The notes below the pieces were generated by a model that was given only the letters and a program-made list of their open reading frames with translations, did not search any database and was not told where the DNA came from. The translations under genes were made by a program, and so were the position numbers. Below are positions 1-64,000 of a DNA stretch of 64,000 bases, piece after piece; positions within the stretch are counted from its first letter, which is position 1; each line of letters starts with the position of its first letter. This stretch comes from an uncultured virus (IMG/VR IMGVR_UViG_3300020125_000260). Lineage: Duplodnaviria > Heunggongvirae > Uroviricota > Caudoviricetes. Location of the stretch: the IMG/VR virus record IMGVR_UViG_3300020125_000260; one strand, written 5' to 3'.

Positions 1-329
1 GACTCGTGGGAATCGCGACTTGGGAGCGCATGCAGTTCGGGCCATCGACCCTCGGCCATGCGGGGTTCATCTTCCTGCGCGACTACTGGGATCACCGCAC
101 CTCAATGGCCGCCGGCCGCCGCATCCTCGACTACTGGTTCAAGGAGATGCCGCAGCCGCTGGACATCACCGTCGGCATCATCGCCAAGCTCAACACGCTG
201 GCGAACCGCTTCGTCCATCGCCTTGGCTGGACGAAGGTCGGCGAACTCCCCAACTGCCAGCAGTACGGCGGAGAACCCTGCGACGCCTGCATCTGGCAGA
301 TCACCCGCGCTGCCTACGAGGCCAAATAG
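1..329 (+). CDS. GNAT-like acetyltransferase (5' partial), typical gene before podovirus ejection proteins
   Basis: NTLANRFVHRLGW resembles the GNAT N-x-x-A-x-x-F-x-x-x-L-G-F/W motif; position before ejection genes. Confidence 0.55.
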   Translation, partial: LVGIATWERMQFGPSTLGHAGFIFLRDYWDHRTSMAAGRRILDYWFKEMPQPLDITVGIIAKLNTLANRFVHRLGWTKVGELPNCQQYGGEPCDACIWQITRAAYEAK

Positions 330-926
330 ATGCCCCCGGCGGTAGCCCTCGCCGTCCCTGCGCTGGCTGGCGCAGGGGCGTCTGCTGCCGGAGGGAAAAA
401 GGGCCGAAGTTCTGCCAAGGATGCGGCTAACCGCCAGTTCCAGATGCAGCAGTCGCTGTTCAACACAGGGCTGTCTGCATTCACCCCAGCAGCGGACTAC
501 TTCAAATCACTGCTCTCGGGTGACCCTACTAAGATCGCTGAGGCAGTCGGCCCAACCTCCGACATCCTAAAGCAGCAGGCACAGGGTCAGGCGCGACAGA
601 TGGCGGCATCCATGCCGGCGGGTGGCGAGGCCAACGCTGCGATGGCGCAGGGAGCACAGGGGTCATATAACAACCTTGCTAGGCTCTACGCTGGCGTACA
701 ACCAGGCGCTGCTACCGCGTTAGGACAGCTATCCGCCGCACCGCTAGGAGCGTCCGCGCCGAACGTCGGCAGCGGGTTGAAATTCGACACCCATCAGCAG
801 GAGCAGTCCAACCAGTCGAAGGGGCAGCTCGGTCAGGGAGTCGGCCAGCTAGGTGTCGGAGCTAAGCAGTCCAAGCGCAATCCTACCTCCGGCGGTAGCT
901 CCAGCGGGAGCAGCAAGGGCGTATGA
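330..926 (+). CDS. Putative small ejection (DNA-transfer) protein
   Basis: Ala/Gly-rich hydrophobic N-terminus, Gln-rich helical body, position after GNAT (P22 gp7-like arrangement). Confidence 0.55.
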   Translation: MPPAVALAVPALAGAGASAAGGKKGRSSAKDAANRQFQMQQSLFNTGLSAFTPAADYFKSLLSGDPTKIAEAVGPTSDILKQQAQGQARQMAASMPAGGEANAAMAQGAQGSYNNLARLYAGVQPGAATALGQLSAAPLGASAPNVGSGLKFDTHQQEQSNQSKGQLGQGVGQLGVGAKQSKRNPTSGGSSSGSSKGV

Positions 927-2425
927 GCAGCACAATCTCACTTCTCGCCGGACTGGTGCAGGGCTACACCGGGGAGAAAGCTCGCCTCGCGCATGAAGAA
1001 CTCGCACAGCGGGCGTCCCAGCAACAGAACATGCTGCAATACCTCTCGCACCTGGCGTCGAATCCGAACGTCCCGCCTGAGCACCAGCAGTGGGCGATGG
1101 GCAAGATCCAGGAACTGGTGCAGGCTGATCCATCGAAGAAGCTCCCGAAGGTGGATATGGCGGAGCTGCCGGCGGTGAACGTTCCCGCTGGGCCGACGCG
1201 CACGGCTACCCCGCCACCCGTGCCAGCGATGACGCTCCAGCCTCCGGTGGGGCCGGGATCGCAGCCGATGCCATCAGGCAACGTCGGCCGGGCATCCGAC
1301 AGTACAGTGAACGCGCTAGGAGCCAGCAGTGGCAACATAGGCCAGCCTTCAACCATCAGGCCACCCATGGGACCGAATCCGGTAGCCACATCGAGTGACC
1401 CACAGTTTGAGCTTGCACCGCCACAGCCGGTGACCCTCCCGCCGATTCAGCAGGCGCAGATCGCTAACCCGACGCCACCAGTGCCGATCTCTCCCGCTGG
1501 GCAGATTCACCTGCTCACGCCGGAGGATCGTGCGAAGTATCCACGGCCACCAGTACACGAGAATTTCACTCTCACTCCCGGAGAGAAACGCTACGAGGAT
1601 GGGAAGTTGGTAGCGGAGAACACCGATGCCAAGCCGGGGACGAAATCCGGTTACGAGCCCGTCATGGGGCCAGGAGGCCCGATTGGGGTAAAGGACGTAG
1701 CCACTGGTGGGATGTTATCTCCTACACAGGTCGCTGCCAATCCGCAAGCCAAAGCTGTATTCGAGCAGGCGACACACGAGCACGCTGCGCAGATGAAAGA
1801 GGCCGAGGCCAAGGACCAGCGGCACGCTGCTACGCAGGCCGCTCAGCAGGCCCGTGCATTCGCCGAGCAGGCACGGTTACTGGAGGCTCGGCAGGAAGCC
1901 CTCAGTGGAACCACCAAGACAATGGTTGAGGCCGCACCGCGCGTGCTGGAACTCTCCGCCCGTGTACGCGAGGAGATTGCCAAGCAGCAGGCTGACCTCG
2001 GCCCGCTGTCCAGCCGCTGGTCGGAGTTTATGTCAGGGAAGGTGGGTTCCCCTAATCCTGAGTTCTCAAAGCTACGCACCGACACTGGATTGCTCCAGAC
2101 GCTACTGATGCGCATGCACGTTGGCGCGCGCGGTGGCGAACACATGATGGGTCATTTCAAAGAGATGATCGACTCCGGGAAGCAATCCCCGGAGAACATG
2201 ACCGCCGCACTTGATGAGATCGACAGCTATGCAAAGGACGTGGCTAAGGAAGGTGGAACCGCCAAGGAAGCGGTTGCTGCGAAGGCTGAGGGACGTGAGG
2301 CCAAGGCTGTGGACGCCGGGCCACCGGAAGGGGCATCGCATGAGGTCTACGCGGCGGATGGTAAGACGCTACTAGGCCATGCGGTCAATAGTAAATTCGT
2401 TCCGCTGGGGCAAGAGAAGAAATGA
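923..2425 (+). CDS. Putative ejection/internal virion protein
   Basis: 500 aa, Pro-rich linker plus helical C-terminus, ATGA-coupled to upstream gene. Confidence 0.5.
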   Translation: MSSTISLLAGLVQGYTGEKARLAHEELAQRASQQQNMLQYLSHLASNPNVPPEHQQWAMGKIQELVQADPSKKLPKVDMAELPAVNVPAGPTRTATPPPVPAMTLQPPVGPGSQPMPSGNVGRASDSTVNALGASSGNIGQPSTIRPPMGPNPVATSSDPQFELAPPQPVTLPPIQQAQIANPTPPVPISPAGQIHLLTPEDRAKYPRPPVHENFTLTPGEKRYEDGKLVAENTDAKPGTKSGYEPVMGPGGPIGVKDVATGGMLSPTQVAANPQAKAVFEQATHEHAAQMKEAEAKDQRHAATQAAQQARAFAEQARLLEARQEALSGTTKTMVEAAPRVLELSARVREEIAKQQADLGPLSSRWSEFMSGKVGSPNPEFSKLRTDTGLLQTLLMRMHVGARGGEHMMGHFKEMIDSGKQSPENMTAALDEIDSYAKDVAKEGGTAKEAVAAKAEGREAKAVDAGPPEGASHEVYAADGKTLLGHAVNSKFVPLGQEKK

Positions 2426-5118
2426 GCACCACGGCACAGGTTCCCGACCAGATCGAAGGACTCCCACCGGGAGCGATACTTCGTGCGCTACCGCAGCAGG
2501 CGATTGAAGGGCTGCCTCCGGGGGCGGTACTGAAGCCTATCGGGAAGGCTACGACAGCAACTACTACTCCTGCCACGACAACCCCTCCACCTGAAGGCTT
2601 CTGGCATTCCCTTGGGACGCAACTACAGGGCATGCTCGATCCTCGGTCGCTGTTTGATCCTATGCACCTGCCGAGCCCCCAGCAGGCCGCTGGCATGGCC
2701 AATGATTTCGTCAATGCTGCCACGCAATCGCAGCATCCGATCTCGCCCACCACAGGCCAGCCGATTGTCGATCCTCTGGGCCACACTAAGACCCTGCATA
2801 TGGCGGCCGCGTTACTGGCTCCCGTCGGCGGAGGGTCACTTGAGAAGGGATTGGAGCAAGTAGAGTCTGGCAACCCCAAAGGCGCGGCTGGAACTGCCGT
2901 CGGTGTGGCATTGCCCTTCGCTTTGGGTGGGATGCTCAAGCCCAAGGTTCCCACTCCAGCAGCGGAGGTCACCCCTACACATGTCGAGGCCCTCACCGGG
3001 CTGATCGAAGACCGTGGTGGGACAGTCGATCCCCACGCGACCGCGACCGAGGCCCTCCCACACTTACGCGAGACCGCCGTCCGCATGGGGGTTGATCCCT
3101 CGAAGTTGGAGGGCCGTGCTGCTGGGCAAGCCACGCTGAAGGTGGCTGAGCAGGCCGTGCGCGGCACACAGAATGAGTTCAACCAGATTCGCAAGCCGTA
3201 CAATCCGGTGCTGGTGGATCAGTCGTCGATTGCGAAGGCCTACCGCGATGCCATCACACCGGAGCTGCTGGCCAACGAGCCTAAGGTAGCACGTGCGCTG
3301 GAGAAACAGGCAGCCAAGTTCGACCAGCCAGCCCCGCTGGAGCAGGTGAACCAGTTCCGTGTCAGGATGAACAATCAGCTCAACGCCTTCGAGCAGCGGG
3401 GGACTACCGCGCAGATCATGTCTGATATTGAATCGAAGGCTTCGCACGCGGCGGCGAACGCAGCACGGGATGTGGAATATTCTACTGTGGGCAGGCTCAG
3501 TGGTCTCGACCCGGAGTATATCCGTGGCTTGAAGCAGCGCGAGGGATCGCTAATCGAGGCGAAAGGCAACTTGGAACGCCGCTATAACGAAGCCTCCGGT
3601 GAACAGGGCAAGGCTGTTACCCGCAGTGTGATCCAGAATCCTTCAGTAACCAACATTAAGGCCAAGGTATCCGGCACATATCCGTCTCACTACGGAATGA
3701 TGAAGTCCGGGATTAAGGCTGCCATAGCACCTAAGCCTATAGCGATGTTCAACGACGCTATCAAACAGATGTTCTCCGGGATGGGCGCGGCGAGCGACCT
3801 CCCAGAGTATGAGCAGGTACAACCTCCTGCCGCACCACAGCCAGTAATGGAGGGCGGGACATCTGGGCCAGTATCCGGTGCTCCCGAGGATATGGTCAAC
3901 GAAGTTACCCGCCGGGGGCCGGGAACCGCACCATCCGTCGAGCAGGACACTGCCACGCGGCAGTTAGTAGCAGACTACGTGAAGCAGGCCAAGCAGCGTA
4001 CGGGAAAGGCAGCGGTGACTCCACCCACCGCCCCCGCCCCAGTTCCTAATTCAGTGCCTGCCGATATAGAGATAACGCCACATGGCATTGGCCTTCAGCC
4101 TACTTGGGGTGGGGGGGCTAAAGTTACATTCTCTATGAACTTCAATGGTGACCCGGCTTTGCTCAAAGACCCCATGAAATTGGGCAAGCAGCTTTTTCCA
4201 GATCTGGCGGATCGGATTGACCCTAATCAAACTGACTTAGTAAAGAAGTCTGATTTAATTAGCTCCATGTCGGGAGGTCATTATGGACAGTATCGTGTAT
4301 CAGTAGAATTTAAAACAGCAGCTGATGCGGAGAGAGCCCATGCTCAATTATCGGGACAGGCTGCTCCACAACTTAAACTACCAGCGGCTCCAGCCCCGGT
4401 AGCGAACGGCCAGATCACCCCCGAGCACGTCGCCGCGGAGAACGCCTTCTACACGCAGGCGAGGGCTGAGCTCGGGGCCAACGCTCCTGCATCGGACGTG
4501 CTGCGCCGCGCGCAGGCGTTGAAGGTCGAGCACACCGCCGCTGGTGCTGGGCCGCCGGTCACGCCAGTTCCGCCGACCTTCAAGACCACAGCTTCCATCC
4601 AGAAGCCAGCTAGTCCTACATCTCTAGCCAATCAATTCGGCAAGGCAGGGATGCCACCAGAGCAATACATCTGGTCAAAGATAAAGGAGAAGGGACTAGC
4701 CATTCACGGCTCATATACAGGAGAGGGGCTGAAGGCGCATCTTGACCTTCCGCAGGATATGAGCCTGAAGGACATGGAGAAGGCTGGACTGATTGTACGC
4801 AATGAGGAAGGCTTATGGGAATTTACTCCACATATCACTGGAGAGGCCAGTCGTGTAGAACCTGCTAATGTTAGTCGTACAGTACAGCCGACGCTGACCC
4901 AGAAGATGCAGGCCCAGCCGACGCCGACGCTCCGCCGAGTGAACCCTCCCACGCGGCCATCGCCCGTGGCGGAGCAGTCTCCCCGTCAGCAGGCCACCGC
5001 GCTGATGCTGCTGGTGAAGCAAGGGAAGCTCACGCCGGCGGAGGCGGATTCACGCATCCAAAAGCTGGTAGGACCGGGAGGCCGCAGGCTGATTCGCAGG
5101 CCTGTGGCGCCGGAATGA
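2422..5118 (+). CDS. Putative large ejection/internal virion protein
   Basis: 898 aa, tandem IEGLPPGA repeats at the N-terminus, Ala/Pro-rich, last large gene of the virion operon. Confidence 0.55.
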   Translation: MSTTAQVPDQIEGLPPGAILRALPQQAIEGLPPGAVLKPIGKATTATTTPATTTPPPEGFWHSLGTQLQGMLDPRSLFDPMHLPSPQQAAGMANDFVNAATQSQHPISPTTGQPIVDPLGHTKTLHMAAALLAPVGGGSLEKGLEQVESGNPKGAAGTAVGVALPFALGGMLKPKVPTPAAEVTPTHVEALTGLIEDRGGTVDPHATATEALPHLRETAVRMGVDPSKLEGRAAGQATLKVAEQAVRGTQNEFNQIRKPYNPVLVDQSSIAKAYRDAITPELLANEPKVARALEKQAAKFDQPAPLEQVNQFRVRMNNQLNAFEQRGTTAQIMSDIESKASHAAANAARDVEYSTVGRLSGLDPEYIRGLKQREGSLIEAKGNLERRYNEASGEQGKAVTRSVIQNPSVTNIKAKVSGTYPSHYGMMKSGIKAAIAPKPIAMFNDAIKQMFSGMGAASDLPEYEQVQPPAAPQPVMEGGTSGPVSGAPEDMVNEVTRRGPGTAPSVEQDTATRQLVADYVKQAKQRTGKAAVTPPTAPAPVPNSVPADIEITPHGIGLQPTWGGGAKVTFSMNFNGDPALLKDPMKLGKQLFPDLADRIDPNQTDLVKKSDLISSMSGGHYGQYRVSVEFKTAADAERAHAQLSGQAAPQLKLPAAPAPVANGQITPEHVAAENAFYTQARAELGANAPASDVLRRAQALKVEHTAAGAGPPVTPVPPTFKTTASIQKPASPTSLANQFGKAGMPPEQYIWSKIKEKGLAIHGSYTGEGLKAHLDLPQDMSLKDMEKAGLIVRNEEGLWEFTPHITGEASRVEPANVSRTVQPTLTQKMQAQPTPTLRRVNPPTRPSPVAEQSPRQQATALMLLVKQGKLTPAEADSRIQKLVGPGGRRLIRRPVAPE

Positions 5119-5166
5119 CACGCCCAGATGTTAGAAGAAGGAATCAGGTAGCGGGAAGGAAGGGCA

Positions 5167-5439
5167 ATGTGGCATGAGATTTTCAACTCTATATTGGTGG
5201 GAATGGGCGGCTTATGCATTTGGGTTTTCAAGTATCATTATCAACGCTTTATGGCTGCTCACGACCTTCAGAGAAAGGCCGATGCCGAATGGCGTAAGTC
5301 CGTGGATCACGACCTCGCCAGGCTCAAGCGTGTCGCTGGGATCGCCGATGCCCCCGATGCATCAGCGCGGAAGGATAACGGTCTGGATAGGACTACCAAC
5401 AGTTCTAGTCATGGGACTCGTGGGCGGCTACGCGATTAG
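5167..5439 (+). CDS. Small membrane protein (N-terminal TM + coiled coil), holin-like
   Basis: Hydrophobic ILVGMGGLCIWVF followed by a charged helix; purine-rich RBS. Confidence 0.4.
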   Translation: MWHEIFNSILVGMGGLCIWVFKYHYQRFMAAHDLQRKADAEWRKSVDHDLARLKRVAGIADAPDASARKDNGLDRTTNSSSHGTRGRLRD

Positions 5440-5746
5440 AGATCATCAGCTGGTCACCAATACGTTCACATATGAAGGCGTAACCGTAAACTCAAAGGTA
5501 AGCGACAAGCAATATTGGGTAACAATCCCAGGATACACACGCCAGCGTGACTTTGAGTTCTGTCATCCGCTCAAGATGCCTGCCAATGTAATTGATCTTA
5601 AGTATGAGCAGCGATACGGATGTAAGCAGGTTTACGGTGTAGGATTTGTGCAACCGCATAAGGAGACGAACAATGCTGCAATACAGAATGGACGAGGTAC
5701 CGCCACCGCCACAGAAGCCTCCGCAGGACTGGAAACCGGGAGATAA
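5348..5746 (+). CDS. Membrane-anchored hypothetical protein
   Basis: TM segment ITVWIGLPTVLVMGLVGGYAI; start uncertain (ORF track opens at 5174). Confidence 0.4.
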   Translation: MPPMHQRGRITVWIGLPTVLVMGLVGGYAIRDHQLVTNTFTYEGVTVNSKVSDKQYWVTIPGYTRQRDFEFCHPLKMPANVIDLKYEQRYGCKQVYGVGFVQPHKETNNAAIQNGRGTATATEASAGLETGR

Positions 5747-5795
5747 GAAACCAGATCCCAAGCCCAAGCCAGGAGACGACAAGAAACCCGCCTAG
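5673..5795 (+). CDS. 40-aa Pro/Lys-rich peptide (not in ORF track)
   Basis: AAGGAG RBS, ATG 5673, MLQYRMDEVPPPPQKPPQDWKPGDKKPDPKPKPGDDKKPA*. Confidence 0.4.
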   Translation: MLQYRMDEVPPPPQKPPQDWKPGDKKPDPKPKPGDDKKPA

Positions 5796-6545
5796 CTACA
5801 CGAGAGGCTCCGCATCCGGGGCCTCTTTCTTCTCTCCCTCGAACGCAGCGTAATACTCGCTGCTGCCCATCTCGAAGCCCCACTTGGCGGCGAATGCCAC
5901 ACGGTCTGCCGCTGCGATGTGGAGGATGCGCTCCCGGTCGTCGGGGTCGGCGTTCTTCAGGGTTCCGCTGGCAGCATGCCAGAAGGGGAGGTCGATACAG
6001 ACCGCTTGTACGCCTCTGCGATGCATTCGTAGGTGATAGTCCCCGTCGGAGCAATAAATTCGCATGTTGGCGTCGAACGTCCCCACATCTCGCCAGCACG
6101 TTGCTCGAATAAGAAAGCATGAGAAATCAGGGTGAGGCCGTACTCGGTCAGGGTTGGGATCACCGCCGGGGAACTTCGCCCCGCTTGACGTACCCACGCA
6201 AGTGACGAATGATCTTCCATCATCGACAAGCCTCCTGTAAGTATCTAATCGCAATCTCACATCCGAGTTCACCACCAGCGCGAAGTCTCTCTCCTCGCGC
6301 CCGAACACATGCCCCAGTGCGAGATTCCACGCCTTCGACACGCCGCATCCCGGAGCCTCCACCACCTGCACCCGTGGCTCCTGTGCGCGCAGCCAATGCG
6401 CCACGCCGTCAGTGCCACGGTCGATCACTGCGAGGACTCGTACCCCGCCCTCGATGTCCTGCGCGAGACAGCTGGCGATGGCGTCGCGGGTAAGGGCCAG
6501 GCACTCGTAGATCGGCATGACGATCCAGTTGATCGGTGGTTTCAC
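5796..6545 (-). CDS. Glycosyltransferase family 2 (GT-A)
   Basis: IVMPIY...IDRGTDG...GVSKAWN...VVNSD, YCSDGDY motifs. Confidence 0.85.
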   Translation of the reverse strand: MKPPINWIVMPIYECLALTRDAIASCLAQDIEGGVRVLAVIDRGTDGVAHWLRAQEPRVQVVEAPGCGVSKAWNLALGHVFGREERDFALVVNSDVRLRLDTYRRLVDDGRSFVTCVGTSSGAKFPGGDPNPDRVRPHPDFSCFLIRATCWRDVGTFDANMRIYCSDGDYHLRMHRRGVQAVCIDLPFWHAASGTLKNADPDDRERILHIAAADRVAFAAKWGFEMGSSEYYAAFEGEKKEAPDAEPLV

Positions 6546-6766
6546 TTGGCTACTCCGTTCTCCACCATCGCAGGCGGCGCCGGATTATGATATGCCACAC
6601 TCTTCTCATGGTCGGTCATCGTGACCCCAATCTGCGTGACTCGCAGAACCAGCACCGCGCCGCAACCGCCGCACTCGAACCGCCTTGCCCATTGTGACTG
6701 ACCCTCGGCTGACCATGTGGCCTCAGATGGACGTAACCAAATAGAGCTACACTTCGGACATGTCAT
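6542..6766 (-). CDS. Zinc-ribbon protein
   Basis: CPKC...CGGC. Confidence 0.55.
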   Translation of the reverse strand: MTCPKCSSIWLRPSEATWSAEGQSQWARRFECGGCGAVLVLRVTQIGVTMTDHEKSVAYHNPAPPAMVENGVAK

Positions 6767-7266
6767 CGCACTGCCTCCATTGCCAGCACCCACCAATCCT
6801 TGGCCAGATCCGCGCCGGGAATCCTGCGCCAGTCGAACGGCCTCACTTCCACCCAGCCACGACGCCAGAGGGATTTCTCCAGCGTCTCCTGTACGAACCC
6901 AAACTTATGCCGGTCATGTTCATCACCCATGTAGGCACCATACACATTGATAAGGTAGGTCTCGGTGTCGAGCTTTCCCATGAGCCAGTGCTGCGCCAAG
7001 GTTCGCATATCGGGCACGAATACTAGGAGTGATCCATTGGGGCGAAGCAACCGGAACGCCTCATCGAACAGGCCATTGGCCTCGCCTGATCCATAGTGCT
7101 CAGCTACGTGATGCAGCACGATCATGTCGCAGGAGCCATCTGCGTAGGGCAGTGCAGAACAGTCGGCTACTAGATCAGGGTTCCATCGTTCCTGCGCGTC
7201 GATATTGATCCATGGCTTGGCGAATGGTCGCTGACCGCTGCCCAAATTCAAATGTAGTCCTGTCAT
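6763..7266 (-). CDS. Class I SAM-dependent methyltransferase
   Basis: LNLGSG motif I, LPYADGSCD, HVAEH, LLRPNG. Confidence 0.85.
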   Translation of the reverse strand: MTGLHLNLGSGQRPFAKPWINIDAQERWNPDLVADCSALPYADGSCDMIVLHHVAEHYGSGEANGLFDEAFRLLRPNGSLLVFVPDMRTLAQHWLMGKLDTETYLINVYGAYMGDEHDRHKFGFVQETLEKSLWRRGWVEVRPFDWRRIPGADLAKDWWVLAMEAVR

Positions 7267-8126
7267 CGCAACGCCTCGTTATAAACCCTCAACCACTGTC
7301 GCGCAGCCTTCTCCCAGGTCATCTCTCTGGCGCGTTCATTCGGTCGCCAGTCCCACTCAGGGTAGTTCCACGCACCAGCTATCGCTATCTCTAACAATTC
7401 TTCGTTCTCGGGATCACACTCCACTATTCCGGGGAACCACTCGTTGCCTCGGTCGCGGCTGCTGGAGATCACCCGGCACCCGGAGCACAGGGCCTCACCC
7501 ACGGTTAGCGACATGCGGTCATCGGGCGAGGAGTGGACGAATATCTTCGCCATTCGGTAGGTCAGATGCAGCTTCTCGTGTGGGATTCCTCGCACATATC
7601 TGAACGGCAGCTCCAGTCGCTTGCACACCCGCTCTACGATTCCCTCGCCCTTGTCGCCGCGAGCGTTGGCACACATTACGAACTCGCGTTCGATCATCGG
7701 CTGGTGCCAAGTGAACCGCTCCTCCGTCCCGTGCGGGATCACATGGAACGGGCCGTGGTATCCGGTCAGCGTCGTGATCTCCCTCGCCTCAGCGAAGCTC
7801 AGTGGTACCACCCCACGCGACTGCTGGAACATGCGGAACATATCGGGGAACGTCATGCCCAGCAGATCCGTGGGATAGAAGATCGGCAGTACCACGTAGG
7901 GCCGGCGCGATTGCAGGGTCTTCTCCCAGTTGTCGCGGGACCAGCTCAGGTTGCAGTGCTGAATGTGCACAAGGTCGAACTCGTGGAGCGACTCTGGCCC
8001 CCACTCGCCGTAGAGGTTGATGCATTCCACTCCCAGTCGGCGGAGGGCGGACATCAGACGCTCCAGCATTATTAAATCACCGCCGGGGTGCGTGGTCGGG
8101 TTGCGGTTGAGGAAGCAGACTCTCAT
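7263..8126 (-). CDS. Glycosyltransferase family 4 (GT-B)
   Basis: PGGD N-terminal motif, DLVHI, FVHSS..D.MSLTVGEALCSG; start reassigned to ATGA overlap at 8126. Confidence 0.8.
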   Translation of the reverse strand: MRVCFLNRNPTTHPGGDLIMLERLMSALRRLGVECINLYGEWGPESLHEFDLVHIQHCNLSWSRDNWEKTLQSRRPYVVLPIFYPTDLLGMTFPDMFRMFQQSRGVVPLSFAEAREITTLTGYHGPFHVIPHGTEERFTWHQPMIEREFVMCANARGDKGEGIVERVCKRLELPFRYVRGIPHEKLHLTYRMAKIFVHSSPDDRMSLTVGEALCSGCRVISSSRDRGNEWFPGIVECDPENEELLEIAIAGAWNYPEWDWRPNERAREMTWEKAARQWLRVYNEALR

Positions 8127-8689
8127 AGCGTAGCGATCCCCAGGCCGCGCGGCCCCGGCAGCAGCACCCACTGGGGCAGCGTGCGATGGACTTCGGTGAC
8201 ATGGCCGATGAGATTCGTGTCGTGGGTGAGCACGACTGCTCCCTTCTTGCCATGTTCCCTGAGCCAGTGGAGTTCCGCCATGCGGGAGCTGTCGGAGCTG
8301 TCGATCCAGTAGAGATCGGCGTTGGAAAACATCTTTACCATTTCTAATCCGTCTCTGTTGAAGTGGACTATTCTGGCTGGGTTATTGACACGCTTAAAAG
8401 TAGCAATCAGGTTTTCCGGTTCAATATCACAAGTATAGAGAATCCCCTCATTGCCATTGGCCTTGAGAGCCTCGCAGATCGCCAGTGATGCACAGCCAAC
8501 ATTGCACCCAGTCTCAACCACCACCTTGGGCTTCAACGTCCTTACGAATCCGAATAGCAGCTGCAACGTCTCCACCTCGGTGCAAATGTCGGAATCGGTG
8601 GGAATCTCCCACCTCCCGTCCTGCGGGCACGGGGCCAGTCCCTTGAACTGCATCGCTCGGGTGAAGTGTTCAACGCTCGGGTGGGTCAT
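8123..8689 (-). CDS. Class I SAM-dependent O-methyltransferase (Methyltransf_24-like)
   Basis: KPKVVVETGCNVGCAS, LYTCDI, DLYWIDS, GAVVLTHD. Confidence 0.8.
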   Translation of the reverse strand: MTHPSVEHFTRAMQFKGLAPCPQDGRWEIPTDSDICTEVETLQLLFGFVRTLKPKVVVETGCNVGCASLAICEALKANGNEGILYTCDIEPENLIATFKRVNNPARIVHFNRDGLEMVKMFSNADLYWIDSSDSSRMAELHWLREHGKKGAVVLTHDTNLIGHVTEVHRTLPQWVLLPGPRGLGIATL

Positions 8690-9351
8690 AGATATTTCCT
8701 CTCCAGTTCTTCGATCAGTTTCTCGCCATCGGGACTCCAGCCGCGATTCAGCCCCGGCAGATGCACCCCGTGTGTGCCCAGCTTCGAGTGGGTATGGCGA
8801 AGGATGTCGTGGTTCGGCATGTACGCGGAGACTTCATCGTGGGTGACGATCTCATGCGGTGGGTTCTCACGGAGCCAGCTAGCTATGAATCCCTGCTCAC
8901 TCTGGTCATCACCGCGCTCGGTCAGCGGAGGCATCGGCATTCGCAACCCCGGAGGCAGGCCGAACATCCCTGGACAAGCGCGGAAGTCTCCTACGCGCTC
9001 GGCGTAGTTGCCGTAATAATCCCAGTCCACAATCCACACGAGAGTTGCATCCTTCCGCGACCGCCAGCGTTCCCATGCGGGAGGCAACGACCACATGATG
9101 TGATCATTCTCCAGATATATAATGTGGTGTTCATCCCAGAGTTCTGGAACCTCGAACCTGCCATGGCTATACATCCCAGTGTCCTGCTGATAGTAGGCCA
9201 CGTGTGGCAGCTTCTCGCGGATCGGCCCCTGATGCACCACTGCATACCACGCGCAAGGTTCCAGCTGCTGCATGAGGCGGATACTGAGATTCAACGCACG
9301 CCACGACATCTCGCCGAAGCTGCCCATCTGCCATTTGATGACTAAGCTCAC
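8686..9351 (-). CDS. Hypothetical, possibly GT-A-fold nucleotide-sugar transferase
   Basis: IIYLENDHI (DxD-like), CPGMFG and DQSEQG motifs; embedded in the glycosyltransferase cluster. Confidence 0.45.
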   Translation of the reverse strand: MSLVIKWQMGSFGEMSWRALNLSIRLMQQLEPCAWYAVVHQGPIREKLPHVAYYQQDTGMYSHGRFEVPELWDEHHIIYLENDHIMWSLPPAWERWRSRKDATLVWIVDWDYYGNYAERVGDFRACPGMFGLPPGLRMPMPPLTERGDDQSEQGFIASWLRENPPHEIVTHDEVSAYMPNHDILRHTHSKLGTHGVHLPGLNRGWSPDGEKLIEELERKYL

Positions 9352-9932
9352 CTTCCGAACCTCAATAGGTCAGCTTCCAGAATTGGTCTGTTGTCAATGC
9401 GTAATTCCTTTTCCCAGATGACGAGAGGACGCCAACCGCGGCTAAGATAATCATAATTCTCTCGGCGCACCGACGCTTGTGTGTGCCAGTACTTCCCATG
9501 AAGCAGAATCACACGCTTGCCGTATTTATCAATAAAATCTGGATTACGACGTGCTCCTGTAGCACAAGGGCCGATCCAGAAGGCTCCATTGCCTACATAG
9601 GTAAAAGGCAATTTCAGCCTCTCGATTATCTCAGCCAATTTACATTCAGCCTTGTTGGGAGCTACCTTGTTGGCTCCGTAGAACGAACGGGACTTTATCT
9701 TGCCTTCTCTCCAACTGCGTTTCATGCGCTCAGAGAAGATACCTTTAGACGCAGCGAGTGTTGCAACTTGTCGTGCTACCACTTCAGGGTCTTTCATGGG
9801 GTTGTTGGAACGCATTCGCTCAGCCGATCTAGCGCGCATCTCAGGAGTGCGAATGATAGGCTTGGGCATCAGACCTGCATCCCAACGAGCCTTCAGCTGT
9901 CGGCTAAGTTGCGCTCGTTGTGTGTCACTCAT
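9348..9932 (-). CDS. Free-standing homing-endonuclease-like protein (NUMOD3-like N-terminus + Vsr/DUF559-type PD-(D/E)XK domain)
   Basis: SNNPMKDPEV basic repeats; NPDF...VILLHGKYWH...GWRPLVIWEKE. Confidence 0.7.
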   Translation of the reverse strand: MSDTQRAQLSRQLKARWDAGLMPKPIIRTPEMRARSAERMRSNNPMKDPEVVARQVATLAASKGIFSERMKRSWREGKIKSRSFYGANKVAPNKAECKLAEIIERLKLPFTYVGNGAFWIGPCATGARRNPDFIDKYGKRVILLHGKYWHTQASVRRENYDYLSRGWRPLVIWEKELRIDNRPILEADLLRFGR

Positions 9933-11224
9933 CCCCGGCATTCTTCCTCCTTGAACGTATCGTGCGTACGTGGAGTGTTGTAGTAGGTTGCTGGATCGCC
10001 CTGCGGTGGCAGCCCAATGGCCTCGCGCACATCACGTTCTGTCTCGTAACGCAAGCGAGCCAACGTCTCAGAGTCAAGGGTAGGCGTGCTCACGTTAGGC
10101 TGATACTCTCCAGGCTTACCCCGATAGAAATATTCCTGCTGGTCATAGTGAAGCGAGAAGTCAATCTGGTAACGCTCCTTATGATCCACCATTGGTGTGC
10201 CAATATACGGGGTTGTGAGTGATATATTCAGTTCCTCGGGCGCATTGTCGATCAGCCATTTCTTCGTAGCGGCAATCGTCTCTAGTGTCTCTCCCGGCAG
10301 TCCCACTTGGCAGAATGCCTTGAACCTAATCCCATACTTACGGCATAGTTGCCGCGCTCGCGTGTTATCCGCAACTGTTGATTTCTTGTGGATATTTTTC
10401 AGGATCACGTCGGAGCCACTCTCTACGCCAGTACACAGCTCCCAGCAGCCCGACGCTGCAAACACTCGGGCCTGATCCTCGTCGAATAGCTCAGCCTTGA
10501 TGAAGGCCCTCCACTTCACGCCTTCGCCTACCATGGCCTCAGCCAGATCAACGGTGCGCTTCTTTACTATGTTGACTTCGTCCTCGTACAGCATGATCGC
10601 ACCGAAGCCGAGCGTCTTCAGATGGCGTATTTCCTGAATCACATTCTCGATGGCACGGAGGCGCATCTTTCTATAACCGATCCAATGAGAGCAGTAGCAG
10701 CAGTCGAATGGACATCCCCGGCTGGTGATTATACTGGTCGCCTTGATCCCAGCAATGCTGTAATGGTATTCATGAATTGGCAGCAGATGCCTCGCAGGGA
10801 TCGGATACCTGTCCACATCCAATATCCCGCCTGGTGACTGAATCACCCCGCGCTCTCCCGCCACGATCCGCAGTATCGCTTCTTCACCATCACCAACGCA
10901 TACAGCGTCCGCCCCGACGCGACCGCCGTCGGCGGGGACGGTAGAGAAATGCGGTCCGCCGACGGCGATGGGGGTGGATGGATAGGTGGCGCGCAAGTCA
11001 GTGATCAACTTGGGTAGTTGGGGATAGTGTGGCGTGAGGCACATAATCCCAATCACATCAGGGTTGTGCCCGGTCAGCGGAGTGTCGAATGCGAGGTCGA
11101 TCACCGCGGGGCGATGGCCGGCAGATTCCAGCGCGGCGCCGAGGTAGAGTAGGCCCAGCGGGGGGAATGTTTTCGCATCGATTAAAAATGGGCTATTCGG
11201 TGATATCAACAGGACGTTACTCAA
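9929..11224 (-). CDS. B12-binding radical SAM enzyme (class B methyltransferase-like)
   Basis: PPLGLLYL, VGGPH, GDGE cobalamin-domain motifs; TSRGCPFDCCYC CxxxCxxC; GVESGS; GLPGET; TTG start inferred. Confidence 0.9.
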   Translation of the reverse strand: MSNVLLISPNSPFLIDAKTFPPLGLLYLGAALESAGHRPAVIDLAFDTPLTGHNPDVIGIMCLTPHYPQLPKLITDLRATYPSTPIAVGGPHFSTVPADGGRVGADAVCVGDGEEAILRIVAGERGVIQSPGGILDVDRYPIPARHLLPIHEYHYSIAGIKATSIITSRGCPFDCCYCSHWIGYRKMRLRAIENVIQEIRHLKTLGFGAIMLYEDEVNIVKKRTVDLAEAMVGEGVKWRAFIKAELFDEDQARVFAASGCWELCTGVESGSDVILKNIHKKSTVADNTRARQLCRKYGIRFKAFCQVGLPGETLETIAATKKWLIDNAPEELNISLTTPYIGTPMVDHKERYQIDFSLHYDQQEYFYRGKPGEYQPNVSTPTLDSETLARLRYETERDVREAIGLPPQGDPATYYNTPRTHDTFKEEECRG

Positions 11225-11903
11225 GAAGCACCCCCTGTGGGATGTCCTGACTATACAACGTCGCCGCACCGGGGCACGGTTTGCCATCTGAGCTGGTGAC
11301 TCCGCAGTTGATCACCACCGCCGGTTCCAACACTCCCACACGACCGCCCACTTTGCGAATCCGCTGCGAGTAGTTCCAGTCTTCGGAGCCGTTCACCCTC
11401 GCCGCCGGGTCGAACTGGCCCAGCGCGTCCCATGTGCTCCAGTCCATCAGCCAGGAGAGCAAGCCGAGGGCTTCGACCTCATACCCAGCACCAGCAAATT
11501 GCGCGCCTCGCTGTTGGAACGGGTGACAATATCCACCGATAGCCATGAACTTATCCTGTCTGGCTATAGCCCAAGTCATTAGTAGCGTCTCATCCCACCC
11601 CGGTAGGAAGTAACAATCATTGTCACAAAGGTATAGATGGTCACCCCTCCCCCACTGCTCCGACTTCTTGATCCCGATGTTCCTCGCCAGGCCCGGCCCC
11701 AGCTTCGCGATGCGGCTATGCACTACGCGGATCGTCTGCGGGTACTGCTCCGCATACTCGTCCAGCATGTCGGCGGTCTCGGCTGCGGAGTAGTCGTCTA
11801 CAATCAGCAGGCGGTAGCTGGTGGAGGTGTGGCGCATGAACGAGGTGATGGCCTGCTCGGTCAGGCGGGGGCGGTTGTGGGCCAGCATCACACAGTTAAT
11901 CAT
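11217..11903 (-). CDS. Glycosyltransferase family 2
   Basis: LAHNRP, LIVDDYS, GPGLARNIG, LCDND, SEDWNY. Confidence 0.88.
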   Translation of the reverse strand: MINCVMLAHNRPRLTEQAITSFMRHTSTSYRLLIVDDYSAAETADMLDEYAEQYPQTIRVVHSRIAKLGPGLARNIGIKKSEQWGRGDHLYLCDNDCYFLPGWDETLLMTWAIARQDKFMAIGGYCHPFQQRGAQFAGAGYEVEALGLLSWLMDWSTWDALGQFDPAARVNGSEDWNYSQRIRKVGGRVGVLEPAVVINCGVTSSDGKPCPGAATLYSQDIPQGVLLE

Positions 11904-12831
11904 GCGCTGCTGCCTCCACGCGTACACTAAGGTGATCCTCTACAATCTCCGCGAGGCCAATGCGTGGCTCCCAGCCGAGGGCTTGAAATGCAGAATGGTC
12001 GTCCATGCTTATATTGCGCTCAGGAGTGTCCCGCCAAGTAGGATTGTTGAGCACCTCTCGACCATCTGAGTTCCACACGACTTCAATCTGATTAGGTGCG
12101 GTAATTACACGTTTGCGAAACATCTGTACCAACTTCCCAATAGTGATTCTGTTGTCGGGATTGAACACGCTCCACAGCCTCCGCTCCGGCCAGCGTTCCA
12201 CCAGTAGCACGACGAACCTCGCGAAGTCGCTCACATGGGTGAAATGCCGCACCTGCTCACCCATGCCGAACACGGTCAGCGGCTCACCCGCTAGCACCGC
12301 GTCCCGGAACCTCGCCATCACAAAGCCGCCGTCCGCGCGCTGGAGCCTGCCGGTCACGTTGTACGGGCGAATCACCCTCGCATCCACCATGGGATGCCCC
12401 AGCACCATCGCCTCGGAGGTCAGCTTCCCGAGAGAATACTGCGCCCGGATGTCGGTCTCGCCGCGATAGGTCAGCACCTCGCTCGACGAGAAGGTGATAA
12501 GCCTCGCACCAGTACGGGCTGCGAGGTCGAGCACCGCCTGCGTATCAGAGATAATCTGCCACGCGACCTGCGCCTCGGGCGTGAGCCGGGCGTGGCCGAC
12601 CGGAGAGGCGCAGTGGATGATGAGGTCGATGTGGCGATTTTCAAGAGCTATTTCAAACAGACCCAACTGAGTCACACGACAGGTGAACATCGGCATCGCA
12701 GGCAGATCATGTGGATCAACACAGTTATGTGATAGATCATCGTTACCAATAATTACATGACCGCCGATAGCGAGTTGCCTGGCGATTTCACTGCCGATCA
12801 GACCGCAGACTCCGGTGATTAGGATTCTCAT
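11896..12831 (-). CDS. NAD-dependent epimerase/dehydratase (extended SDR)
   Basis: ITGVCGLIG, FSSSEV, YSLGK (YxxxK), RPYNVTG, QVRHFTHVSD, LGWEP. Confidence 0.9.
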   Translation of the reverse strand: MRILITGVCGLIGSEIARQLAIGGHVIIGNDDLSHNCVDPHDLPAMPMFTCRVTQLGLFEIALENRHIDLIIHCASPVGHARLTPEAQVAWQIISDTQAVLDLAARTGARLITFSSSEVLTYRGETDIRAQYSLGKLTSEAMVLGHPMVDARVIRPYNVTGRLQRADGGFVMARFRDAVLAGEPLTVFGMGEQVRHFTHVSDFARFVVLLVERWPERRLWSVFNPDNRITIGKLVQMFRKRVITAPNQIEVVWNSDGREVLNNPTWRDTPERNISMDDHSAFQALGWEPRIGLAEIVEDHLSVRVEAAAHD

Positions 12832-13568
12832 TTGCACCTCCATGGCAGCACTCCGCGACCCATCTCATAGATCACCCGATGCGATTCCTCATGCACTTGG
12901 GCGTCGGTCTTACCCAGATGTTTCACCGACCACTCCTGATACGCTGGCAGGTTCGCGGTCTGGCCCGAGTAGTGTTGGCAATCTATCCCTACCAGCCGAA
13001 CGCTATGTCCTAGCTTGTGCGCCATGATGCAGGCCCAATAGTCATAACAATGAAACGGCAACTGCGCTACAGGCCATCCTCCAGCACGATCAAGAAGACT
13101 ACGCCTAACAACAAGAGCGAAGCCATCCAGAACAGAAACCTCTCGCGACCCTTCAAACCTTTCCCCATGACTCTCGGCGTCGGCAGTATTAGATAGATAA
13201 TCAAGACGGCGCAACTGAATAAGCCGATAAGGTGTCTTGTAGATGTCATCTTCTCCATGTCCTTTCGCGCCGCCGAAGCCCACCACTCCCACCTTCGGAT
13301 CGTCGAACTCCCGCAGCACGCGCGCGTCCCACCCCGGCTCGAAGATTTCACAATCGCTGTGAAGGAACGCTATCACCGGAGCAGTGGTGTGTTCGTAGAG
13401 CCATTGCAGGGAGCCAGTGACGCCTAGATTGTCGTCGGTGGTGTTCCTGCGAAATAATACTTCATTGTCCTGAGCGACTATGCTTGTGTGCGAGTTAACG
13501 CTACGCTGTATGACTTCAGACATTGGTACTAGAACACTTGTTGTTATAGCCAGTTGATGCGTGCTCAT
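12828..13568 (-). CDS. Glycosyltransferase family 2-like
   Basis: FLHSD, VGVVGFGG, VLDGFAL, FHCYD. Confidence 0.75.
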   Translation of the reverse strand: MSTHQLAITTSVLVPMSEVIQRSVNSHTSIVAQDNEVLFRRNTTDDNLGVTGSLQWLYEHTTAPVIAFLHSDCEIFEPGWDARVLREFDDPKVGVVGFGGAKGHGEDDIYKTPYRLIQLRRLDYLSNTADAESHGERFEGSREVSVLDGFALVVRRSLLDRAGGWPVAQLPFHCYDYWACIMAHKLGHSVRLVGIDCQHYSGQTANLPAYQEWSVKHLGKTDAQVHEESHRVIYEMGRGVLPWRCK

Positions 13569-14788
13569 AATCCATCCTCGAACCATTTCTCAAAGAGCGG
13601 CCAGAGGCCATTCCATGAAAGGTGCGCGACCGACGCTCGCAGGGCCTCGCGGTCTAACGGCACTAACTCCGTTAAATGTCTATTTGCGGCATCAACCCAA
13701 GATATCGGGCTGAACACTGGACGAAGTTGATTATGTAGACCATCAATACGCCACGACTCGGCAGGCACAAGATAATCATTCGCATGCCACGCATTGTCGG
13801 GCATACACTGCCGCAACACGTCCGCTCCACCCGCATAGTCCCCATGCAGCACCGGAGTCCCGCTCGCCAGACTCTCAAATATCGGATACCCGAATCCCTC
13901 CCCCAGCCCCGGATGCAGCGTCAGATCACTCGCTGCGTAGTGCCATGACAGCTCCTCCTGCGAGAGATCCATCGTCACCTTGGTTACTCCCGCGAGGCCG
14001 AAGTCGTAGAGCAGCGCGGGGATCGACCAGTGGCGTTCCAGCAGGTCGGTATGCCACCACAGTCGAAGCTCTCGATCCTTAGCGACCAGTTGCTGGCAGA
14101 CACTGGCCACGAGACCCCAGTCCTTGCGTGGCTGGTTCGTGCCGATGGCCCCGACCAGTTTCTGGCCCTCGTGCAGGAAGGGATATAATCGGGACTTCGC
14201 CTCGTCACGGTCGCGTAGTGGCCAGCGGGCGAGGTCTAAGCCATGAGGCAACCATGTGAGGTTGCGCCGGTCGCACTCCGCGTCACCCAGCGAGCGGCGA
14301 ATCACTCCCTCCGCCCACTTCGTATAGGCCAGCAGGCGTCGGTAGCCTCGCAGTGAGTCCGCAGCCATCGCACTCAGCCGATCCTGCGGCCCGGTAGCAT
14401 CGAGCGTCACGTATCCCCACAGGTCGAAGTGACCCTCCGAGATGAACTGCGCCGTCTCGGGGAACGTCCCGGCGAGGAGGTCGGGGCGCGACAGCCAGAG
14501 GCAGCGGGTTGGGTCCCAGATCGTGAACACCACCCCGCGCTCCTTCCCGGCGAAGTCCCTCCAGACCTTCGGGAGGTCAGCTTGCGCCCAGTCGTTCCCC
14601 GGGAGCGACCGGATGCAATACTGCGGGAACGGCAGATGCCGGCTGCCCACCGCGCCACGGCCCAGTGTGGCCACGCGGAACCGCGGATTGCGTGAGAGCT
14701 GCCCGGCGATGTCGCGGGTGATGCGGGAGAGACCACCGGCGGTATCGGGAGAGTCGCCGAGGATCAGGATTGGAGTGGGACGGCTCAT
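13565..14788 (-). CDS. Glycosyltransferase family 4 (GT-B)
   Basis: GDSP...GGL, LPHGLD, NQPRKD, GEGFGYPIFESLASGTP. Confidence 0.88.
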   Translation of the reverse strand: MSRPTPILILGDSPDTAGGLSRITRDIAGQLSRNPRFRVATLGRGAVGSRHLPFPQYCIRSLPGNDWAQADLPKVWRDFAGKERGVVFTIWDPTRCLWLSRPDLLAGTFPETAQFISEGHFDLWGYVTLDATGPQDRLSAMAADSLRGYRRLLAYTKWAEGVIRRSLGDAECDRRNLTWLPHGLDLARWPLRDRDEAKSRLYPFLHEGQKLVGAIGTNQPRKDWGLVASVCQQLVAKDRELRLWWHTDLLERHWSIPALLYDFGLAGVTKVTMDLSQEELSWHYAASDLTLHPGLGEGFGYPIFESLASGTPVLHGDYAGGADVLRQCMPDNAWHANDYLVPAESWRIDGLHNQLRPVFSPISWVDAANRHLTELVPLDREALRASVAHLSWNGLWPLFEKWFEDGL

Positions 14789-15030
14789 TCATCTTCTCCA
14801 ACGCACTTAACTAGTGCGTCATAGGTAGCCCAATCCATCCGCGTGCAACCGATTTGCACCCAGTTGCGGGATTTAACAATGCACAAAGCTTCCTGATGGA
14901 TCATTTCGTCAAGTACGAATACCTGTTCCACCAAGGCTCCATCGACCAGCGCGAACCTAACCTTGCGCACGCGAGCAGGCTGCTCTCCCGCTATGCTTAT
15001 ACCCCTAAGTCCCATTGGTGGTGCTGACAT
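14785..15030 (-). CDS. Hypothetical protein
   Basis: ORF with GAGG RBS, coupled to the downstream GT. Confidence 0.5.
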   Translation of the reverse strand: MSAPPMGLRGISIAGEQPARVRKVRFALVDGALVEQVFVLDEMIHQEALCIVKSRNWVQIGCTRMDWATYDALVKCVGEDE

Positions 15031-15085
15031 AATGACCTCTCAGTTGGTGGAGCCGACCTTCGCCAGCTCCACTGTTATCTACCGC

Positions 15086-15283
15086 CTAAAACTGCTGTTC
15101 CAGCCGCATCCCCTCGACCTGTCCCAGCGTGACCGGCGATCCCGTCACCTTCTTGTACGCGGCAATCGCGGCCTCTACGTCTTGGATTATATCGACCGGC
15201 GTGTCGCTCTTGAGTTTCAGTGCTGCCAGCAGCAGCTCCAGCCCAGCCAGCCCCGTATTCAACGCATCGAGTAGGTTCATCAC
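15086..15283 (-). CDS. Small helical hypothetical protein
   Basis: Coupled to the lipoprotein gene. Confidence 0.5.
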   Translation of the reverse strand: MMNLLDALNTGLAGLELLLAALKLKSDTPVDIIQDVEAAIAAYKKVTGSPVTLGQVEGMRLEQQF

Positions 15284-15687
15284 TTCACCAGTCCTTTCAC
15301 GTCGGTGATAATGCTCGACAGGTTCGACAACGCCGACTTGAGTGCGTCTGCTGCGTTCGCCACGGGTTTGCAGGTCGAGTCCAGCGGGTCACTCTTACCA
15401 AAGGCGCAGTAGGTTTTCAGCGCGTCGATGGCGACGTTCTGCGCGGCCACGCCCTTATGGATGGTCACGCATGCGGCACCGGTCGGTGCAGCTACGCACT
15501 GGTCGTGATACTGTGTCTGCGCGCTGGACAGAAAGCCGGTCGCGGCGGCGATACCATCCCGCGCGCGCTGTTCGAGCGTTACGGGCGTAGGGGCCGGGGC
15601 ACCGGACGGCGGTTGATGCTGGCAGCCGGCGGTGAGCGCCAGCAGCAGCACGATGAGTGGTAATAGTTTACGTTTAGTGATTTTCAT
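15280..15687 (-). CDS. Lipoprotein
   Basis: MKITKRK + hydrophobic stretch + lipobox LTAG-C; four further Cys. Confidence 0.7.
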   Translation of the reverse strand: MKITKRKLLPLIVLLLALTAGCQHQPPSGAPAPTPVTLEQRARDGIAAATGFLSSAQTQYHDQCVAAPTGAACVTIHKGVAAQNVAIDALKTYCAFGKSDPLDSTCKPVANAADALKSALSNLSSIITDVKGLVK

Positions 15688-15821
15688 TCTCTGGTTTCTC
15701 CTCTTGTATGACTTCGACAGTTGTGATCCACGGCCCTGGTGCTACTCCAATCTCTGGGTACTCGCGTCTCGCCGCACAATCATTGCAGTATTGCCACCCC
15801 GACTGCGGCCACGTGACGTTG

Positions 15822-16130
15822 TTATGCTGGCAGGGCATCAGCGACTGGCTCCAGATCATCGCCCAACCTGATCGCGTCCATGTTCAGGCCCACGCGGTAG
15901 CCCTCGATGAACACCGTTACCCTCGGCCCCATCCATTCACTCAGGTAGGTGGACTTTATTCGTGCGGTCTGGCCCGTGAGCGGCTTTCGGCTGCGACCAT
16001 AGGGCTGGCCATTGTAGTTGCTGACAATTGTCACCTGTTGATCCTTTAGCAGCCAGTCGATCTCGGCCTTCAGCACACGAATGGCTTCGAGACGCTTTTC
16101 AACTTCTGCTCTTGTGTGACCGTCGTTCAT
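15822..16130 (-). CDS. Hypothetical protein
   Basis: GGAGG RBS, ATGA overlap with polymerase stop. Confidence 0.5.
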   Translation of the reverse strand: MNDGHTRAEVEKRLEAIRVLKAEIDWLLKDQQVTIVSNYNGQPYGRSRKPLTGQTARIKSTYLSEWMGPRVTVFIEGYRVGLNMDAIRLGDDLEPVADALPA

Positions 16131-19100
16131 ATAGCTACCTCCTGAGTGGCCTGGTTCCCTGCTGCCATTGTAGCCAGCGGTGTCAATGTTGACGGGAGAG
16201 TTACCTCCTGCATCTGGTTCCAACGCTTGCCTTGCGACGCCTCGACTCCCAGCCAGAGTCCCGGCATGACTTTCGACGGGGCCATCATCACCGGAACCAC
16301 TTCTCGAATCGCATCCTCAGCCAACTCCTCGCGGTGATGCAGCATAAGGGAATCATGTACCATATTAAAAAGTCCGAACTTATCGTCCAACCCCTGACGA
16401 TACAGTTCCTTCATCACCTCCCGCATGTGAGCGTGCGCCGTGTTGGCCAACCGATAGGCGATTGCTTCCTCCGACTGGTCTCCGTGATCCCACCCCGGCC
16501 CGCCCTTCATTTTGTTGTTCCATACCTTGGCCTCGTAGAACCTACGCATGTGACCGAAGGGCGTTCCCAGCTTTTGCTTGTGATGAGCTTCCATCACCTG
16601 TTCGTCCTGATACTTGAACACCTTATCAAATAACATCTCGCACACCGATAACACATCTGCCGCTACCTGCATGCCAGTTTGCATTCCGCGAACAAGGTTG
16701 TTGCTACACATAGGGCAAAGTTTCAACCCGCGAATCCCCGGAACCTTTGTCGTGCCTTTGCACTCGGGACACTGACGCGGCGGGAATTGCTCCATGTAAC
16801 GCTCGTATAGCCCCTTAGCCTTAAGACCATTTCCGATTCCGAGGATCGCATGCTTCGCCTGATCGTCACGTATGCGCTTGCGCTCCGGGTCGGACTTCAA
16901 CCATTTGAATCGTGCTAGAAGCTGCTCATCGGATTCCTTGAGTATCTCGCGTACGTCCCAGAGCTGGAGGAAATGGCCTGCGACGGCTGAATGAATGTCC
17001 AACCTCCCGAGGCGCGTGTAGTTATCGTCGCCTGCTAATAGGCCAAGTGTGATGACGTGGCAGGATTTAAAATCTACCTCTGTTAGAATGTAGCCCTCGT
17101 CCGCGCAGATCATTCCCCGGATGGCCTTGGCTAGCGCGGGCGTGGGCTTCAACTTCGGGAAGTTGGTCGTGTTGGGGTTGCGCGCGCTGAGTTGCGCTAT
17201 CGCAGTTTGGAAAGTGAACGTGGTATGCACTCTGCCATCCGCCCCTGGCTTGAACCCGTCGATGTAGGTCCCTCGGAGCTTCGTTAGGCCGCGATAATTT
17301 ATTACATCGTTATAGAACCTATCGCCGGTCTTCACCGCCAGGCGCTGGAGTTCCTTCGCTGCGGTGGTGTCCTTCTGGTTGCCCTCGTCGTCTTCCTCTT
17401 TAGATTTAGGAACCTTATGACCCTTGGCCTTCATGTACTCGATGAGCATGTTCCGGGAGTTGGGATTGAACTCGGGGATGTAGCACCAGCGTATGGCGCG
17501 AATGGTGACGGTATTGAGGTCTATATCCGCCGTGACCTCATCTACTTCGCGCTGGCCATAGCGATACCACTTCCCGGCCTTGATCCTGCCGTCTTCCTGC
17601 GGCTTGCCGCATTTCCCACAGGTGAGAGCGTCCATCTTGTTCTCACGGCTACATTTACACTTCCACTTGTCAGGTTCCTTGAACAGCCGGCTCCATTCTG
17701 ACTCGGGGAGCTTCTTCAATTCCGGGGGGAATGTCTTGTAGGGGTCCAGCTTCTTCGCTGACTCGGGGAATAACGGCATCAACTTCTCTGCGATCTCCAC
17801 TGCCGCCAGCCGGAACTCCTCACCGAGCGCGATGCGCTTGGCGTCGTCGATAGGCACCCCGCGATCCTCCATCGCGGCCAGCACCGGGCGGACTTCCCGC
17901 TCCTGTCCGGTGTAGCCGAGGGTCAGGGAGTAGGCGTCGCCTTCGCCCCAGAGGTTGTCCTTCTTCAACACCTGAGTCAGATACTCGCCCAGTTGCAGAT
18001 CGCTATCCACATCACAGCAACCATAGAACGGTTCGTGCTCCAGCGTGTGCATATGCTTCCACGGGAAGGGGAAGTTTATGAACGAGCACGCGAATTGCAG
18101 ATGCGCCGGGAGATCGGGCTGCCAGTGGTGAAACATGTCCAAGGTGTCATATACACGCTCGCGGGGCTGATATACCCACCCGTCGCGCGCCGAGGCTGCA
18201 CGGAGCACCTTGTGGTCGAAGTTGTCCCACTGGTGGCCGTACATCTTGTTGCGAAGGTGCAGGATATCTATCGCTACCGAGCGAAACGGCTCCTCGAACG
18301 GCACCGCGATCCCGGTGTATTTCTGGTAGCTGAATTGAATCTGGCGGATGTGAGTGTCGGAGAACCCCTCGCGAGCGTCCTCATCCATCGATTTGGACTC
18401 AGGAGTTTCTATGTCCGCCGAGAACGGCAGCCCCGAGTTCTCTTTCAGGTAGTAATAGAAGCTCCGCAGGGTGTCAAGGTTGGGCCTAGTGAGATACTGC
18501 AACCTCCCACCCTCAGGTGTGCCCCACGTCGCTGGGTCGCCGGGATCTACACACCACATGTAGCTGCGATCCCTCCCGCTGGCGATGGCCAGCCCCCGCT
18601 GAATGATCCGCGAGAACACGCCCTGGTGCGAGGCTTTGCCGCGGCGGAGGTAGGACGGGTGGAAGTTGGCCAGCACGGGAACGGGTTGATGGGGGTCTTG
18701 CGTGATCTGGCCACACCCCCCACTCCCTGCCGATATCACTTCAACTTGCTGTGTCGGCGTTCGTTGCCCAGACGCAACATTCAATGTTGCACGCGCTTCC
18801 TGACGATATCTCTCACCTAGCGCATTACCTCCCGCCAGCGGCAGGCAGTACCCCGCCAGATGCGTCACCCCTCTGGCCTCGCCCGCCTCCCCGGTCAGCT
18901 CCCTGAGCGCGACTCCGCCGAGCGAGACGATGCAGCGCGGGCGGTAGTCGGCGATGGCCTGATCGAGGTTGGGCCGGCAGTGGCGGAGGGCGGCGTACTC
19001 GAACGGGCTGCCTTCGAGCCAGTTATGTCGTGGCCTGCACCTAACGCAGTTTGTAATCGCAAACTGCTTCCGGTCGAGGCCCATCCTGCGAAGGCAACGC

Positions 19101-19285
19101 TCCAACACCGCGCCGCTGGGGGCATATGGCCTCAGCGGTAGCTGATCTCGCTGCTCCATCTCTCCACTGGCCTCGGCCACCAGCATGGTTCCATTGGCGC
19201 AGGTTCCTTCGACAGCGGAGAAGTCATTGCCGTGGTCGTGCAGGGCGCATCCCACACACGATGATGGCTTCGAACGATGGCTCAC
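16127..19285 (-). CDS. Family A DNA polymerase with N-terminal family-4 uracil-DNA-glycosylase-like domain and 3'-5' exonuclease
   Basis: UDG-like CVGC..AEASG..TNCVRCRP..HPSY; ExoI DIET, ExoII NFD, ExoIII YGCCD; Pol motifs A (DFKSCH), B (AKHAILG) and C (VHDS); GTG start with AGGAG RBS. Confidence 0.92.
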   Translation of the reverse strand: MSHRSKPSSCVGCALHDHGNDFSAVEGTCANGTMLVAEASGEMEQRDQLPLRPYAPSGAVLERCLRRMGLDRKQFAITNCVRCRPRHNWLEGSPFEYAALRHCRPNLDQAIADYRPRCIVSLGGVALRELTGEAGEARGVTHLAGYCLPLAGGNALGERYRQEARATLNVASGQRTPTQQVEVISAGSGGCGQITQDPHQPVPVLANFHPSYLRRGKASHQGVFSRIIQRGLAIASGRDRSYMWCVDPGDPATWGTPEGGRLQYLTRPNLDTLRSFYYYLKENSGLPFSADIETPESKSMDEDAREGFSDTHIRQIQFSYQKYTGIAVPFEEPFRSVAIDILHLRNKMYGHQWDNFDHKVLRAASARDGWVYQPRERVYDTLDMFHHWQPDLPAHLQFACSFINFPFPWKHMHTLEHEPFYGCCDVDSDLQLGEYLTQVLKKDNLWGEGDAYSLTLGYTGQEREVRPVLAAMEDRGVPIDDAKRIALGEEFRLAAVEIAEKLMPLFPESAKKLDPYKTFPPELKKLPESEWSRLFKEPDKWKCKCSRENKMDALTCGKCGKPQEDGRIKAGKWYRYGQREVDEVTADIDLNTVTIRAIRWCYIPEFNPNSRNMLIEYMKAKGHKVPKSKEEDDEGNQKDTTAAKELQRLAVKTGDRFYNDVINYRGLTKLRGTYIDGFKPGADGRVHTTFTFQTAIAQLSARNPNTTNFPKLKPTPALAKAIRGMICADEGYILTEVDFKSCHVITLGLLAGDDNYTRLGRLDIHSAVAGHFLQLWDVREILKESDEQLLARFKWLKSDPERKRIRDDQAKHAILGIGNGLKAKGLYERYMEQFPPRQCPECKGTTKVPGIRGLKLCPMCSNNLVRGMQTGMQVAADVLSVCEMLFDKVFKYQDEQVMEAHHKQKLGTPFGHMRRFYEAKVWNNKMKGGPGWDHGDQSEEAIAYRLANTAHAHMREVMKELYRQGLDDKFGLFNMVHDSLMLHHREELAEDAIREVVPVMMAPSKVMPGLWLGVEASQGKRWNQMQEVTLPSTLTPLATMAAGNQATQEVAI

Positions 19286-20244
19286 GGCTTCTCCTGCGCC
19301 ACGGGGCCCAGCGCGGCCCGTGGATGTCTTGGCATTTCGCACCAGAACTGGATAGGAAAATTAACCTTGACGTTTTCACATCCCCATGTTTGCCCTGATT
19401 CAAGCAGGAAGAACGGATGTAATGCTGAATAGAACATTTGGTCGATATAGCCGCCGACAAGATAGGTTCCACCTACCTTTGGCAATGCGACCGTAACGTC
19501 AATCCAGTCCCGCTCTCTGCGTAGCACGTCCAGCTCCCCCACGGCTTTGTTGTATTCAGGCCAGTAGTCGTGAGCGCGCCCCTCCAGGCTGCGGGATAGG
19601 ACAACTCTCGCCGCATCCTCAACCATACCCTTGTCCGCTGGAGTGCTCGAATTGCTAGCCCATTCTTCCGCGATCTCCTGCGCGATCCGCTCCAGCCCTG
19701 ACGGTTCGCAGTCAAGAATCTGTTGCAGGAACTTCGTCGCCAATTCGAACCACTTGCTGACTTTCTCTTGGCTGTCCTTCGATAGGGCTTTCCACTCCTG
19801 GTCTGGTAAAAGGTGAGCCTCGAAATCCCCCACAGGCTTCGCAGTAGGGTGGGTGGCCTTGTTCATTGAGGTGAGAACATTTTCCGCAGTACCACATAGA
19901 GCCTCCCGTAATGGTGAAAGTGTCCGCTCCAGCCCTGCCGGTGCCGCGCCGGGGGCCGGGCCGAATATCGCTATCGTGTCTGGGCAAACCGTGCAGTATT
20001 GGCGATAGTGCTGAGTACCATAGATTTTCTTGCCCCATTTCAGCGTATGGCTCTCATCGTTTGGACATTGCCAATACTTCAGCCGATTACCCTGCGGGGC
20101 TGGGTCTTGGGGAGATACTGCCGCTACGCCGAGTTCGAGGATTTCCTTCGACAACCTGACGGCCGCTTGGTACTCCCATGATTCGGGCTTGCAGTCGCCG
20201 AATATACGGTCTACCGCTTCCATCACTTTCGCTGTGTCCGTCAT
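19282..20244 (-). CDS. Mosaic hypothetical protein with C-terminal DUF551-like domain
   Basis: WIDVTVALP...FWCEMP. Confidence 0.55.
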   Translation of the reverse strand: MTDTAKVMEAVDRIFGDCKPESWEYQAAVRLSKEILELGVAAVSPQDPAPQGNRLKYWQCPNDESHTLKWGKKIYGTQHYRQYCTVCPDTIAIFGPAPGAAPAGLERTLSPLREALCGTAENVLTSMNKATHPTAKPVGDFEAHLLPDQEWKALSKDSQEKVSKWFELATKFLQQILDCEPSGLERIAQEIAEEWASNSSTPADKGMVEDAARVVLSRSLEGRAHDYWPEYNKAVGELDVLRRERDWIDVTVALPKVGGTYLVGGYIDQMFYSALHPFFLLESGQTWGCENVKVNFPIQFWCEMPRHPRAALGPVAQEKP

Positions 20245-20378
20245 TGTCCCGCCTCCTGTGCGCCGAAGAATTGCTCCGCAAATGCTTCCGCAACCGTAAG
20301 CATCCAGTTACGATAGATCGGCTCCATTGGTGGCCTGAAACCCTGTTTTATTTGCGACTCCAGCCAATCGTCAAGCCA

Positions 20379-21146
20379 CTACTTAACATCGGGGCGTGGT
20401 GTGAGGCTCGGGGCCGCAGCCTTGTCCAGCTTCTCGCAGATTTCCTTAATGCGCTTCTGTACATTGTCAGGATGCAACCGTTGAACATCGAACATAAGCT
20501 GGCTCAATTCTTCGATGATTGGCTTGAGTAGCCCCGCACTTTCCTCTGTGCCTCTCGCTGCTACATTACATGTCGGGCAAACGGGTTGTGGCTCCTTGTG
20601 TTCACTGCAAAGGCTGACTGTGCCGCTCACGGAACGGGCCAGCAGAGTCGACGTTTTTATGCGATCTTGAATGTCACCAGGTAGTCGATAGATGAGAGGC
20701 GGCTGCTCCTCCGTGGATGCTCCCCGCACTCGCGTACAGTCATCTCCACCATCACCGCGTGAGTGGTCCACTTCAGGGGAGAACCGGCTTGAATACATCG
20801 TGGCCGACCCTTCCGCTCCATAGTGGATTGTCGAAGCCTGCAAGCCTTGCTCTTTCATCTCCTGCTCTGAGTAGAGCGGGGACGCTTTGCCCGCCGACCA
20901 ATCAACCTTTGGACAATGGAAATGGTTGCGCTCATCTGGGCAAGTGTGACCTTTCATCACAGTATCACTTCCGCATTCGTGACCAGTTAACGTACATAAT
21001 GGCGGGGACGCTTCGCCTGAGATGGGCTCGGGCTCGGCCAGTGGACAGCCTTTAATGTGACCTGCCGAATATTTAGACCATGTATTGTCGATTTCTCGAC
21101 ATCTGCACTGCCGTCCGCTATTTGCCCTCATCGCCCTACCCCTCAT
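20379..21146 (-). CDS. Cys-rich mosaic hypothetical protein
   Basis: Long ORF with several Cys/His clusters. Confidence 0.45.
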   Translation of the reverse strand: MRGRAMRANSGRQCRCREIDNTWSKYSAGHIKGCPLAEPEPISGEASPPLCTLTGHECGSDTVMKGHTCPDERNHFHCPKVDWSAGKASPLYSEQEMKEQGLQASTIHYGAEGSATMYSSRFSPEVDHSRGDGGDDCTRVRGASTEEQPPLIYRLPGDIQDRIKTSTLLARSVSGTVSLCSEHKEPQPVCPTCNVAARGTEESAGLLKPIIEELSQLMFDVQRLHPDNVQKRIKEICEKLDKAAAPSLTPRPDVK

Positions 21147-21182
21147 GTACGCGGATTATCGTGATAGCTCACTGTGCGCCTC

Positions 21183-22550
21183 CTATAACCACTCGACAAT
21201 CTTCGGGTCGAAGTTGCAGTGCTCGATGAATTTCTCCCGCTGGCCAACCAGCCTGAGTCCTTCCAGCGTTCTACACCGTGACATTGCGACGTAGAGCATC
21301 CCATAGCTCTTGAAGAAATGTTTGCGGAAGTCTATTTGAACGGCATCTAAAGTCAGTGACTGACTTTTATGCACCGACGTTGCCGTGGCGAGGCGCACCG
21401 GCCAGCGTTCTATCTGGCCCATGACCCAGCGACGCACGCGGCTGCGATAATGCTGGCGCGGAATCCAGCCACCATCATCGTCCTGCTTGGGAACCTTGTA
21501 ACTACCAGTGTACTTGGCGGGTCGTTCATCGTATTCCACGCCCATCACCTGACGATGGATATATACTTCCTTGCCGGTCCTGCGGAGCTTCACGCAGATG
21601 AACGGCTCTCCGAGATGGGGATTTATATTCACTTCATGCGCTACCACTTCGCCGCAGTCGCCGTTCACGTATTCAAAATCCGGGGCATTGACTAGGAGCA
21701 TCACATATGCCCCGATCTTCAGTTCCACCGATGGAGGAATGCCCCAGACCATCTTCCCCCGCTTCAGCTTCAGCTCCCATTCGCCGCGCTCCTGCCCCCA
21801 GCGGCGATTATCTGCGCGGAACCTCTCGCCCTTGACCTGATCCAGCGCGTAGTTGTTATAAGTGTCCACGTCATCGTTGTAGGGCAGGATGGTGGTTCCC
21901 CTGAAATCCGGGTCGAGCGCGGTCTCGAACCTCGCGCCGAGCGAGGTGAGGACTTCCACCGCTGCTGCGCCCTCGCCGCGACGCACGAGATTGAGCGCTT
22001 CGAGAAAGCGGGCGTCGCCCTGGCGCCAGACCTTGGCCAGCCGCGTGGTGTTCTCGGCGAAGCGGCGCCAGCAGGAGGCTTCGAATGCCCACTTCGCTTT
22101 GATCGGCGCAAGCTGCGCAAAATCTCCCACGAGGGTGATACCCATTGGCGTCGCGACATCCACATAGCGGTTCGCGTCCTCCACCCCGCGATACCAGATG
22201 TCCAGCTGTTCCGCATCGGCCATCGAGACCTCATCGACAATCAGGCGGCGGTACTGCTTGGCTAGGGAGTGGAGCACTCGGCTGAGGACTCCGGTGAGGA
22301 AGTGGTCGCGTAGGCAGCGGGTGTCGGAGTACTTCAAGAGACTGTTTACGGTGATGGCTCCGAGGTTGACGCCGGCGATTCCGGTGACGGCGGACAACAC
22401 TCCATAGGCAGGGTCTTCAGCAACCGCCTTGACGCAGTTGTATGTCTTCCCTGTCCCCGCCGGGCCAGTTATGAACTCGCACGGCGGTGGCTGCTCCGCC
22501 CGCGCGACCTGCTCGGTGGCGAGGCCTTCTTCGATGTCGTAGTCGTTCAC
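21183..22550 (-). CDS. Pif1/RecD-like SF1B helicase
   Basis: GPAGTGKT, IVDEVSM, GDFAQLAP, VWRQ, SVHKSQSLTL, YVAMSR. Confidence 0.92.
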   Translation of the reverse strand: MNDYDIEEGLATEQVARAEQPPPCEFITGPAGTGKTYNCVKAVAEDPAYGVLSAVTGIAGVNLGAITVNSLLKYSDTRCLRDHFLTGVLSRVLHSLAKQYRRLIVDEVSMADAEQLDIWYRGVEDANRYVDVATPMGITLVGDFAQLAPIKAKWAFEASCWRRFAENTTRLAKVWRQGDARFLEALNLVRRGEGAAAVEVLTSLGARFETALDPDFRGTTILPYNDDVDTYNNYALDQVKGERFRADNRRWGQERGEWELKLKRGKMVWGIPPSVELKIGAYVMLLVNAPDFEYVNGDCGEVVAHEVNINPHLGEPFICVKLRRTGKEVYIHRQVMGVEYDERPAKYTGSYKVPKQDDDGGWIPRQHYRSRVRRWVMGQIERWPVRLATATSVHKSQSLTLDAVQIDFRKHFFKSYGMLYVAMSRCRTLEGLRLVGQREKFIEHCNFDPKIVEWL

Positions 22551-22750
22551 CTGATCTCCACGAGGAACACGGTTTCATCCAGCACCCCAGAGTAGGAGCA
22601 CTTTATGGATAGATGTTCCTCTATCCACGACTCCAAAGCTGGAGCGTGTTTTTCGTTCTGTCCCGCCAGTCCTGACTTGAAGGGAGTGAATTGTGGAGGA
22701 AGTTGCTTCCTCAGATTGGTGCCATCAATCCTGCTTATGTTCATATTCAT
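22547..22750 (-). CDS. Hypothetical protein
   Basis: Coupled ORF. Confidence 0.4.
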   Translation of the reverse strand: MNMNISRIDGTNLRKQLPPQFTPFKSGLAGQNEKHAPALESWIEEHLSIKCSYSGVLDETVFLVEIR

Positions 22751-22753
22751 AAA

Positions 22754-23074
22754 TTATGATCCCGCCCTCCGCTTCATCGGCCGCAACAGCTTCATCCCCC
22801 GCCGGAATTCCATCACCGGGACCGGCACGATCCTCGCCGGCGGCTCCTCCGGTCGCGGTCGCCTGCCCGCCGCCATCAGAGGGAACTTCTCCCTCGCCTC
22901 GCGGAGGAACCGGGCGTAGAGCCCCGGGCGATGCTCCCGCATCCAGCGGTGGCAGAGCGCGTAGACCAGGTTCTGGCGGCGGCGGGAGGGGGTGTAGGAC
23001 ACGGCGGCTACCTCTTTGCCAGCGATAGCGACAGCCGCTTGCTGGCTTCGACTGCTGCTACACAGCGATAGCAC
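22754..23074 (-). CDS. Basic hypothetical protein
   Basis: Arg-rich ORF in operon; true start probably GTG near 23001. Confidence 0.4.
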   Translation of the reverse strand: MLSLCSSSRSQQAAVAIAGKEVAAVSYTPSRRRQNLVYALCHRWMREHRPGLYARFLREAREKFPLMAAGRRPRPEEPPARIVPVPVMEFRRGMKLLRPMKRRAGS

Positions 23075-23220
23075 GCTGCGAACGCACGGTTGTCGGGAGT
23101 AGCGAACAACTCCCTAGCTTGTGCCGTATGTTCCGGTGTATCACACACCGGAGCATTAGTGACAAACGTCTGAACTATCCTGAGCGATGGCCAGTCCTCG
23201 GGAGTGACACGCGTGTTCAC
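23008..23220 (-). CDS. Hypothetical protein
   Basis: GGAGG RBS, coupled. Confidence 0.45.
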   Translation of the reverse strand: MNTRVTPEDWPSLRIVQTFVTNAPVCDTPEHTAQARELFATPDNRAFAACYRCVAAVEASKRLSLSLAKR

Positions 23221-23630
23221 GCAGCACCTCCCTCCGGCGGCCTCGGGGCCAGGTGCGTCGCCGGGGACAGCGCGGGCGGGGCAGCGTTGTTTGCGTTGTC
23301 CGATCCTGTGTTCTGTTTCGCCGCGAGATTAGCGCGTCGCGTGGCTCCCGCCTTCAGCGCGCGCTGCCGTGCGGCCTTCGACCCGGCCTTAACCTTGCGA
23401 CTGGCAGCGGCAGCAGGTTGCGCTGGGCTGGCCTGACCGACCGGCTGCTGGCCGTTGCCCGATTGCGTCACGCGATAGATGTCGAGCAGCGTCTTTGTCG
23501 TGGCGCGGTCATGCGCTATGGCCAATGTACTGCGAGCTTCCGCCAGTTCCTGTTCGGATTCGTAATCCTGCTCCGATACCAGCCCGAGCATGTGACGACG
23601 GTGATTTTCAATGATGGTTGCGATGTCCAT
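23217..23630 (-). CDS. Hypothetical protein with basic Ala/Lys/Arg-rich tail
   Basis: GAGGAG RBS; RKVKAGSKAARQRALKAGATRR. Confidence 0.55.
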   Translation of the reverse strand: MDIATIIENHRRHMLGLVSEQDYESEQELAEARSTLAIAHDRATTKTLLDIYRVTQSGNGQQPVGQASPAQPAAAASRKVKAGSKAARQRALKAGATRRANLAAKQNTGSDNANNAAPPALSPATHLAPRPPEGGAA

Positions 23631-23656
23631 GGTGCGGTTTCTCCTCGTAGTTGAAT

Positions 23657-24100
23657 TTAAGTCTCTAGGTAGCGCACTGGCTTCCCACTGGCCAGCGCAT
23701 AGTCAATCTCGCCCCGCGTGGAGTTGCCGATGTAGCCTCCCACATTCAGCACCAGCACCTCATCCGCGAGGTCGATCTTCCGCTTGTGTAGTTCGTCGAG
23801 GGCTTCCTTCACCTTGTCGAACTCGTCCACCGGAACGTAGCCACCGAATGACTTATCGTCGCGGTCGTCGCATCTCGCGGCTCCGATGGACAGGATGATG
23901 TTTCCAGCAATGGTCTCACGCAGGCTGGCCTCTTGGAACTCCCGCCAGAAGCGAGTGGAACCACATAGGCACACAATCTTCGGCAGCGTCTCAAGGTAGT
24001 AGCGCAGAGTGCTATCGAATTGGTGGGCCATGCGTGGGAAGTCATCATCCACGATAGCGGTCTCGCGGAACGCCTTGGCGATGTTAAGGAAATCCCTCAT
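23657..24100 (-). CDS. Nucleoside 2-deoxyribosyltransferase-like fold protein
   Basis: IVCLCGSTRF...HKRKIDLADEVLVLNVGGYIGNSTRGEIDYA; ATGA-coupled start. Confidence 0.65.
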   Translation of the reverse strand: MRDFLNIAKAFRETAIVDDDFPRMAHQFDSTLRYYLETLPKIVCLCGSTRFWREFQEASLRETIAGNIILSIGAARCDDRDDKSFGGYVPVDEFDKVKEALDELHKRKIDLADEVLVLNVGGYIGNSTRGEIDYALASGKPVRYLET

Positions 24101-24345
24101 GGATACACCACCGGCCTGAATGTAGCCTTCAGCTTGGCCCAAAATCCCACAGGTTCCTTGGTAGTTCCCTGGCAGCGCGGGCACACTATTTCCCTTACCT
24201 CACCCGCACAGTGTTGCAGTCTAAGGTAGCCGTTCAATATGCCACCACAGAGAGTACAAACACCCTGCGGAGGCTTATCTACAGGAACAAACATCATTGT
24301 TTTAATCATATTAATACCTATATCTATAACTACATTATGGGCCAC
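24097..24345 (-). CDS. Small zinc-finger protein
   Basis: CTLCGG...CPRCQG. Confidence 0.45.
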   Translation of the reverse strand: MAHNVVIDIGINMIKTMMFVPVDKPPQGVCTLCGGILNGYLRLQHCAGEVREIVCPRCQGTTKEPVGFWAKLKATFRPVVYP

Positions 24346-24390
24346 TCAGCGTGGTCGCCGAGTGCGTTGTTGATTCCGATATCTATATAC

Positions 24391-24651
24391 TTAACTTCCG
24401 TATCCGCCATTTCCCAAGTTGCGCCGCAAAGTAAGCGGTACGGGGCCAGTAATACTGCCATCGGGATGAATTTCCGTGAAATCCCCAATCGCACACGCTG
24501 GAGTAATTGAAGCTATATGCTTACCGCTTTTTTCAACGTGAATAACCAATCCAGCCTCAGCACAAGCCATAACTTCACCCGGCTTTGCGCGTAATTCCAT
24601 CATTGAAATAACAGCCTCTTTCCCAGCGTAATCGCGCTTCGGTAGTGTCAT
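24391..24651 (-). CDS. Phd/YefM antitoxin-like protein
   Basis: ISMMELRAKPGEVM...IHVEKSGKHIASITP matches the Phd N-terminal pattern; GGAGG RBS before ATG 24651. Confidence 0.6.
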   Translation of the reverse strand: MTLPKRDYAGKEAVISMMELRAKPGEVMACAEAGLVIHVEKSGKHIASITPACAIGDFTEIHPDGSITGPVPLTLRRNLGNGGYGS

Positions 24652-24669
24652 TCTTTGGCCTCCAATATA

Positions 24670-25076
24670 ATCACTATTCCATGGATGCCAGACCCCCCGC
24701 GCCGGGGGATGCGGATGCTGCGGCGCGGGAGTCCAGCGGTCGTCCAGTATTGAGTGCCCTTCGCGGGTCTTTATACTGTCCCATGCAGCGGGACGGGCAC
24801 TCAGACCGGACATCCTGATGGGTATGGCCGAGTGACCAGCCATGTTTAAGTGGGCGTTAATGCTTTAAACCAGGAAACATTGAGTACCCACACCCATCGG
24901 TCAATGTACTTCCAGCAGGATCATCGCCGTCCTTATTTCGAAGGGAGCAAAGGAGAGTCGGCTCCCCTGCTGGAAACTTAATCGGCTGAGGCCCCTTCGG
25001 CTACCGAAGTCGGATTACAAATCCGGTGCTAGCTCCTGCCTCAGCCTTTTCCCGAGCCCTGCTAGCGGGCATCGGA
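24670..25076 (-). ncRNA. Candidate multi-domain structured RNA including a tRNA-Thr(UGU)-like domain (24984-25046)
   Basis: At least six inverted-repeat stems in a gene-free interval; G-U pairs favour the minus strand. Confidence 0.5.
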
Positions 25077-25080
25077 ACTT

Positions 25081-25959
25081 CTATTTCTTCCCCTGCGAGT
25101 CCAGCGCAAAGAACTGCACCGCCATCGCCCGCGCCTTGGTCGTCCCGTGCGCGCGGTTCACCAGGCACGGCAGGTCGGGCGAGTACTGCCCCGGCTTGCC
25201 CGGCAGCGATGGGAACCGCTGCATGCCGTCGGTGGACTTCGGATACGCCGTCCCGCCGGCCTTCGCAGCCTGCCCACACACGTCGCAGCTGGCTGACCAT
25301 TCACTCCGGCAGAGGATCTCCGGCTCACCCGCGAGGAACTTAATGAAAATCTCCATCAGCGACTTGTGCCCGTAAGTCTGATTAAGCACCAGCCAGGGCG
25401 AACCGTCGGGACGCTTCCCCGCGAGCGTGAGGATCGTCATGATCTTGGACAATCCCTTCTGCGAGCTCCGCGTGTCCGTCCACTTGTACGGCACCTGAAG
25501 GAACACACCGTCCAGCTCCGGGAACCGCGGGTCGATGATCTGCACGTCCATGATAGTCTTGGCGAACGTGCCAGTGACGTTGCCGTTACGGTCCTTGGCC
25601 ACGGCCGGCACCCACTGGGCGACTTCCCCGCCCGCAAGGTACTGCGAGATGTCCACGTTCGCGCCAACGTCCTCCTGTTTCACGCCGCGGAGCTTCAGCT
25701 TCACGCGATAGATCCCGTCCGGCGCCGGTGGCGGGGCTGCGAATGCGTCACCCTCCTTGGCGGTGAGCAATTCGGATGTGAGCGCCGGGTCGTTGATGTC
25801 GGGCAGCGGCTCGGGGACGTGCTGCGTCGAGTTGTCTAGCGGCGGTGCAGCGGCTACGCCATTCGCGGCGGTTGCTGGCTGGTTGGTGGTGTTGCCAAAG
25901 GGTGAGGCCCCGGCGTTCGGCTGGCCTCCGGTTGCGAATGGATTGGTCGTTGATGACAT
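25081..25959 (-). CDS. Putative single-stranded DNA-binding protein (DUF669-like)
   Basis: PAPDGIYRVKL pattern, position after the Sak4-like ATPase; GAGGAG RBS; CxxC..C..H near the C-terminus. Confidence 0.5.
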   Translation of the reverse strand: MSSTTNPFATGGQPNAGASPFGNTTNQPATAANGVAAAPPLDNSTQHVPEPLPDINDPALTSELLTAKEGDAFAAPPPAPDGIYRVKLKLRGVKQEDVGANVDISQYLAGGEVAQWVPAVAKDRNGNVTGTFAKTIMDVQIIDPRFPELDGVFLQVPYKWTDTRSSQKGLSKIMTILTLAGKRPDGSPWLVLNQTYGHKSLMEIFIKFLAGEPEILCRSEWSASCDVCGQAAKAGGTAYPKSTDGMQRFPSLPGKPGQYSPDLPCLVNRAHGTTKARAMAVQFFALDSQGKK

Positions 25960-26008
25960 GATGTCTCCTCGTTTCAATGATTCCGCTGATGACCCGCAGC
26001 GGCGGGCG

Positions 26009-26146
26009 TTATCTTCCGTGGCAGTCAGCACAAGGCTTGGTCTGCCCACAGGACTCACACTTGCCATAGCTCATGCCGTAGGGAATCTCCTCCAGTTGCT
26101 TGTTCTTGCAGTCCGTTTTGGCATGGCACTCAGTACATAAGAACAT
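26009..26146 (-). CDS. 45-aa Cys-rich zinc-finger protein (not in ORF track)
   Basis: GGAGG RBS; MFLCTECHAKTDC...CESCGQTKPCADCHGR*. Confidence 0.55.
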   Translation of the reverse strand: MFLCTECHAKTDCKNKQLEEIPYGMSYGKCESCGQTKPCADCHGR

Positions 26147-26205
26147 GATCGATACCTCCGATTCCGCTGCGAGTGTCCCGCGCAGGGGCGGGTTGCAAAT
26201 CGTGG

Positions 26206-26496
26206 TTATACCGGACAGTCCTTCAGCAGCTTCTCACACTGTTGTACTATCCGCAGTGCCTTCTCCGGTGGAGCGAAGTACACCGCTTCCTTGGCCTTGG
26301 TAATCAGGGCCTCATTGCGCTTCTTGGCCTTGCACGAGCGCAGGCTCTCAGCCTTGTCCCAGCGTTCGATGGTTTTGCGCGCACGTTTCACTTCCGAAGG
26401 CTCAGGCGTGGGCTTGTAACCATTCATCTGGTAGATACTCGGCACGCGGCCCAGCAGATACCGCTGTTGATCTGTTAGTTTCTTGCTATCTTTCAT
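26206..26496 (-). CDS. Hypothetical protein
   Basis: GGAGG RBS, coupled. Confidence 0.5.
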   Translation of the reverse strand: MKDSKKLTDQQRYLLGRVPSIYQMNGYKPTPEPSEVKRARKTIERWDKAESLRSCKAKKRNEALITKAKEAVYFAPPEKALRIVQQCEKLLKDCPV

Positions 26497-27542
26497 GATT
26501 TCCTCCCCAAGAGATGGTCGGCGCGATTACGCCAGTTGCTAAGGCTCTCGCCCCGGCTCGCGTCCGCCGCCAGCCTGTCCACCGCCTCCATGTACAAATC
26601 AATCCCGTGCTCGGTCGTCGGGGTGAAGAAGCCGCCGGGAAATTCCTTCTCCAGCTCCGCAATCTTCTCCGGCGCGCACCTCGGCTTCGCTGGGAACATG
26701 ATCCCCGTCGCCGGGTCCGGGTGCTTGCGATAGAACATGCGCACCTGCACGTCGATCACCGTCTGCGGAACCTGCTTCGAGGGATCGGCGGGGTCAGCCA
26801 CCTGAATCACTCTCGGTACTGCGTAGTCCTGCCCGTGGATGAGATCGCCGAACCAGCTACCGCACTGCGCGGTGGCCTTCTTCCCCGGCAGCGCAGGACC
26901 ATATATAGTGCTGCGGTCGTCGTCCTCGGTCTTCGATTCCAGCGCCGTGTACATCACCGCATGGCAGGGCAGCGAGTTGAAGTTGTTGACCAGGCCGTAG
27001 AGCGTGTTCTGCGCGAAGCCGAAGTCGCCGCGAGTGTTGCTGCCGAAGGTCTCCACTACCGGCGCGCCGTTGACCACTACCCCCTGCGTGAAGCTCATGT
27101 TGTTGCCGTTGCGGTTCTCCCCGCCGACCGCTTGGCCCTTGTCCGGGAGGTAGCGCATGATCACTTGGCCGATGGAGGTCAGGCCCTCGACTGCGATCCC
27201 GCCGATCTCATTCCAGTTGATCGGAACCATTGACGCCGAGTTGAAGTCCTGACTCCCGGCGAACAGCCCAGCTACCGCCTCGTTGATCGCGTCCACGTTC
27301 TTCGGCCAGTAGCCCTGCGAGACCTTCCTCAGCAGCGACAGCGGCGTGTTGGCCGTCTCGCAGCGCCACGGGATGATCATCCCCGCGATGATCTCCGGCT
27401 CGCACGGTGCCCAGCCGCCGCCGTCGGTCGAGAGCAGAAGGGTGGCCTTGCCGGTGACCTCAGCTATGCGTCTTGCAAAAAACTTAATTTGCGTGGACTT
27501 CCAGTTGCCCGTCGATGAATATAGACAGATGGACTTAGCCAT
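26493..27542 (-). CDS. Sak4/AAA_24-like recombination ATPase
   Basis: Variant Walker A LYSSTGNWKST, LSTDGG, Walker B IAVEGLTS, YGPALPGK, AKPR. Confidence 0.65.
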   Translation of the reverse strand: MAKSICLYSSTGNWKSTQIKFFARRIAEVTGKATLLLSTDGGGWAPCEPEIIAGMIIPWRCETANTPLSLLRKVSQGYWPKNVDAINEAVAGLFAGSQDFNSASMVPINWNEIGGIAVEGLTSIGQVIMRYLPDKGQAVGGENRNGNNMSFTQGVVVNGAPVVETFGSNTRGDFGFAQNTLYGLVNNFNSLPCHAVMYTALESKTEDDDRSTIYGPALPGKKATAQCGSWFGDLIHGQDYAVPRVIQVADPADPSKQVPQTVIDVQVRMFYRKHPDPATGIMFPAKPRCAPEKIAELEKEFPGGFFTPTTEHGIDLYMEAVDRLAADASRGESLSNWRNRADHLLGRKS

Positions 27543-27858
27543 TAGACTTCCCATCCTTCTCCAGCCTCTTTAACAGCGGAGACTTGGTAAATATCCTGTC
27601 AATGGCGGCAACTGCCTCTGTTGTATCTGCTGCTTTATTGCCTTGCAGCCATCTCCTATAATCACCAAGAATATCGTCTGTCGTTGAGTTGGGAGCCAAT
27701 GTGAACTTATAGCCGTTAAATTCAAAGAAAATATTCAATCCTGTGGCTTTGGCCGCATGCAATCCCGCATTCACAGCAGTCTCGACGTTATGACCCAATA
27801 CACACTTCACATTAAGTGTGAGGCTCGACAATATATATTCAGCCACGCGACCCTCCAA
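27535..27858 (-). CDS. Hypothetical protein
   Basis: ORF in operon. Confidence 0.5.
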   Translation of the reverse strand: MEGRVAEYILSSLTLNVKCVLGHNVETAVNAGLHAAKATGLNIFFEFNGYKFTLAPNSTTDDILGDYRRWLQGNKAADTTEAVAAIDRIFTKSPLLKRLEKDGKSNG

Positions 27859-28213
27859 CTTGCGCCTCCTCCTGTGGAGACAGCAGCGGGTCGCACTCGT
27901 ACTCCGCCGGGACGGCTGGCTTCACCACTCGGCAAACCGCATTGCGATTGGCCCTGACCTGCAACATCGGTGCAAACTGCGGAATTAACACGTAATCTTC
28001 GTCGTTCCCGCCCTTGGTCGCGGTGCCGATGGCCTTGGCTGCTAAGAGGAACCGCTTCTTATCACCGAAGTAGTCAAGCACCATGTAGGACTTCTTGTAC
28101 GTGGGACTGTAATAATCCGGCATGTCGAACTCAGGCCGGTCGAGCAGGCCCGCAGCTATCTTGGTGATTTCCCGTGCATATTCGTGTGAAGTCATCGCAT
28201 CTCCCCTTTTCAA
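27839..28213 (-). CDS. Hypothetical protein
   Basis: ORF in operon. Confidence 0.5.
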   Translation of the reverse strand: MKRGDAMTSHEYAREITKIAAGLLDRPEFDMPDYYSPTYKKSYMVLDYFGDKKRFLLAAKAIGTATKGGNDEDYVLIPQFAPMLQVRANRNAVCRVVKPAVPAEYECDPLLSPQEEAQVGGSRG

Positions 28214-28402
28214 TTACTTCTGTTTTCCGTTCTTGTGCCCCAGCATCCAGATAAGAATGTTCCTCAAGGTCTCCGCGCTGGGTGCCCGCCCCTGCTCGAT
28301 CCGGCAGAGCGTCGAAGCGTCGGTTCCGATCATCTCCGCAGCCGTGCGCATGTCGATCTCCGACATCAGCCGCCATTTCCTCAGCACTTCGCCTAACTGC
28401 AC
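28214..28402 (-). CDS. XRE/Cro-like HTH regulator
   Basis: LRKWR...AAEMIGTDASTLCRIEQGRAPS; GGAGG RBS. Confidence 0.85.
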   Translation of the reverse strand: MQLGEVLRKWRLMSEIDMRTAAEMIGTDASTLCRIEQGRAPSAETLRNILIWMLGHKNGKQK

Positions 28403-28453
28403 GGAACCTCCTTCAGGGACTTAACCGTTTCAACAACATTTCACTGTGGCAAC

Positions 28454-28483
28454 AATGTAACGCTAGCGGAGATTTGTTGTCAA
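28454..28483 (-). promoter_or_regulatory. Sigma70-like promoter for the replication operon
   Basis: TTGACA-N18-TACATT on minus strand. Confidence 0.6.
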
Positions 28484-28516
28484 GAAAAATCGTCTGTGGA
28501 TTTCAATTATTTTTAC

Positions 28517-29176
28517 TTAGCTAGATATTGTGTTCCCGCCCGCTGCTACCACCAGCGATTGACTGTACTGCTCCGCGATGTAGCGGGAATAGGCTGGAGG
28601 GATGGCCTGCCTAGCCTCAGTTGTGGTCATCCAAGGACAACCCATCGCGTCACGGAATGCAGCTATATTGCTTCCGGTAGTGAATCCTATATGTGCCAGT
28701 CCATCAAGATAATCCTGCGAGGTCTTGCCTCTCACCTTAGGCTGACGCTGATGCTTCTTATGGGCCAACGGCAAAATTGGGAATGACGACTCAAAATTCC
28801 TGTGTCTTAAGACTCTCAAACCAAAAGACAAACCACACAACGTAACGGGGTTTAGGAGTGGCGCCTCAGGAACGTTCTCAATAGTCCAAGCCACGCCTGA
28901 AGCTGCCAACCTGCTTCTTGTTGTATTTATCAGTTGTGGATGATCTTTCCTCATAACATTTGCACGTTGCATTGATGACCATGCCTGACACGGAGGACTG
29001 GCCCAGATGAAATCGAACCCCTCCAAGGGATAGGTCATCGCATCCGCCTGTACGAATGTAAATGGATACCTCGGCTGCGGCTTGATATCCACTCCCACGA
29101 TCTCAGCATCCGGCCACGCCTGGTGCAGCCCCATCGCCGCACCGCCACCGCCGCAGAACAGATCCAGCACCCTCAC
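28517..29176 (-). CDS. DNA cytosine-C5 methyltransferase (short phage type)
   Basis: LDLFCGGGG, ASPPCQ, IENV, RHRNFE; GTG start coupled. Confidence 0.88.
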   Translation of the reverse strand: MRVLDLFCGGGGAAMGLHQAWPDAEIVGVDIKPQPRYPFTFVQADAMTYPLEGFDFIWASPPCQAWSSMQRANVMRKDHPQLINTTRSRLAASGVAWTIENVPEAPLLNPVTLCGLSFGLRVLRHRNFESSFPILPLAHKKHQRQPKVRGKTSQDYLDGLAHIGFTTGSNIAAFRDAMGCPWMTTTEARQAIPPAYSRYIAEQYSQSLVVAAGGNTISS

Positions 29177-30864
29177 TTTATATTCACCAATTCCTGCGGA
29201 TGATTCGGCACACGCTTCTTGAACATTCCCGCTCCCACCGTCAGCGGATCGGCCTTCATCTCCGCGCCGGCGTAACAAATCTTAACCGCCCAACATTCCG
29301 ACGGGTAGGAACACGCGGAACGATTCATTGGAAAGTGGACGTTCATCAGCGACCTGCGCTCGCCGGGATCGGTAGCAGCATTGACTTGCGCGACCGCCTC
29401 CACCACCCTCCGCTCCTGCGCCTCGGTCGATTCCACCCAGTCGCGCAGGTCATCTTCTGATCTCCAGACCGTCACCGGCGGCACGAACACCTGGTCCAGC
29501 GGGTGCTCCTTCGTCACCCCCATCGCCTGCGCCGGGGACTTCCAGCCTAGCGTGCGAGGTGCGAGGCCCACCGTCGAGTCCTCGCCCGACATCAGCAGCT
29601 CGGAGGCGTCCAGCTTATCTATCCAGTCATGGATGCCACTCGTGGACAGGTTATTACCTACCTGAGGAAGGTAATCATTATCGACCCAAGTTGGGCATGA
29701 CTTCCAATTTTGCCAGCTCAGTTTGCTGTTCTTATCGTCCTCAACCCGATAATAGTCCCATGACCAACACACATCCCCCACTCGATAGCCCCCCTCCCCC
29801 TTCTTCGGCACGCTGGTCGCCACGTACTGCCGCACCAGATGCGAGTGCTGTGTGTACGCGGTGATGCCCAGCCTCGCGGACAGCTCCCGGTCCTCCGCGC
29901 GATAGCCCTTCAGCAGGAACTCGTAGCGGATGGCGTGGATGCGAGGCGGAGCTGGAAGATTATGAAGAAAATCCCATATCCGTTCCTCTGCTTGAGTCCT
30001 CGGCATAGCGCCATCGCGTATGTGCTCCCACCACTCTCCCAGCCGCCGCTCCACCTCAACACCTTCCGACAACCCCTGCATGTCATGCTCAATGTCCCTC
30101 GCCTTCCGTACGTCCCAGGTGGCGGTGGTCTTGTAGCTCAGCAGGTAGAGTTCGTTCGACTGCCGCTCGCGGAGTAGTGCATCGGGGCGGGACATGAACC
30201 AGAGTTCCCAGCGGTCACGATCAAAGTAATGAGGATTATCCACAGGCTTAGGACCATAGGTGTGTGCAGGCTCCCACTCGCTCAGCTTCCACTCCCCCTC
30301 CCGCTCCACCTCCAGCACTTCGAACTGCTCCAGCAGCGGGCGCAACCGCCGTCTCGCATACGCGCGCACCATCCCCTCCACCAGCGCAGCCTGCTCCGCC
30401 GCGAGGTAGCGGTCGAACTCACCCCGCGCGACCGCTGGATCCCTGGCCAGCCCCGCGACCGCCGCTTCGTCCATCCCCAGCTCCCGCGCCTGCGCCACCA
30501 CCTGCGACTGGAACACGTCCGCCGCCGGCGTGAGCTGCATCGCCGCGGACTCAGTGGCGTCGAGGTCGAGGGCGGCAGAGAATTGCTGGAACTCGGCGAG
30601 TGCGGTAGCTACAGCCTTGTCTTCAATCTCACGCCATACGGCCAGCGGAACCTGATCGACATCACTATATTTGTAGACTGCCTGCTGGCCATCCCATACG
30701 AGAACAGCTTGCCCAGCGTGTTCGGCGATACCCACCGCGAGAGGTAATGGCATTCTCGATGGAACTATGCCCGTCCCCGCTTCGTTGTATTCATACCACC
30801 GCCTGCGCTTGCAGCGGTCGGCGGTCACGCATCGTGACCGGTCAATATAAATTCGTGTAGTCAT
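29173..30864 (-). CDS. PD-(D/E)XK (RecB/Cas4-like) exonuclease
   Basis: N-terminal C (ADRCKRR), SRPDAL..LSYKT, C-terminal C-x5-C-x5-C. Confidence 0.65.
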   Translation of the reverse strand: MTTRIYIDRSRCVTADRCKRRRWYEYNEAGTGIVPSRMPLPLAVGIAEHAGQAVLVWDGQQAVYKYSDVDQVPLAVWREIEDKAVATALAEFQQFSAALDLDATESAAMQLTPAADVFQSQVVAQARELGMDEAAVAGLARDPAVARGEFDRYLAAEQAALVEGMVRAYARRRLRPLLEQFEVLEVEREGEWKLSEWEPAHTYGPKPVDNPHYFDRDRWELWFMSRPDALLRERQSNELYLLSYKTTATWDVRKARDIEHDMQGLSEGVEVERRLGEWWEHIRDGAMPRTQAEERIWDFLHNLPAPPRIHAIRYEFLLKGYRAEDRELSARLGITAYTQHSHLVRQYVATSVPKKGEGGYRVGDVCWSWDYYRVEDDKNSKLSWQNWKSCPTWVDNDYLPQVGNNLSTSGIHDWIDKLDASELLMSGEDSTVGLAPRTLGWKSPAQAMGVTKEHPLDQVFVPPVTVWRSEDDLRDWVESTEAQERRVVEAVAQVNAATDPGERRSLMNVHFPMNRSACSYPSECWAVKICYAGAEMKADPLTVGAGMFKKRVPNHPQELVNIK

Positions 30865-31280
30865 ACTTCCTCCAAATTGAGTGCCAGCTTCAACTTCTCC
30901 GCGAGCACGCTATTGAACGGCTTCCCACCGCCCTTCTTGTCCGCAAGCTGCTTCAACTGTCCGGCGAGTTCCAATTCGCTCGTCTCGGCATAGAACAGCG
31001 TCATTGTCCCAGCGCCCGGACGGGCAATGGCCCGGAACTCCTCCAACTCCCGCATGCCCTTCCATTGGTTACAGCGGAAGCAGCACGGCACCTTGTTGTG
31101 CGCCATCCCAGTACCACCTAAGGCTAGCGGAAACACATGATCCTGCGTGCGGGTGTTGCTCGCATGGGGACGACCTCCGACGGGTTCCACCAGCGGCACT
31201 CCACAATACCAGCAGAGAGAATCGGACTCGCCGGTGCTCAGATAGTGCGGTGTATTTACCAGACTCACTGCTGTCTCCAA
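30861..31280 (-). CDS. HNH endonuclease
   Basis: CWYCG...TQDHVFPLALGG...NKVPCCFRCNQWKG. Confidence 0.88.
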   Translation of the reverse strand: METAVSLVNTPHYLSTGESDSLCWYCGVPLVEPVGGRPHASNTRTQDHVFPLALGGTGMAHNKVPCCFRCNQWKGMRELEEFRAIARPGAGTMTLFYAETSELELAGQLKQLADKKGGGKPFNSVLAEKLKLALNLEEV

Positions 31281-31431
31281 TCAATCAGTCGTTCCGGCGA
31301 CTCCAGCCGCTCCACCCTCCGCAGCAGCCAGCACTTGGCCATCGCCACCATGAGGTCGTCCCGCGTGACTTCCAGCGACGCTCCCGCCTCGGCGACCGCG
31401 AGCTGCTCCGGGATGGTTGCGAGGCGGGCCA

Positions 31432-31668
31432 TTAGGCACGTTCCCAGAACCACCATGCGAATGCTTGCGGTCTTTTCACTGTTACCCGACTGTTGGCAAA
31501 GTTCATGCTCACGCGGATTAAATGCTGGCCTTCCCGCGAGAAGCCAGCCACAACTCCCTTGCCGGAGTATTTCTCCAAATCAAGAACCTGCTGACGAAGG
31601 CCATCCACAGAGATGAATACTTTGTCACCTTTCTTGAAAACTAGCTTTGCATCAATCCCTATGTCCAT
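31432..31668 (-). CDS. SH3-like hypothetical protein
   Basis: FKKGDKV...GVV pattern; purine-rich RBS. Confidence 0.45.
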   Translation of the reverse strand: MDIGIDAKLVFKKGDKVFISVDGLRQQVLDLEKYSGKGVVAGFSREGQHLIRVSMNFANSRVTVKRPQAFAWWFWERA

Positions 31669-32005
31669 TTTCCTCTCCTTGTAGCGTGGGCCGCGCCATC
31701 GTCCACACCCACCACCGCCTGCCCCGGACTGCGACCCCCACCCTCCCGCCGAGGCGCTTCGCCGCCTGCCCCACCTTGGCCGAGAAGCGATACACGGTCA
31801 TCCCGTCAGGCAGCGTGCCGGTGTATTGCCGGTCCGCTGGCAGCTGCCACGTCGCCAGCACGAGGTCGCGCCAGTGTACGACCGCCGCCTGGATGTCGCC
31901 CCGGCGCCGCGCGGTGAGATCGACGCGAGGGTCGGAGAGCGGCACGATTCGCGGTGATAATTCGGCGGGTGGTCGTATCTTTGTCACCTGGCGCATGTTG
32001 AGCAC
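31652..32005 (-). CDS. Hypothetical protein
   Basis: Coupled ORF. Confidence 0.45.
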   Translation of the reverse strand: MLNMRQVTKIRPPAELSPRIVPLSDPRVDLTARRRGDIQAAVVHWRDLVLATWQLPADRQYTGTLPDGMTVYRFSAKVGQAAKRLGGRVGVAVRGRRWWVWTMARPTLQGEENGHRD

Positions 32006-32703
32006 ATTGCCTTTCTATCTTTCATAGTTTCTCGCTTTGTGGGTATGTCCCCCGCCTCGAATCTAGCTCGCAAGTCCTTCATAGCTGCTGGCCAGGTATC
32101 ACGATTCTTAGAGCGAAGCGTATGCCCAACATGCTCCTCAAGGGCCTCGCGTTGCATCCACCTCTCTGGATACTTCAACCAGAATTGATACCATTCCCAA
32201 AGCGTTTGGAAGAAACAGCAGTCACAATCGGTGCGCTCTGGAGGGACGGCATCACGGCAGCGGACATATTCGACAACTTTCTGCACACCCCAACCCCAAC
32301 GCACAAACGGGTAATCCCGAATTATCCCAGCGTGTTTTTCCCAATCCACGCCTGGGCGGTTAAACTCATCAGCGCGCAAGCCCACATAGATGGTGCAGGG
32401 AGTGTTGTTGATTACATAGCCCTCGAATGGTTCGATCTTCAGCATGCGAGTGCACCAGCGCATCCTCCAGTTCGGGAGGGCATGCTGAGCAACCACCAGT
32501 CCTGGGAACGTCTGCTCCGCTGAAATCTTCTTGATGGGTTTGCCGAGCATTCCTTCTAGCCTGGCCCAGTGAGCATCCATCTCAGGTAGCTCAATCCCTG
32601 TGGGTGTACATATATACTCATAGTCCCGTGGCTCTATCTCCGCTAGTTTCAACGCCATAGCGGTAGAGTCCCAGCCACCTGAGAGTGCTACGATGTGTTT
32701 CAT
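31984..32703 (-). CDS. PAPS-reductase-family (PP-loop) protein
   Basis: VALSGGWDS, TGIELP, RWCTRMLKIEP, YVGLRADE, CDCCFF. Confidence 0.8.
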   Translation of the reverse strand: MKHIVALSGGWDSTAMALKLAEIEPRDYEYICTPTGIELPEMDAHWARLEGMLGKPIKKISAEQTFPGLVVAQHALPNWRMRWCTRMLKIEPFEGYVINNTPCTIYVGLRADEFNRPGVDWEKHAGIIRDYPFVRWGWGVQKVVEYVRCRDAVPPERTDCDCCFFQTLWEWYQFWLKYPERWMQREALEEHVGHTLRSKNRDTWPAAMKDLRARFEAGDIPTKRETMKDRKAMCSTCAR

Positions 32704-32926
32704 ATCGCTCACCTTATTTATCATTGCCGCTCGGCAGCACTCGCATACCGGAGGATATCCTGTATCTGCCTGTCCATGGCTTCCAGCACATCAATCAGCT
32801 CCTGGAAGAACTCCAACGCCTCTTGCGTGCAGCCGGTCAGGGCTCCGTATTTGTGTTTCAACATCGTGGTTCTCATAGTTCACCTCTCTACTGGCGGGTG
32901 GATTCTGGGGGGTTTGGTCACTGGCT

Positions 32927-33484
32927 TCATATTTGCACCACGCTTCCATCGGGAAGAATCAGGTTTTCGTTCATCACCCTTCTCTCAATACGTACCGATT
33001 TCCTTACTGCCGACCCGCGCTTACCACTTTTGATTTGCGACTTCTTTAAGCTCAATGGACTCTGTTGCAGGAGCATTTCGCGCACATTGTCCCTCAGTTT
33101 CCTGGGAGTCGATATTCTTTTATTCTGCCTCCTTTTCCGGTATCCACGACGCTCAATAGAAAGGCTAGCTTCTAGCTGATCTACATCCATGTTTCCAACA
33201 ATCGAGAAGTAAGGCGTGCGCTTGCCCATCTCGTCACCATCCATGGCGAATAGGTCTTCAATGTCGATCTCCCCGCGATATAAAAATGACGGATATCGCC
33301 AAAACTGTGTATGAAACAAGCATTCTTTGAATCCAGCCACTACTCGGTACCGTGGATATGGACAGCCTTTCCAGTCACACGTATCGCCTTTAGGAACAGC
33401 ATTGCTATGGAGCGAAACCCCGGCAAGCAAGCCGAGATATCCGCTTCCAGGTGCCTGCCCTAAATCATAATTCTGTTTTGCCAT
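32927..33484 (-). CDS. Hypothetical protein
   Basis: ORF in an AT-richer segment. Confidence 0.45.
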   Translation of the reverse strand: MAKQNYDLGQAPGSGYLGLLAGVSLHSNAVPKGDTCDWKGCPYPRYRVVAGFKECLFHTQFWRYPSFLYRGEIDIEDLFAMDGDEMGKRTPYFSIVGNMDVDQLEASLSIERRGYRKRRQNKRISTPRKLRDNVREMLLQQSPLSLKKSQIKSGKRGSAVRKSVRIERRVMNENLILPDGSVVQI

Positions 33485-34587
33485 TTGCTGTTCAATACCC
33501 TTCGAAGGCCAACGGCCTCAAGTGCTGTCTTGGCTGATGTAGAAAAAGGATGAGCACCAAACATACGGTTGATATCAGCACATACCATTTTCTTATTGAT
33601 AACCAGATCGGTAAGCAATTCTCGGTCGTGCGGCACCTTGTGGACACCATTATTCTTTGCCATTAGTTTCTGTTTGCAGCTTAGCGAATAGCAAGTTTTG
33701 GCTTTGGATGAATTCTTGCGCCAGACAAATTTATGGCACACGACGCACCTAATCCTATGCCAGCGATGCGGTCTTTGCTCCCATGGCCTCTGATCTAGGT
33801 TTCTGATTCCTTGCGTTACGCTGCGATACTTGTCATGACACTCGCGGGAACAGCAGTTTTCTCGCTGCTGGAGAGGCACAACCTTTCCGCACTGACGGCA
33901 CTCCATCCACTGCTTAGCTTTATGACCTTTTTTATAGTCCCGCAATTCCCCTTTACTATTGGGCCAGACGATCTTCCCACAGCCACAACTACACATTTTG
34001 TACAATGGGGAATCGAATAGATGATCCAGAGTTTTATTGATAGCAGCCCACTTGTGGCCACAGGTAGGCGAACAGCAAATGTATTTAGATCGCTTTGGTG
34101 TAAACTCTTGCCCGCACCCCAAACACAGATTAATACGGACTTTTTTGGTCTTGGGAGCTTTGAATATTTCACCATCCACGCCGCTGAAGACGCTGCCCCA
34201 TATGCCTCGCTTTGTAATCTTCAGCTTATCGCCATAAACACGCACCGCCCACCTGAAGACGTTATCAATGTGCAATCTACGCCTCAGTCCAATAGCGTAA
34301 TCTTCAACATCGGTAGCCGGGGGAATAGCAACAAAGATACTTTTCCCTGGCTCCAAATCTGCTAAATGGGGCCAGATGTGAACATATTTTTCTGAACGCT
34401 TCCTTGTTGCATAAGTTAAGTCCTCAACCAGAACCATGTGTTCCAGCTTGCCGCAATACTGTACATGGCAGGAGTTTCCAATCCGCATCCCTTCGGGAAC
34501 AGGCCCGTGGGCTTGTGTCCATAGTTCGACACGCTGTGCGTTTGGCATGAAGCGGCAGATCAAGCGGTAACTCCTCTCACTCAACAT
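33460..34587 (-). CDS. Multi-zinc-ribbon protein with degenerate N-terminal HNH_3-like domain
   Basis: WTQAHGPVPEGMRIGNSCHVQYC; repeated CxxC...CCSxxC and CSCGCG. Confidence 0.6.
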   Translation of the reverse strand: MLSERSYRLICRFMPNAQRVELWTQAHGPVPEGMRIGNSCHVQYCGKLEHMVLVEDLTYATRKRSEKYVHIWPHLADLEPGKSIFVAIPPATDVEDYAIGLRRRLHIDNVFRWAVRVYGDKLKITKRGIWGSVFSGVDGEIFKAPKTKKVRINLCLGCGQEFTPKRSKYICCSPTCGHKWAAINKTLDHLFDSPLYKMCSCGCGKIVWPNSKGELRDYKKGHKAKQWMECRQCGKVVPLQQRENCCSRECHDKYRSVTQGIRNLDQRPWEQRPHRWHRIRCVVCHKFVWRKNSSKAKTCYSLSCKQKLMAKNNGVHKVPHDRELLTDLVINKKMVCADINRMFGAHPFSTSAKTALEAVGLRRVLNSKWQNRIMI

Positions 34588-34615
34588 CCTACCACGGGAA
34601 TATCCCCGAAGTCAA
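34586..34615 (-). promoter_or_regulatory. Sigma70-like promoter containing a 14-bp operator-like site
   Basis: TTGACT-N18-TAGGAT (TG extended); CGGGGATATTCCCG in the spacer. Confidence 0.55.
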
Positions 34616-34835
34616 CACCCCTACAGCAACAAAATCACCTTAGATCGAAGGAAAAATACCTTAGAGGGGTTGACAAACGTCTCACTCTTACCCTAATACT
34701 GTGGACGCAAGGCTCTATTGGTTATGGGAGCACATCCAATCGGGGGCGGTTCTGGACAAACCGCCTCCAGTCCTCTTGTAACCTTGCCCTTGATTTGATC
34801 GGATGTGTTGTCCACAATTAAAAGGAGCCACAAGC

Positions 34836-35903
34836 ATGTCTACTGCATGCCATAGCACCCCCACGCCACTACCCACGCCCGAAGAGTTCGACCGCCTCAC
34901 CGCCAACCAGTTCCAACGCGCCACCGCGCCAGCCTCGCCGATTGACATCGAGGCCGGGCTGGAGGAGACGCAGTGCGCGCCAGAACTCAAGAAACCAGCC
35001 GCTATCGCCCTGGCTGCCCGTGGCCTGATCTCCAAAGCCATCGCCCGCGAACAATGCGGAGCCCTGGCCACCTACGAGTCCTGCGATGGCTCCGCCAGCC
35101 CCATCGGTCAGAAGCACGTTACCGAGATCGTCCACACCTGCAAGCAGCGGTATTGCAAATATGACGCCGCCGCTCGCACGCGACGCTATCTCAAATCCTG
35201 GTACGAGTCTCACCCATATCGCAGAACCCGGAAGACATTCCTGGTCGTGTCGATAAACAAGGTGTTCGACTGCTTGCCTACCAAGGCCGACCTCGACGAG
35301 TTCAATAAGATCATCCTCAAGCATGCGGACTTGGCAGGCGAGGGCCGCATCCCCGGTACCGGAGCCGTCTGGAACACAGGCATTTTCAAAAATAACGATG
35401 GCTATACCCTCCTGGCCAAGTTCGCTTGGTGGGGCGACTTCAACCTGAAAGACAAGCGCAAGTACTTCCCCGGCACCAAGGCATTCCCCGTGGAGGTTCC
35501 CGCCGCTGAGTTTGACAGCACCCTGGAGTTCCTCATCCAGCCAGAGATCCCCGAGGACCCGGAGGAATGCGCACTGTTTGAGGAGCTATTCGAGGGGCAA
35601 CGGGCCATCCACTGCGCTGGTGGGTTCGTACGCGCCAAGAATGACAAGCCCGAGACGGAAGTCGTTACGGATAATACAGTTACCGCCGAAGCTACCACAG
35701 TTGAGACCTCCTCCCTGCCTGATATAACGCCCGAGTTATTTCCTACAGGGGTGCCGGAAGGAAATAACTCCACTCCCAAACCACTTCGCAAATGCCGTAT
35801 TTGCGGTGCATGCATCGTCAGGGTAAGTGAAAAGGCTCCTGTAGACCTCAATCCAGACGAAATTGCCAAGCTGACGTGGTACGATATACAGCCGCCAGGG
35901 TGA
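34836..35903 (+). CDS. Rolling-circle Rep (HUH)-like protein, apparently lacking catalytic residues
   Basis: C..H..CKQRYC zinc-binding region, FLVVSI (motif I-like), FEGQRAIHCAGGF, C-terminal CRICG; AAGGAG RBS. Confidence 0.5.
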   Translation: MSTACHSTPTPLPTPEEFDRLTANQFQRATAPASPIDIEAGLEETQCAPELKKPAAIALAARGLISKAIAREQCGALATYESCDGSASPIGQKHVTEIVHTCKQRYCKYDAAARTRRYLKSWYESHPYRRTRKTFLVVSINKVFDCLPTKADLDEFNKIILKHADLAGEGRIPGTGAVWNTGIFKNNDGYTLLAKFAWWGDFNLKDKRKYFPGTKAFPVEVPAAEFDSTLEFLIQPEIPEDPEECALFEELFEGQRAIHCAGGFVRAKNDKPETEVVTDNTVTAEATTVETSSLPDITPELFPTGVPEGNNSTPKPLRKCRICGACIVRVSEKAPVDLNPDEIAKLTWYDIQPPG

Positions 35904-36003
35904 ATATTCACCCCTCCAGCCCACATCTAGCACCCCCGGAGCACCGCCCACAGGAGAGCTGCGCCCAGCAGGAGCCATGCGGGGCGGATGTGGAGGTGGC
36001 CGG

Positions 36004-36174
36004 TCACCGTTCCACCGAGTAGTTCGGATACTTCTCCATGATGGTCTTAAGCACCGGACGCAGTATCGCGTAGTTGGCGTCATCCGCTGCAAAGCACGCC
36101 ATCGCAAAGGTCTTAACGAAGCTCCCGCCCATATGACTGGCATTGTTCAACCAAGTTCGTTCCTGTTGATTCAT
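36004..36174 (-). CDS. Small conserved-looking hypothetical protein
   Basis: MGGSFVKTFAMACFAADDAN; ATGA-coupled. Confidence 0.55.
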   Translation of the reverse strand: MNQQERTWLNNASHMGGSFVKTFAMACFAADDANYAILRPVLKTIMEKYPNYSVER

Positions 36175-37991
36175 AGTCCCACTCCCAAGTCTGAAGATTT
36201 TATGTAACGTAATTCGTGTTTCGCCCGAGTCGCGGCCACGTACTGAATATTCCGCTCCTGCGCCAGCTCCCAGCCCTGCCGCGACCATGGACAGGGCATC
36301 CACTGACCAGCATCCAAGATGAACACGCGGTCGAATTCCAAACCCTTCGCCTTATGACAGGTCGCCAATGTCACCATCTGGGCCATTCCGCCGTTGCCAT
36401 CGCTAAATAATCCCTCTACCATCCGCACAACCTCTGCGACCGTGGCATTCTCGTCCACCTCGGCACAGAAACACCGCAAGGTCTCACAGCGGTCGTCCAT
36501 AAGGCCAGCCTGCGCGAATTTCTGTTTCCTGCGCAATCGCTCACCCTCCCGCCGCTGATAGTCGTCCAGCCAGTCCAGCAGGTCGCGTACGCTATCGCGC
36601 TTGGACCGCCGTGCCAGATCCACCAGCCCCTTCCCGATATCTCTCCCCAGCACATGACACGCTACCCGCCGCCGGATCAGCGCGAACGCCGCGGCTACCA
36701 CCGGCCGGGTCAGCCGGCAGAGGATGGCGTCGCCGGGGAGGAAGTCCTGGATGCCGCGCCATTTGCTCACGCCTTCCACTACAGGGTCAGCGTAGCCAGG
36801 GCGTCCCGTAGTGGTGGCCCAATCAACTGAATATTTAAGCCCAGTAGCAAGGTCCGTAATCTCAGCATCATGCCTGCCCTTGGACATATCCAGTGGAGCC
36901 CCCAGCGCAACCTCCGCCTGCCCCGCCCAGTCCGACCCCTCCAGCCCCACGAATCCCCACGGCGCGCCGGGGTCAGATTCCGTATAACTCTGGCAGGCGC
37001 AAGTGTCATCGAACTTGCAACCTTGATAGTTATGGTCACTTTTGGCATGGCTACAGCTACACATGGCCGGTCGCGCTTCGATCTGCGGCACCCACTGCCT
37101 GGCGTGTTCGACCACCGCGACGGGGCAGCGGTAGCTCACCGACAGGGGCAGTGGTCGCATCTGGAACCTGCGTTGCAATATGTCCATGCTCTCAGTACCA
37201 GCTCCCCTGAAGCCGTAAATGCTTTGTTTTCTATCACCTACGGCTATTACTCTACCTCCCGGTTTAACCATCCGTGATATCATCTCCATTTGTATACCAC
37301 TTACGTCTTGGGCTTCATCCACCAGCACGACATCGTACTGATCGAACGGCACCCCAGCTATAACTGGTAACATCAACATATCGTCAAAATCGCACGTCTC
37401 CCGCCCCAGCTCAATCGACCTGGCCAGCACCTTCCGCACCAGCGGGATGTTGCACTCCGCTTCATCGAGGCCGTAGTGGTCGATGAGACCTTCCCACACG
37501 GCGGGAGTGTCGTCCACCAGCCCAGTAGTCACAATGTCCCACATGCCATGGGCTTCCCGCGTTATAGGTATCTGCGTAGGCACCAGCCCGATCCCCTTCG
37601 CATACCCCACCAGCTTCCTGGTCGTCTCCCCAAACCGCTTGTTCTCCTCGTAGCTCAACACCTCCCGCATGATGACACTAACCTTGTCATTCTTGACGCG
37701 CGGTTCCCACTCCAGCCCCCCGGCGCGGCGCCACGCGAACCAGCCGGCGGAGTGTAGGGTCATGGCGCGGACGTTCGAGGCGGATATCCTGCGCGCCAGC
37801 TCATCGGCGATTGACTTGTTGAACGCCACGAACACCGCTCGCTGCTCGGGGAACGCGCGCTGCATAATGTTGGCCAGCTCGACCAAGGTATGAGTTTTTC
37901 CACTTCCAGCAACGGACTCGACCAGCAGTGAATCGCCCGTGTGTTCAAACGCTTCGTAAATCGCCTGTTGATATTTACTTGGTACGATCAT
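36171..37991 (-). CDS. UvrD/Rep-like SF1A helicase
   Basis: VAGSGKT, AFNK, TLHS, VDEAQD, VGDRKQSIYGFRGA, SYRCP, TCHKAKGLE, YVAATRA. Confidence 0.93.
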   Translation of the reverse strand: MIVPSKYQQAIYEAFEHTGDSLLVESVAGSGKTHTLVELANIMQRAFPEQRAVFVAFNKSIADELARRISASNVRAMTLHSAGWFAWRRAGGLEWEPRVKNDKVSVIMREVLSYEENKRFGETTRKLVGYAKGIGLVPTQIPITREAHGMWDIVTTGLVDDTPAVWEGLIDHYGLDEAECNIPLVRKVLARSIELGRETCDFDDMLMLPVIAGVPFDQYDVVLVDEAQDVSGIQMEMISRMVKPGGRVIAVGDRKQSIYGFRGAGTESMDILQRRFQMRPLPLSVSYRCPVAVVEHARQWVPQIEARPAMCSCSHAKSDHNYQGCKFDDTCACQSYTESDPGAPWGFVGLEGSDWAGQAEVALGAPLDMSKGRHDAEITDLATGLKYSVDWATTTGRPGYADPVVEGVSKWRGIQDFLPGDAILCRLTRPVVAAAFALIRRRVACHVLGRDIGKGLVDLARRSKRDSVRDLLDWLDDYQRREGERLRRKQKFAQAGLMDDRCETLRCFCAEVDENATVAEVVRMVEGLFSDGNGGMAQMVTLATCHKAKGLEFDRVFILDAGQWMPCPWSRQGWELAQERNIQYVAATRAKHELRYIKSSDLGVGL

Positions 37992-37994
37992 GAA

Positions 37995-38312
37995 TTACCT
38001 CATCTCTTTCAACCACTGGAACCAGATGGATTCTCTAAACTCATGAGCACACTTTGGCCACTCGGCCCAGTCGTAAGGCAAGGCATTCAGCACCGCGCAA
38101 ATCATCCTGCCTGCTCTGCGGTTGCTCACGTCCCCGGCCTTCTGGCCTGTAAGTACATGAGTAATAGTCATGCTGTAGTCGCTCGCCTTGGCCACGGCCC
38201 AATGGCCACGCCACGGCAACGCGGGAACGCTCTTGCGCGCTAACCTGCCCCGATCATAGGTTTGGATAGCCACAGAAGAAACAAACCTCAGCTTATGTCC
38301 AGTGTCGGTCAT
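37995..38312 (-). CDS. Early hypothetical protein
   Basis: Coupled ORF. Confidence 0.5.
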   Translation of the reverse strand: MTDTGHKLRFVSSVAIQTYDRGRLARKSVPALPWRGHWAVAKASDYSMTITHVLTGQKAGDVSNRRAGRMICAVLNALPYDWAEWPKCAHEFRESIWFQWLKEMR

Positions 38313-38608
38313 GACGGCACCACGATTCCCTCACCGCTGGGTCGCACACGAATAACCAGCTTCGGCGATGTGAATTCCGGCGCGCAATGGCACGGGATGT
38401 TGTGGTTAAGCTCGCAAATATCGTGACACACCTTTCGTATCCGCTCCCTGATGCGGTCTCGTTTCATTACAGAGCTAAGACTATAATCCCGCTCCAACCG
38501 CCAGAGCGTCCCCGCGTACCGCATCAACGCCTCGCACTGGCGCACGGTCGCTGAGGTGTGGCGGGACATCGCGGCGACGAAGGTGAGTTTGTCTTTGGTC
38601 GTGGCCAT
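38309..38608 (-). CDS. Early hypothetical protein
   Basis: GGAGG RBS, coupled. Confidence 0.55.
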   Translation of the reverse strand: MATTKDKLTFVAAMSRHTSATVRQCEALMRYAGTLWRLERDYSLSSVMKRDRIRERIRKVCHDICELNHNIPCHCAPEFTSPKLVIRVRPSGEGIVVPS

Positions 38609-39108
38609 CAGTTCACCTCCTGTACTTCCGCGAGTTCCTCAGCCGTAAAGAACTTCGCCACTTTCTGCCACTCCGCCACGACCGCGCGATATGTCGCCTC
38701 TGCCTTGCGCGAGTCCTCGTCATAACCGAAGTCACCGCAGAAATTCTCAAACGTGCCGGGATCGTTCTTGGTAATGCAGGCGAGAACATCATACGGCGTG
38801 GGTGCATGACGCTTGCGATCATTCTTTGGCCGCTGGAATACATCCTTGGCGTTGTGTTCCTCATCCGCATAGCTATTCCAGAAGTCCAGATACAGCGATG
38901 CGCGTCCAGTCGCCGCGAACGTGACGCGATAGTGCTTCCCGTGGATGTGAGTCCGCCTGGGAAACGCATTCACTTTGTCCATATCGCGTCCGGCTTCAGC
39001 ATCTGAGCAGAACGCGGGGCAATCGTTGCCCACTGGTACCGCGCTGAAGGTTATATTGTGTTTGGTGAGAATGTCCTGAGCTTGCTTCTGATAATCGGTC
39101 GTGGTCAT
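38608..39108 (-). CDS. Early hypothetical protein
   Basis: GGAGG RBS; PTPYDVLAC...FENFCGDFGYDEDSRKA motif typical of phage early proteins. Confidence 0.6.
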   Translation of the reverse strand: MTTTDYQKQAQDILTKHNITFSAVPVGNDCPAFCSDAEAGRDMDKVNAFPRRTHIHGKHYRVTFAATGRASLYLDFWNSYADEEHNAKDVFQRPKNDRKRHAPTPYDVLACITKNDPGTFENFCGDFGYDEDSRKAEATYRAVVAEWQKVAKFFTAEELAEVQEVN

Positions 39109-39363
39109 ATTGCTATCCTCCGTTTTCCGGGTGTCCCCCGTGGTTCCTGTGCGCGGGATTGCGCCGTCCTCAATCACAGTTGTAATAACTCAGCGTGATG
39201 TAGATGAAGCTGTCAGGATGCCAGCAAGGTGTTGCATCCTGGAACGGGTCGAGCCGCACTACATCCGCGTAATATTCCGATTTCAACAGGTAGACGTTGT
39301 TAACTCGCGTGACTGGCATGATCCGTGATCCTCCGTTTATAGACTGTCCGTCTTGGTTGTGAG

Positions 39364-39645
39364 TTACGTGGTAACCCTGAATCCATTCGCCACAGCAAAC
39401 GGCTTCAGCACGTTGTGCCAATAGTTTGTGTTGTTGCCGTTCTCGCCATCGAACGGATAACCTGTGACCGTGACAAACACGCATTCCGCGCGTGCAAGGT
39501 CTGAGAATCCAACAGTCTTAGCCGATAGCCTAGCGACTGTGATTCCCTTGTCCGCCAGCTGTGAAGCGATTAGTTTCTTAGCTTGTGCAGGCGTCAGTGG
39601 TTCCGCTGGCTTCATGTTGAAGAGTGTTGCGTTAGGCATGACCAT
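39364..39645 (-). CDS. Early hypothetical protein
   Basis: GGAGG RBS. Confidence 0.55.
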   Translation of the reverse strand: MVMPNATLFNMKPAEPLTPAQAKKLIASQLADKGITVARLSAKTVGFSDLARAECVFVTVTGYPFDGENGNNTNYWHNVLKPFAVANGFRVTT

Positions 39646-39682
39646 CGTTGTGACCTCCGTTTAAAGTCTGTCCGACTGTGCG

Positions 39683-39904
39683 CTACCGCTGCTCCTCAAT
39701 AACTATAGGAATCCCCGTGAGCGCGTTATCCAACTGCTTGCGATGGATCGTAAACACGCTGCTGCTGCCATATTCAAACGGCATGATGTCAACGTGCTCA
39801 GCCTTGCGAGATGGCACCGCCACCCAAGTGCATTCAATTTCCCGTCCATCAGCACGACGGAGCACCACAGCAACTTTGTCGGAGATCAATCGCTTACGCT
39901 TCAT
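39683..39904 (-). CDS. First gene of the leftward early operon
   Basis: GAGGA RBS just downstream of the promoter. Confidence 0.5.
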   Translation of the reverse strand: MKRKRLISDKVAVVLRRADGREIECTWVAVPSRKAEHVDIMPFEYGSSSVFTIHRKQLDNALTGIPIVIEEQR

Positions 39905-39926
39905 AGAATCCTCACCCACAGACGCT

Positions 39927-39956
39927 ATTATCCCGCCGGGAGTATCCCCGTGTCAA
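39927..39956 (-). promoter_or_regulatory. Leftward early promoter with 14-bp operator-like site
   Basis: TTGACA-N18-GATAAT; CGGGGATACTCCCG in the spacer. Confidence 0.65.
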
Positions 39957-40058
39957 TGACAAAGTTTGTCACTGGGCTGTGGAAAACTGGTGACGTGGAG
40001 TGTCACAATATGATTAACAATAGATCCCCGCTCTCGGAAGTTTGATATCCTCAAGGCA

Positions 40059-40373
40059 ATGCAGCCCGCTGATACCATTCAAGAGGTGAGGACGCGATTC
40101 TTGGCGATGTCCTGCATTATGGGCACGATTGAATGGTCCTGTCCGCGATGTGGGCACGTTCAACGAGACAAGCTATCACGAATGCAATATAAGATTCGCT
40201 GTAGGCGATGCCACGTGACTTATGAGCATGGCAGTGTGTTCCGTCCCCCTGTTCGCGGGCGCAATCGCGCCAAGCCCAGGGATATCCAGCTGGAACTGGC
40301 GCCGCTACGACGGTCATTAATACTACGCCGCCGGCTGAGTGATCGCGGATGTATCAACGTGTTAATTAAGTAG
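40059..40373 (+). CDS. Zinc-ribbon protein
   Basis: CPRC...CRRC; TGaTATCCT 7 nt before ATG (possibly leaderless). Confidence 0.5.
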   Translation: MQPADTIQEVRTRFLAMSCIMGTIEWSCPRCGHVQRDKLSRMQYKIRCRRCHVTYEHGSVFRPPVRGRNRAKPRDIQLELAPLRRSLILRRRLSDRGCINVLIK

Positions 40374-40920
40374 TAACGCCACCCATGCTGGACTACGACC
40401 ATGCTGGCCACATCATCCGCTATGACCGCTTATGTCAATATCACCCACTGCGACTACGCCACCCGTCTACGCCTAACCTTCGCCCAGTGATTATCGGTGC
40501 CGGAGGTGATCCCGTGCGATTGTCCGAACGGTCCGGTGGCCAGGTTGCGCTACGGGGACGGCGGGATTCGTATATTCATAAAAAATTTTAAAATTTTCTC
40601 ATAATCACCCTGATTTGCCCTCCCTTGAAGATTCTCCTTGACATTGCGGGGGCGAATGCGGGATTATTCACCTCGGTGATGAAAATCCTCTACAAGCTAC
40701 GAAGTTGGGCCAATTCCCTGATCTGTGTCTTCCTAGGGCATAACATAGTCAGCCGAACCGCCCTGCCGTTCTATATTTCGGGGGTGCTTCACAAGGACGT
40801 AGACGCAATCTGCCTGCGGTGCAGCAAGCCATACATATTCGTAAAGGCCATCACCGACAGCGTGTTCCAGCCGAGTCCCTTGCTGCAACGACTTAGAGAT
40901 AAGCAGGGAGAAGACCCTAA

Positions 40921-41148
40921 ATGACTATCATAGCTGCCCGCGACACCTCTGCCTGGCCCATCAAGCCCTCGCAGATCATCTCCCTGCGCCAGCGGCTGGG
41001 CAAGACACAGGTCGAGTTCGCGAGGCTGCTGTCGGCTGATCCATCCACTGTCGGCCGCTGGGAGACCGGTGCCGCCCAGCCAAGGCGCATCTACGTCCGG
41101 TTGCTGATTAAGATGATGCAGGAGCGGCGGTGCGGGAGAACCACTTAG
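40921..41148 (+). CDS. XRE/Cro-like HTH regulator
   Basis: LRQRLGKTQVEFARLL...TVGRWETG. Confidence 0.85.
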   Translation: MTIIAARDTSAWPIKPSQIISLRQRLGKTQVEFARLLSADPSTVGRWETGAAQPRRIYVRLLIKMMQERRCGRTT

Positions 41149-41337
41149 ATGAATTTTCGTTGCCCAGTTTGTCTATTTAGTGAGATGCCATATCCTCCGT
41201 CTGACTACAACATATGCCCACGCTGCGGAACTGAATTCGGCAATGACGATGCCGACTTCACCCATGAAGAGTTACGTGATCACTGGATCATGAGCGGAGC
41301 TAATTGGTTTTATGGGAATCCTCCAGCGAAATACTGA
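41149..41337 (+). CDS. CPCC-like Cys-rich protein
   Basis: CPVC...YNICPRCGTEFGNDD. Confidence 0.6.
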   Translation: MNFRCPVCLFSEMPYPPSDYNICPRCGTEFGNDDADFTHEELRDHWIMSGANWFYGNPPAKY

Positions 41338-41479
41338 ACCCGAGCGTTGTCCTGAGCCCCTATGCAACGGCTTGCGTGATCAGCCTCAAATTATCAAGCT
41401 GGATCCATCGACTCGGGTGGTTTGCAAACACCCATTTCATCGTTCTGTAACTAAACCCAACGAAACGGAAAGGCAATCC

Positions 41480-41686
41480 ATGTCGAAGCAATACGTTCTG
41501 GTTGTAGACGACCTGCGCGGGCATCCGCGCTTCACTCTGTATAACGCACTCGCGACCGGCGATGTCGCGGGAGTCTCCGATACGTCCCGCTGGGCGCAGG
41601 TGGCCAATGGCAACGCGCCATTCACGCAGTCGGGCTTGGCGGAGGAGAACGCCGTCACATTCACGCTCACTGCGACCGAGCCCTGA
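41480..41686 (+). CDS. Hypothetical protein
   Basis: GGAAAGG RBS. Confidence 0.45.
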   Translation: MSKQYVLVVDDLRGHPRFTLYNALATGDVAGVSDTSRWAQVANGNAPFTQSGLAEENAVTFTLTATEP

Positions 41687-41693
41687 TTCAGCC

Positions 41694-42356
41694 ATGTGCC
41701 CTCGCAAGAAGCCGTCCGCGGAGATCGCCCGTATCAACCGGGTGATCCCGCGCCTTGAACTCGCCGCCGCGCTGGAGATGTCCGGCGGCGAGGACGAAGC
41801 CCTGCTGGCCAAGCTCCTTCGCTCCACTGGCGACAGCTCCCGGCGCAACATCTCCACCCTCGCGATGGACATCGGCGTGCCCTACCGCCGGGTGGTGGAG
41901 TGCTACCGCGACATGAAACGGCTGGAAGGCGTGGTCGCGGTGGCGATGCGGCTGCCGAAGGTGATGGAGGACGTGGCAGCGGACGCGGAATCGAAGGAAG
42001 TCACCTGCGCGCAGTGCGAGGGCAGCGGCCAGATTGTTATAAAGCGTGATAGCGAAGGCCTGCCGACCGAGACCAAGCTCTGCATCCCCTGCGAGGGCCG
42101 TGGTCGCGTGGTCAAGTCCGGTGATCCCGTCGCTCGCAAGCAGGTGCTCGATATCATGGAGCTGACCGGCAAGGCTCCGATCTGGGCACCGGGGTCGAAC
42201 ATCCTCGCCACTGGGGAATCGCTGGAGGACACTCTCCGCGCCGTGCGCCGGGGGAAGGAGCAGTCGAATGGCACTCGTACAGATCAACGCGGACCTGAAG
42301 GAAACCAACAAGATCCTCGAACGATTGACGCGGACGATGGAACGCATACTCCTTGA
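41694..42356 (+). CDS. Terminase small subunit candidate with DnaJ-type zinc finger
   Basis: HTH-like ISTLAMDIGVPY; CAQCEGSG and CIPCEGRG; upstream of TerL. Confidence 0.4.
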   Translation: MCPRKKPSAEIARINRVIPRLELAAALEMSGGEDEALLAKLLRSTGDSSRRNISTLAMDIGVPYRRVVECYRDMKRLEGVVAVAMRLPKVMEDVAADAESKEVTCAQCEGSGQIVIKRDSEGLPTETKLCIPCEGRGRVVKSGDPVARKQVLDIMELTGKAPIWAPGSNILATGESLEDTLRAVRRGKEQSNGTRTDQRGPEGNQQDPRTIDADDGTHTP

Positions 42357-42534
42357 GGCGTATGGCGTGGCCCTCGGCTCCTGCGTGGAGAAGGCCCCCG
42401 ATCCGCATCCCGAGCTGGAGCCGACGGTTGAGTATCACACCGACACCGATACCCTGCGCGAGGAGCTGAAGACACTAGCGGGGTACACTCCGCCCGAGGC
42501 TGCTGGCGAGGACGAGGATGAGTTCGGGGTATGA
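42268..42534 (+). CDS. Hypothetical protein
   Basis: AAGGAG RBS. Confidence 0.5.
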   Translation: MALVQINADLKETNKILERLTRTMERILLEAYGVALGSCVEKAPDPHPELEPTVEYHTDTDTLREELKTLAGYTPPEAAGEDEDEFGV

Positions 42535-42696
42535 ACCTGATTCTCTACACCTGTACCGCTGAAGGTTGCGGCTTCGTGTCTACGCGGAACTTTCGTGATC
42601 GCTGCTGCCCGGTATGCAAGGTATCCATGAAGGTGGACGTGATCGTGTTGGACGTTCATATGTCAAATCTCTATAGGCACGAAGCTCCACACGAGG

Positions 42697-43974
42697 ATGA
42701 CTCCGATGTATAGCTTAGCAGTCACTGCCCTCGAACAGTCCGCGCTGGAGAAGCATGCCAAGGTTTCCCTTGTGCGCTACGATCCAGATTATTCGTGGGC
42801 GGTTGAGGAACGCTTCGAGGCCAAGCGTCAGGCATTGGTAAAGTCCAAAGCCTTGTCCCCCGCCGCTAGCAGCGCCGAAATCATTCAACACTTCAAGGAA
42901 GATGAGCGCGAGTTCATCCGCAATGAGCGGTTGTTATGTGCACTCGACTTCGACTACTGGACGCGCTACGCATGGCTGCTCCCGGACGCTGCCGTCGGCG
43001 AGGGCGATCTCATCCGCTTCGTCGCGTGGCCCAGCCAGCAACTCATATTGGATGAGTGCGCGAGGCTGGAGGAACTATCCTACGAGCAGTACCAGCGCGG
43101 CTCCCCGCAGGATGGCGTGCTGATCGCCATCCCGAAGGCTAGGCAGGAGGGCATCTCCATCATCGCAGCCCTGCTGAAGATGCACCGCGTCAGTACCAGC
43201 CCGTTCACTCTCGCAGTCACTGCGTCCGAGAACCTCGACAAGCGTACCGCCCTCTACCAGCGCGACGAGCGAGTGTATCAGCACCTCCCGTGGTGGCTCC
43301 AGCCCGAGCGCACCGAGCCCGACATCATCAACGAGCGGCTGACCTTCGGGAAGCTGGACAGCAGCATCCTCTATCAAGACTACGCGCAGAAATCCTCCCT
43401 CGCAGCCGGTGAACAATACTTAATAGGTCACCTCAGTGAACTAGCGCAGGGTGATCAAATCTACGTGGACAAGCTGATGGAGCTGGACTACTTCCCGGCG
43501 ATCCCGCAGTCCTGGCGGACGTGCCACCTGCTGGAATCCACTCCCGCCGGCCAGGGCGGCTGGTGGCATCCGTTCATCATGGCCAACTACTCCGGTCGCG
43601 GCAGGTGGAAGGTGAAGTTCGTCCCGTGGTATATCAACCCGTTCAAATACCGTCGCGTGGCTCCGGAGGACTGGTCGCCGAACGATCACTCGCTGCTGCA
43701 CGCAGCGAAGGTGATGGAGACATCACCGCAGTATCTCGGGCGGGAGGTAGCCCTGACCCGCGAACAACTCTACTGGTGGGAGACCACGCGAGAGGAGTAC
43801 CGCAAGAAGGGGAGTCTGACGTTCTTTCTTACCAACTACCCAGCCACGCTGGAGGAATCATTCCAGTTCTCGGGCGGGTCTATCTTCGACTACGAGACGA
43901 TTGACCACTATCGCAACCGCACCCGCGCCCCCGGCGGGGCATACCAGATCACCGAGGGAGCGAGCGCGATATGA
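42697..43974 (+). CDS. Terminase large subunit, ATPase domain
   Basis: KARQEGIS (Walker A), GHLSELA (Walker B), LESTPAG (motif III), FVPWY, NYPATLEESF. Confidence 0.88.
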   Translation: MTPMYSLAVTALEQSALEKHAKVSLVRYDPDYSWAVEERFEAKRQALVKSKALSPAASSAEIIQHFKEDEREFIRNERLLCALDFDYWTRYAWLLPDAAVGEGDLIRFVAWPSQQLILDECARLEELSYEQYQRGSPQDGVLIAIPKARQEGISIIAALLKMHRVSTSPFTLAVTASENLDKRTALYQRDERVYQHLPWWLQPERTEPDIINERLTFGKLDSSILYQDYAQKSSLAAGEQYLIGHLSELAQGDQIYVDKLMELDYFPAIPQSWRTCHLLESTPAGQGGWWHPFIMANYSGRGRWKVKFVPWYINPFKYRRVAPEDWSPNDHSLLHAAKVMETSPQYLGREVALTREQLYWWETTREEYRKKGSLTFFLTNYPATLEESFQFSGGSIFDYETIDHYRNRTRAPGGAYQITEGASAI

Positions 43975-43979
43975 ATCTC

Positions 43980-44453
43980 TTAACCGATAGTCGTGCTCGG
44001 ATTCGCAGCCGTAACCGTGGTAGCTCCTACCGCTGGGGCTGCAATCGTGCAAGCCAGCACTACGTCGGGAATCTTGTCCCCGCCGGAGTCACTGGTCGCA
44101 ATCGTGAGGTTCGCTGTCCCCGGTGTGTAGCTCACCGATGCGGAGTTCCCCGTGACGCCAGCGACCGCGACCGCCGGGCCATCGCTGGTCACCGTGTAGC
44201 TGCACCGCAAGGTGATGTCCTGCGGCGGGGTGTTGCTGTCGAGCGTGTTGAACGTGAGTGTGTCAGTCCCCGGAAGGGACTTCAGCGTGGTCTGTGCCAT
44301 GTCGATCTCTCCTGTGATGGAATCAATGTGTGTGTGGGCCGGGATGGTGCGGTGAATCAGAATCCTAATAACGTGACGAAGCTCGTGGAACAACCGCTGC
44401 TGCTGATGCTCAATTCGCCTGAGCAGTTCGCGGTCGTCGCTGGTGAATATCAC
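43980..44453 (-). CDS. Antisense insert gene (helical N-terminus + Thr-rich Ig-like beta domain)
   Basis: Own promoter TTGTCA-N18-GATACT 6 nt before GTG; internal AGGAG-ATG start at MAQTTLK. Confidence 0.6.
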   Translation of the reverse strand: MIFTSDDRELLRRIEHQQQRLFHELRHVIRILIHRTIPAHTHIDSITGEIDMAQTTLKSLPGTDTLTFNTLDSNTPPQDITLRCSYTVTSDGPAVAVAGVTGNSASVSYTPGTANLTIATSDSGGDKIPDVVLACTIAAPAVGATTVTAANPSTTIG

Positions 44454-44504
44454 ACCCGGAGTATCGCATGGGTGTCGTGCTCGTGACAACTAGATGGAGG
44501 AATT

Positions 44505-44687
44505 ATGAACGCTATTAGGAATTTGATGAATTATGCTTTAGGGATAATGGCTTTCGTTATAGGAATGATGGAACTTTATCTGTCCTATACACCGAAGCCC
44601 CTAACAGCAAGCGCGACACGGGCTTGCATGGCATTCTTGTGTACCTGTGTAGCTCTTTTGTTCTGGCGCACGAAACCTCAGAAATGA
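44505..44687 (+). CDS. Small two-TM membrane protein
   Basis: GGAGG RBS; two hydrophobic segments; AT-rich. Confidence 0.55.
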   Translation: MNAIRNLMNYALGIMAFVIGMMELYLSYTPKPLTASATRACMAFLCTCVALLFWRTKPQK

Positions 44688-45598
44688 CCGCGACGCTGAC
44701 AACCTACCGCGTGGGCAAGTGGGGACTCGAAGTCGATCAATACGATGACAAGGATTGTCGGGGTCAGTTATTGGTGTGGGAACCTCCGCTCGAAAACGCA
44801 GACTACATCGTCGGCGTAGACCCGACGATGGGCATCCTCGGCTGGAACCGCGCCGTCCGCACCGACGAGGAGGAGAAGCACGACAACGCGGCGATTGAAG
44901 TGTTCCGCCGGGGGCTGTGGCGCGACATAATCTCTGAAACCGTAGACTCCAACGGCCACACCCACAAAATCTCCACTCCCACGAAATCCCCCGACGTGCA
45001 AGTCGCCGAGTGGGTCGGGCCGCTCGACGCCGAGGATTTAGCTTACGTCTGCAACTTCATCGGACGGATGTACGCTGGCAACTCCGAAGACCAGCAGGCC
45101 CTGATGGCCATCGAGATCGCCCCCGGTCCCGGCTGGCTGACCCAGCGTGTCCTCGCCTCGCAGTACGGCTACGACCGCTTCCCGCCGTGGCTGGTCGAAG
45201 GCTCGAACATGATTCAGCGCGACACCGGCAAGCGAGGGTGGATATCGAACGTCCACACCCGGCGCGACCTGTGGATTCGCGGCGCCGGACATATCAAACG
45301 CCGGAACGTGATCCTCCACTCCCGCCACTTCGTCGAGGAGATGGTGGCCTGCCGCCCGGACAACTTCCTCTCGCTCACCGCGAGGGCACAACGCTCCGGC
45401 ACCACCGGCCTGAACGACGACCGCGTGGTCGCTGGCCTGATCGCGCTGTGGTTCTGCAATGAATGGGTGATCGGCGCGGAACCTACGGAACCGGCTGCCC
45501 GCGTGGACACCGCCGCCCCGGACTGGCAGCTCAGCCCGATGTCGGCGGAGGACATGGCCGAGGCGTGGGAGGCACGGATGGCGGAGTTGCAGGAATGA
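44684..45598 (+). CDS. Terminase large subunit, RNase H-like nuclease domain
   Basis: LLVWEPP..YIVGVDPTMG..HDNAAIEV..QVAEW..MAIE..GW..NDDRVVA; ATGA-coupled start. Confidence 0.88.
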   Translation: MTATLTTYRVGKWGLEVDQYDDKDCRGQLLVWEPPLENADYIVGVDPTMGILGWNRAVRTDEEEKHDNAAIEVFRRGLWRDIISETVDSNGHTHKISTPTKSPDVQVAEWVGPLDAEDLAYVCNFIGRMYAGNSEDQQALMAIEIAPGPGWLTQRVLASQYGYDRFPPWLVEGSNMIQRDTGKRGWISNVHTRRDLWIRGAGHIKRRNVILHSRHFVEEMVACRPDNFLSLTARAQRSGTTGLNDDRVVAGLIALWFCNEWVIGAEPTEPAARVDTAAPDWQLSPMSAEDMAEAWEARMAELQE

Positions 45599-45870
45599 CG
45601 CTGATACAAATGCTACCACGAACATTCCATGCCAAGGAATTTGAGGCTGGCGTGTTCAAGCTGGCTGGCACGCTGGACGGCTTCATCGACTTCGCAACAC
45701 CGCGAGGCATCTATGTCATGAGCCTAGAATGGGCGCAGTCCCTCTGCGATGCCTTGCAGAGCTCCATCGCTGACGTAAAAGCTAACTGCCTCTACGACAA
45801 GGACGTACGTTTAGAACCTGTTGACAAAATCCAACCCCCGGAGGAAACTACCCCCAATGGCCAACGCTAA
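45595..45870 (+). CDS. Hypothetical protein
   Basis: ATGA-coupled. Confidence 0.45.
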   Translation: MTLIQMLPRTFHAKEFEAGVFKLAGTLDGFIDFATPRGIYVMSLEWAQSLCDALQSSIADVKANCLYDKDVRLEPVDKIQPPEETTPNGQR

Positions 45871-46441
45871 CACCTATGGCTCCCGGACGGCCCGGCGCAC
45901 GGAACACCAATCCTCTCCCGCGCCGGGCCAGCTCAACCAGGTGGTGATCGTCACCTGCCGGGTCGATCTCCCGGAGCACATCTACGACGCCTATGCGGCC
46001 CTGGCCGCGCGCTCGAACATCCAGGTGGAAGACCTGATGACCCAGCAGCTGGCGCGCTGCCGCGATATCATCGGCAGCGGTATCTACTTCAACGAATCGC
46101 AGAAGAAACGCCTGTCGAATGTGATCGGACATACGGTCGCCGACGCCGAGGGCGCGCTGCAACGATTGGAGACCTCCACCGTGGTAGATGTCAGCGGCTT
46201 CTCCTTCGAACTCGACCCCCGCCTGATCCAGCGGCTGAAGACCCGCGTGTTCCGCGGCGAGGAGTACTCCGACGTGATGTACCGCGAGATCGTGCGCGCG
46301 CTGATGACGTTCGCGGGGATGAATCCTCCGCTGAGCAATACGGGTGGGTGGTGGCGGCGTGGCACACGATCTCCACACAAGAATGGTAATATCCCAGTAG
46401 CGAAGGAGGTTGCCAATGGCGAAACACTCCGCATTCCATGA
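45857..46441 (+). CDS. Putative ribbon-helix-helix-like DNA-binding protein
   Basis: VDLPEHIYDAYAALAARSNIQVEDLM and a second FELDPRLIQRLK repeat. Confidence 0.4.
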   Translation: MANANTYGSRTARRTEHQSSPAPGQLNQVVIVTCRVDLPEHIYDAYAALAARSNIQVEDLMTQQLARCRDIIGSGIYFNESQKKRLSNVIGHTVADAEGALQRLETSTVVDVSGFSFELDPRLIQRLKTRVFRGEEYSDVMYREIVRALMTFAGMNPPLSNTGGWWRRGTRSPHKNGNIPVAKEVANGETLRIP

Positions 46442-46618
46442 AGACTCCCGCCCCGAGACCCCGCCTGAATACTCCCGCCGTGTGCAGGACGCGATGGATG
46501 AAGACTCATGGCGCGGCACTGACCGCGTAGGGAACGATTTCCCAGAACCGGCGGAGGTAGTCGAATACCCCGCCGACGAGACCACGCGAATCTACAAGCG
46601 GAAGCCGGGGCTATAGCG

Positions 46619-46813
46619 ATGGTAGATACCGCCCAACGCCTGACTGACGCCGAGTTCGTGGAGGAGTTACGCTCATACTTGAAGGCTAAGGTGGGCTTTG
46701 AGCAGCGGGTGCTGACCTTCCACGCCGCATCTGGTGCTATCGACCGCGAGAAGACGCTAGCGAATGTGTTGTATGCTGACATCCCTCCAGCCAAGAAGGA
46801 TAGTCTCCTGTGA
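46619..46813 (+). CDS. Hypothetical protein
   Basis: ORF in operon. Confidence 0.4.
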   Translation: MVDTAQRLTDAEFVEELRSYLKAKVGFEQRVLTFHAASGAIDREKTLANVLYADIPPAKKDSLL

Positions 46814-47031
46814 GCAACGGCAAAGACCCGACCACTGGAGGGCCGTTCCCTGGCAGCTCGCGCTCGCCAATCAACTTCAAGCAGCCAAGGGTGATGGATT
46901 TCCGTACCGCGCCGGGACTGGCTGCTGGGATCAAGCGCGTGGGTGGCAGGAGCGGAGTGTCGCGGCTGGGGAAGTCGCCGATATCGACCGAGAGCAAGCA
47001 CGGAAGGCTGAGGATCAGCCATAAGTATTGA
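46810..47031 (+). CDS. Small basic protein
   Basis: Arg/Lys/Gly-rich; coupled. Confidence 0.45.
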   Translation: MSNGKDPTTGGPFPGSSRSPINFKQPRVMDFRTAPGLAAGIKRVGGRSGVSRLGKSPISTESKHGRLRISHKY

Positions 47032-47032
47032 T

Positions 47033-47434
47033 ATGAGCAAGGATAACTGCCTTCGTAATGTGGTCTGCTATTGTCCTCAATGTGGGCAAGAAATGGATGT
47101 TGTGTGTCATGAGAGCGACCGCGTTATGTGTCCATTAGATAAAGTTGAGATGGAACAACACTGGTGGAAACGCACTACCCGCGACAACACGCAGTGGTCG
47201 GAAGCTGACTCGATAGTGGTATTCAAGAAGCCGGACGGTACATTCTCCTACCCAGCAGTCAACACCAAGCCAACGCCCGATGGCTGCGAACGCATCGTCA
47301 TGCGCAGCCTCCGCGAGGTCGAACGCCACGAACGCGAGGCTGGAGTCCGCAGCGAAATCGCCCACTTCGACCGGGGCTCCGGCAACGGCTTCGACACAAG
47401 AGACTTGCCACGCCTCCCGTTCAGTGTGCGATGA
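47033..47434 (+). CDS. FmdB-like zinc-ribbon protein
   Basis: YCPQCGQEMD...CPLDKVEM; immediately upstream of portal. Confidence 0.6.
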   Translation: MSKDNCLRNVVCYCPQCGQEMDVVCHESDRVMCPLDKVEMEQHWWKRTTRDNTQWSEADSIVVFKKPDGTFSYPAVNTKPTPDGCERIVMRSLREVERHEREAGVRSEIAHFDRGSGNGFDTRDLPRLPFSVR

Positions 47435-47443
47435 TAACTCGCG

Positions 47444-49390
47444 ATGGCTGACATCCCCGCGAAGGACACATCGTTCAAGCAATTCAAAGAATGGGCAGAA
47501 CTCGCCATCGAGGAAGCCGACGCATTCCTTCACACACAAGAAGGCTATGACAAGTTCGAGGAGTCCATCGACGCCATCAATGGCGAACTCAAGAACGACC
47601 TCGCGCAAGGCGTCTTCGGCGGCGTGACCTACAACCACTTCGGCAAGGTCGCGCTCGACATGGTGGCTGCACAGTGCGACATCAAACCGTTCTGGGACTA
47701 TCGCACGTTCAATCCCAAGTTCCAGCCTCAAGCTCAGCTCGCCAACAAGCTGGCCTCCGCCTGGTGGATGGGCCGGCACGTCACCCTGCGCTTCGCGGAC
47801 GTGATCAAATTCGCCCTGCCAATGGGCACGGGTTATGCCCACCAGGTCTATGATCCCTACCAGAACGGCTTCAGCGGCGGCTATCAGGGTGGCGACATGG
47901 AACTCCTACCCGAGGACCCACGGGACGTGCTTCCCATCCGTCCAGGATCGTTCCTCTCGATCCAGGAATCCGCTGGCGTGATGATCCGCCGGGAACGCTC
48001 GGTCAACTGGATACGCGCCAAGTTCGGCGACGCAGCCTCCGAGGTGAAGCCCGACCGCGAGGGTTCGGTCGCGCAGCTGAACAAGAACACCCGCTATGGT
48101 CGCCTGATGACATCGCTCGGCTTGCAATCCGGGTTCATGGAGAACCTGATCTCCTCCATCGCCGGGCGCACGCAAGCCAGGCCGATGAAAATCCCATCCG
48201 CCGATCTATTCACCCTGTATATTAACGACCCCACCATCAACACCCAGCGATCCGGTACCTGGATGGGCCTGCACGACGGCAAGCTCACCAACTGGAGCTA
48301 CTACGTCCCGGCGGTGGGGGAACTCATCCCCGCCACGGGTCGCGCGGCGAAGGATGACGACTGCAAGCTCTACCCGCGCAAACGCTGCGTGATCTTCACT
48401 CGCTCGGCGCGAATCTACGACGACACCTCAATCTACTGGCACGGCATGTTCCCGCTGGCGAAGCTGACCCTCGACCCGTGGCCGTGGCTCTGGCTGGGCA
48501 AGGCACCGCTCAAGGATCTGTTGCCCTTGCACAAGGAGATGCAGAAGGTGATGCGGGTGTTCTCCCGCCATCTCGACCGGATCAAGCGTCCGGGGATGGC
48601 AGCGGATAAGAACGCGATCTCCGAGAAGGGATTCGCCAAGATCGACCCCGAGATGCCGGGGCTTAAGCTGCGCTCTAACCCAGTGAACGGCAAACCCGTG
48701 GAGATGATCTACGATCCCGCGCTCGATCCGTGGGTGCAGTGGTACCTCGGCGCGCTGAAGGACGCGCAGAAGGAACTCGCGGGTACCAGCTCCGCCGCCG
48801 ACATCATGGCCCTGAACCAGCTCCCGCAGATGGACACGCTGGAGGCGATCATCGCCGCCGAGGGAGCTATCAACCGGCTGCGGTCGCTGGTCATCGAGGC
48901 GTTTATGTCGGAGTTCTCGATGATGCTGCTGATGAATTTCTTTCAGTTCTACACGAAGGAGCAGCGTATCGCTATCCTCGGGCCGCAGGGTCAGACGTTC
49001 GAGGATTTCGACTACGACCCCGGGAATCTGATCCCGCACGACATTATCGACGCGATGCCGGACGGCAGCCCGGCACCGCGAGCCGAGCGCGCGAGGGAGT
49101 TCTTCAAATATTTCACCTACCAGATTGCGCCGGGATCGCTGCTGAACTCCGCCAGCCAGAGCGAGAAGATGCTCTACATGGCCCTCGCTCGCGCCGGGGT
49201 GATTGACATCGCTACGCTGCTAGAAAAGCTCAATGTCCCGAACGTGGGGCTGCCGCCAGATTACCCGACTGGAATCCTCGCACGGCTACAGAAGCAGCAG
49301 GAGCTTGGCATCGGCATGGCAGTATCGCCGCAGGGGCGCAAAGCCTCGGGACAGGAAGCCCCCCGCATGGTGATGAAGGAGAGCGGATGA
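47444..49390 (+). CDS. Portal protein
   Basis: 648 aa between terminase and scaffold/capsid; P22-like features (TYNHF, GTGY, YWHGMFP, DLLPLHKE). Confidence 0.8.
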   Translation: MADIPAKDTSFKQFKEWAELAIEEADAFLHTQEGYDKFEESIDAINGELKNDLAQGVFGGVTYNHFGKVALDMVAAQCDIKPFWDYRTFNPKFQPQAQLANKLASAWWMGRHVTLRFADVIKFALPMGTGYAHQVYDPYQNGFSGGYQGGDMELLPEDPRDVLPIRPGSFLSIQESAGVMIRRERSVNWIRAKFGDAASEVKPDREGSVAQLNKNTRYGRLMTSLGLQSGFMENLISSIAGRTQARPMKIPSADLFTLYINDPTINTQRSGTWMGLHDGKLTNWSYYVPAVGELIPATGRAAKDDDCKLYPRKRCVIFTRSARIYDDTSIYWHGMFPLAKLTLDPWPWLWLGKAPLKDLLPLHKEMQKVMRVFSRHLDRIKRPGMAADKNAISEKGFAKIDPEMPGLKLRSNPVNGKPVEMIYDPALDPWVQWYLGALKDAQKELAGTSSAADIMALNQLPQMDTLEAIIAAEGAINRLRSLVIEAFMSEFSMMLLMNFFQFYTKEQRIAILGPQGQTFEDFDYDPGNLIPHDIIDAMPDGSPAPRAERAREFFKYFTYQIAPGSLLNSASQSEKMLYMALARAGVIDIATLLEKLNVPNVGLPPDYPTGILARLQKQQELGIGMAVSPQGRKASGQEAPRMVMKESG

Positions 49391-49674
49391 TCTACACCGG
49401 CAAGAAACTCACAACTCCTGGCACCGCCGTGGCACTCGGCGGCCAAGTCCGGGCCTCATGGGTCGTCATCCAGTGGCCAGCGGGTGCCACGGGTAACCTC
49501 TACATCGGTGGCCCGACTTCCACTGCGCCGTTTTCTGCCAACTGTCCAGCAATCACTGCTGGTAACAGCGTCACCCTCCCGGCGATGGGCGTGACCCTCC
49601 CCTACTCGCTGGATAAAATCCTGATCGACTCCGACAACGCGGGAACCGCCGTGTTCCTCTACGGGAAGGCATAG
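49387..49674 (+). CDS. Small beta-rich virion-associated protein (paralog of 50237-50560)
   Basis: WVVIQ..GNLYIGG..GNSVTLPAMG..YSL..LYG. Confidence 0.55.
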   Translation: MIYTGKKLTTPGTAVALGGQVRASWVVIQWPAGATGNLYIGGPTSTAPFSANCPAITAGNSVTLPAMGVTLPYSLDKILIDSDNAGTAVFLYGKA

Positions 49675-49676
49675 CC

Positions 49677-50225
49677 ATGGGCATCGGCGCAGGCGCGCTC
49701 ATCACAGTATCGACCGGGGGCGGTGGCTCCTCCACTCCGAACACGATGGCGTTTCCGTGGGGCGGGATGGTAGGGGCGGTCGCTGCCACTGCGTTATCTG
49801 CGGCGAACAAAATACAGATTAGCGGCTTCTATCTACCTAACTCAGTCACGGTCAACAATATCGTAGTTTCCATCAACACTCCCGACGCAGCGAACAACTA
49901 TGACTGGGGCGTTTACGATTCCACCGGCGCACTGAAAGTCCATGTCGGTGCACATGTAGTCCCTGCCTCGGGAGTAGTTGACCTTCCAGTTCTGGCATCG
50001 GCCACACTCGCTGCCGGGAAATACTACTTCGCTTATACCGGTAACGCCACGGTCGCACTAATTACTGCGGCACCGAACAATGTCTCCACCAAGGAAGTAA
50101 CCTTCTTGGCGTTGGTGGAATCCGCGACTGCATCCGCTGGTGGCGCGCTACCGGCCACGATCACAATCCCAGCCGACACTTGGGCGGCAGCCTCCGCGTC
50201 AGTCCACGGCTTCGTGCTTCACTAG
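49677..50225 (+). CDS. Beta-sandwich virion-associated protein
   Basis: WGVYDSTG, LAAGKYYFA; Thr/Ala-rich. Confidence 0.5.
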   Translation: MGIGAGALITVSTGGGGSSTPNTMAFPWGGMVGAVAATALSAANKIQISGFYLPNSVTVNNIVVSINTPDAANNYDWGVYDSTGALKVHVGAHVVPASGVVDLPVLASATLAAGKYYFAYTGNATVALITAAPNNVSTKEVTFLALVESATASAGGALPATITIPADTWAAASASVHGFVLH

Positions 50226-50236
50226 AGAGGGGAGTC

Positions 50237-50560
50237 ATGAGCATAATTCGTAATTTCTCTATCACGGGTACTGCAAATACCGCTGTTGCGCTCAAAGACC
50301 CAGTGAACGCGCAGGCCAACCGCACTCCCGCTGCATGGGCCGTGATCCAAGCCGCCAAGGGCAACACTGGCAGCGTCTACGTCGGCGGCACTCCAGCTCC
50401 CACCAATGGCACGACCACGACTAACACGGTGGAGTTGGCTAAGGGGGACTCGCTAACCCTCCCTGCTATGGGCATCGCTGATTCCTATGACCTCTCAACC
50501 GTGTTCATGAACGTCGATACCAACGGCGACAAGGTGCGCGTCGTCTATGGGAGGGCGTGA
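50237..50560 (+). CDS. Small beta-rich virion-associated protein (paralog of 49387-49674)
   Basis: WAVIQ..GSVYVGG..GDSLTLPAMG..YDL..VYG; GGAG RBS. Confidence 0.55.
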   Translation: MSIIRNFSITGTANTAVALKDPVNAQANRTPAAWAVIQAAKGNTGSVYVGGTPAPTNGTTTTNTVELAKGDSLTLPAMGIADSYDLSTVFMNVDTNGDKVRVVYGRA

Positions 50561-51009
50561 TGGGCAGCTACATCGACACAGCGGCAACCACTACCATCAA
50601 CAATACACAGGTCACGGCGGCGGGAATGGCAGCCAACAGCGGAATGGTCAGCTACACCGCCGGGCCACTGGACGGAACCACGCTGAACGCGACGCTGAAC
50701 ATCTTCACCACCAGCAACGGGCTGAACTTCTATCCCACGCATCTGATTGTCACCGCAACCGCCACCTCCGGAGCGTTCATCAGCGCGGCATCTATCTCCC
50801 TCGGTGCTGGAGGCTCAACCTCCAACCTGCTGGCCGCGACTCCGCTTGTAGGAGTCAATGCCGCTGGGCTGTATCTCGTGATTCCACTGCCGCTGGTGGC
50901 TACCCGCGTGGCCAATGGAGCGACCATAACCGCCAAGATCACCACCGCCGTGGTGGGACTCACTCAGCTATCACTCCAGGTGACGGTCGTGGGATTCTAT
51001 GCGGCGTGA
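50557..51009 (+). CDS. Thr/Ala-rich beta protein (possible capsid decoration)
   Basis: Jelly-roll-like alternation, coupled. Confidence 0.5.
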   Translation: MMGSYIDTAATTTINNTQVTAAGMAANSGMVSYTAGPLDGTTLNATLNIFTTSNGLNFYPTHLIVTATATSGAFISAASISLGAGGSTSNLLAATPLVGVNAAGLYLVIPLPLVATRVANGATITAKITTAVVGLTQLSLQVTVVGFYAA

Positions 51010-51060
51010 TTCGATGAATCATTGACACAGCCATCCCGCGCGTGGTTCCCTGTACACGAG

Positions 51061-51228
51061 ATGGCAAAGTATCCACCGAAGGCGGCAATCGAGCGCGCGG
51101 GACACGAGATGAAGGTCAATCCGCCGAAGCAACTGGCGAAGACCGCCAAGAAATTCGGGGCCGCCGATGCTAAGAAGCAGCGAGTGGCGATCATGTTGAG
51201 CAAGGCACGTAAATCATCAGGAGGATAA
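51061..51228 (+). CDS. Small basic protein
   Basis: KKQRVAIMLSKARK motif common in phage head regions. Confidence 0.5.
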   Translation: MAKYPPKAAIERAGHEMKVNPPKQLAKTAKKFGAADAKKQRVAIMLSKARKSSGG

Positions 51229-51233
51229 CTCAG

Positions 51234-51380
51234 ATGGCATTCGGCAAAGGTGGCAAGGGCGGAGGCAAGAAATTCGGCAAGTCTGGCGGCTCAATGGGTG
51301 GCAAGGGCCTCAGCAAGGCCGGCGGGATGATCGCAACCGGGTCGAACGTGAAGGCGCTTGGCTCGAAGAAAGCTGGCTGA
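51234..51380 (+). CDS. 48-aa Gly/Lys-rich basic peptide (not in ORF track)
   Basis: GGAGGA RBS; MAFGKGGKGGGKKFGKSGGSMGGKG...; TGATG overlap with next gene. Confidence 0.6.
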   Translation: MAFGKGGKGGGKKFGKSGGSMGGKGLSKAGGMIATGSNVKALGSKKAG

Positions 51381-51712
51381 TGGCATCTCCACTGACAGGC
51401 CCGCCCCCGCAACCGACTCCGGTCGGCCAGCCGGGCAGTGCATCGCAACCGCCGCCGGGAGTCAATCCCTCCGCCGCGGGAGGCGATCAATCCCTCCAGC
51501 TGGTGACGCAGCACCTGATGGAGGCGGAGCAGGCCCTCCAGGCCGCAGCCAAGATCAAGCCGGAACTATCCGCGATCGTGGACAAGTTCGTGAACGAAGT
51601 GAAGCCCCAGGCCGGACAGATCCTGTTCGGCGCTGGACAACAGCCACAGATGCAGCCCCAGCCATCGCTCCAAGGCTTAGTTGCGGGCGGAGCGCAAGGG
51701 ATGGGCCAGTGA
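51380..51712 (+). CDS. Pro/Gln-rich hypothetical head-region protein
   Basis: Coupled ORF before scaffold. Confidence 0.55.
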   Translation: MASPLTGPPPQPTPVGQPGSASQPPPGVNPSAAGGDQSLQLVTQHLMEAEQALQAAAKIKPELSAIVDKFVNEVKPQAGQILFGAGQQPQMQPQPSLQGLVAGGAQGMGQ

Positions 51713-51800
51713 CCACCATCAGCCACATAACCCCTCAATCTCGCGAGGAGCGACCTCGGACTAACCCTCCGACAGCGCAGAAGGCGACAAGGAGAACACC

Positions 51801-52571
51801 GTGGGACTGAACGAAGATGTAGCAGCATATGCGCAGGAGCTGGCGGACGCAGCCGGGATCACCGATGCGACCGCACGCGAGGCGTTCATCAAAAACGACA
51901 AGGTACAAGCCAAGGTCAGGACTTCGCTCGAAGCCGTTAGTCGCGAGAAGGGCCGGGCCGAGGCGGAGTTCAAAAAGCGGCAGGAGGAGTATGCCGCCAA
52001 CCTGAAGATCGCCGAGTCTAACGCGGCAGTGGTTACCGCAGCCGAGGCCAAGGTGAAAGCCTATGTGGAGAAGTTCGGAGAACTCCCAGGTGGGGGTGAT
52101 CCTAACAATCCAACCGCAGCCCGTGCCGCCGTGGCCGACGCCATCGACAAGAAGACCTTCGACGAGCGGTTCAAATCCACCGAGGCTAACACCATCGGAC
52201 TAGTGAAGATCGCCAGCAAGATCACGGCGACACACCTGAAGGACTTCAACGAGGTTCCGGACTTCGATGCGATTGAGAAGATCGCCACCGAACAGGGACT
52301 TTCAGCTGACAAGGCCTATCAGGAGTATCGCAAGCCAAAAGACGAGGAACGCGCCAAGGCCCGGCAGACTGAGGAGTTGAAGAAGGCTCGCGAGGAAGGC
52401 GAGATGGAAGGCCGCTCCAAGGTCGCCGCCGCAGTGATCTCCGACCCGGAGCGTAGTTCTCCATTCATGCAGAACCTGCGCAAGTCCGGCGAGGTCAAAG
52501 AAGGCCCGCGTGACTCGTTTGTGAAAGGCTGGCGCGAGGCCGCACAGCCCAAGGGTGGCGGAGCAGCGTAA
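51801..52571 (+). CDS. Capsid scaffolding protein
   Basis: Charged coiled-coil protein directly upstream of the capsid gene; AAGGAG RBS. Confidence 0.65.
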   Translation: MGLNEDVAAYAQELADAAGITDATAREAFIKNDKVQAKVRTSLEAVSREKGRAEAEFKKRQEEYAANLKIAESNAAVVTAAEAKVKAYVEKFGELPGGGDPNNPTAARAAVADAIDKKTFDERFKSTEANTIGLVKIASKITATHLKDFNEVPDFDAIEKIATEQGLSADKAYQEYRKPKDEERAKARQTEELKKAREEGEMEGRSKVAAAVISDPERSSPFMQNLRKSGEVKEGPRDSFVKGWREAAQPKGGGAA

Positions 52572-52619
52572 GGCACGAGCCGCGCTTCCATCATCCCAGC
52601 AATACCCCGGTGAACTACC

Positions 52620-53723
52620 GTGGCAGAACTCGATCAGATAAATCTCAGCACCCGACGCTACATTCGGGACAACCCCAAGCTGGTAGACAACGTATTTCAG
52701 AACGACCCTCTGCTGGCCTACCTCAAGCTCAACCTGCGCCAAGACTGGGACGGCGGCTCTCTTATTCAGGAGAACTTCGTCTACCGTAACCTGATCGGAG
52801 GCGGCTACCAGAAGGGTAAGACCTTCGATGGCTCCGAGCGTCAGGTCGAGCAGGGCTTTCAGATCATCCCCAAGACCTTCCAGGTGGGCGTGACCCTCGC
52901 CAAAGAGGACATCCAAGTCTTCAACCGTGGCGAACTCGCAGCCTTCAAGCTGGTGGACTCTCGCATGACCACTGCCTACATGACCATGGGCGCATTCCTG
53001 GCCATCGGGCAGTACCTCAACGGGCAGGCGAACTTTATCGCCAACCTCAACGGCCTAGCGGAAATCTGCTCCGACGGCACCAACAATGGCTTCGACGGCG
53101 CCACCTACCTGACCTACGGAGGCATCACCCGCGGCGGCCAGACGCTCAATGCGCTAAAGTCCCCGCCGATTAATGTCAACGGGACCATCGAGTACAATGT
53201 GCTGGAGGAATCCTATGGCAACACTTCCTTCGGCAACATCGAGGCTAATCTCGGGGTGACCACTGTTCTCGGTTACTCCTTCATCAAGGAGAAGTTCCAG
53301 ACCCAGCAGCGGTTCAACGACACCCAAGACCCAGCCATCGGATTCAACGGGCTGAAGTTCAACTCCGCGACGCTGATCAAGTCCCGCTACTGCCCTGGCA
53401 CTGGCTCGGGCGGTTCCGCATCCGCCGACGGGATCGCTACCGCCGGCACCGACGCCAACCTCGTGGCCGTGGACTTCCTTCAGCAGACCACCAACGGACT
53501 GGTGAACGCATATCCCACCGTGACCGGCGAGACGCTGTTCTGGGTTCAGGCGCGTGAGCCGTTCCTGAACTTCTACGTGTCCACCGACGCGGAGTATGGC
53601 TTCGGCTTCACCGGATTCAAGCCACATCAGCTCAATACATCGCTCGTCGGGCAGGTGCTATTTGCCGGGAACCTGACCGGGCATCCGCGCTATCAGAAAC
53701 AGTTATTCGGCATCACCGGATAG
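52620..53723 (+). CDS. Major capsid protein
   Basis: 367 aa after scaffold; LVDNVFQNDPLLAYL, GG..I, YLNG, NGLA, GFNGLKFN; strong codon bias. Confidence 0.82.
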   Translation: MAELDQINLSTRRYIRDNPKLVDNVFQNDPLLAYLKLNLRQDWDGGSLIQENFVYRNLIGGGYQKGKTFDGSERQVEQGFQIIPKTFQVGVTLAKEDIQVFNRGELAAFKLVDSRMTTAYMTMGAFLAIGQYLNGQANFIANLNGLAEICSDGTNNGFDGATYLTYGGITRGGQTLNALKSPPINVNGTIEYNVLEESYGNTSFGNIEANLGVTTVLGYSFIKEKFQTQQRFNDTQDPAIGFNGLKFNSATLIKSRYCPGTGSGGSASADGIATAGTDANLVAVDFLQQTTNGLVNAYPTVTGETLFWVQAREPFLNFYVSTDAEYGFGFTGFKPHQLNTSLVGQVLFAGNLTGHPRYQKQLFGITG

Positions 53724-53791
53724 CCAACCGCCTTCTCGAAGGCAAGCACGACTGAGGCCCGGCGGGGCAGTAAACACGCAGAGGAGGCAAC

Positions 53792-54394
53792 ATGGCAAAC
53801 ATCAGGGTCATTCAATCGCCCTACATCGGGCCGTTCGCCAATATTGAAGCTGTCGTGGAGCCATCCACTGGCTCGGGCGTGGGCATCCACGTCGGGGAAC
53901 TCGGTGGCCGCGTGGAACTCACACAGACCGGCGCGGGCACCAAGGAATACCAGAAAGTGCAGCTCGACTCCGGCGCAGTGGCAGCTACCGCGGCTGGCGC
54001 ACCGACCACCAACCAGCTACTCTACTGGAAAAATAAGCAGACCTATACCGTGACCAACGACTCCCGCTTCGCTATCGGTGGCCAGACCACGCACGGCTGG
54101 CGCAACGAAGTCGCGGGCGTGCTCGTCCAACCGCAGGCCGCACTCACCGCCCAGATTGGCCTCGCGCCGTATATCTGGATTCAACAGAAGGGCAACTGTG
54201 CGGCGGTGAAAATCGCTTCCGGTTCCCCGAACCCTGGTGACACGCTCATCTCCGACACCTCAGCCACTGCCGCCGAGGGCCTGATTGCCACGGCCTCGAC
54301 CGCACCGGTTGTCCTGCCGCTGGGCCGGTTCACCACCGTGGGCACGACCGTCACCGTAGCTCCAGTCGATCTGGACATCCCCGGAATCCCGTAG
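53792..54394 (+). CDS. Capsid decoration/cement protein
   Basis: Directly after MCP; YQKVQ, VAGV, YIWIQQKG; strong RBS. Confidence 0.6.
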   Translation: MANIRVIQSPYIGPFANIEAVVEPSTGSGVGIHVGELGGRVELTQTGAGTKEYQKVQLDSGAVAATAAGAPTTNQLLYWKNKQTYTVTNDSRFAIGGQTTHGWRNEVAGVLVQPQAALTAQIGLAPYIWIQQKGNCAAVKIASGSPNPGDTLISDTSATAAEGLIATASTAPVVLPLGRFTTVGTTVTVAPVDLDIPGIP

Positions 54395-54406
54395 AGAGGA
54401 GGCACC

Positions 54407-54673
54407 ATGGCAGCAGTCACAGTAGTACGTCAACGCACGGTTGTCTTCGGCGACCGCAAGGTGAAGCTCCTGAACATTAACATCGCCAACACGGGAGATT
54501 CCTATGCGACCGCCAACTTCGCGCATTCGATTGACGCCGCGCTGGCCGATGCTTCCGGTACCACGGTGGTGAACACGCAGATCACCACCGCTGGAGGTCC
54601 TGGCCCGGTGGTGTTCAACTACGCCGGTGGCGGTGCGCAGAACAACGTCGATGTGATGATCATCGGAAGGTGA
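54407..54673 (+). CDS. Small structural protein
   Basis: GGAGG RBS, beta-rich. Confidence 0.55.
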   Translation: MAAVTVVRQRTVVFGDRKVKLLNINIANTGDSYATANFAHSIDAALADASGTTVVNTQITTAGGPGPVVFNYAGGGAQNNVDVMIIGR

Positions 54674-54676
54674 CCC

Positions 54677-55630
54677 ATCGCACTCGACACATATGACCGC
54701 ATAGTTGATGCCCTCCTGCTCAGGTGCCCCCTGGCAGGAGGGCAGCTCGCTGAGCAGTTCATCAACTATGCCTTCCGCGACCTGATCGAGAAGCGCAAGT
54801 GGTCGTGGTCGATCTCGCAGTCGCAGTTCATCTTTCCTGCGGCGGTCACCGCTGGCACCGTAACTGTCACCAACCAGTCGAATGCGGTCGTGGGCATTGG
54901 CACCGCGTGGAACGCCACAATGATTGGCCAGCAGTTCCGCACCTCCACGCTGACTCCGATCTACACGATTACCGCAGTGGGCAGTGCAACCACGCTCACG
55001 CTGGATCAGCCGTGGGGAGCGGCATCCGCCAGCGGGCAGGGATATAAGATTTACATCGCGTACCAGATCCCACCACTCGACTTCCATGCCTTCGTGTCTA
55101 TCTGGGACCCGAACTTCAGTTGGTCACTCTGGAGTACGGTCTCACAGGCGGAACTAAACACCTACGACGCCCAGCGAGCGTCGCAGGGAACTCCCTACGT
55201 GGTAGCGGACTTCGACTATACCTCCCTTGCGTTCGGCGGGGCTACCATCACTCCCGCGCTGCCACGGTTCGAGGTCTGGCCGCACCAACAAGCTGCATAC
55301 GTAATCCCGTTCATGTATGAGCGCCGCTTCCCCGATCTGAACGACGCGACCGGGCAGCTCCCACGGTTCATCCCCGGCAATGTCCTGCTGGAGGGCGGCC
55401 TTGCAGCCTGCGCGCGCTGGCCGGGGCCGGACGCCGATCACCGCAATCCCTACTTCGGATTGACCTTGGCAGGGATGCATCAGGAGCGTTACGATAAGGC
55501 CGTGCGGGAGCTGGAGCGGAACGATGATGAAGTTTATGGGCGGGATGTGAATTACGGCATCCAAGACCTGCCGTTCTGTCCGTATCCTTTCCCAGTGAAC
55601 GCTAGCTACTTGCAACTACACGCAATCTAG
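54677..55630 (+). CDS. Head-tail adaptor-like protein with inserted beta domain; non-canonical ATC start inferred
   Basis: Frame open from 54674: ALDTYDRIVDALLLRCP...FINYAFRDLIEKRKWSW; GTPY, FEVWP adaptor-like motifs. Confidence 0.6.
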   Translation: MALDTYDRIVDALLLRCPLAGGQLAEQFINYAFRDLIEKRKWSWSISQSQFIFPAAVTAGTVTVTNQSNAVVGIGTAWNATMIGQQFRTSTLTPIYTITAVGSATTLTLDQPWGAASASGQGYKIYIAYQIPPLDFHAFVSIWDPNFSWSLWSTVSQAELNTYDAQRASQGTPYVVADFDYTSLAFGGATITPALPRFEVWPHQQAAYVIPFMYERRFPDLNDATGQLPRFIPGNVLLEGGLAACARWPGPDADHRNPYFGLTLAGMHQERYDKAVRELERNDDEVYGRDVNYGIQDLPFCPYPFPVNASYLQLHAI

Positions 55631-55638
55631 GAGGAACC

Positions 55639-55833
55639 ATGAGCAAGATGATCAAGACCGGAGTCAGCGATTATGGCATGAAGCCATCATGTGAGCCCTC
55701 AGGCAACGTTGTCACGGATGGAAAGATGACTACAGTCCCGGTGCCTTCGCGCACATCGGGGGCAAACTCCATCCCCGAGGTAACGCTCGATCAATCGGCA
55801 GGGCTGCCGAGCCGGAGCGGTGGCGGCAAGTGA
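55639..55833 (+). CDS. Small hypothetical protein
   Basis: GGAGG RBS. Confidence 0.5.
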   Translation: MSKMIKTGVSDYGMKPSCEPSGNVVTDGKMTTVPVPSRTSGANSIPEVTLDQSAGLPSRSGGGK

Positions 55834-56882
55834 GCCGCGACACCGTATTAATCACTGGAGGTGCCGGTTTTGGAGGCTCTCATATATGCCAGCACATCCT
55901 CGACAATACCGACTGGGACGTGGTGGTTCTGGACCGCATCACCTACGCCGGCTCGCTCGAACGCCTGGTGGATGTCCGACGCGACTATCCAGACCGGCTG
56001 CGATTCGTATATCACGACTTTCGCAGTCAGTATCCCCCGAGCGTCCTGCACGCGCTACGGGGGGTACGCTATGTCATCCACAACGGCGCGGAGACGCACG
56101 TAGCGCGGTCGCTGGAGTCGCCAGCCGTGTTCGTCGAGTCCAACGTCCTTGGCACGATGCACACGCTGAACGCAGCCCGCGTGCTGGGAATCGATCACTT
56201 TATCTACGTCTCCACCGACGAGGTGCTGGGCGCCGCTCCCGAGGGCGTGGACTACGATGAACTAGCGCAAGTGCAGCCGTCGAATCCCTATGCTGCGTCA
56301 AAGGCTGGCGGCGAGGCCCTGGCGTTCAGCTACTGGAAGGCGTTCAAGCTGCCGGTGACGATCACTCGCACGATGAACCTCTTCGGCGAGCGTCAGCACC
56401 CGGAGAAGTTCGTTCCGATGACGATGCGGAAGCTAATGGCTGCGGAGCCGTTGACGATTCACGGCGATGCGACCGGTCGCAGCGGCGCGAGGAAATGGCT
56501 GCATGCGAGGAACCAGGCGAGCGCGTTGCTGTTCCTTCTGCGCGAATGGGACTTGGTAAGCGGCCCCAAGAATGGTCCGCGTCCATTTGGAAAGACCTTC
56601 CACATCGCAGGCGAGGAGCACACCAACCTTGAAATCGCGGAGCTGATCGCTGACGAGCTAAAGACCGACTTCGCCTATGAGATCGTCGATTTCACTCTCG
56701 CTCGTCCGGGGCACGACTTCCGCTATAGCCTTGACGATTCCAAGCTCCGTTCCCTCGGCTGGTTCCCTCCCGTGCCGTTCGAGGAATCGCTCCGTCGCAC
56801 GGTGGCATGGTCGGCCCGCGCAGAGAACCGCTACTGGCTGGAGGAGTCGCACGTCCCAGTAGCTACCCTGGCAGGAGGCTAA
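55830..56882 (+). CDS. rmlB: dTDP-glucose 4,6-dehydratase-like
   Basis: TGGAGFGGSH, DRITYAG, AETHV.RS, YVSTDEV, PSNPYAASK, GERQHPEKFVP, RPGHDFRY. Confidence 0.88.
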   Translation: MSRDTVLITGGAGFGGSHICQHILDNTDWDVVVLDRITYAGSLERLVDVRRDYPDRLRFVYHDFRSQYPPSVLHALRGVRYVIHNGAETHVARSLESPAVFVESNVLGTMHTLNAARVLGIDHFIYVSTDEVLGAAPEGVDYDELAQVQPSNPYAASKAGGEALAFSYWKAFKLPVTITRTMNLFGERQHPEKFVPMTMRKLMAAEPLTIHGDATGRSGARKWLHARNQASALLFLLREWDLVSGPKNGPRPFGKTFHIAGEEHTNLEIAELIADELKTDFAYEIVDFTLARPGHDFRYSLDDSKLRSLGWFPPVPFEESLRRTVAWSARAENRYWLEESHVPVATLAGG

Positions 56883-56885
56883 CCC

Positions 56886-58163
56886 TTGCAGCGAGTCACC
56901 ATCTCGGCGGCGAAGGGGAACGTCCAAGTCAACACGGGTGGCCAGATTTCAACCACTCTCGTGGAAGGCTCATTCCCCGGTTGCACGGTATCCGTGTTTA
57001 TTACTGGAACTACGAACCTCGTCCCGGCGATCTACGGTGATAATCTCAATCCCCCGACGCCGAAGGCTAATCCGTTTACATCTGATCTGCAAACTGGATT
57101 TGCATTCTTCTATGCCCCCAACGGTACGCGATGCGACATCCAACTATCTGGCACTGGGATTACTACACCGTTCATTGTTGCAGCTGATGTTTTGGTGGAT
57201 GATCCCTCACTCCTCGCGGTGCTGGCCCCGCAGACCGTGGCCTTCAACGCGACTCCCACCTTTGATCTATCGCAGGCGAGCTGGTTCAAGATGACCCTCA
57301 CTGGGAACGTGACTGGGCCGGTGTTCTTGAACCCCGTCGCTGGATCGATCCTCATCTTGTCGCTGGCGCAGAACGCCGCCGGCGGCTGGACGTTCGCGTT
57401 CCCCGCAGCGTTCATTGACCCTCCAGCGATTGCTGCTGGAGTGAACGCCCGCACGGAGTTGATATTCAAGTACGACGGTGTGAACTGGACGGCGGTCGCG
57501 GCGACTGGCGATAACCTCCAGGTTCCGGGTAGTGGGGCCATCATCGGAGCCTTGACCGTCGGCGGAGCCCTCGTCGTCACTGGGGCGATCACCGCCGGGA
57601 GCTTCACCAACAACCTCTCCGCGTTCGCAGCCACTACCTCGGCACAACTCGCGGGAATCCTGACCGACGAGCAGGGCTCTGGGAGAGCGGTATTCGATAC
57701 GTCGCCGACGCTGACGACTCCAAGTCTTATAGCCCCAGTCGTCCAAGGAATCATTACCACTTACAACGCCTTTACCCTTGTAGGAAATGGCATTCCCGTG
57801 CTTGCACAGACGATCGATCTCACTGGGCAGACCGCCAACATTGGCTCGACGCAGCTAATATCACTGGGGCCAGGCGGCGCGGGCATGTACCGAGTCAGCG
57901 TCTATGCCATCGTGACCTCGGTGGGAACGACCTCCACCCTCCCGGCAGTGAATGTCATCTTCACCGACAGGAACAACAGCGTGTCGCAGACGATTGCCAT
58001 CACTGCCACCAACACCGGAAACACGACAACCACACTGGCGCAGGGACAGGCGTTCATCTCCGCCAAGGCCAGCACGGTCATCAGCTACTCCACGACGGGA
58101 TACGCATCCACTGGCGCGGCGATGCAGTACGCGCTGCACATCAAACTGGAGCCGATGCTGTGA
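56886..58163 (+). CDS. Tail fibre/virion appendage protein
   Basis: ANPFTSD..GFAFFY anchor, FKMTLTGNVT..LAQNAAGGWT domain, LTDEQGSGRAVF repeat; TTG start with GGAGG. Confidence 0.65.
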   Translation: MQRVTISAAKGNVQVNTGGQISTTLVEGSFPGCTVSVFITGTTNLVPAIYGDNLNPPTPKANPFTSDLQTGFAFFYAPNGTRCDIQLSGTGITTPFIVAADVLVDDPSLLAVLAPQTVAFNATPTFDLSQASWFKMTLTGNVTGPVFLNPVAGSILILSLAQNAAGGWTFAFPAAFIDPPAIAAGVNARTELIFKYDGVNWTAVAATGDNLQVPGSGAIIGALTVGGALVVTGAITAGSFTNNLSAFAATTSAQLAGILTDEQGSGRAVFDTSPTLTTPSLIAPVVQGIITTYNAFTLVGNGIPVLAQTIDLTGQTANIGSTQLISLGPGGAGMYRVSVYAIVTSVGTTSTLPAVNVIFTDRNNSVSQTIAITATNTGNTTTTLAQGQAFISAKASTVISYSTTGYASTGAAMQYALHIKLEPML

Positions 58164-58167
58164 TGCG

Positions 58168-58335
58168 CTACTGGATGCAGAACATGTTGTTGGGCATTGA
58201 CGGGCACGGAGTCGGAGTCGGCGTGGGAGTAGGAGTTGCTCGGGGTGGCGGGTCGTCCTGTGGCAACACACGCTGGGCGAGGACGACAAACGCGCTGGAC
58301 AGCAGCAGGATAACAAGCAAGATGAGTTTTCTCAT
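58168..58335 (-). CDS. Secreted peptide with PT repeats (antisense insert)
   Basis: Signal peptide MRKLILLVILLLSSAFVVLA; TPTPTPTPTP; two Cys; TATAAT just upstream. Confidence 0.5.
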   Translation of the reverse strand: MRKLILLVILLLSSAFVVLAQRVLPQDDPPPRATPTPTPTPTPCPSMPNNMFCIQ

Positions 58336-58373
58336 GAGGCTAGTAATTATATAACACAATCTGGAGGTGGCTT

Positions 58374-58544
58374 ATGCCAATCAGCATGTTGTTCTGGTTT
58401 CTCTTCATCCTGTGGGTTCTCTTCGGAGGCTGGGTATATCAACCCACCGCTGGAAACTGGCGGCCATTCGGCGGCCATCTCCTGCTGTGCCTGCTGATCT
58501 TCCTCCTTGGTTGGCATGTGTTTGGCTTCGTCATCAAGGGGTGA
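58374..58544 (+). CDS. 56-aa two-TM membrane protein, holin-like (not in ORF track)
   Basis: GGAGGTG RBS; MPISMLFWFLFILWVLFGGW...LLLCLLIFLLGWHVFG. Confidence 0.6.
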   Translation: MPISMLFWFLFILWVLFGGWVYQPTAGNWRPFGGHLLLCLLIFLLGWHVFGFVIKG

Positions 58545-58562
58545 GATAATGCAGCAACTCAC

Positions 58563-59456
58563 ATGTCCAAGTCGAACGTCAGCCCGAATGTCGAGAAGCT
58601 GCACAAGTGCCCACGCTGCAAGGGCAGCGGGTTCGTTCCGCACGGGCGCGAGAAGAAGGTAGTCATGAAACCAGAATTCCAGAAGATCATCGACGACGCG
58701 ACTGCTGCGTCCGCACTGGCTGACCAACAGGACCAGAAGATCGCCGACCTACAGGCGCAGCTGGCTGCCGCGCTCGGGCCAAAGCCTGTGGTCATATCCA
58801 ACATCCAGTCGGTAATGCCGGAGACGCTCTGGTATGAGGCGCGCGACGCCTCGGCGCCGAAGACCGGACCACATGGCACGGTGAGCATCGTTCCGGGCAG
58901 TCCTGCGACGGCGGATTTCCACCCAATCACACTGCTCAGTGGTCACTCCGATAACTGCTACAACCTGCGACGACTCTACCCGACGCTAACCGCCGACCAG
59001 AAGGCCGCCTTGGACACCGCCAAGAACTTCTCCATCTCCTGCGACTACCTGTTTGATCCTACGGCCTCGGTGCAGGCTGGGGAGTTGGACTATCAGATTC
59101 GCAAGTCCAATGGTGTGGTAATCAACGTCGGCCCACAGTTGTTACCTTCAGGTAGTGGCTGGCAGGTTCGCGGTTTCGACTTCATCAACAAGGTCTGGGT
59201 TCCACTCGGGGCCAAGGCTCCGGTGATCCCCGGCAAGCCGACGCACCTGGAGGTCTATGCTACCTGTGACGATAAGATCGTGCAGTTCGCCAAGGTAGTG
59301 GTCGATGGTGTGACGACTCCGGTGACGTTCAGTCATCCGGTGAGCCAAGGCCCAACTGGACAGCCGTACTGCAACGCCGCGTACCAGCTCGATGCAACCG
59401 GCGATGCGAAACCTTACAAGGCCCAGATCAACAACCTAACGGTGACCTTTTCATAG
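58563..59456 (+). CDS. Coiled coil + concanavalin/lectin-like beta-sandwich protein
   Basis: Short coiled coil, then QAGELDYQ..NVGPQ..NAAYQLD; start may be 58665. Confidence 0.5.
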   Translation: MSKSNVSPNVEKLHKCPRCKGSGFVPHGREKKVVMKPEFQKIIDDATAASALADQQDQKIADLQAQLAAALGPKPVVISNIQSVMPETLWYEARDASAPKTGPHGTVSIVPGSPATADFHPITLLSGHSDNCYNLRRLYPTLTADQKAALDTAKNFSISCDYLFDPTASVQAGELDYQIRKSNGVVINVGPQLLPSGSGWQVRGFDFINKVWVPLGAKAPVIPGKPTHLEVYATCDDKIVQFAKVVVDGVTTPVTFSHPVSQGPTGQPYCNAAYQLDATGDAKPYKAQINNLTVTFS

Positions 59457-59475
59457 CATTGGCGAGGTGTAATTA

Positions 59476-59796
59476 ATGAACTCCCCCGGCCAAGTTTCAT
59501 TACGTGAGTATTTGGAACAGCGTATGGACGCCATGGACAAGGAACACAAACTCCAGGCAGAAGAATTGGCACGGCGGCTGGATGAGTTGAATCATGCCCA
59601 CGCTAAGCAGGTGCAGGATCGCGGAGAGTTTCTGACCCGTGCTGTGTTTGACCAATCACAGAAAGAGGAACGCAGTTGGCGTGAACAGGTGAATAACACG
59701 CTGGCCGAGGCCAAGGGCAGAGCCACGATGCTAGCGGCCATCATGTCAACTGCCGTGGGGATCATAGTGCTCATAATCAGTAAGGTGTGGAAATAG
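59476..59796 (+). CDS. Coiled-coil protein with C-terminal TM (holin-like)
   Basis: Charged helix + MLAAIMSTAVGIIVLII. Confidence 0.55.
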   Translation: MNSPGQVSLREYLEQRMDAMDKEHKLQAEELARRLDELNHAHAKQVQDRGEFLTRAVFDQSQKEERSWREQVNNTLAEAKGRATMLAAIMSTAVGIIVLIISKVWK

Positions 59797-59799
59797 AGA

Positions 59800-60513
59800 A
59801 TGGCCTATGTACAGGTCAATCGCGCACAGTTCCGGGCTCTGGTTCGCAACCAGCTTGGCAGCGGGGGGCTGGCCACATCGTTCTGGCGCGACACCGAGTT
59901 GAACTTCATCATCCAGGAGTCCCTTCGCTTCTATAACCTCCTTGTCGGCTACTGGAAGACCCGCGCCACTATCGTCACTACCGCAGCAACCGTCTGGTAC
60001 TCCACCCCCAGCATCATCACCTCCGCGATGCGGGTCAGCTTCAACGGTTCCCCCCTGCGTGGGGAATCGCTCTACAACATGGATTTCGCACGCAGCGGGT
60101 GGGAGAGTGAAACCACCACCGACGGCGGCGATGTCCCCACGCGACCGCGCTATTTCGTCATCGGCGGACTCGCCAAGGTGGGCATCTGGCCAGCGGATGC
60201 GGTGGGAGGTAACTCCCTCGTGCTGGATGGTATCGCGGTGACGCCGCTGCTGACGAACGACGCTTCAATCATCGACGTGGGACAGGAGGACATGAACCAC
60301 CTGCTAGACCTCTGCCAGCATCTCGCGGCGTTCAAAGAAGGCGGGATGGAGTTCAAGAACTCGATGGCGGGATTTAAGTCCTTCCTCGAAGGCGCGGGGG
60401 AGCGCAATGCAATTTTAAAGCGGTGCGCGACCTACAAAAAGTGGTTGGGTCTCGATACTGGAAGGCAGAAGCGACCGCTGAAAGCCGAGGCTGATGCCGT
60501 GGGAGCACGCTGA
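59800..60513 (+). CDS. Head-tail adaptor/tail ring protein
   Basis: FWRDTELNFIIQES, VWYSTP, PRYFV, GIWP. Confidence 0.7.
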   Translation: MAYVQVNRAQFRALVRNQLGSGGLATSFWRDTELNFIIQESLRFYNLLVGYWKTRATIVTTAATVWYSTPSIITSAMRVSFNGSPLRGESLYNMDFARSGWESETTTDGGDVPTRPRYFVIGGLAKVGIWPADAVGGNSLVLDGIAVTPLLTNDASIIDVGQEDMNHLLDLCQHLAAFKEGGMEFKNSMAGFKSFLEGAGERNAILKRCATYKKWLGLDTGRQKRPLKAEADAVGAR

Positions 60514-61229
60514 TGGCATGGACTATATTAGATACGAAGCCATCGTGGAATGTTACTGATCTGGAGATATTGAAACGGATCACATATTATCTCTTGGAGA
60601 ACGGCGACGCCGACGCGACCGGAACCACGCTGATGACCACGCAGTTCGGCATTCAAGAGATGCTGGATAATAGCAACCTGATTCAGCGGCGGTTCCTCCG
60701 TGACTGCGCTCCAGTGACGCTGCGTGCGACGCAAGGCTCCACTCCGGGGCAGAACCGCTATGCTCTCCCGCCTGACTGGATACACACTCGCAGGATGACA
60801 TGGCAGGCGCAACCTGCTGGCTCCAAAGCCAAGACCCTGATCCCAACCGACAGCTATTCCCTCGACCGGGGCGCGTCCGACTGGGAGCAGAACACCGGCA
60901 CACCGCGATACTACAACGAAGGCTCCAACCTTCCCACGTTGGAGTTCGACCTCGCACCCACGCCATCGCAGGCTGGCACGATGGGACTTGGCTATGTCCC
61001 GCAGCCGCCGACGCTGACTGGTGCAGGAGTGTCGCTGATGGTTCCCGACGAGGCTGAGTCCGCGATCATCTATGGCACGATAGGAGAGTTGTTAAGTTCA
61101 GAAGGGGAAGGATTTGACGCTGACCGCGCGGAGTACTGCGAGCAACGCTATTCCCTCTGCGTCGAGATGGCCAATGCGCTGATACTCGGGTCGCCCGATC
61201 CACCGCAGCAGCCGGGAGGTCAGCAGTAA
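60513..61229 (+). CDS. Head-tail adaptor/tail ring protein (paralog)
   Basis: GQNRYALPPDWI, GTPRYY, DLAPTP, VPDEAESAIIYG. Confidence 0.7.
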   Translation: MAWTILDTKPSWNVTDLEILKRITYYLLENGDADATGTTLMTTQFGIQEMLDNSNLIQRRFLRDCAPVTLRATQGSTPGQNRYALPPDWIHTRRMTWQAQPAGSKAKTLIPTDSYSLDRGASDWEQNTGTPRYYNEGSNLPTLEFDLAPTPSQAGTMGLGYVPQPPTLTGAGVSLMVPDEAESAIIYGTIGELLSSEGEGFDADRAEYCEQRYSLCVEMANALILGSPDPPQQPGGQQ

Positions 61230-64000
61230 TGGGCGATATCTATGAACATGATAATAAGAAGTTCAGTGATGCTGGACTCCAGTTGCGTGTGCCTCCAGAT
61301 TTGGTTCCGTCGGGACAATTCTCAAAGCTGACCAATGCGATTCCAATTATTGAAGGTAGGTTAGAGGCCCGCGCTGCCCTTCGTTGGATCGTCAACGTCC
61401 CCAATGTGACCTCTCCCGGCAGTGGTCTGCACTCGTTGATGCGGCTGAATCAGTCCAACGTCGCTGGCCTCTCCGACCGCATCGCCGGAATCGACACTAC
61501 CGTCCAGACCTACACCCTACCCTCCGGTGCGACCCCCACCCAGCGCGATACCGTCCGCACGGGCGACCCGCTCTCCCTCGCCAGCTTCCACTACGCCAAC
61601 GATGTCTCCGCCTGGGCCATCATTGCCGACCGCAATGGGATGAAGAAATACAAGGGCGACCCTTCAGGCGGGGTGTATTTCAACCTTGGCGGCCTCGGAA
61701 CCAACCTCTTGAAGCTGCCCTGTGTGGCCACTGCTGGCGCAGCTGGCAACCTCAACAACGGCGCTGGCCCCGGCTACGACTGGGTGGCCACCTATGTCAA
61801 CACCCAGACCCTCACCGAGACCAATCCCACGCTGCCGAACTATACCGGCAGCATCAACACTGCGGCGACTACGGTGGTGACCTCCCCCGATCCCGGATTC
61901 GGCGGTGCGGCTGGCACGGGTCTCGGAGTCGATGGCCAGGCGGTACTAGTTGGCAACTCCGCAACCGAGTCTCGCCAGTCCGTGCTATTCACCACCATGG
62001 GAGCCCTCACCTCCCCATTCATCTACGCCCAGATGAACCTCAGTGTGAACTTCATCTCCACCGGCGGCAACCTCGGTGGCTGTGGCTACGGCGCGCTCTA
62101 CATGTCGCTCGACGGGGGCACCACATGGAAGCTGCTGATCGATTCATCAGTGAGCCTCGACCACGGCGGCGCGGGAGCCAGCAGCCAGCTATTCGTCAAC
62201 TTCCCTCCCAACCAGGACATGACCCGTGTCCAGTTCCGTGCCGTGGCCCTCGGGGTGGGAGACACCACCGTCCCGCAGAACGTCACCGCCCGGCGCATCC
62301 GCCAGCGCGGGGGCAACCTCAACCTATCGGGACTGCTAACCGGCGGTGGCGGCAACGCAACCATGACGCTGATCCTCGGCTCGTCCCTCGCGTCCACGGT
62401 AACCGCCGGGGCGACCGTCGTGACCCTCGCGCTGGTCAACCAGAAAGGCGTGGTCTGCGTCCCGGCACCGAGCGATCCACAATACGACGCGATTAACCTC
62501 TACCGCCGCGGTGGATCGGTCACCGCATCATGGGCCTTCGTCGGCCAGTTCACCGTGGCGTCGCTGGCCATCGGCGGCTGCGGCGTGGGAACGCTCCAGA
62601 TCACCGATAACGTAGCCGATGCCAACCTCGGAGGGTTCGTAAACTTCGGCAACGACGCGCCGGCGGCGAGCGTCTACGTGCTGAACCGCCCACTGCCCTA
62701 CGTATGGGGGCCAGCGTTCAATCCCTCGCGGCTGCTGGCCTGTGGGGACTGGGATCGTCCGGACGCGGTGTATTTCTCCAACCCGGGGAACGCCGACCAG
62801 TGGGGCGTAGGGCAGTGGGTGGACGTGTCATCTCCCACCGACCCGATGCAGAACGGCTGTGTGTTCAACACTCGTGTGTTCGCATTCTCCAAGGAGAAGA
62901 TGTATGAGCTGATCCCATCGCTGATCGGCGGCACGACTATCACGCCATTCCAGACGCCCTGCTCGCGGGGGCTGATATCGCCGTGGGGCCTGATCTCCAC
63001 CGCGAGGATGATCTACTTCGTAGCCAAGGATGGCATCTACTCTACCACCGGCGGGGAGGAGACCTCGCTCGTGGAGAACGACATCAAACCACTGTTCCCG
63101 ACGCTGGACAATCCCCTCGGCCGCTCGGTCGAGGGCTATGACCCGGTGAATATGGAGCGCATCGAAGACATCCGCTTGCGATTCCACAATGACGAACTCT
63201 GGTTCATCTATCGCGGCACGAACGAGGGCCAGCTCAACACGCTGGTGTACGACCAGAACAAGAAACGCTGGCGGGCAGCGAAGTATCCGGTGAATATCAC
63301 CACGGTCTACTCCGAGGAGGCCGGGCCAGCCAGCTCCCTCCTGCTGGGTGATTCCAGCGGTAGTCTCTACTCCACGCAGTCGGGCACCGGCGACGTGTTG
63401 CAAGCCTCCACGCAGGACATCGCTGTGACTATCCGCACCGGGGCCTATGATCAAGGGTTGCCTCTGAACCAGAAGGAATACGGTAACGTTCTATTCGATA
63501 TCGACCCTGGCGGAGCCACAATCGCCAAGCCCATCATAATCACTCCCTTGCTGAACGGCGAGGCAATCACCAGCGCGGCGATCACGGTCACCGGGACTGG
63601 ACGCCAGCAGGTTCCGCTCACGCTGGGTGACGTGTTCGGGTTCAATATCGAATATCAAATCACCTTCGTGTGTAACTCGACTATTAACCCCGTGCTATAC
63701 CAGTTCGACACCCTCTGGCGCACAGAACCAGCAGCGGTGACCCACTGGGAAGCGCGCGAGACCTCCCACGGTCAAATTGGCTGGCAGCATCTCCGCGACG
63801 CCAATATCGCCATCCGCAGCACCTCGGCGGTGGTGCTGACGCTGACCTTCGACAGCACGGTGACACAGACCTACACGCTGCCGTCCACCGTCGGAGCGCG
63901 GCAGAAGCTCTATGTCCCGTTCCATGCGAACAAGTTCAAGCTGGTGCGCTACTCTCTGGACTCCAGCGACCCCACGCAGCCGTTTCGCCTCTACTCCAGC
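61229..64000 (+). CDS. Tail nozzle/DNA-stabilisation protein (3' partial, absent from ORF track)
   Basis: ATG overlapping the upstream TAA; frame read open at start, middle and end; PDAVYFSNPGNADQW, GLISPW, YFVAKDGIY beta-propeller-like motifs. Confidence 0.7.
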   Translation, partial: MGDIYEHDNKKFSDAGLQLRVPPDLVPSGQFSKLTNAIPIIEGRLEARAALRWIVNVPNVTSPGSGLHSLMRLNQSNVAGLSDRIAGIDTTVQTYTLPSGATPTQRDTVRTGDPLSLASFHYANDVSAWAIIADRNGMKKYKGDPSGGVYFNLGGLGTNLLKLPCVATAGAAGNLNNGAGPGYDWVATYVNTQTLTETNPTLPNYTGSINTAATTVVTSPDPGFGGAAGTGLGVDGQAVLVGNSATESRQSVLFTTMGALTSPFIYAQMNLSVNFISTGGNLGGCGYGALYMSLDGGTTWKLLIDSSVSLDHGGAGASSQLFVNFPPNQDMTRVQFRAVALGVGDTTVPQNVTARRIRQRGGNLNLSGLLTGGGGNATMTLILGSSLASTVTAGATVVTLALVNQKGVVCVPAPSDPQYDAINLYRRGGSVTASWAFVGQFTVASLAIGGCGVGTLQITDNVADANLGGFVNFGNDAPAASVYVLNRPLPYVWGPAFNPSRLLACGDWDRPDAVYFSNPGNADQWGVGQWVDVSSPTDPMQNGCVFNTRVFAFSKEKMYELIPSLIGGTTITPFQTPCSRGLISPWGLISTARMIYFVAKDGIYSTTGGEETSLVENDIKPLFPTLDNPLGRSVEGYDPVNMERIEDIRLRFHNDELWFIYRGTNEGQLNTLVYDQNKKRWRAAKYPVNITTVYSEEAGPASSLLLGDSSGSLYSTQSGTGDVLQASTQDIAVTIRTGAYDQGLPLNQKEYGNVLFDIDPGGATIAKPIIITPLLNGEAITSAAITVTGTGRQQVPLTLGDVFGFNIEYQITFVCNSTINPVLYQFDTLWRTEPAAVTHWEARETSHGQIGWQHLRDANIAIRSTSAVVLTLTFDSTVTQTYTLPSTVGARQKLYVPFHANKFKLVRYSLDSSDPTQPFRLYSS

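Follow-up and report, generated by a model that had tools for sequence, protein, structure and literature searches.

Analysis of a 64,000-nucleotide stretch of DNA from an uncultured soil-type phage (the window) revealed a gene for a polymerase of the Pol I type that is joined to a domain for uracil removal (UDG-PolA), in which the coordinated replacement of nucleotide-pocket residues is confirmed, at the level of sequence alignment, as real and not the outcome of decay. With a probability of roughly 0.55, this enzyme is taken to be the only DNA polymerase, replicative and proofreading, in a large and so far undescribed clade of UDG-PolAs, in which the R668-E710-Q849 ion-pair cluster of E. coli Pol I has given way to a neutral Gln/His/Asn set.

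Regarding gene structure, a single open reading frame extends over 16127..19342 on the minus strand, and the database form of the protein (P0002, 1052 aa, whose residue numbering is used for the window protein) begins at the GTG at 19285 (Table 1). The sequence-only reading had placed a family A polymerase at 16127-17230, which does belong to the same gene but represents merely its final ~368 codons, the C-terminal third of 1052 codons; it had overlooked the UDG domain at the N-terminus as well as two inserts rich in Cys. P0002 matches PF00476 (E 1.2e-24), PF03167 (E 3.7e-14) and the DNA polymerase family PHROG 17 (E 6.8e-48), and both Pfam domains are present in 104 of the 120 homologues listed; the PF03167 match together with the profile match to the family-4 UDG 4zbx identifies the protein as a UDG-PolA fusion. 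The AF2 model (pLDDT 83.9, pTM 0.81) has the Klenow-type exonuclease and thumb/palm/fingers fold of family A (Pol I-like) enzymes, with Klenow 1kfs as top Foldseek match (E 4.7e-23, TM by target 0.73; 0.73-0.79 across Klenow/Taq/Bst-type folds).

Table 1. Features of the UDG-PolA gene and of associated replication and recombination genes in the window.
Feature	Position	Strand	Basis and content
UDG-exonuclease-PolA gene	16127..19285	(-)	1052 codons plus stop; GTG start overlapping upstream stop as GTGA
Family-4 uracil-DNA glycosylase domain (aa ~7-240)	18566..19267	(-)	Profile against PDB family-4 UDG 4zbx, E 1e-18
3'-5' exonuclease domain (aa ~262-445)	17951..18502	(-)	DIET paired with E. coli DTET by hhalign; match to PHROG 403 (exonuclease subunit), E 5e-4
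Polymerase domain: thumb, palm, fingers (aa ~455-1030)	16196..17923	(-)	Profile/phmmer alignment, Foldseek
Beta-rich thumb insert (aa ~506-606)	17468..17770	(-)	CxC...CxxC at aa 543-559; AF2/DSSP strands 540-604
TGR-motif region TAIAQLSARNPN	17171..17206	(-)	R668 (E. coli Pol I) replaced by Q698 (P0002)
Motif A LTEVDFKSCHVITLGLL	17036..17086	(-)	Catalytic D738, H743, I745
Motif B / O helix RDDQAKHAILGIGNGL	16823..16870	(-)	R806, K811, L815, N819; AF2 model helix 800-818
DnaJ-like double CxxCxGxG zinc-finger insert in fingers (aa 836-869)	16679..16780	(-)	Directly after O/O1 helices
Motif 6 DQSEEAIAYRLANTAHA	16430..16480	(-)	A943, A947, invariant N948
Motif C LFNMVHDSLML	16340..16372	(-)	H977, catalytic D978, S979
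Dda-like SF1B helicase	21183..22550	(-)	PHROG 325, E 2.7e-47; Pfam AAA_30/PIF1
Conserved 328-aa protein, OB-fold-like body	25081..26067	(-)	AF2 pLDDT 73.3; N-terminal ~110 aa disordered
Sak4-like ssDNA annealing ATPase	26493..27554	(-)	PHROG 124, E 3.8e-10
563-aa PD-(D/E)XK nuclease	29173..30864	(-)	PF12705 matches 6/13 family members, best E 4.5e-7; window copy itself without match

The UDG domain has a GEASG motif A (E38), N79 and an HPS motif B (H209), and in the alignment to 4zbx, where GEAPG and TN..CRP are paired, these residues correspond to the GEAPG Glu, the TN Asn and the HP(S/A) His, the catalytic residues that are also kept in SPO1-like, active-type UDG-PolAs (Czernecki et al. 2023, PMC10201439). 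Conservation in the family is high for E38 (172/178), N79 (184/187) and H209 (194/206), as well as for C83 (183/191) and C103 (193/194), which together with C10 and C13 make up the Cys residues of the domain; a loop at aa 154-199 is disordered (pLDDT <50 in the AF2 model). The UDG domain may be expected to be active. In the exonuclease domain all five DEDDy catalytic residues are present (D291, E293, D357, Y421, D425), each conserved in at least 97% of the family (204/210 to 220/221), and these residues and the 1052-codon reading frame bear out the earlier description of an intact proofreading domain in an intact gene. Neither of the two inserts has a counterpart in E. coli Pol I by hhalign: the thumb insert varies in length and presence within the family, and the fingers insert (consensus CxxCxGxG...CxxCxGxG) was detected in 99 members of the family, and in 96 of these the Y766 position is Asn.

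Textbook accounts assign the checking of sugar and minor groove in Pol I-type enzymes to R668, E710, Y766, N845 and Q849. Equivalences to E. coli Pol I were taken from three agreeing sources, namely phmmer/hmmsearch against Taq, an hhalign comparison of E. coli Pol I with a profile of 41 family sequences (probability 98.2%, E 4e-14, 340 columns) and MAFFT with six canonical PolAs, and these independent alignments returned the same assignments that had earlier been made by eye. Among the residues that define family A, the catalytic Asp of motif A (D705 = D738), the Lys of motif B (K758 = K811) and the His-Asp of motif C (H881/D882 = H977/D978) are kept, as is H734 (H765), while the TGR Arg, the Glu gate, the B4 Tyr, the motif 6 Asn and Gln and the E883 carboxylate are missing. 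The steric gate E710 is replaced by H743, R712 by I745, F762 by L815 and Y766 by N819; the AF2 model has a strand at 732-739 of motif A, followed by a helix from 742. HMMER, hhalign and MAFFT each place A943 at N845 and A947 at Q849, a register given by sequence-profile alignment only, in which a shift of one residue would put N948 at Q849. Beyond the changes listed earlier, E883 is replaced by S979 and R841 is lost, its position being aligned with Glu or a gap; the earlier list was also silent on two invariant residues, R806, which lies one residue ahead of the R754 position, and N948, one residue past the Q849 position. The claim that the whole fidelity network had been replaced holds as far as a coordinated replacement is concerned, but is overstated, as K758, H734, H881 and an Arg beside R754 are kept and amide side chains (Q698, N948) persist at the sites where R668 and Q849 act.

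Conservation of these positions was assessed in 265 relatives (32-85% identity), aligned to an HMM built from the same family, so that the few exceptions may represent misalignments. The R668 position is occupied by Gln in 248 of 258 sequences (Arg in four) and the E710 position by His in 254 of 260 (Glu in one), D705 being Asp in 259/260, K758 Lys in 247/252 and the F762 position (B3) Leu in 221/252. At the Y766 position (B4), 140 of 252 sequences have Asn, 89 Phe, 13 Leu and four Tyr, with Phe in the deep branches and Asn in the branch of the window. The N845 position is Ala or Ser in 244/248, and the Q849 position is Ala in 162, Ser in 46, Thr in 15 and Gln in 16 of 248, with N948 present in 208/248. 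H881 and D882 are each found in 248/248, and the E883 position is Ser in 178, Ala in 50, Glu in nine and Asp in seven of 248 sequences. The substitutions mark a conserved clade, as had been proposed, and drift or decay, under which close homologues should be canonical, is ruled out because close and distant homologues, down to 32% identity, share the replacements. P0246, the sole member in which position 710 is Glu, has Arg at 668 and Tyr at 766 as well, and is the first to branch in a FastTree phylogeny rooted on the six canonical PolAs (support of the outgroup split 98), outgroups that are distant and include two long branches. The family comprises at least 252 clusters (50% identity) at E <= 1e-30, the best 150 matches all being in-family, and no member was found among 50,697 phage GenBank records, where the best match spans 22% of the protein.

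Regarding replication, the polymerase belongs to a gene core of replication, recombination and structural genes common to the genomes of the clade. The Dda-like helicase, which is part of the conserved replication module, was detected in 26 of 29 related loci, the 328-aa OB-fold-like protein in 25, the Sak4-like ATPase in 23 and the PD-(D/E)XK nuclease, with invariant C18, C518, C524 and C530, in 16, each of them in nine of ten whole genomes. In the module, the 328-aa protein probably acts as single-strand DNA-binding protein, judging from its predicted structure, for which PrgE is the top VIA match (Z 6.6, 123 aligned) and Foldseek returned weak RPA, PrgE and gene V rows (E ~0.5). No polymerase of another family was found among the window ORFs, and PolB is absent from all 23 related genomes; judged from this gene content, UDG-PolA is the only DNA polymerase of the phage. 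The earlier statement that the window has no primase agrees with the Pfam and PHROG searches, in which none was recognisable among the window ORFs, and with a search for N4 gp43, which gave no match in the window at E < 1 (best E 2.4); Prim-Pol, DnaG core and Toprim_2 domains were each found in 0/23 related genomes. Likewise, neither a ligase nor a PolX match was detected among the window ORFs.

Comparison with known systems places the enzyme among DNA polymerases rather than RNA polymerases, as judged from the family profile, which hhalign matches to MW202455, a UDG-PolA with canonical residues, at 99.6% (E 1.9e-24, 692 columns) and to E. coli Pol I at the probability given above, in contrast to 0.8% for T7 RNA polymerase. 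Klenow, Taq and Bst share with UDG-PolA the fold, the two catalytic Asp, K758, H734, H881 and the DEDDy exonuclease, but differ from it at R668, E710, R712, F762, Y766, R841, N845, Q849 and E883, and they do not have the UDG domain or the two Cys-rich inserts. MW202455, an SPO1-like or unclassified UDG-PolA of an uncultured spring-water phage and the nearest annotated relative, has the same UDG-exonuclease-polymerase order and the motif C HDS of the window clade, but keeps R668, E710, Y766, N845 and Q849, where the clade has Q/H/N(F)/A/A; it adjoins genes annotated as thymidylate synthases and 'pyrimidine hmase synthase', while PF00303 is absent from the 23 genomes related to the window. The N4-like UDG-PolAs (cluster 17) likewise begin with a family-4 UDG fold, joined to exonuclease and polymerase, with neighbours resembling those of the window (Dda-type helicase, exonuclease, Sak4, SSB) and a motif C HDA in which the Glu is also missing; loss of E883 therefore occurs in both N4 and MW202455 with the other pocket residues retained. 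N4 itself differs in keeping R/E/Y/N/Q and in having the primase gp43, and it is matched by the family profile at only 93.6%. In the accessible text of Czernecki et al. (PMC10201439), N4-like enzymes are described as having lost the UDG catalytic residues and as having Phe at B3, whereas the window clade keeps these residues and has Leu at B3.

The SP15-like UDG-PolAs (YerA41, phiLo; Missoury et al. 2026) resemble the window protein in their fused active-type UDG and large inserts, and in a nearby glycan-related theme that is seen in this window particularly, glycan genes not being clade-wide. As far as the accessible account goes (PMC13697223), SP15-like enzymes have an E710-type gate and an O-helix Phe, and their phages carry PolX, ligase and glycosylated thymine. 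Set beside the description of the C-terminal ~80-aa domain and Inserts 1 and 2 that define this group, the window protein has ~25 aa beyond the palm (tail pLDDT <50) and inserts of its own. The best annotated tblastn matches to the polymerase domain are the polymerases of the Thermus phages phiFa and P23-45, enzymes not assigned here to the SP15-like group. In the DpoZ enzymes of 2-aminoadenine phages (clusters 18 and 19), Phe at Y766/B4 and, in phiVC8-like members, Leu at B3 form the same pair as in the deep branches of the clade; in the part of Czernecki et al. (2023, PMC10201439) that is accessible, Leu at B3 is a known variant, no steric-gate or TGR-arginine change is reported for DpoZ, and TGR variation among the 19 clusters is confined to the Thr.

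In the favoured reading, UDG-PolA would be a three-activity enzyme like other phage UDG-PolAs, combining family-4 UDG, proofreading exonuclease and Pol I-type polymerase. Catalysis would follow the usual two-metal reaction at D738 and D978, with the triphosphate held by K811, H765 and R806. In Bst, the counterparts of Q849, R668, E710 and D882 are grouped in an electrostatic interaction, according to the accessible part of a review (PMC10520511). In Pol I these four residues make up a charged, interacting cluster by which the incoming nucleotide's sugar and the last base pair's minor groove are checked. In the clade, the Arg/Glu pair has been exchanged for neutral Gln698 and His743, and Q849 and N845 for small residues with the invariant Asn948 adjoining; the ring of His743 may exclude the 2'-OH as a steric gate and Gln698 and Asn948 may supply the minor-groove hydrogen bonds, roles relative to the bound nucleotide that are suggested by alignment and secondary structure. 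The enzyme would remain a DNA-templated, dNTP-using, proofreading replicase, and its preference for dNTPs is presumably retained. Since single changes at R668, E710, Y766, N845 and Q849 lower the activity or fidelity of Klenow, as the accessible text of the review has it (PMC10520511), retention of normal function is an assumption, which rests on conservation and on the status of UDG-PolA as sole polymerase.

The enzyme could alternatively act on a non-standard substrate, whether a dNTP with a modified base, a nucleotide with an altered sugar or a modified template, in a phage with chemically unusual DNA. The changed residues are the sugar and minor-groove contacts, UDG-PolA groups occur in the modified-thymine phages SPO1, SP-10, SP-15 and YerA41 according to the accessible parts of two reports (PMC10201439; PMC13697223), and MW202455 lies beside thymidylate-synthase-annotated genes; the window also has glycosyltransferases, a radical SAM/B12 enzyme, methyltransferases, a DNA methyltransferase and a PAPS-reductase-like gene. 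However, MW202455 and N4 have canonical residues (MAFFT), as do phiLo and YerA41 at the gate and the O-helix Phe by the partial account cited, and no modification gene is clade-wide: none was found in the common core of the ten whole genomes, and PF00303, representing the thymidylate-synthase homologue or dUMP/dCMP hydroxymethylase encoded by SPO1-like genomes, had no match among the window ORFs or in the 23 related genomes (0/23). Co-occurrence of the substitutions with the glycan cluster, raised in the sequence-only reading, is not borne out, the cluster adjoining the polymerase in one of 29 related loci and being common to one or two of ten whole relatives, with GT2 found in 9/23 related genomes. 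YerA41 and RP13 DNA is described in the accessible text as not amplifiable by commercial polymerases (PMC13697223); many 55-65 kb contigs of the clade came from ordinary metagenomes, a weak point that bears on heavy modification only. A non-standard substrate is on balance unlikely, and distinctly improbable is a deliberate loosening of the minor-groove check to pass abasic sites made by the enzyme's own UDG, with proofreading and recombination offsetting the loss of accuracy. The conserved catalytic-type UDG residues E38, N79 and H209 would suit such a role, as would the Sak4-like annealing protein and PD-(D/E)XK nuclease of the module, the lower fidelity of Klenow R668, N845 and E710 mutants (PMC10520511, in part) and the SP15-like precedent, in which the fused UDG is described as removing template uracil ahead of the polymerase, followed by abasic-site bypass (PMC13697223, in part). 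As a canonical pocket suffices for abasic-site bypass in phiLo and YerA41, according to the same partial account, a changed pocket is not needed for it; moreover, the window ORFs gave no ligase or PolX match that could complete repair, and a very inaccurate sole replicase is incompatible with a 65 kb genome.

It has also been considered that the polymerase doubles as primase, initiating chains de novo from rNTPs or dNTPs, possibly by means of the OB-fold protein or the zinc-finger inserts. Zinc-binding modules are typical of primases, none of which is recognisable in the window or the 23 related genomes, and the polymerase is accompanied by the OB-fold-like protein in nine of ten whole genomes. 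On the other hand, many primase-less phages rely on host primase, transcripts or recombination, and recombination proteins are present in the module; divergent primases may evade Pfam, the family profile is unlike T7 RNA polymerase, and the fingers zinc insert is confined to one subclade, yet the whole clade is without recognisable primase. The precedent is the PolA-type CCPol, a dNTP-using primase once bound to a small OB-fold protein, and in these CCPol-MP/PolA-SSB systems (Bebel et al. 2020; Rice 2023) the family A polymerase is conserved with that protein in elements with a helicase and no classical primase, a setting like the one here. In the accessible parts of the reports, however, CCPol has E710 and F762 unchanged and no exonuclease domains (PMC7581432; PMC10061031), so that its priming owes nothing to such changes; UDG-PolA has both N-terminal domains complete, in place of the truncated ones of PolA-SSB primases, and the OB-fold-like neighbour is a possible counterpart of their bound partner. 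A priming role for the polymerase is very unlikely, and a natural Pol I-type replicase-primase, starting DNA chains alone or with the OB-fold protein and zinc-finger inserts, or taking an rNTP or non-standard nucleotide at the first steps, is quite doubtful. That the polymerase domain is catalytically dead and a scaffold for UDG and exonuclease is barely credible: about nine residues are changed whose single mutation is described, in the accessible literature, as crippling Klenow, but both catalytic Asp, K758, H734 and H881 hardly vary, the substituted residues too stay constant over the 32-85% identity range, and the window and 23 relatives have no other polymerase.

In the accessible text of the 2023 classification (19 clusters), key motif residues are held to be strictly conserved (PMC10201439). 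The clade described here, with at least 252 clusters at E <= 1e-30, is a very large natural group that has replaced the check residues jointly while keeping catalysis-related residues and proofreading, and its polymerase is the sole one in complete phage genomes of 50-65 kb. It may serve as a natural experiment in rebuilding the fidelity and sugar-selection network and as a source of candidate enzymes for biotechnology, possibly with new substrate tolerance, and how replication starts in these primase-less phages becomes a testable question.

The segment in which the sequence-only reading recognized a family A DNA polymerase is the final third of a single long minus-strand ORF encoding P0002, the UDG-exonuclease-PolA protein of 1052 aa, whose start codon, a GTG at 19285, forms a GTGA overlap with the upstream stop codon; the P0002 protein on record is 100% identical to the window's product. 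Pfam detects two domains, a uracil-DNA glycosylase at the N terminus (PF03167, E 3.7e-14) and a family A polymerase (PF00476, E 1.2e-24), and PHROGs assigns the protein as DNA polymerase (phrog_17, E 6.8e-48). The UDG domain retains the Glu, Asn and His aligning with family-4 motifs, a site of the same kind as E53/N177/H178 of phiLo as given in excerpts of PMC13697223, and the exonuclease site is complete (D291, E293, D357, Y421, D425), with at least 97% retention of these five residues in the family. The AlphaFold2 model of the polymerase, built with 41 relatives as input, has a mean pLDDT of 83.9 and a pTM of 0.81, and its top Foldseek matches are the Klenow, Bst and Taq large fragments (1kfs E 4.7e-23; TM by target 0.73-0.79). 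By hhalign the family profile is closest to the UDG-PolA of phage MW202455, whose pocket is canonical (probability 99.6%, E 1.9e-24, 692 columns), and E. coli Pol I comes next; an RNA-polymerase-like reading was rejected, the hhalign probability for T7 RNA polymerase being 0.8%.

Residue equivalences with E. coli Pol I were obtained by phmmer and the family profile against Taq, by hhalign of the family profile against E. coli Pol I (K-12 record; probability 98.2%, E 4.4e-14, 340 columns), and by MAFFT alignment with E. coli Pol I, T7 DNA polymerase, the Thermus phages phiFa and P23-45, N4 and MW202455. All three methods yield identical equivalences, and this agreement bears out every substitution and retention listed by the sequence-only reading, the motif 6 register (N845 and Q849 positions) being set by sequence alignment alone. 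Beyond that list, P0002 has Ser at the E883 position, Glu or a gap pairing with R841, an apparently invariant Asn (N948) directly after the Q849 position, and an invariant Arg (R806) one residue ahead of the R754 position. The predicted secondary structure, with a strand at 732-739 terminating at D738, a helix starting at 742, the O helix at 800-818 and a hairpin at 972-985 whose turn carries H977-D978, fits these assignments.

Residues of P0002 at E. coli Pol I positions and their counts in 265 retrieved proteins aligned to the family HMM (denominators vary by position)
Pol I position	P0002 residue	State	Family counts
R668	Q698	changed	Gln 248/258, Arg 4
D705	D738	kept	kept 259/260
E710	H743	changed	His 254/260, Glu 1
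R712	I745	changed	
H734	H765	kept	kept 256/258
K758	K811	kept	kept 247/252
F762	L815	changed	Leu 221/252, His 16
Y766	N819	changed	Asn 140, Phe 89, Leu 13, Tyr 4 (n=252)
R841			Glu 231/248
N845	A943	changed (predicted)	Ala or Ser 244/248
Q849	A947	changed (predicted)	Ala 162, Ser 46, Thr 15, Gln 16 (n=248)
G850	N948 (predicted)		Asn 208/248
H881	H977	kept	kept 248/248
D882	D978	kept	kept 248/248
E883	Ser		Ser 178, Ala 50, Glu 9, Asp 7 (n=248)

A word-indexed search with the polymerase half as query retrieved 271 relatives, the best 120 of which have 48-85% identity and carry UDG and PolA domains in 104 of 120 cases, and an exhaustive HMMER search of 1.84 billion cluster representatives gave 3228 matches at E <= 0.001, 702 at 1e-10 and 252 at 1e-30, with the best 150 (32-71% identity) all of the UDG-PolA clade's kind. 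The earlier proposal of a coordinated replacement in an intact gene with intact proofreading holds across the 265 aligned relatives; close homologues share the substitutions, and drift or decay is ruled out by this clade-wide fixation. Only one member, P0246, has Glu at the gate; its residues at 668 and 766 are likewise canonical, Arg and Tyr, and it is the earliest branch within the family in a FastTree phylogeny of 150 family rows and six canonical outgroups (outgroup split support 98), for which 240 of the 265 sequences passed an 85% coverage filter and all numbered P0122 or higher plus every fourth of P0002-P0121 were retained. Phe or Tyr occupies the Y766 position in the deep branches and Asn in the window's part of the tree, but the order of events is a lead only, the tree having been built quickly and its outgroup branches being long. 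The pocket replacements are ancient, fixed and coupled, and a conserved, coordinated rebuilding of the pocket in an intact enzyme is real.

Regarding insertions, 99 family members carry a fingers insert with two CxxCxGxG motifs, nearly all of them (96) with Asn at the Y766 position, and its distribution marks it as a subclade trait. A separate 264-aa ORF of the window shares the motif type, with a DnaJ-type CxxCxGxG zinc-finger match under the cut-off (PF00684, E 5e-6). The polymerases of loci L005 and L027, together with homologues P0011 and P0026, are 250-350 aa longer, with inserts that break up the profile match; Hint/intein domains (PF07591, PF14890) were found on two listed polymerase homologues, so that inteins are likely in the polymerase of some members. 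At loci L032 and L033 the polymerase is read as two frames with a gap of 0.5-1.4 kb, a layout that gene splitting or the insertion of an element could explain.

The window is phage genome sequence from a contig of 65,157 bases and encodes a major head protein, two SU10-type adaptors, Dda-like and UvrD-like helicases, a Sak4-like protein, HNH nucleases and a DNA methyltransferase, and IMG/VR contains 29 related loci, mostly contigs of 55-65 kb and many with direct terminal repeats. The replication module is similar to that of phage N4 (helicase, UDG-polymerase, exonuclease, primase, Sak4, SSB) but is without a recognizable primase. The 563-aa protein is a PD-(D/E)XK nuclease, PF12705 matching 6 of 13 members but not the window's own copy; a PDB profile search of the family gave no match. 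Its family has invariant cysteines, one N-terminal and three C-terminal, a layout similar to that of iron-sulfur 'staple' nucleases such as AddB and Cas4. The 328-aa protein, modelled with its first ~110 aa disordered and then an OB-fold-like body (top structural match the SSB-like PrgE, Z 6.6; Foldseek rows weak), is probably the single-stranded DNA-binding protein of the module, and an invariant DP.L motif at about aa 93-96, inside the disordered region, could be a docking peptide. The paired, paralogous adaptor genes point to a podovirus-like virion. Host hints come from MAG fragments only, named Terracidiphilus, Solirubrobacterales and Acidobacteriota. A 2.5 Mb Acidobacteriota MAG contig (L037) carries an isolated piece of ~200 aa like the clade's exonuclease domain (52% identity), with none of the clade's other phage genes within 10 kb. 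This piece, perhaps a remnant or domesticated fragment, is a weak host hint.

Coordinates of features in the window and related loci, with occurrence within 10 kb of the polymerase (29 related loci) and gene sharing with the window (ten relatives fetched whole)
Feature	Coordinates	Near polymerase	Whole relatives
Long ORF	16127..19342 (-)		
P0002 gene	16127-19285 (-)		10/10
Segment first read as polymerase	16127-17230		
Dda-like helicase		26/29	9/10
328-aa protein	25081-26067	25/29	9/10
Sak4-like protein		23/29	9/10
563-aa protein	29173-30864	16/29	9/10
Major head protein			8/10
425-aa protein			7/10
648-aa protein			6/10
Several other virion proteins			5/10
Two adjacent SU10-type adaptor genes (PF24175)	59800-61229		5/10
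PAPS-reductase-like gene (phrog_424, E 1e-30), early region	31984-32724		1/10 (G001)
DNA methyltransferase (phrog_363, E 7e-33), early region	28517-29278		1/10 (G002)
264-aa ORF	41562-42356		
Glycan cluster	5796-14788 (-)		
Second GDP-mannose-dehydratase-like gene, within virion module	55830-56882		
L005 polymerase	9998-13780		
L027 polymerase	9920-14164		
L032 polymerase, UDG+exo frame, then pol frame	9575-11215, 12679-14526		
L033 polymerase, UDG+exo frame, then pol frame	9899-11062, 11624-13207		
L037 exonuclease-like piece	9926-10612		

No primase was detected in the window by Pfam and PHROGs on 74 and 49 ORFs or by tblastn with the N4 gp43 primase (best E 2.4), as the sequence-only reading had stated. 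As candidates, the 563-aa and 328-aa conserved proteins were rejected, being a nuclease and OB-fold-like, respectively, and so was the 320-aa upstream ORF, which gave DUF551-like leads only, below threshold, and has no homologue in the 29 loci. Family searches detected Prim-Pol, the DnaG core and Toprim_2 in none of 23 related genomes, of which 22 are 90% complete or better. With no recognizable primase clade-wide, the suggestion that the polymerase itself starts chains gains some weight, and the PolA-type CCPol offers a precedent, as it can prime with dNTPs once bound to an OB-fold partner according to the available parts of PMC7581432 and PMC10061031; CCPol, however, retains E710 and F762 and is described in excerpts of the former as being without exonuclease domains, while recombination proteins offer an alternative initiation route.

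Regarding DNA modification, five glycosyltransferases (three of GT2 type, two of GT1/GT4 type) lie in the glycan cluster together with an NAD-dependent epimerase, two to three SAM methyltransferases and a radical SAM enzyme that binds B12; the target of the cluster may be virion proteins, the host surface or DNA. The co-occurrence of the substitutions with this cluster, raised earlier, is refuted: just one of the 29 related loci has its homologues within 10 kb of the polymerase, and among the ten whole relatives they are found only in the closest, G001, with parts in G015. From these counts the altered polymerase is universal in the clade and the glycan cluster is cargo carried by one small branch. 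Of the 23 related genomes, 9 have GT2 genes (6 exceeding the cut-off) and none has a thymidylate synthase/hydroxymethylase (PF00303). By analogy, a non-standard substrate or modified DNA might explain the pocket, since other UDG-PolAs occur alongside DNA modification (excerpts of PMC10201439 and PMC13697223; MW202455 neighbours), but those enzymes have a canonical pocket and no modification gene is common to the clade. Loosened checking that lets the polymerase pass abasic sites made by its own UDG is possible, although phiLo and YerA41, according to PMC13697223, get past such sites with a canonical set of residues. That the polymerase domain is dead is very unlikely, because the catalytic residues are invariant and no other polymerase is present, family B polymerases being detected in 0 of the 23 related genomes.

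Given its likeness to UDG-PolA proteins and its retained UDG residues, P0002 is most likely the sole replicase of the phage, and it would combine template-uracil surveillance, proofreading and two-metal polymerization. In Bst, the counterparts of Q849, R668, E710 and D882 are grouped in an electrostatic interaction (excerpts of PMC10520511). The simplest account of the coupled change would be the exchange of the Arg/Glu ion pair for a neutral Gln/His pair, around which motif 6 would have been remodelled, positions 845 and 849 becoming small and the adjoining position being fixed as Asn. Aromatic gates against the 2'-OH occur in other polymerase families, and the His743 ring beneath the sugar may be such a gate, with Gln698 and Asn948 presumably still able to donate minor-groove hydrogen bonds.

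Fusions of this kind are already known from N4-like, SPO1-like and SP15-like phages (available parts of PMC10201439 and PMC13697223), variants with Leu at B3 or Phe at B4 have been described, and the 2023 family A classification describes crucial residues as strictly conserved (both in excerpts of PMC10201439). In the published literature, with subscription journals largely outside coverage, no paper was found on the clade, nor on any family A clade in which Gln replaces the TGR arginine and His the steric-gate glutamate, and none of 50,697 GenBank phage records contains a clade member, the best match spanning 22% of the protein.

Follow-up and report, generated by a model that had tools for sequence, protein, structure and literature searches.

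Six small folded RNA modules probably fill a protein-free slot among the DNA-replication genes of an uncultured virus

What lies in a 400-base stretch without protein genes, set among the DNA-replication genes of an uncultured virus? The window analysed here comprises the initial 64,000 nucleotides of a virus record that measures 65,157 bases. Its protein-free stretch probably consists of six small RNA units, M1 to M6, folded separately and lined up one after another, and the operon around it runs in the order Sak4-like gene, probable single-stranded-DNA-binding (SSB) gene, slot, small basic gene, and helicase. The coordinates are collected in Table 1. The module labels M1-M13 were coined in the present analysis, and L-numbers denote related loci.

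Table 1. Features of the window and of the homologous slots in related loci.
Feature	Position or locus	Strand	Basis or content
Upstream gene, 292 aa, probable SSB	25081..25959	-	25 homologues; follows Sak4-like gene
M1, small hairpin, 7-nt loop	25052..25075	-	Fold
M2, three-way junction closed by a 9-bp helix, with two 6-bp hairpins and a 12-nt junction strand	24984..25046	-	Fold, −29.9 kcal/mol
M3, long helix, k-turn signature, 4-bp C helix, 4-nt bulge, variable apical arm	24910..24975	-	Three phages
M4, three-way junction, 7-bp closing helix, 3' hairpin	24817..24898	-	Fold, pair probabilities, alignment
M5, helix whose 1x2 internal loop (C facing AU) is invariant, freely variable apex	24742..24810	-	Five phages
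M6, G+C-rich hairpin, invariant C-rich loop CCGCA(U)CCCC	24690..24733	-	Five phages
Phd/YefM-like gene, 86 aa, directly 3' of cassette	24391..24651	-	Homologue lengths, Atlas
Conserved promoter-like element	24336..24348	-	Same motif in L022 (5285), L029 (5393), L031 (1352)
Cassette	Window		M1-M2-M3-M4-M5-M6
Cassette	L021		M4-like, M3, M7, M6
Cassette	L029 (SSB 90% identical)		M3, M7, M6, M4-like 3' motif; without M5
Cassette	L022		tRNA-like, M7, M5, M6
Cassette	L033 (SSB 53%)		tRNA directly before M5, then M8
Cassette	L076 (SSB 41%, partial gene)		M5
M7	L021 5040-5092, L022, L029, L031, L032, L097, L099		
M9, M10	L097 6278-6317, L099, L100, L101; L023 4712-4733, L026, L093		
tRNA-like RNAs with long inserts	L022 4873-5100, L032 582-815, L056 656-880, L059 4778-4985		
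Accessory protein genes behind SSB-like gene	L031 from ~1405; L056, L061, L065, L102, L106		

On the minus strand, positions 24670-25080 folded with an energy of −179.6 kcal/mol and a z score of −5.13, and none of 100 shuffles was as good, in line with the dense helices described in the initial annotation. The plus strand also folded better than all 100 of its shuffles, with a z score of −3.10. When every second 400-nt tile of the window was folded on the minus strand, with pairs spanning at most 100 nt and 10 shuffles per tile, the tile of the segment was the extreme among 79 tiles with a z score of −6.75, the next being −2.78 and the median 0.18. With 150-nt tiles (213 in all), one inside the segment came second; the top tile, at 37201, sits within a coding gene and was dropped as a candidate. 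All 14 helix-arm strings listed in the initial annotation were found at their positions, and its hairpin at 25052-25075, now M1, was present as well.

The segment had been described as gene-free, and its non-coding status was borne out, as the overlapping 150-codon reading frame (24391-24843) shrinks to a gene of 86 aa. A homologue search for this downstream frame allowed lengths of up to 151 aa; of the 35 proteins obtained, 34 measured 80-99 aa and one 129 aa. The start is therefore placed at the ATG at 24651, with GGAGG 7 bases upstream, and not at 24843, and translation of the 150-aa frame in full was rejected. In the Atlas the 86-aa protein grouped with Phd/YefM clusters (0.93; TM 0.63), and PF02604 was precomputed on four of the 35 homologues; a Pfam search with the window's own protein gave no match. 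No toxin partner was recognised beside this gene, and the gene was not found in loci L020-L079. The promoter-like element, a putative promoter, is followed by an AT-rich stretch and closes the cassette in L022, L029, and L031; in the window the Phd-like gene stands between the cassette and this element.

On the other side of the segment, synteny and weak fold leads indicate that the 292-aa protein is probably a single-stranded-DNA-binding protein. The gene before it is the Sak4-like one, which matched phrog_124. The 292-aa protein itself had no sequence match in Pfam, PHROG, or PDB and no Foldseek match at E 0.001 or better, the weak leads being PrgE (Z 5.7, rmsd 4.5, 124 aligned) and a DUF669 cluster (0.81-0.82). 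Its residues Cys, Cys, Cys, and His were invariant, and a zinc site is possible.

Searches for a known family gave no match, in agreement with the initial annotation, which had assigned none. Rfam 15 showed zero matches in the window at the gathering score, and on 24200-25200 its best E value was 1.3, with nothing below. ARAGORN detected neither a tRNA nor a tmRNA in the window, and blastn of the segment against a 50,697-record phage collection (E limit 1) found no match. A literature search returned no description of these modules; the supplements of PMC5737381 and PMC5389517 lay outside it and might list them.

The fold of the segment very probably resolves into six independent, helix-closed modules joined by short linkers, a modular RNA anatomy in which no helix spans two modules. 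The dense structure over 400 nt could also be read as one large ornate non-coding RNA of the GOLLD or ROOL kind, or as an array of self-cleaving ribozymes, and such RNAs occur near phage tRNAs in the accounts outlined in PMC5737381 and PMC10879173. We regard this reading as very improbable, since no helix encloses several modules, the modules were found separately, and nothing in Rfam matched at the gathering score or with E below 1. No hammerhead core was found, an HDV-like descriptor (home-made, without a positive control) gave zero matches in the cassette, and the theta ribozymes outlined in PMC10879173 found no support there. The initial annotation had offered a single structured RNA, a ribozyme, and a switch among its options: the first is not supported by the modular fold, the second had no support from the Rfam or ribozyme-core scans, and for the third no support was found.

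One self-complementary hexamer is present both in the loop of M1 and in the M2 junction, and the predicted duplex between the two has 6 bp and −11.2 kcal/mol. A common 7-mer with a self-complementary core lies at 25058-25067 and 25026-25038, and a kissing or dimerisation contact is possible. For M1 and M2 no homologue was found in loci L020-L079.

A k-turn consists of a 3-nt bulge followed by tandem G-A/A-G pairs, with a canonical helix on one side and a non-canonical one on the other. M3 carries this sequence signature, with the bulge at 24925-24923 and the tandem G-A pairs formed by 24922-24921 with 24964-24963. The pattern was invariant in all three copies of M3 (window, L021, and L029), while the apex varied. 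A k-turn descriptor gave eight matches on the minus strand, one of them at 24964 in M3, and three on the plus strand. In the alignment of the three sequences 48/48 cells were paired and two pairs were compensatory, a result that 53 of 500 shuffles equalled and that is not significant.

For M4, the initial annotation had proposed a hairpin on 24877/24901 whose loop would pair over 11 nt with 24817-24827 in a pseudoknot. Only the outer seven of these pairs form (probability 0.985), as the closing helix of the three-way junction, and the proposed 7-bp stem had a probability of about 1e-6 in a nested ensemble, in which pseudoknots are not modelled. The alternative pseudoknotted fold of M4 is thus disfavoured within the nested model. 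The closing helix and the 3' hairpin of M4 were common to the first module of L021, where the interior is replaced. That module was tRNA-like for ARAGORN only at the 90% threshold; M4 received no ARAGORN call at the default, 90%, or 80% threshold and is not a cloverleaf with a canonical T loop. Read from the sequence, CCA follows directly after the closing helix in no module of the window.

In M5, 65/65 cells were paired across the five copies; three pairs changed on both sides, three on one side, and 7/13 never varied. No shuffle among 500 reached its covariation score, and the count of compensatory pairs alone was reached by 93/500 in these five sequences. The covariation for which the initial annotation had looked to relatives was therefore obtained for M5 and not for M3. 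M5 also showed G-U/G-C exchange. The pseudoknot proposed at 24745/24773 found no support: it would draw on bases that belong to the covarying closing helix of M5, and four of the five copies lack the partner strand.

M6 was shared by the window, L021, L022, L029, and L031 and was the final module in four of these five cassettes. Its arms, which MAFFT misaligned, were paired at 9/9, 9/9, 8/9, and 8/9 positions despite differing arm sequences, and 47/47 nt were identical between the window and L029. The M6 loop stays invariant while its stem changes, and the loops of M3, M6, and of M7 and M8 from the relatives are rich in C and U. C-rich loop seeds are a known design of small RNAs, and these hairpins (M6, the M3 apex, M7, and M8) might act as antisense RNAs whose pyrimidine-rich loops pair with the purine-rich ribosome-binding sites of host mRNAs. 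We consider antisense action unlikely: no target tracking the loop variants was found in the phage genome or the loci, where the best matches measured 8-14 nt; the 10-nt match that precedes a start codon in L021 was not kept in the other relatives. In addition, the apical loop is the variable part of M5 and M3.

The minus strand had been proposed as the RNA strand, and this part of the initial annotation stands on the gene direction, on the three one-sided changes in M5, and on the tRNAs of the relatives. These give better support than the count of G-U pairs on which the proposal was argued, which is weak at 13/128 against 10/127 for the two strands in the window alone. Across the relatives, sense and antisense folding showed no difference (P 0.22). 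The cassette sits in a replication module and the plus strand folds well too, so the elements could in principle work as single-stranded DNA, either as priming or origin hairpins beside the SSB and helicase genes or as attC-like recombination sites; motifs of the two kinds are hard to separate by comparative methods, as outlined in PMC5737381. Such a DNA role is nevertheless highly doubtful. The k-turn signature in 3/3 copies of M3 and the G-U/G-C exchange in M5 speak for RNA, tRNAs and tRNA-like RNAs share the slot, and the units differ from one another rather than repeat one site.

Scans with the SSB-like and Sak4-like genes gave 76 loci with the end of the SSB-like gene, 65 of which were distinct with at least 100 nt downstream; some of the loci stem from similar phages and are not independent. 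The slot behind the SSB-like gene measured 0.2-1 kb. It held ARAGORN tRNAs in 5/65 loci and tRNA-like RNAs with long inserts, detected by pattern search, in 4/65, and Rfam on 20 related loci reported tRNA only. The first 100 nt past the stop codon folded with z below −2 in 20/66 rows, compared with 6/66 of the coding controls taken from the SSB-like gene's own coding sequence (P 4e-4); the other 46 slots were without strong folding in this fixed 100-nt window. All ten hand-bounded cassette stretches, taken from the nine relatives that have modules in common with one another or with the window, folded at z scores of −2.0 to −10.0. In some members of the phage family, this slot is one for small RNAs.

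Similarity of the genes did not predict the module sets (Table 1). For example, the M8 copies of L020 and L033 agree at all of 51 nt, with the SSBs of these two phages 54-55% identical. Identical closing stems were observed around different interiors. Because the order M3, M7, M5, M6 is mostly kept, gain, loss, and replacement fit better than free reordering. The motif RRUU, which we take to resemble an RNase E site, stood at 14/37 outer helix starts against a 14% background and was absent from 23/37; it was picked post hoc, the modules are non-independent, and the motif may be part of the stems. The array of small structured RNAs without a known family, put forward in the initial annotation, is supported by the homologues, by the covariation of M5, and by a module content that is patchy among the relatives.

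Further members were sought with models and patterns. A model built on M5 found no further member in 76 sources. The 3'-strand pattern of M3 and its gapped version gave 17 matches each, among which only the L021 contig was real (for the gapped pattern, judged by eye). The M5 pattern gave five matches in viral contigs, L022 again and four chance matches, and zero matches in GTDB genomes. The seven matches of the M4/L021 pattern were L021 once and six antisense to a coding gene. None of 58 candidates among genome contigs was a prophage or cultured relative, and the SSB-like and Sak4-like proteins had no match in the phage collection.

The modules lie inside the operon and ahead of variable accessory genes, M6 is usually last, and a U run follows M6 in L021. 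They might thus act in cis on the operon mRNA, as processing sites, stabilisers, attenuators, or leaders for the accessory genes behind them. We judge cis action improbable, since the flanking genes remain the same around modules that vary in type and count, and tRNAs are interspersed with the modules. Moreover, the promoter-like element parts the cassette from the next gene in three relatives, and a terminator search found none on the minus strand of the window.

The closest known system is that of RNAC and RNAD of phage T4, non-tRNA small RNAs of the T4 tRNA region whose role is unexplained in the accounts given in PMC3014915 and PMC9697503. The likeness is that of non-tRNA small RNAs, here with tRNA in five of the 65 homologous slots and none in the window. 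Sequence homology to RNAC and RNAD was not found in the phage collection (blastn, E limit 1), and the present cassette has six modules, a slot in a replication operon, and content that varies between close relatives. Judged by sequence comparison, the cassette is a real, conserved, and uncatalogued set of small structured RNAs, of the unexplained kind already known from T4 RNAC and RNAD.

Three other systems share single traits with the cassette. Mukai et al. described tandem irregular tRNA-like RNAs from forest and peat soil metatranscriptomes with a possible tie to toxin-antitoxin systems, as outlined in PMC5389517. Irregular tRNA-like RNAs in the relatives and an antitoxin-like gene in the window recall these polycistrons and allo-tRNAs as that source outlines them, but the window modules are not cloverleaves. 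GOLLD and ROOL are structured non-coding RNAs near tRNAs in phage or prophage DNA (outlined in PMC5737381); they are single large RNAs with Rfam models, whereas here independent modules without a match occur in varying sets. T5-like phages likewise have a tRNA-rich accessory region, in which tRNAs are mixed with small genes; part of this cargo acts against host defence in the account of PMC11555353. The active RNA there is a real tRNA, while here mostly non-tRNA modules occupy the slot of 0.2-1 kb.

Two modules resemble sites of ribosomal RNA. M3 has the pattern of k-turns such as Kt-11 of 16S rRNA, and its bulged strand matched 16S rRNA 275-285 at 10/11 bases. M5 has equivalents of G597, U598, A640, U641, A642, and C643 of the S8 site in 16S helix 21 in register, and the (G597-C643)-U641 triple together with the A642 equivalent was present in 5/5 copies; the features of this site follow the outline in PMC4176348. 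An S8 descriptor based on M5 hit helix 21 of E. coli and not 23S rRNA; on the minus strand it found only M5, and on the plus strand it gave three matches. M5 differs from the S8 site by an extra bulged C after U598 and, in 5/5 copies, by lacking the bulged A595 and its A595-(A596-U644) triple. Mimicry of rRNA by sequence was rejected, as 3/26 tests fell below 0.05, with a best value of 0.01, and this fails after multiple testing; E. coli rRNA served as a stand-in in these tests. As M5 is without the A595 triple and the rRNA likeness does not exceed chance, no decoy target is named.

Of the ribozyme, switch, and decoy suggested in the initial annotation, the decoy is the most plausible. In the mechanism that we propose, the modules would be co-transcribed with the upstream SSB-like gene, because the space between is too short for a promoter, M1 starts 5 bases past the stop codon of the 292-aa gene, and the minus strand is free of a recognisable terminator. 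Host RNases (RNase E and/or P) would cut the short linkers and release stable RNAs of 25-85 nt, as in phage tRNA clusters, and recombination in the linkers and shared closing stems would allow modules to be gained, lost, and rebuilt. The released modules would act in trans and for the most part engage RNA-binding or defence proteins of the host, as decoys or as ligands, since conserved internal loops in exchangeable helices (the k-turn of M3, the 1x2 loop of M5) form the pattern of a protein-binding site. Decoys are also favoured because the other cargo of the slot, tRNAs and an antitoxin-like gene, is typical of counter-defence in the accounts of PMC11555353 and PMC9964418; according to the former, host defence is countered by tRNAs from the tRNA-rich region of T5. 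As a whole, this mechanism, in which modules cut from the operon transcript would bind proteins as decoys and so serve host take-over or counter-defence, is put forward tentatively and with slightly more doubt than belief, its function being deduced from pattern and context.

A bolder and unlikely version is that the slot holds an exchangeable library of RNA effectors, in which mimics of host sites, by analogy the k-turn, an S8-like loop, and a tRNA elbow, would be mounted on shared processing stems and swapped between phages, as accessory genes are, to titrate ribosomal proteins or defence RNases. If true, it would be an RNA counterpart of the anti-defence gene islands. What the non-tRNA small RNAs of phage tRNA regions do has been a standing question since T4 RNAC and RNAD; it becomes testable with separable modules that show natural presence and absence as well as covariation, each of which can be tested alone.

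Candidate families missing from Rfam 15 are at least M3, M5, and M6, together with M7-M10 and the tRNA-like RNAs with long inserts. M7, a covarying hairpin with a conserved apical motif, was present in seven relatives, distant ones included, and not in the window. M9 and M10 are other recurring modules of distant relatives in the same slot. The long-insert tRNA-like RNAs showed acceptor, D-like, and T arms with a long unrelated insert at the position of the anticodon arm; neither Rfam nor ARAGORN called them, and their possible identities are tRNAs with introns and a new family of tRNA mimics. L031 1125-1226 is an irregular tRNA with a long variable arm, which scored 46.7 bits to RF00005 and had no ARAGORN call. 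L032 carries two cassettes, at 574-890 behind the SSB-like gene and at 1471-1680 before the small basic gene. Accessory protein genes occur in the slot as well, one RNase H-like and several HNH-like as judged by eye.
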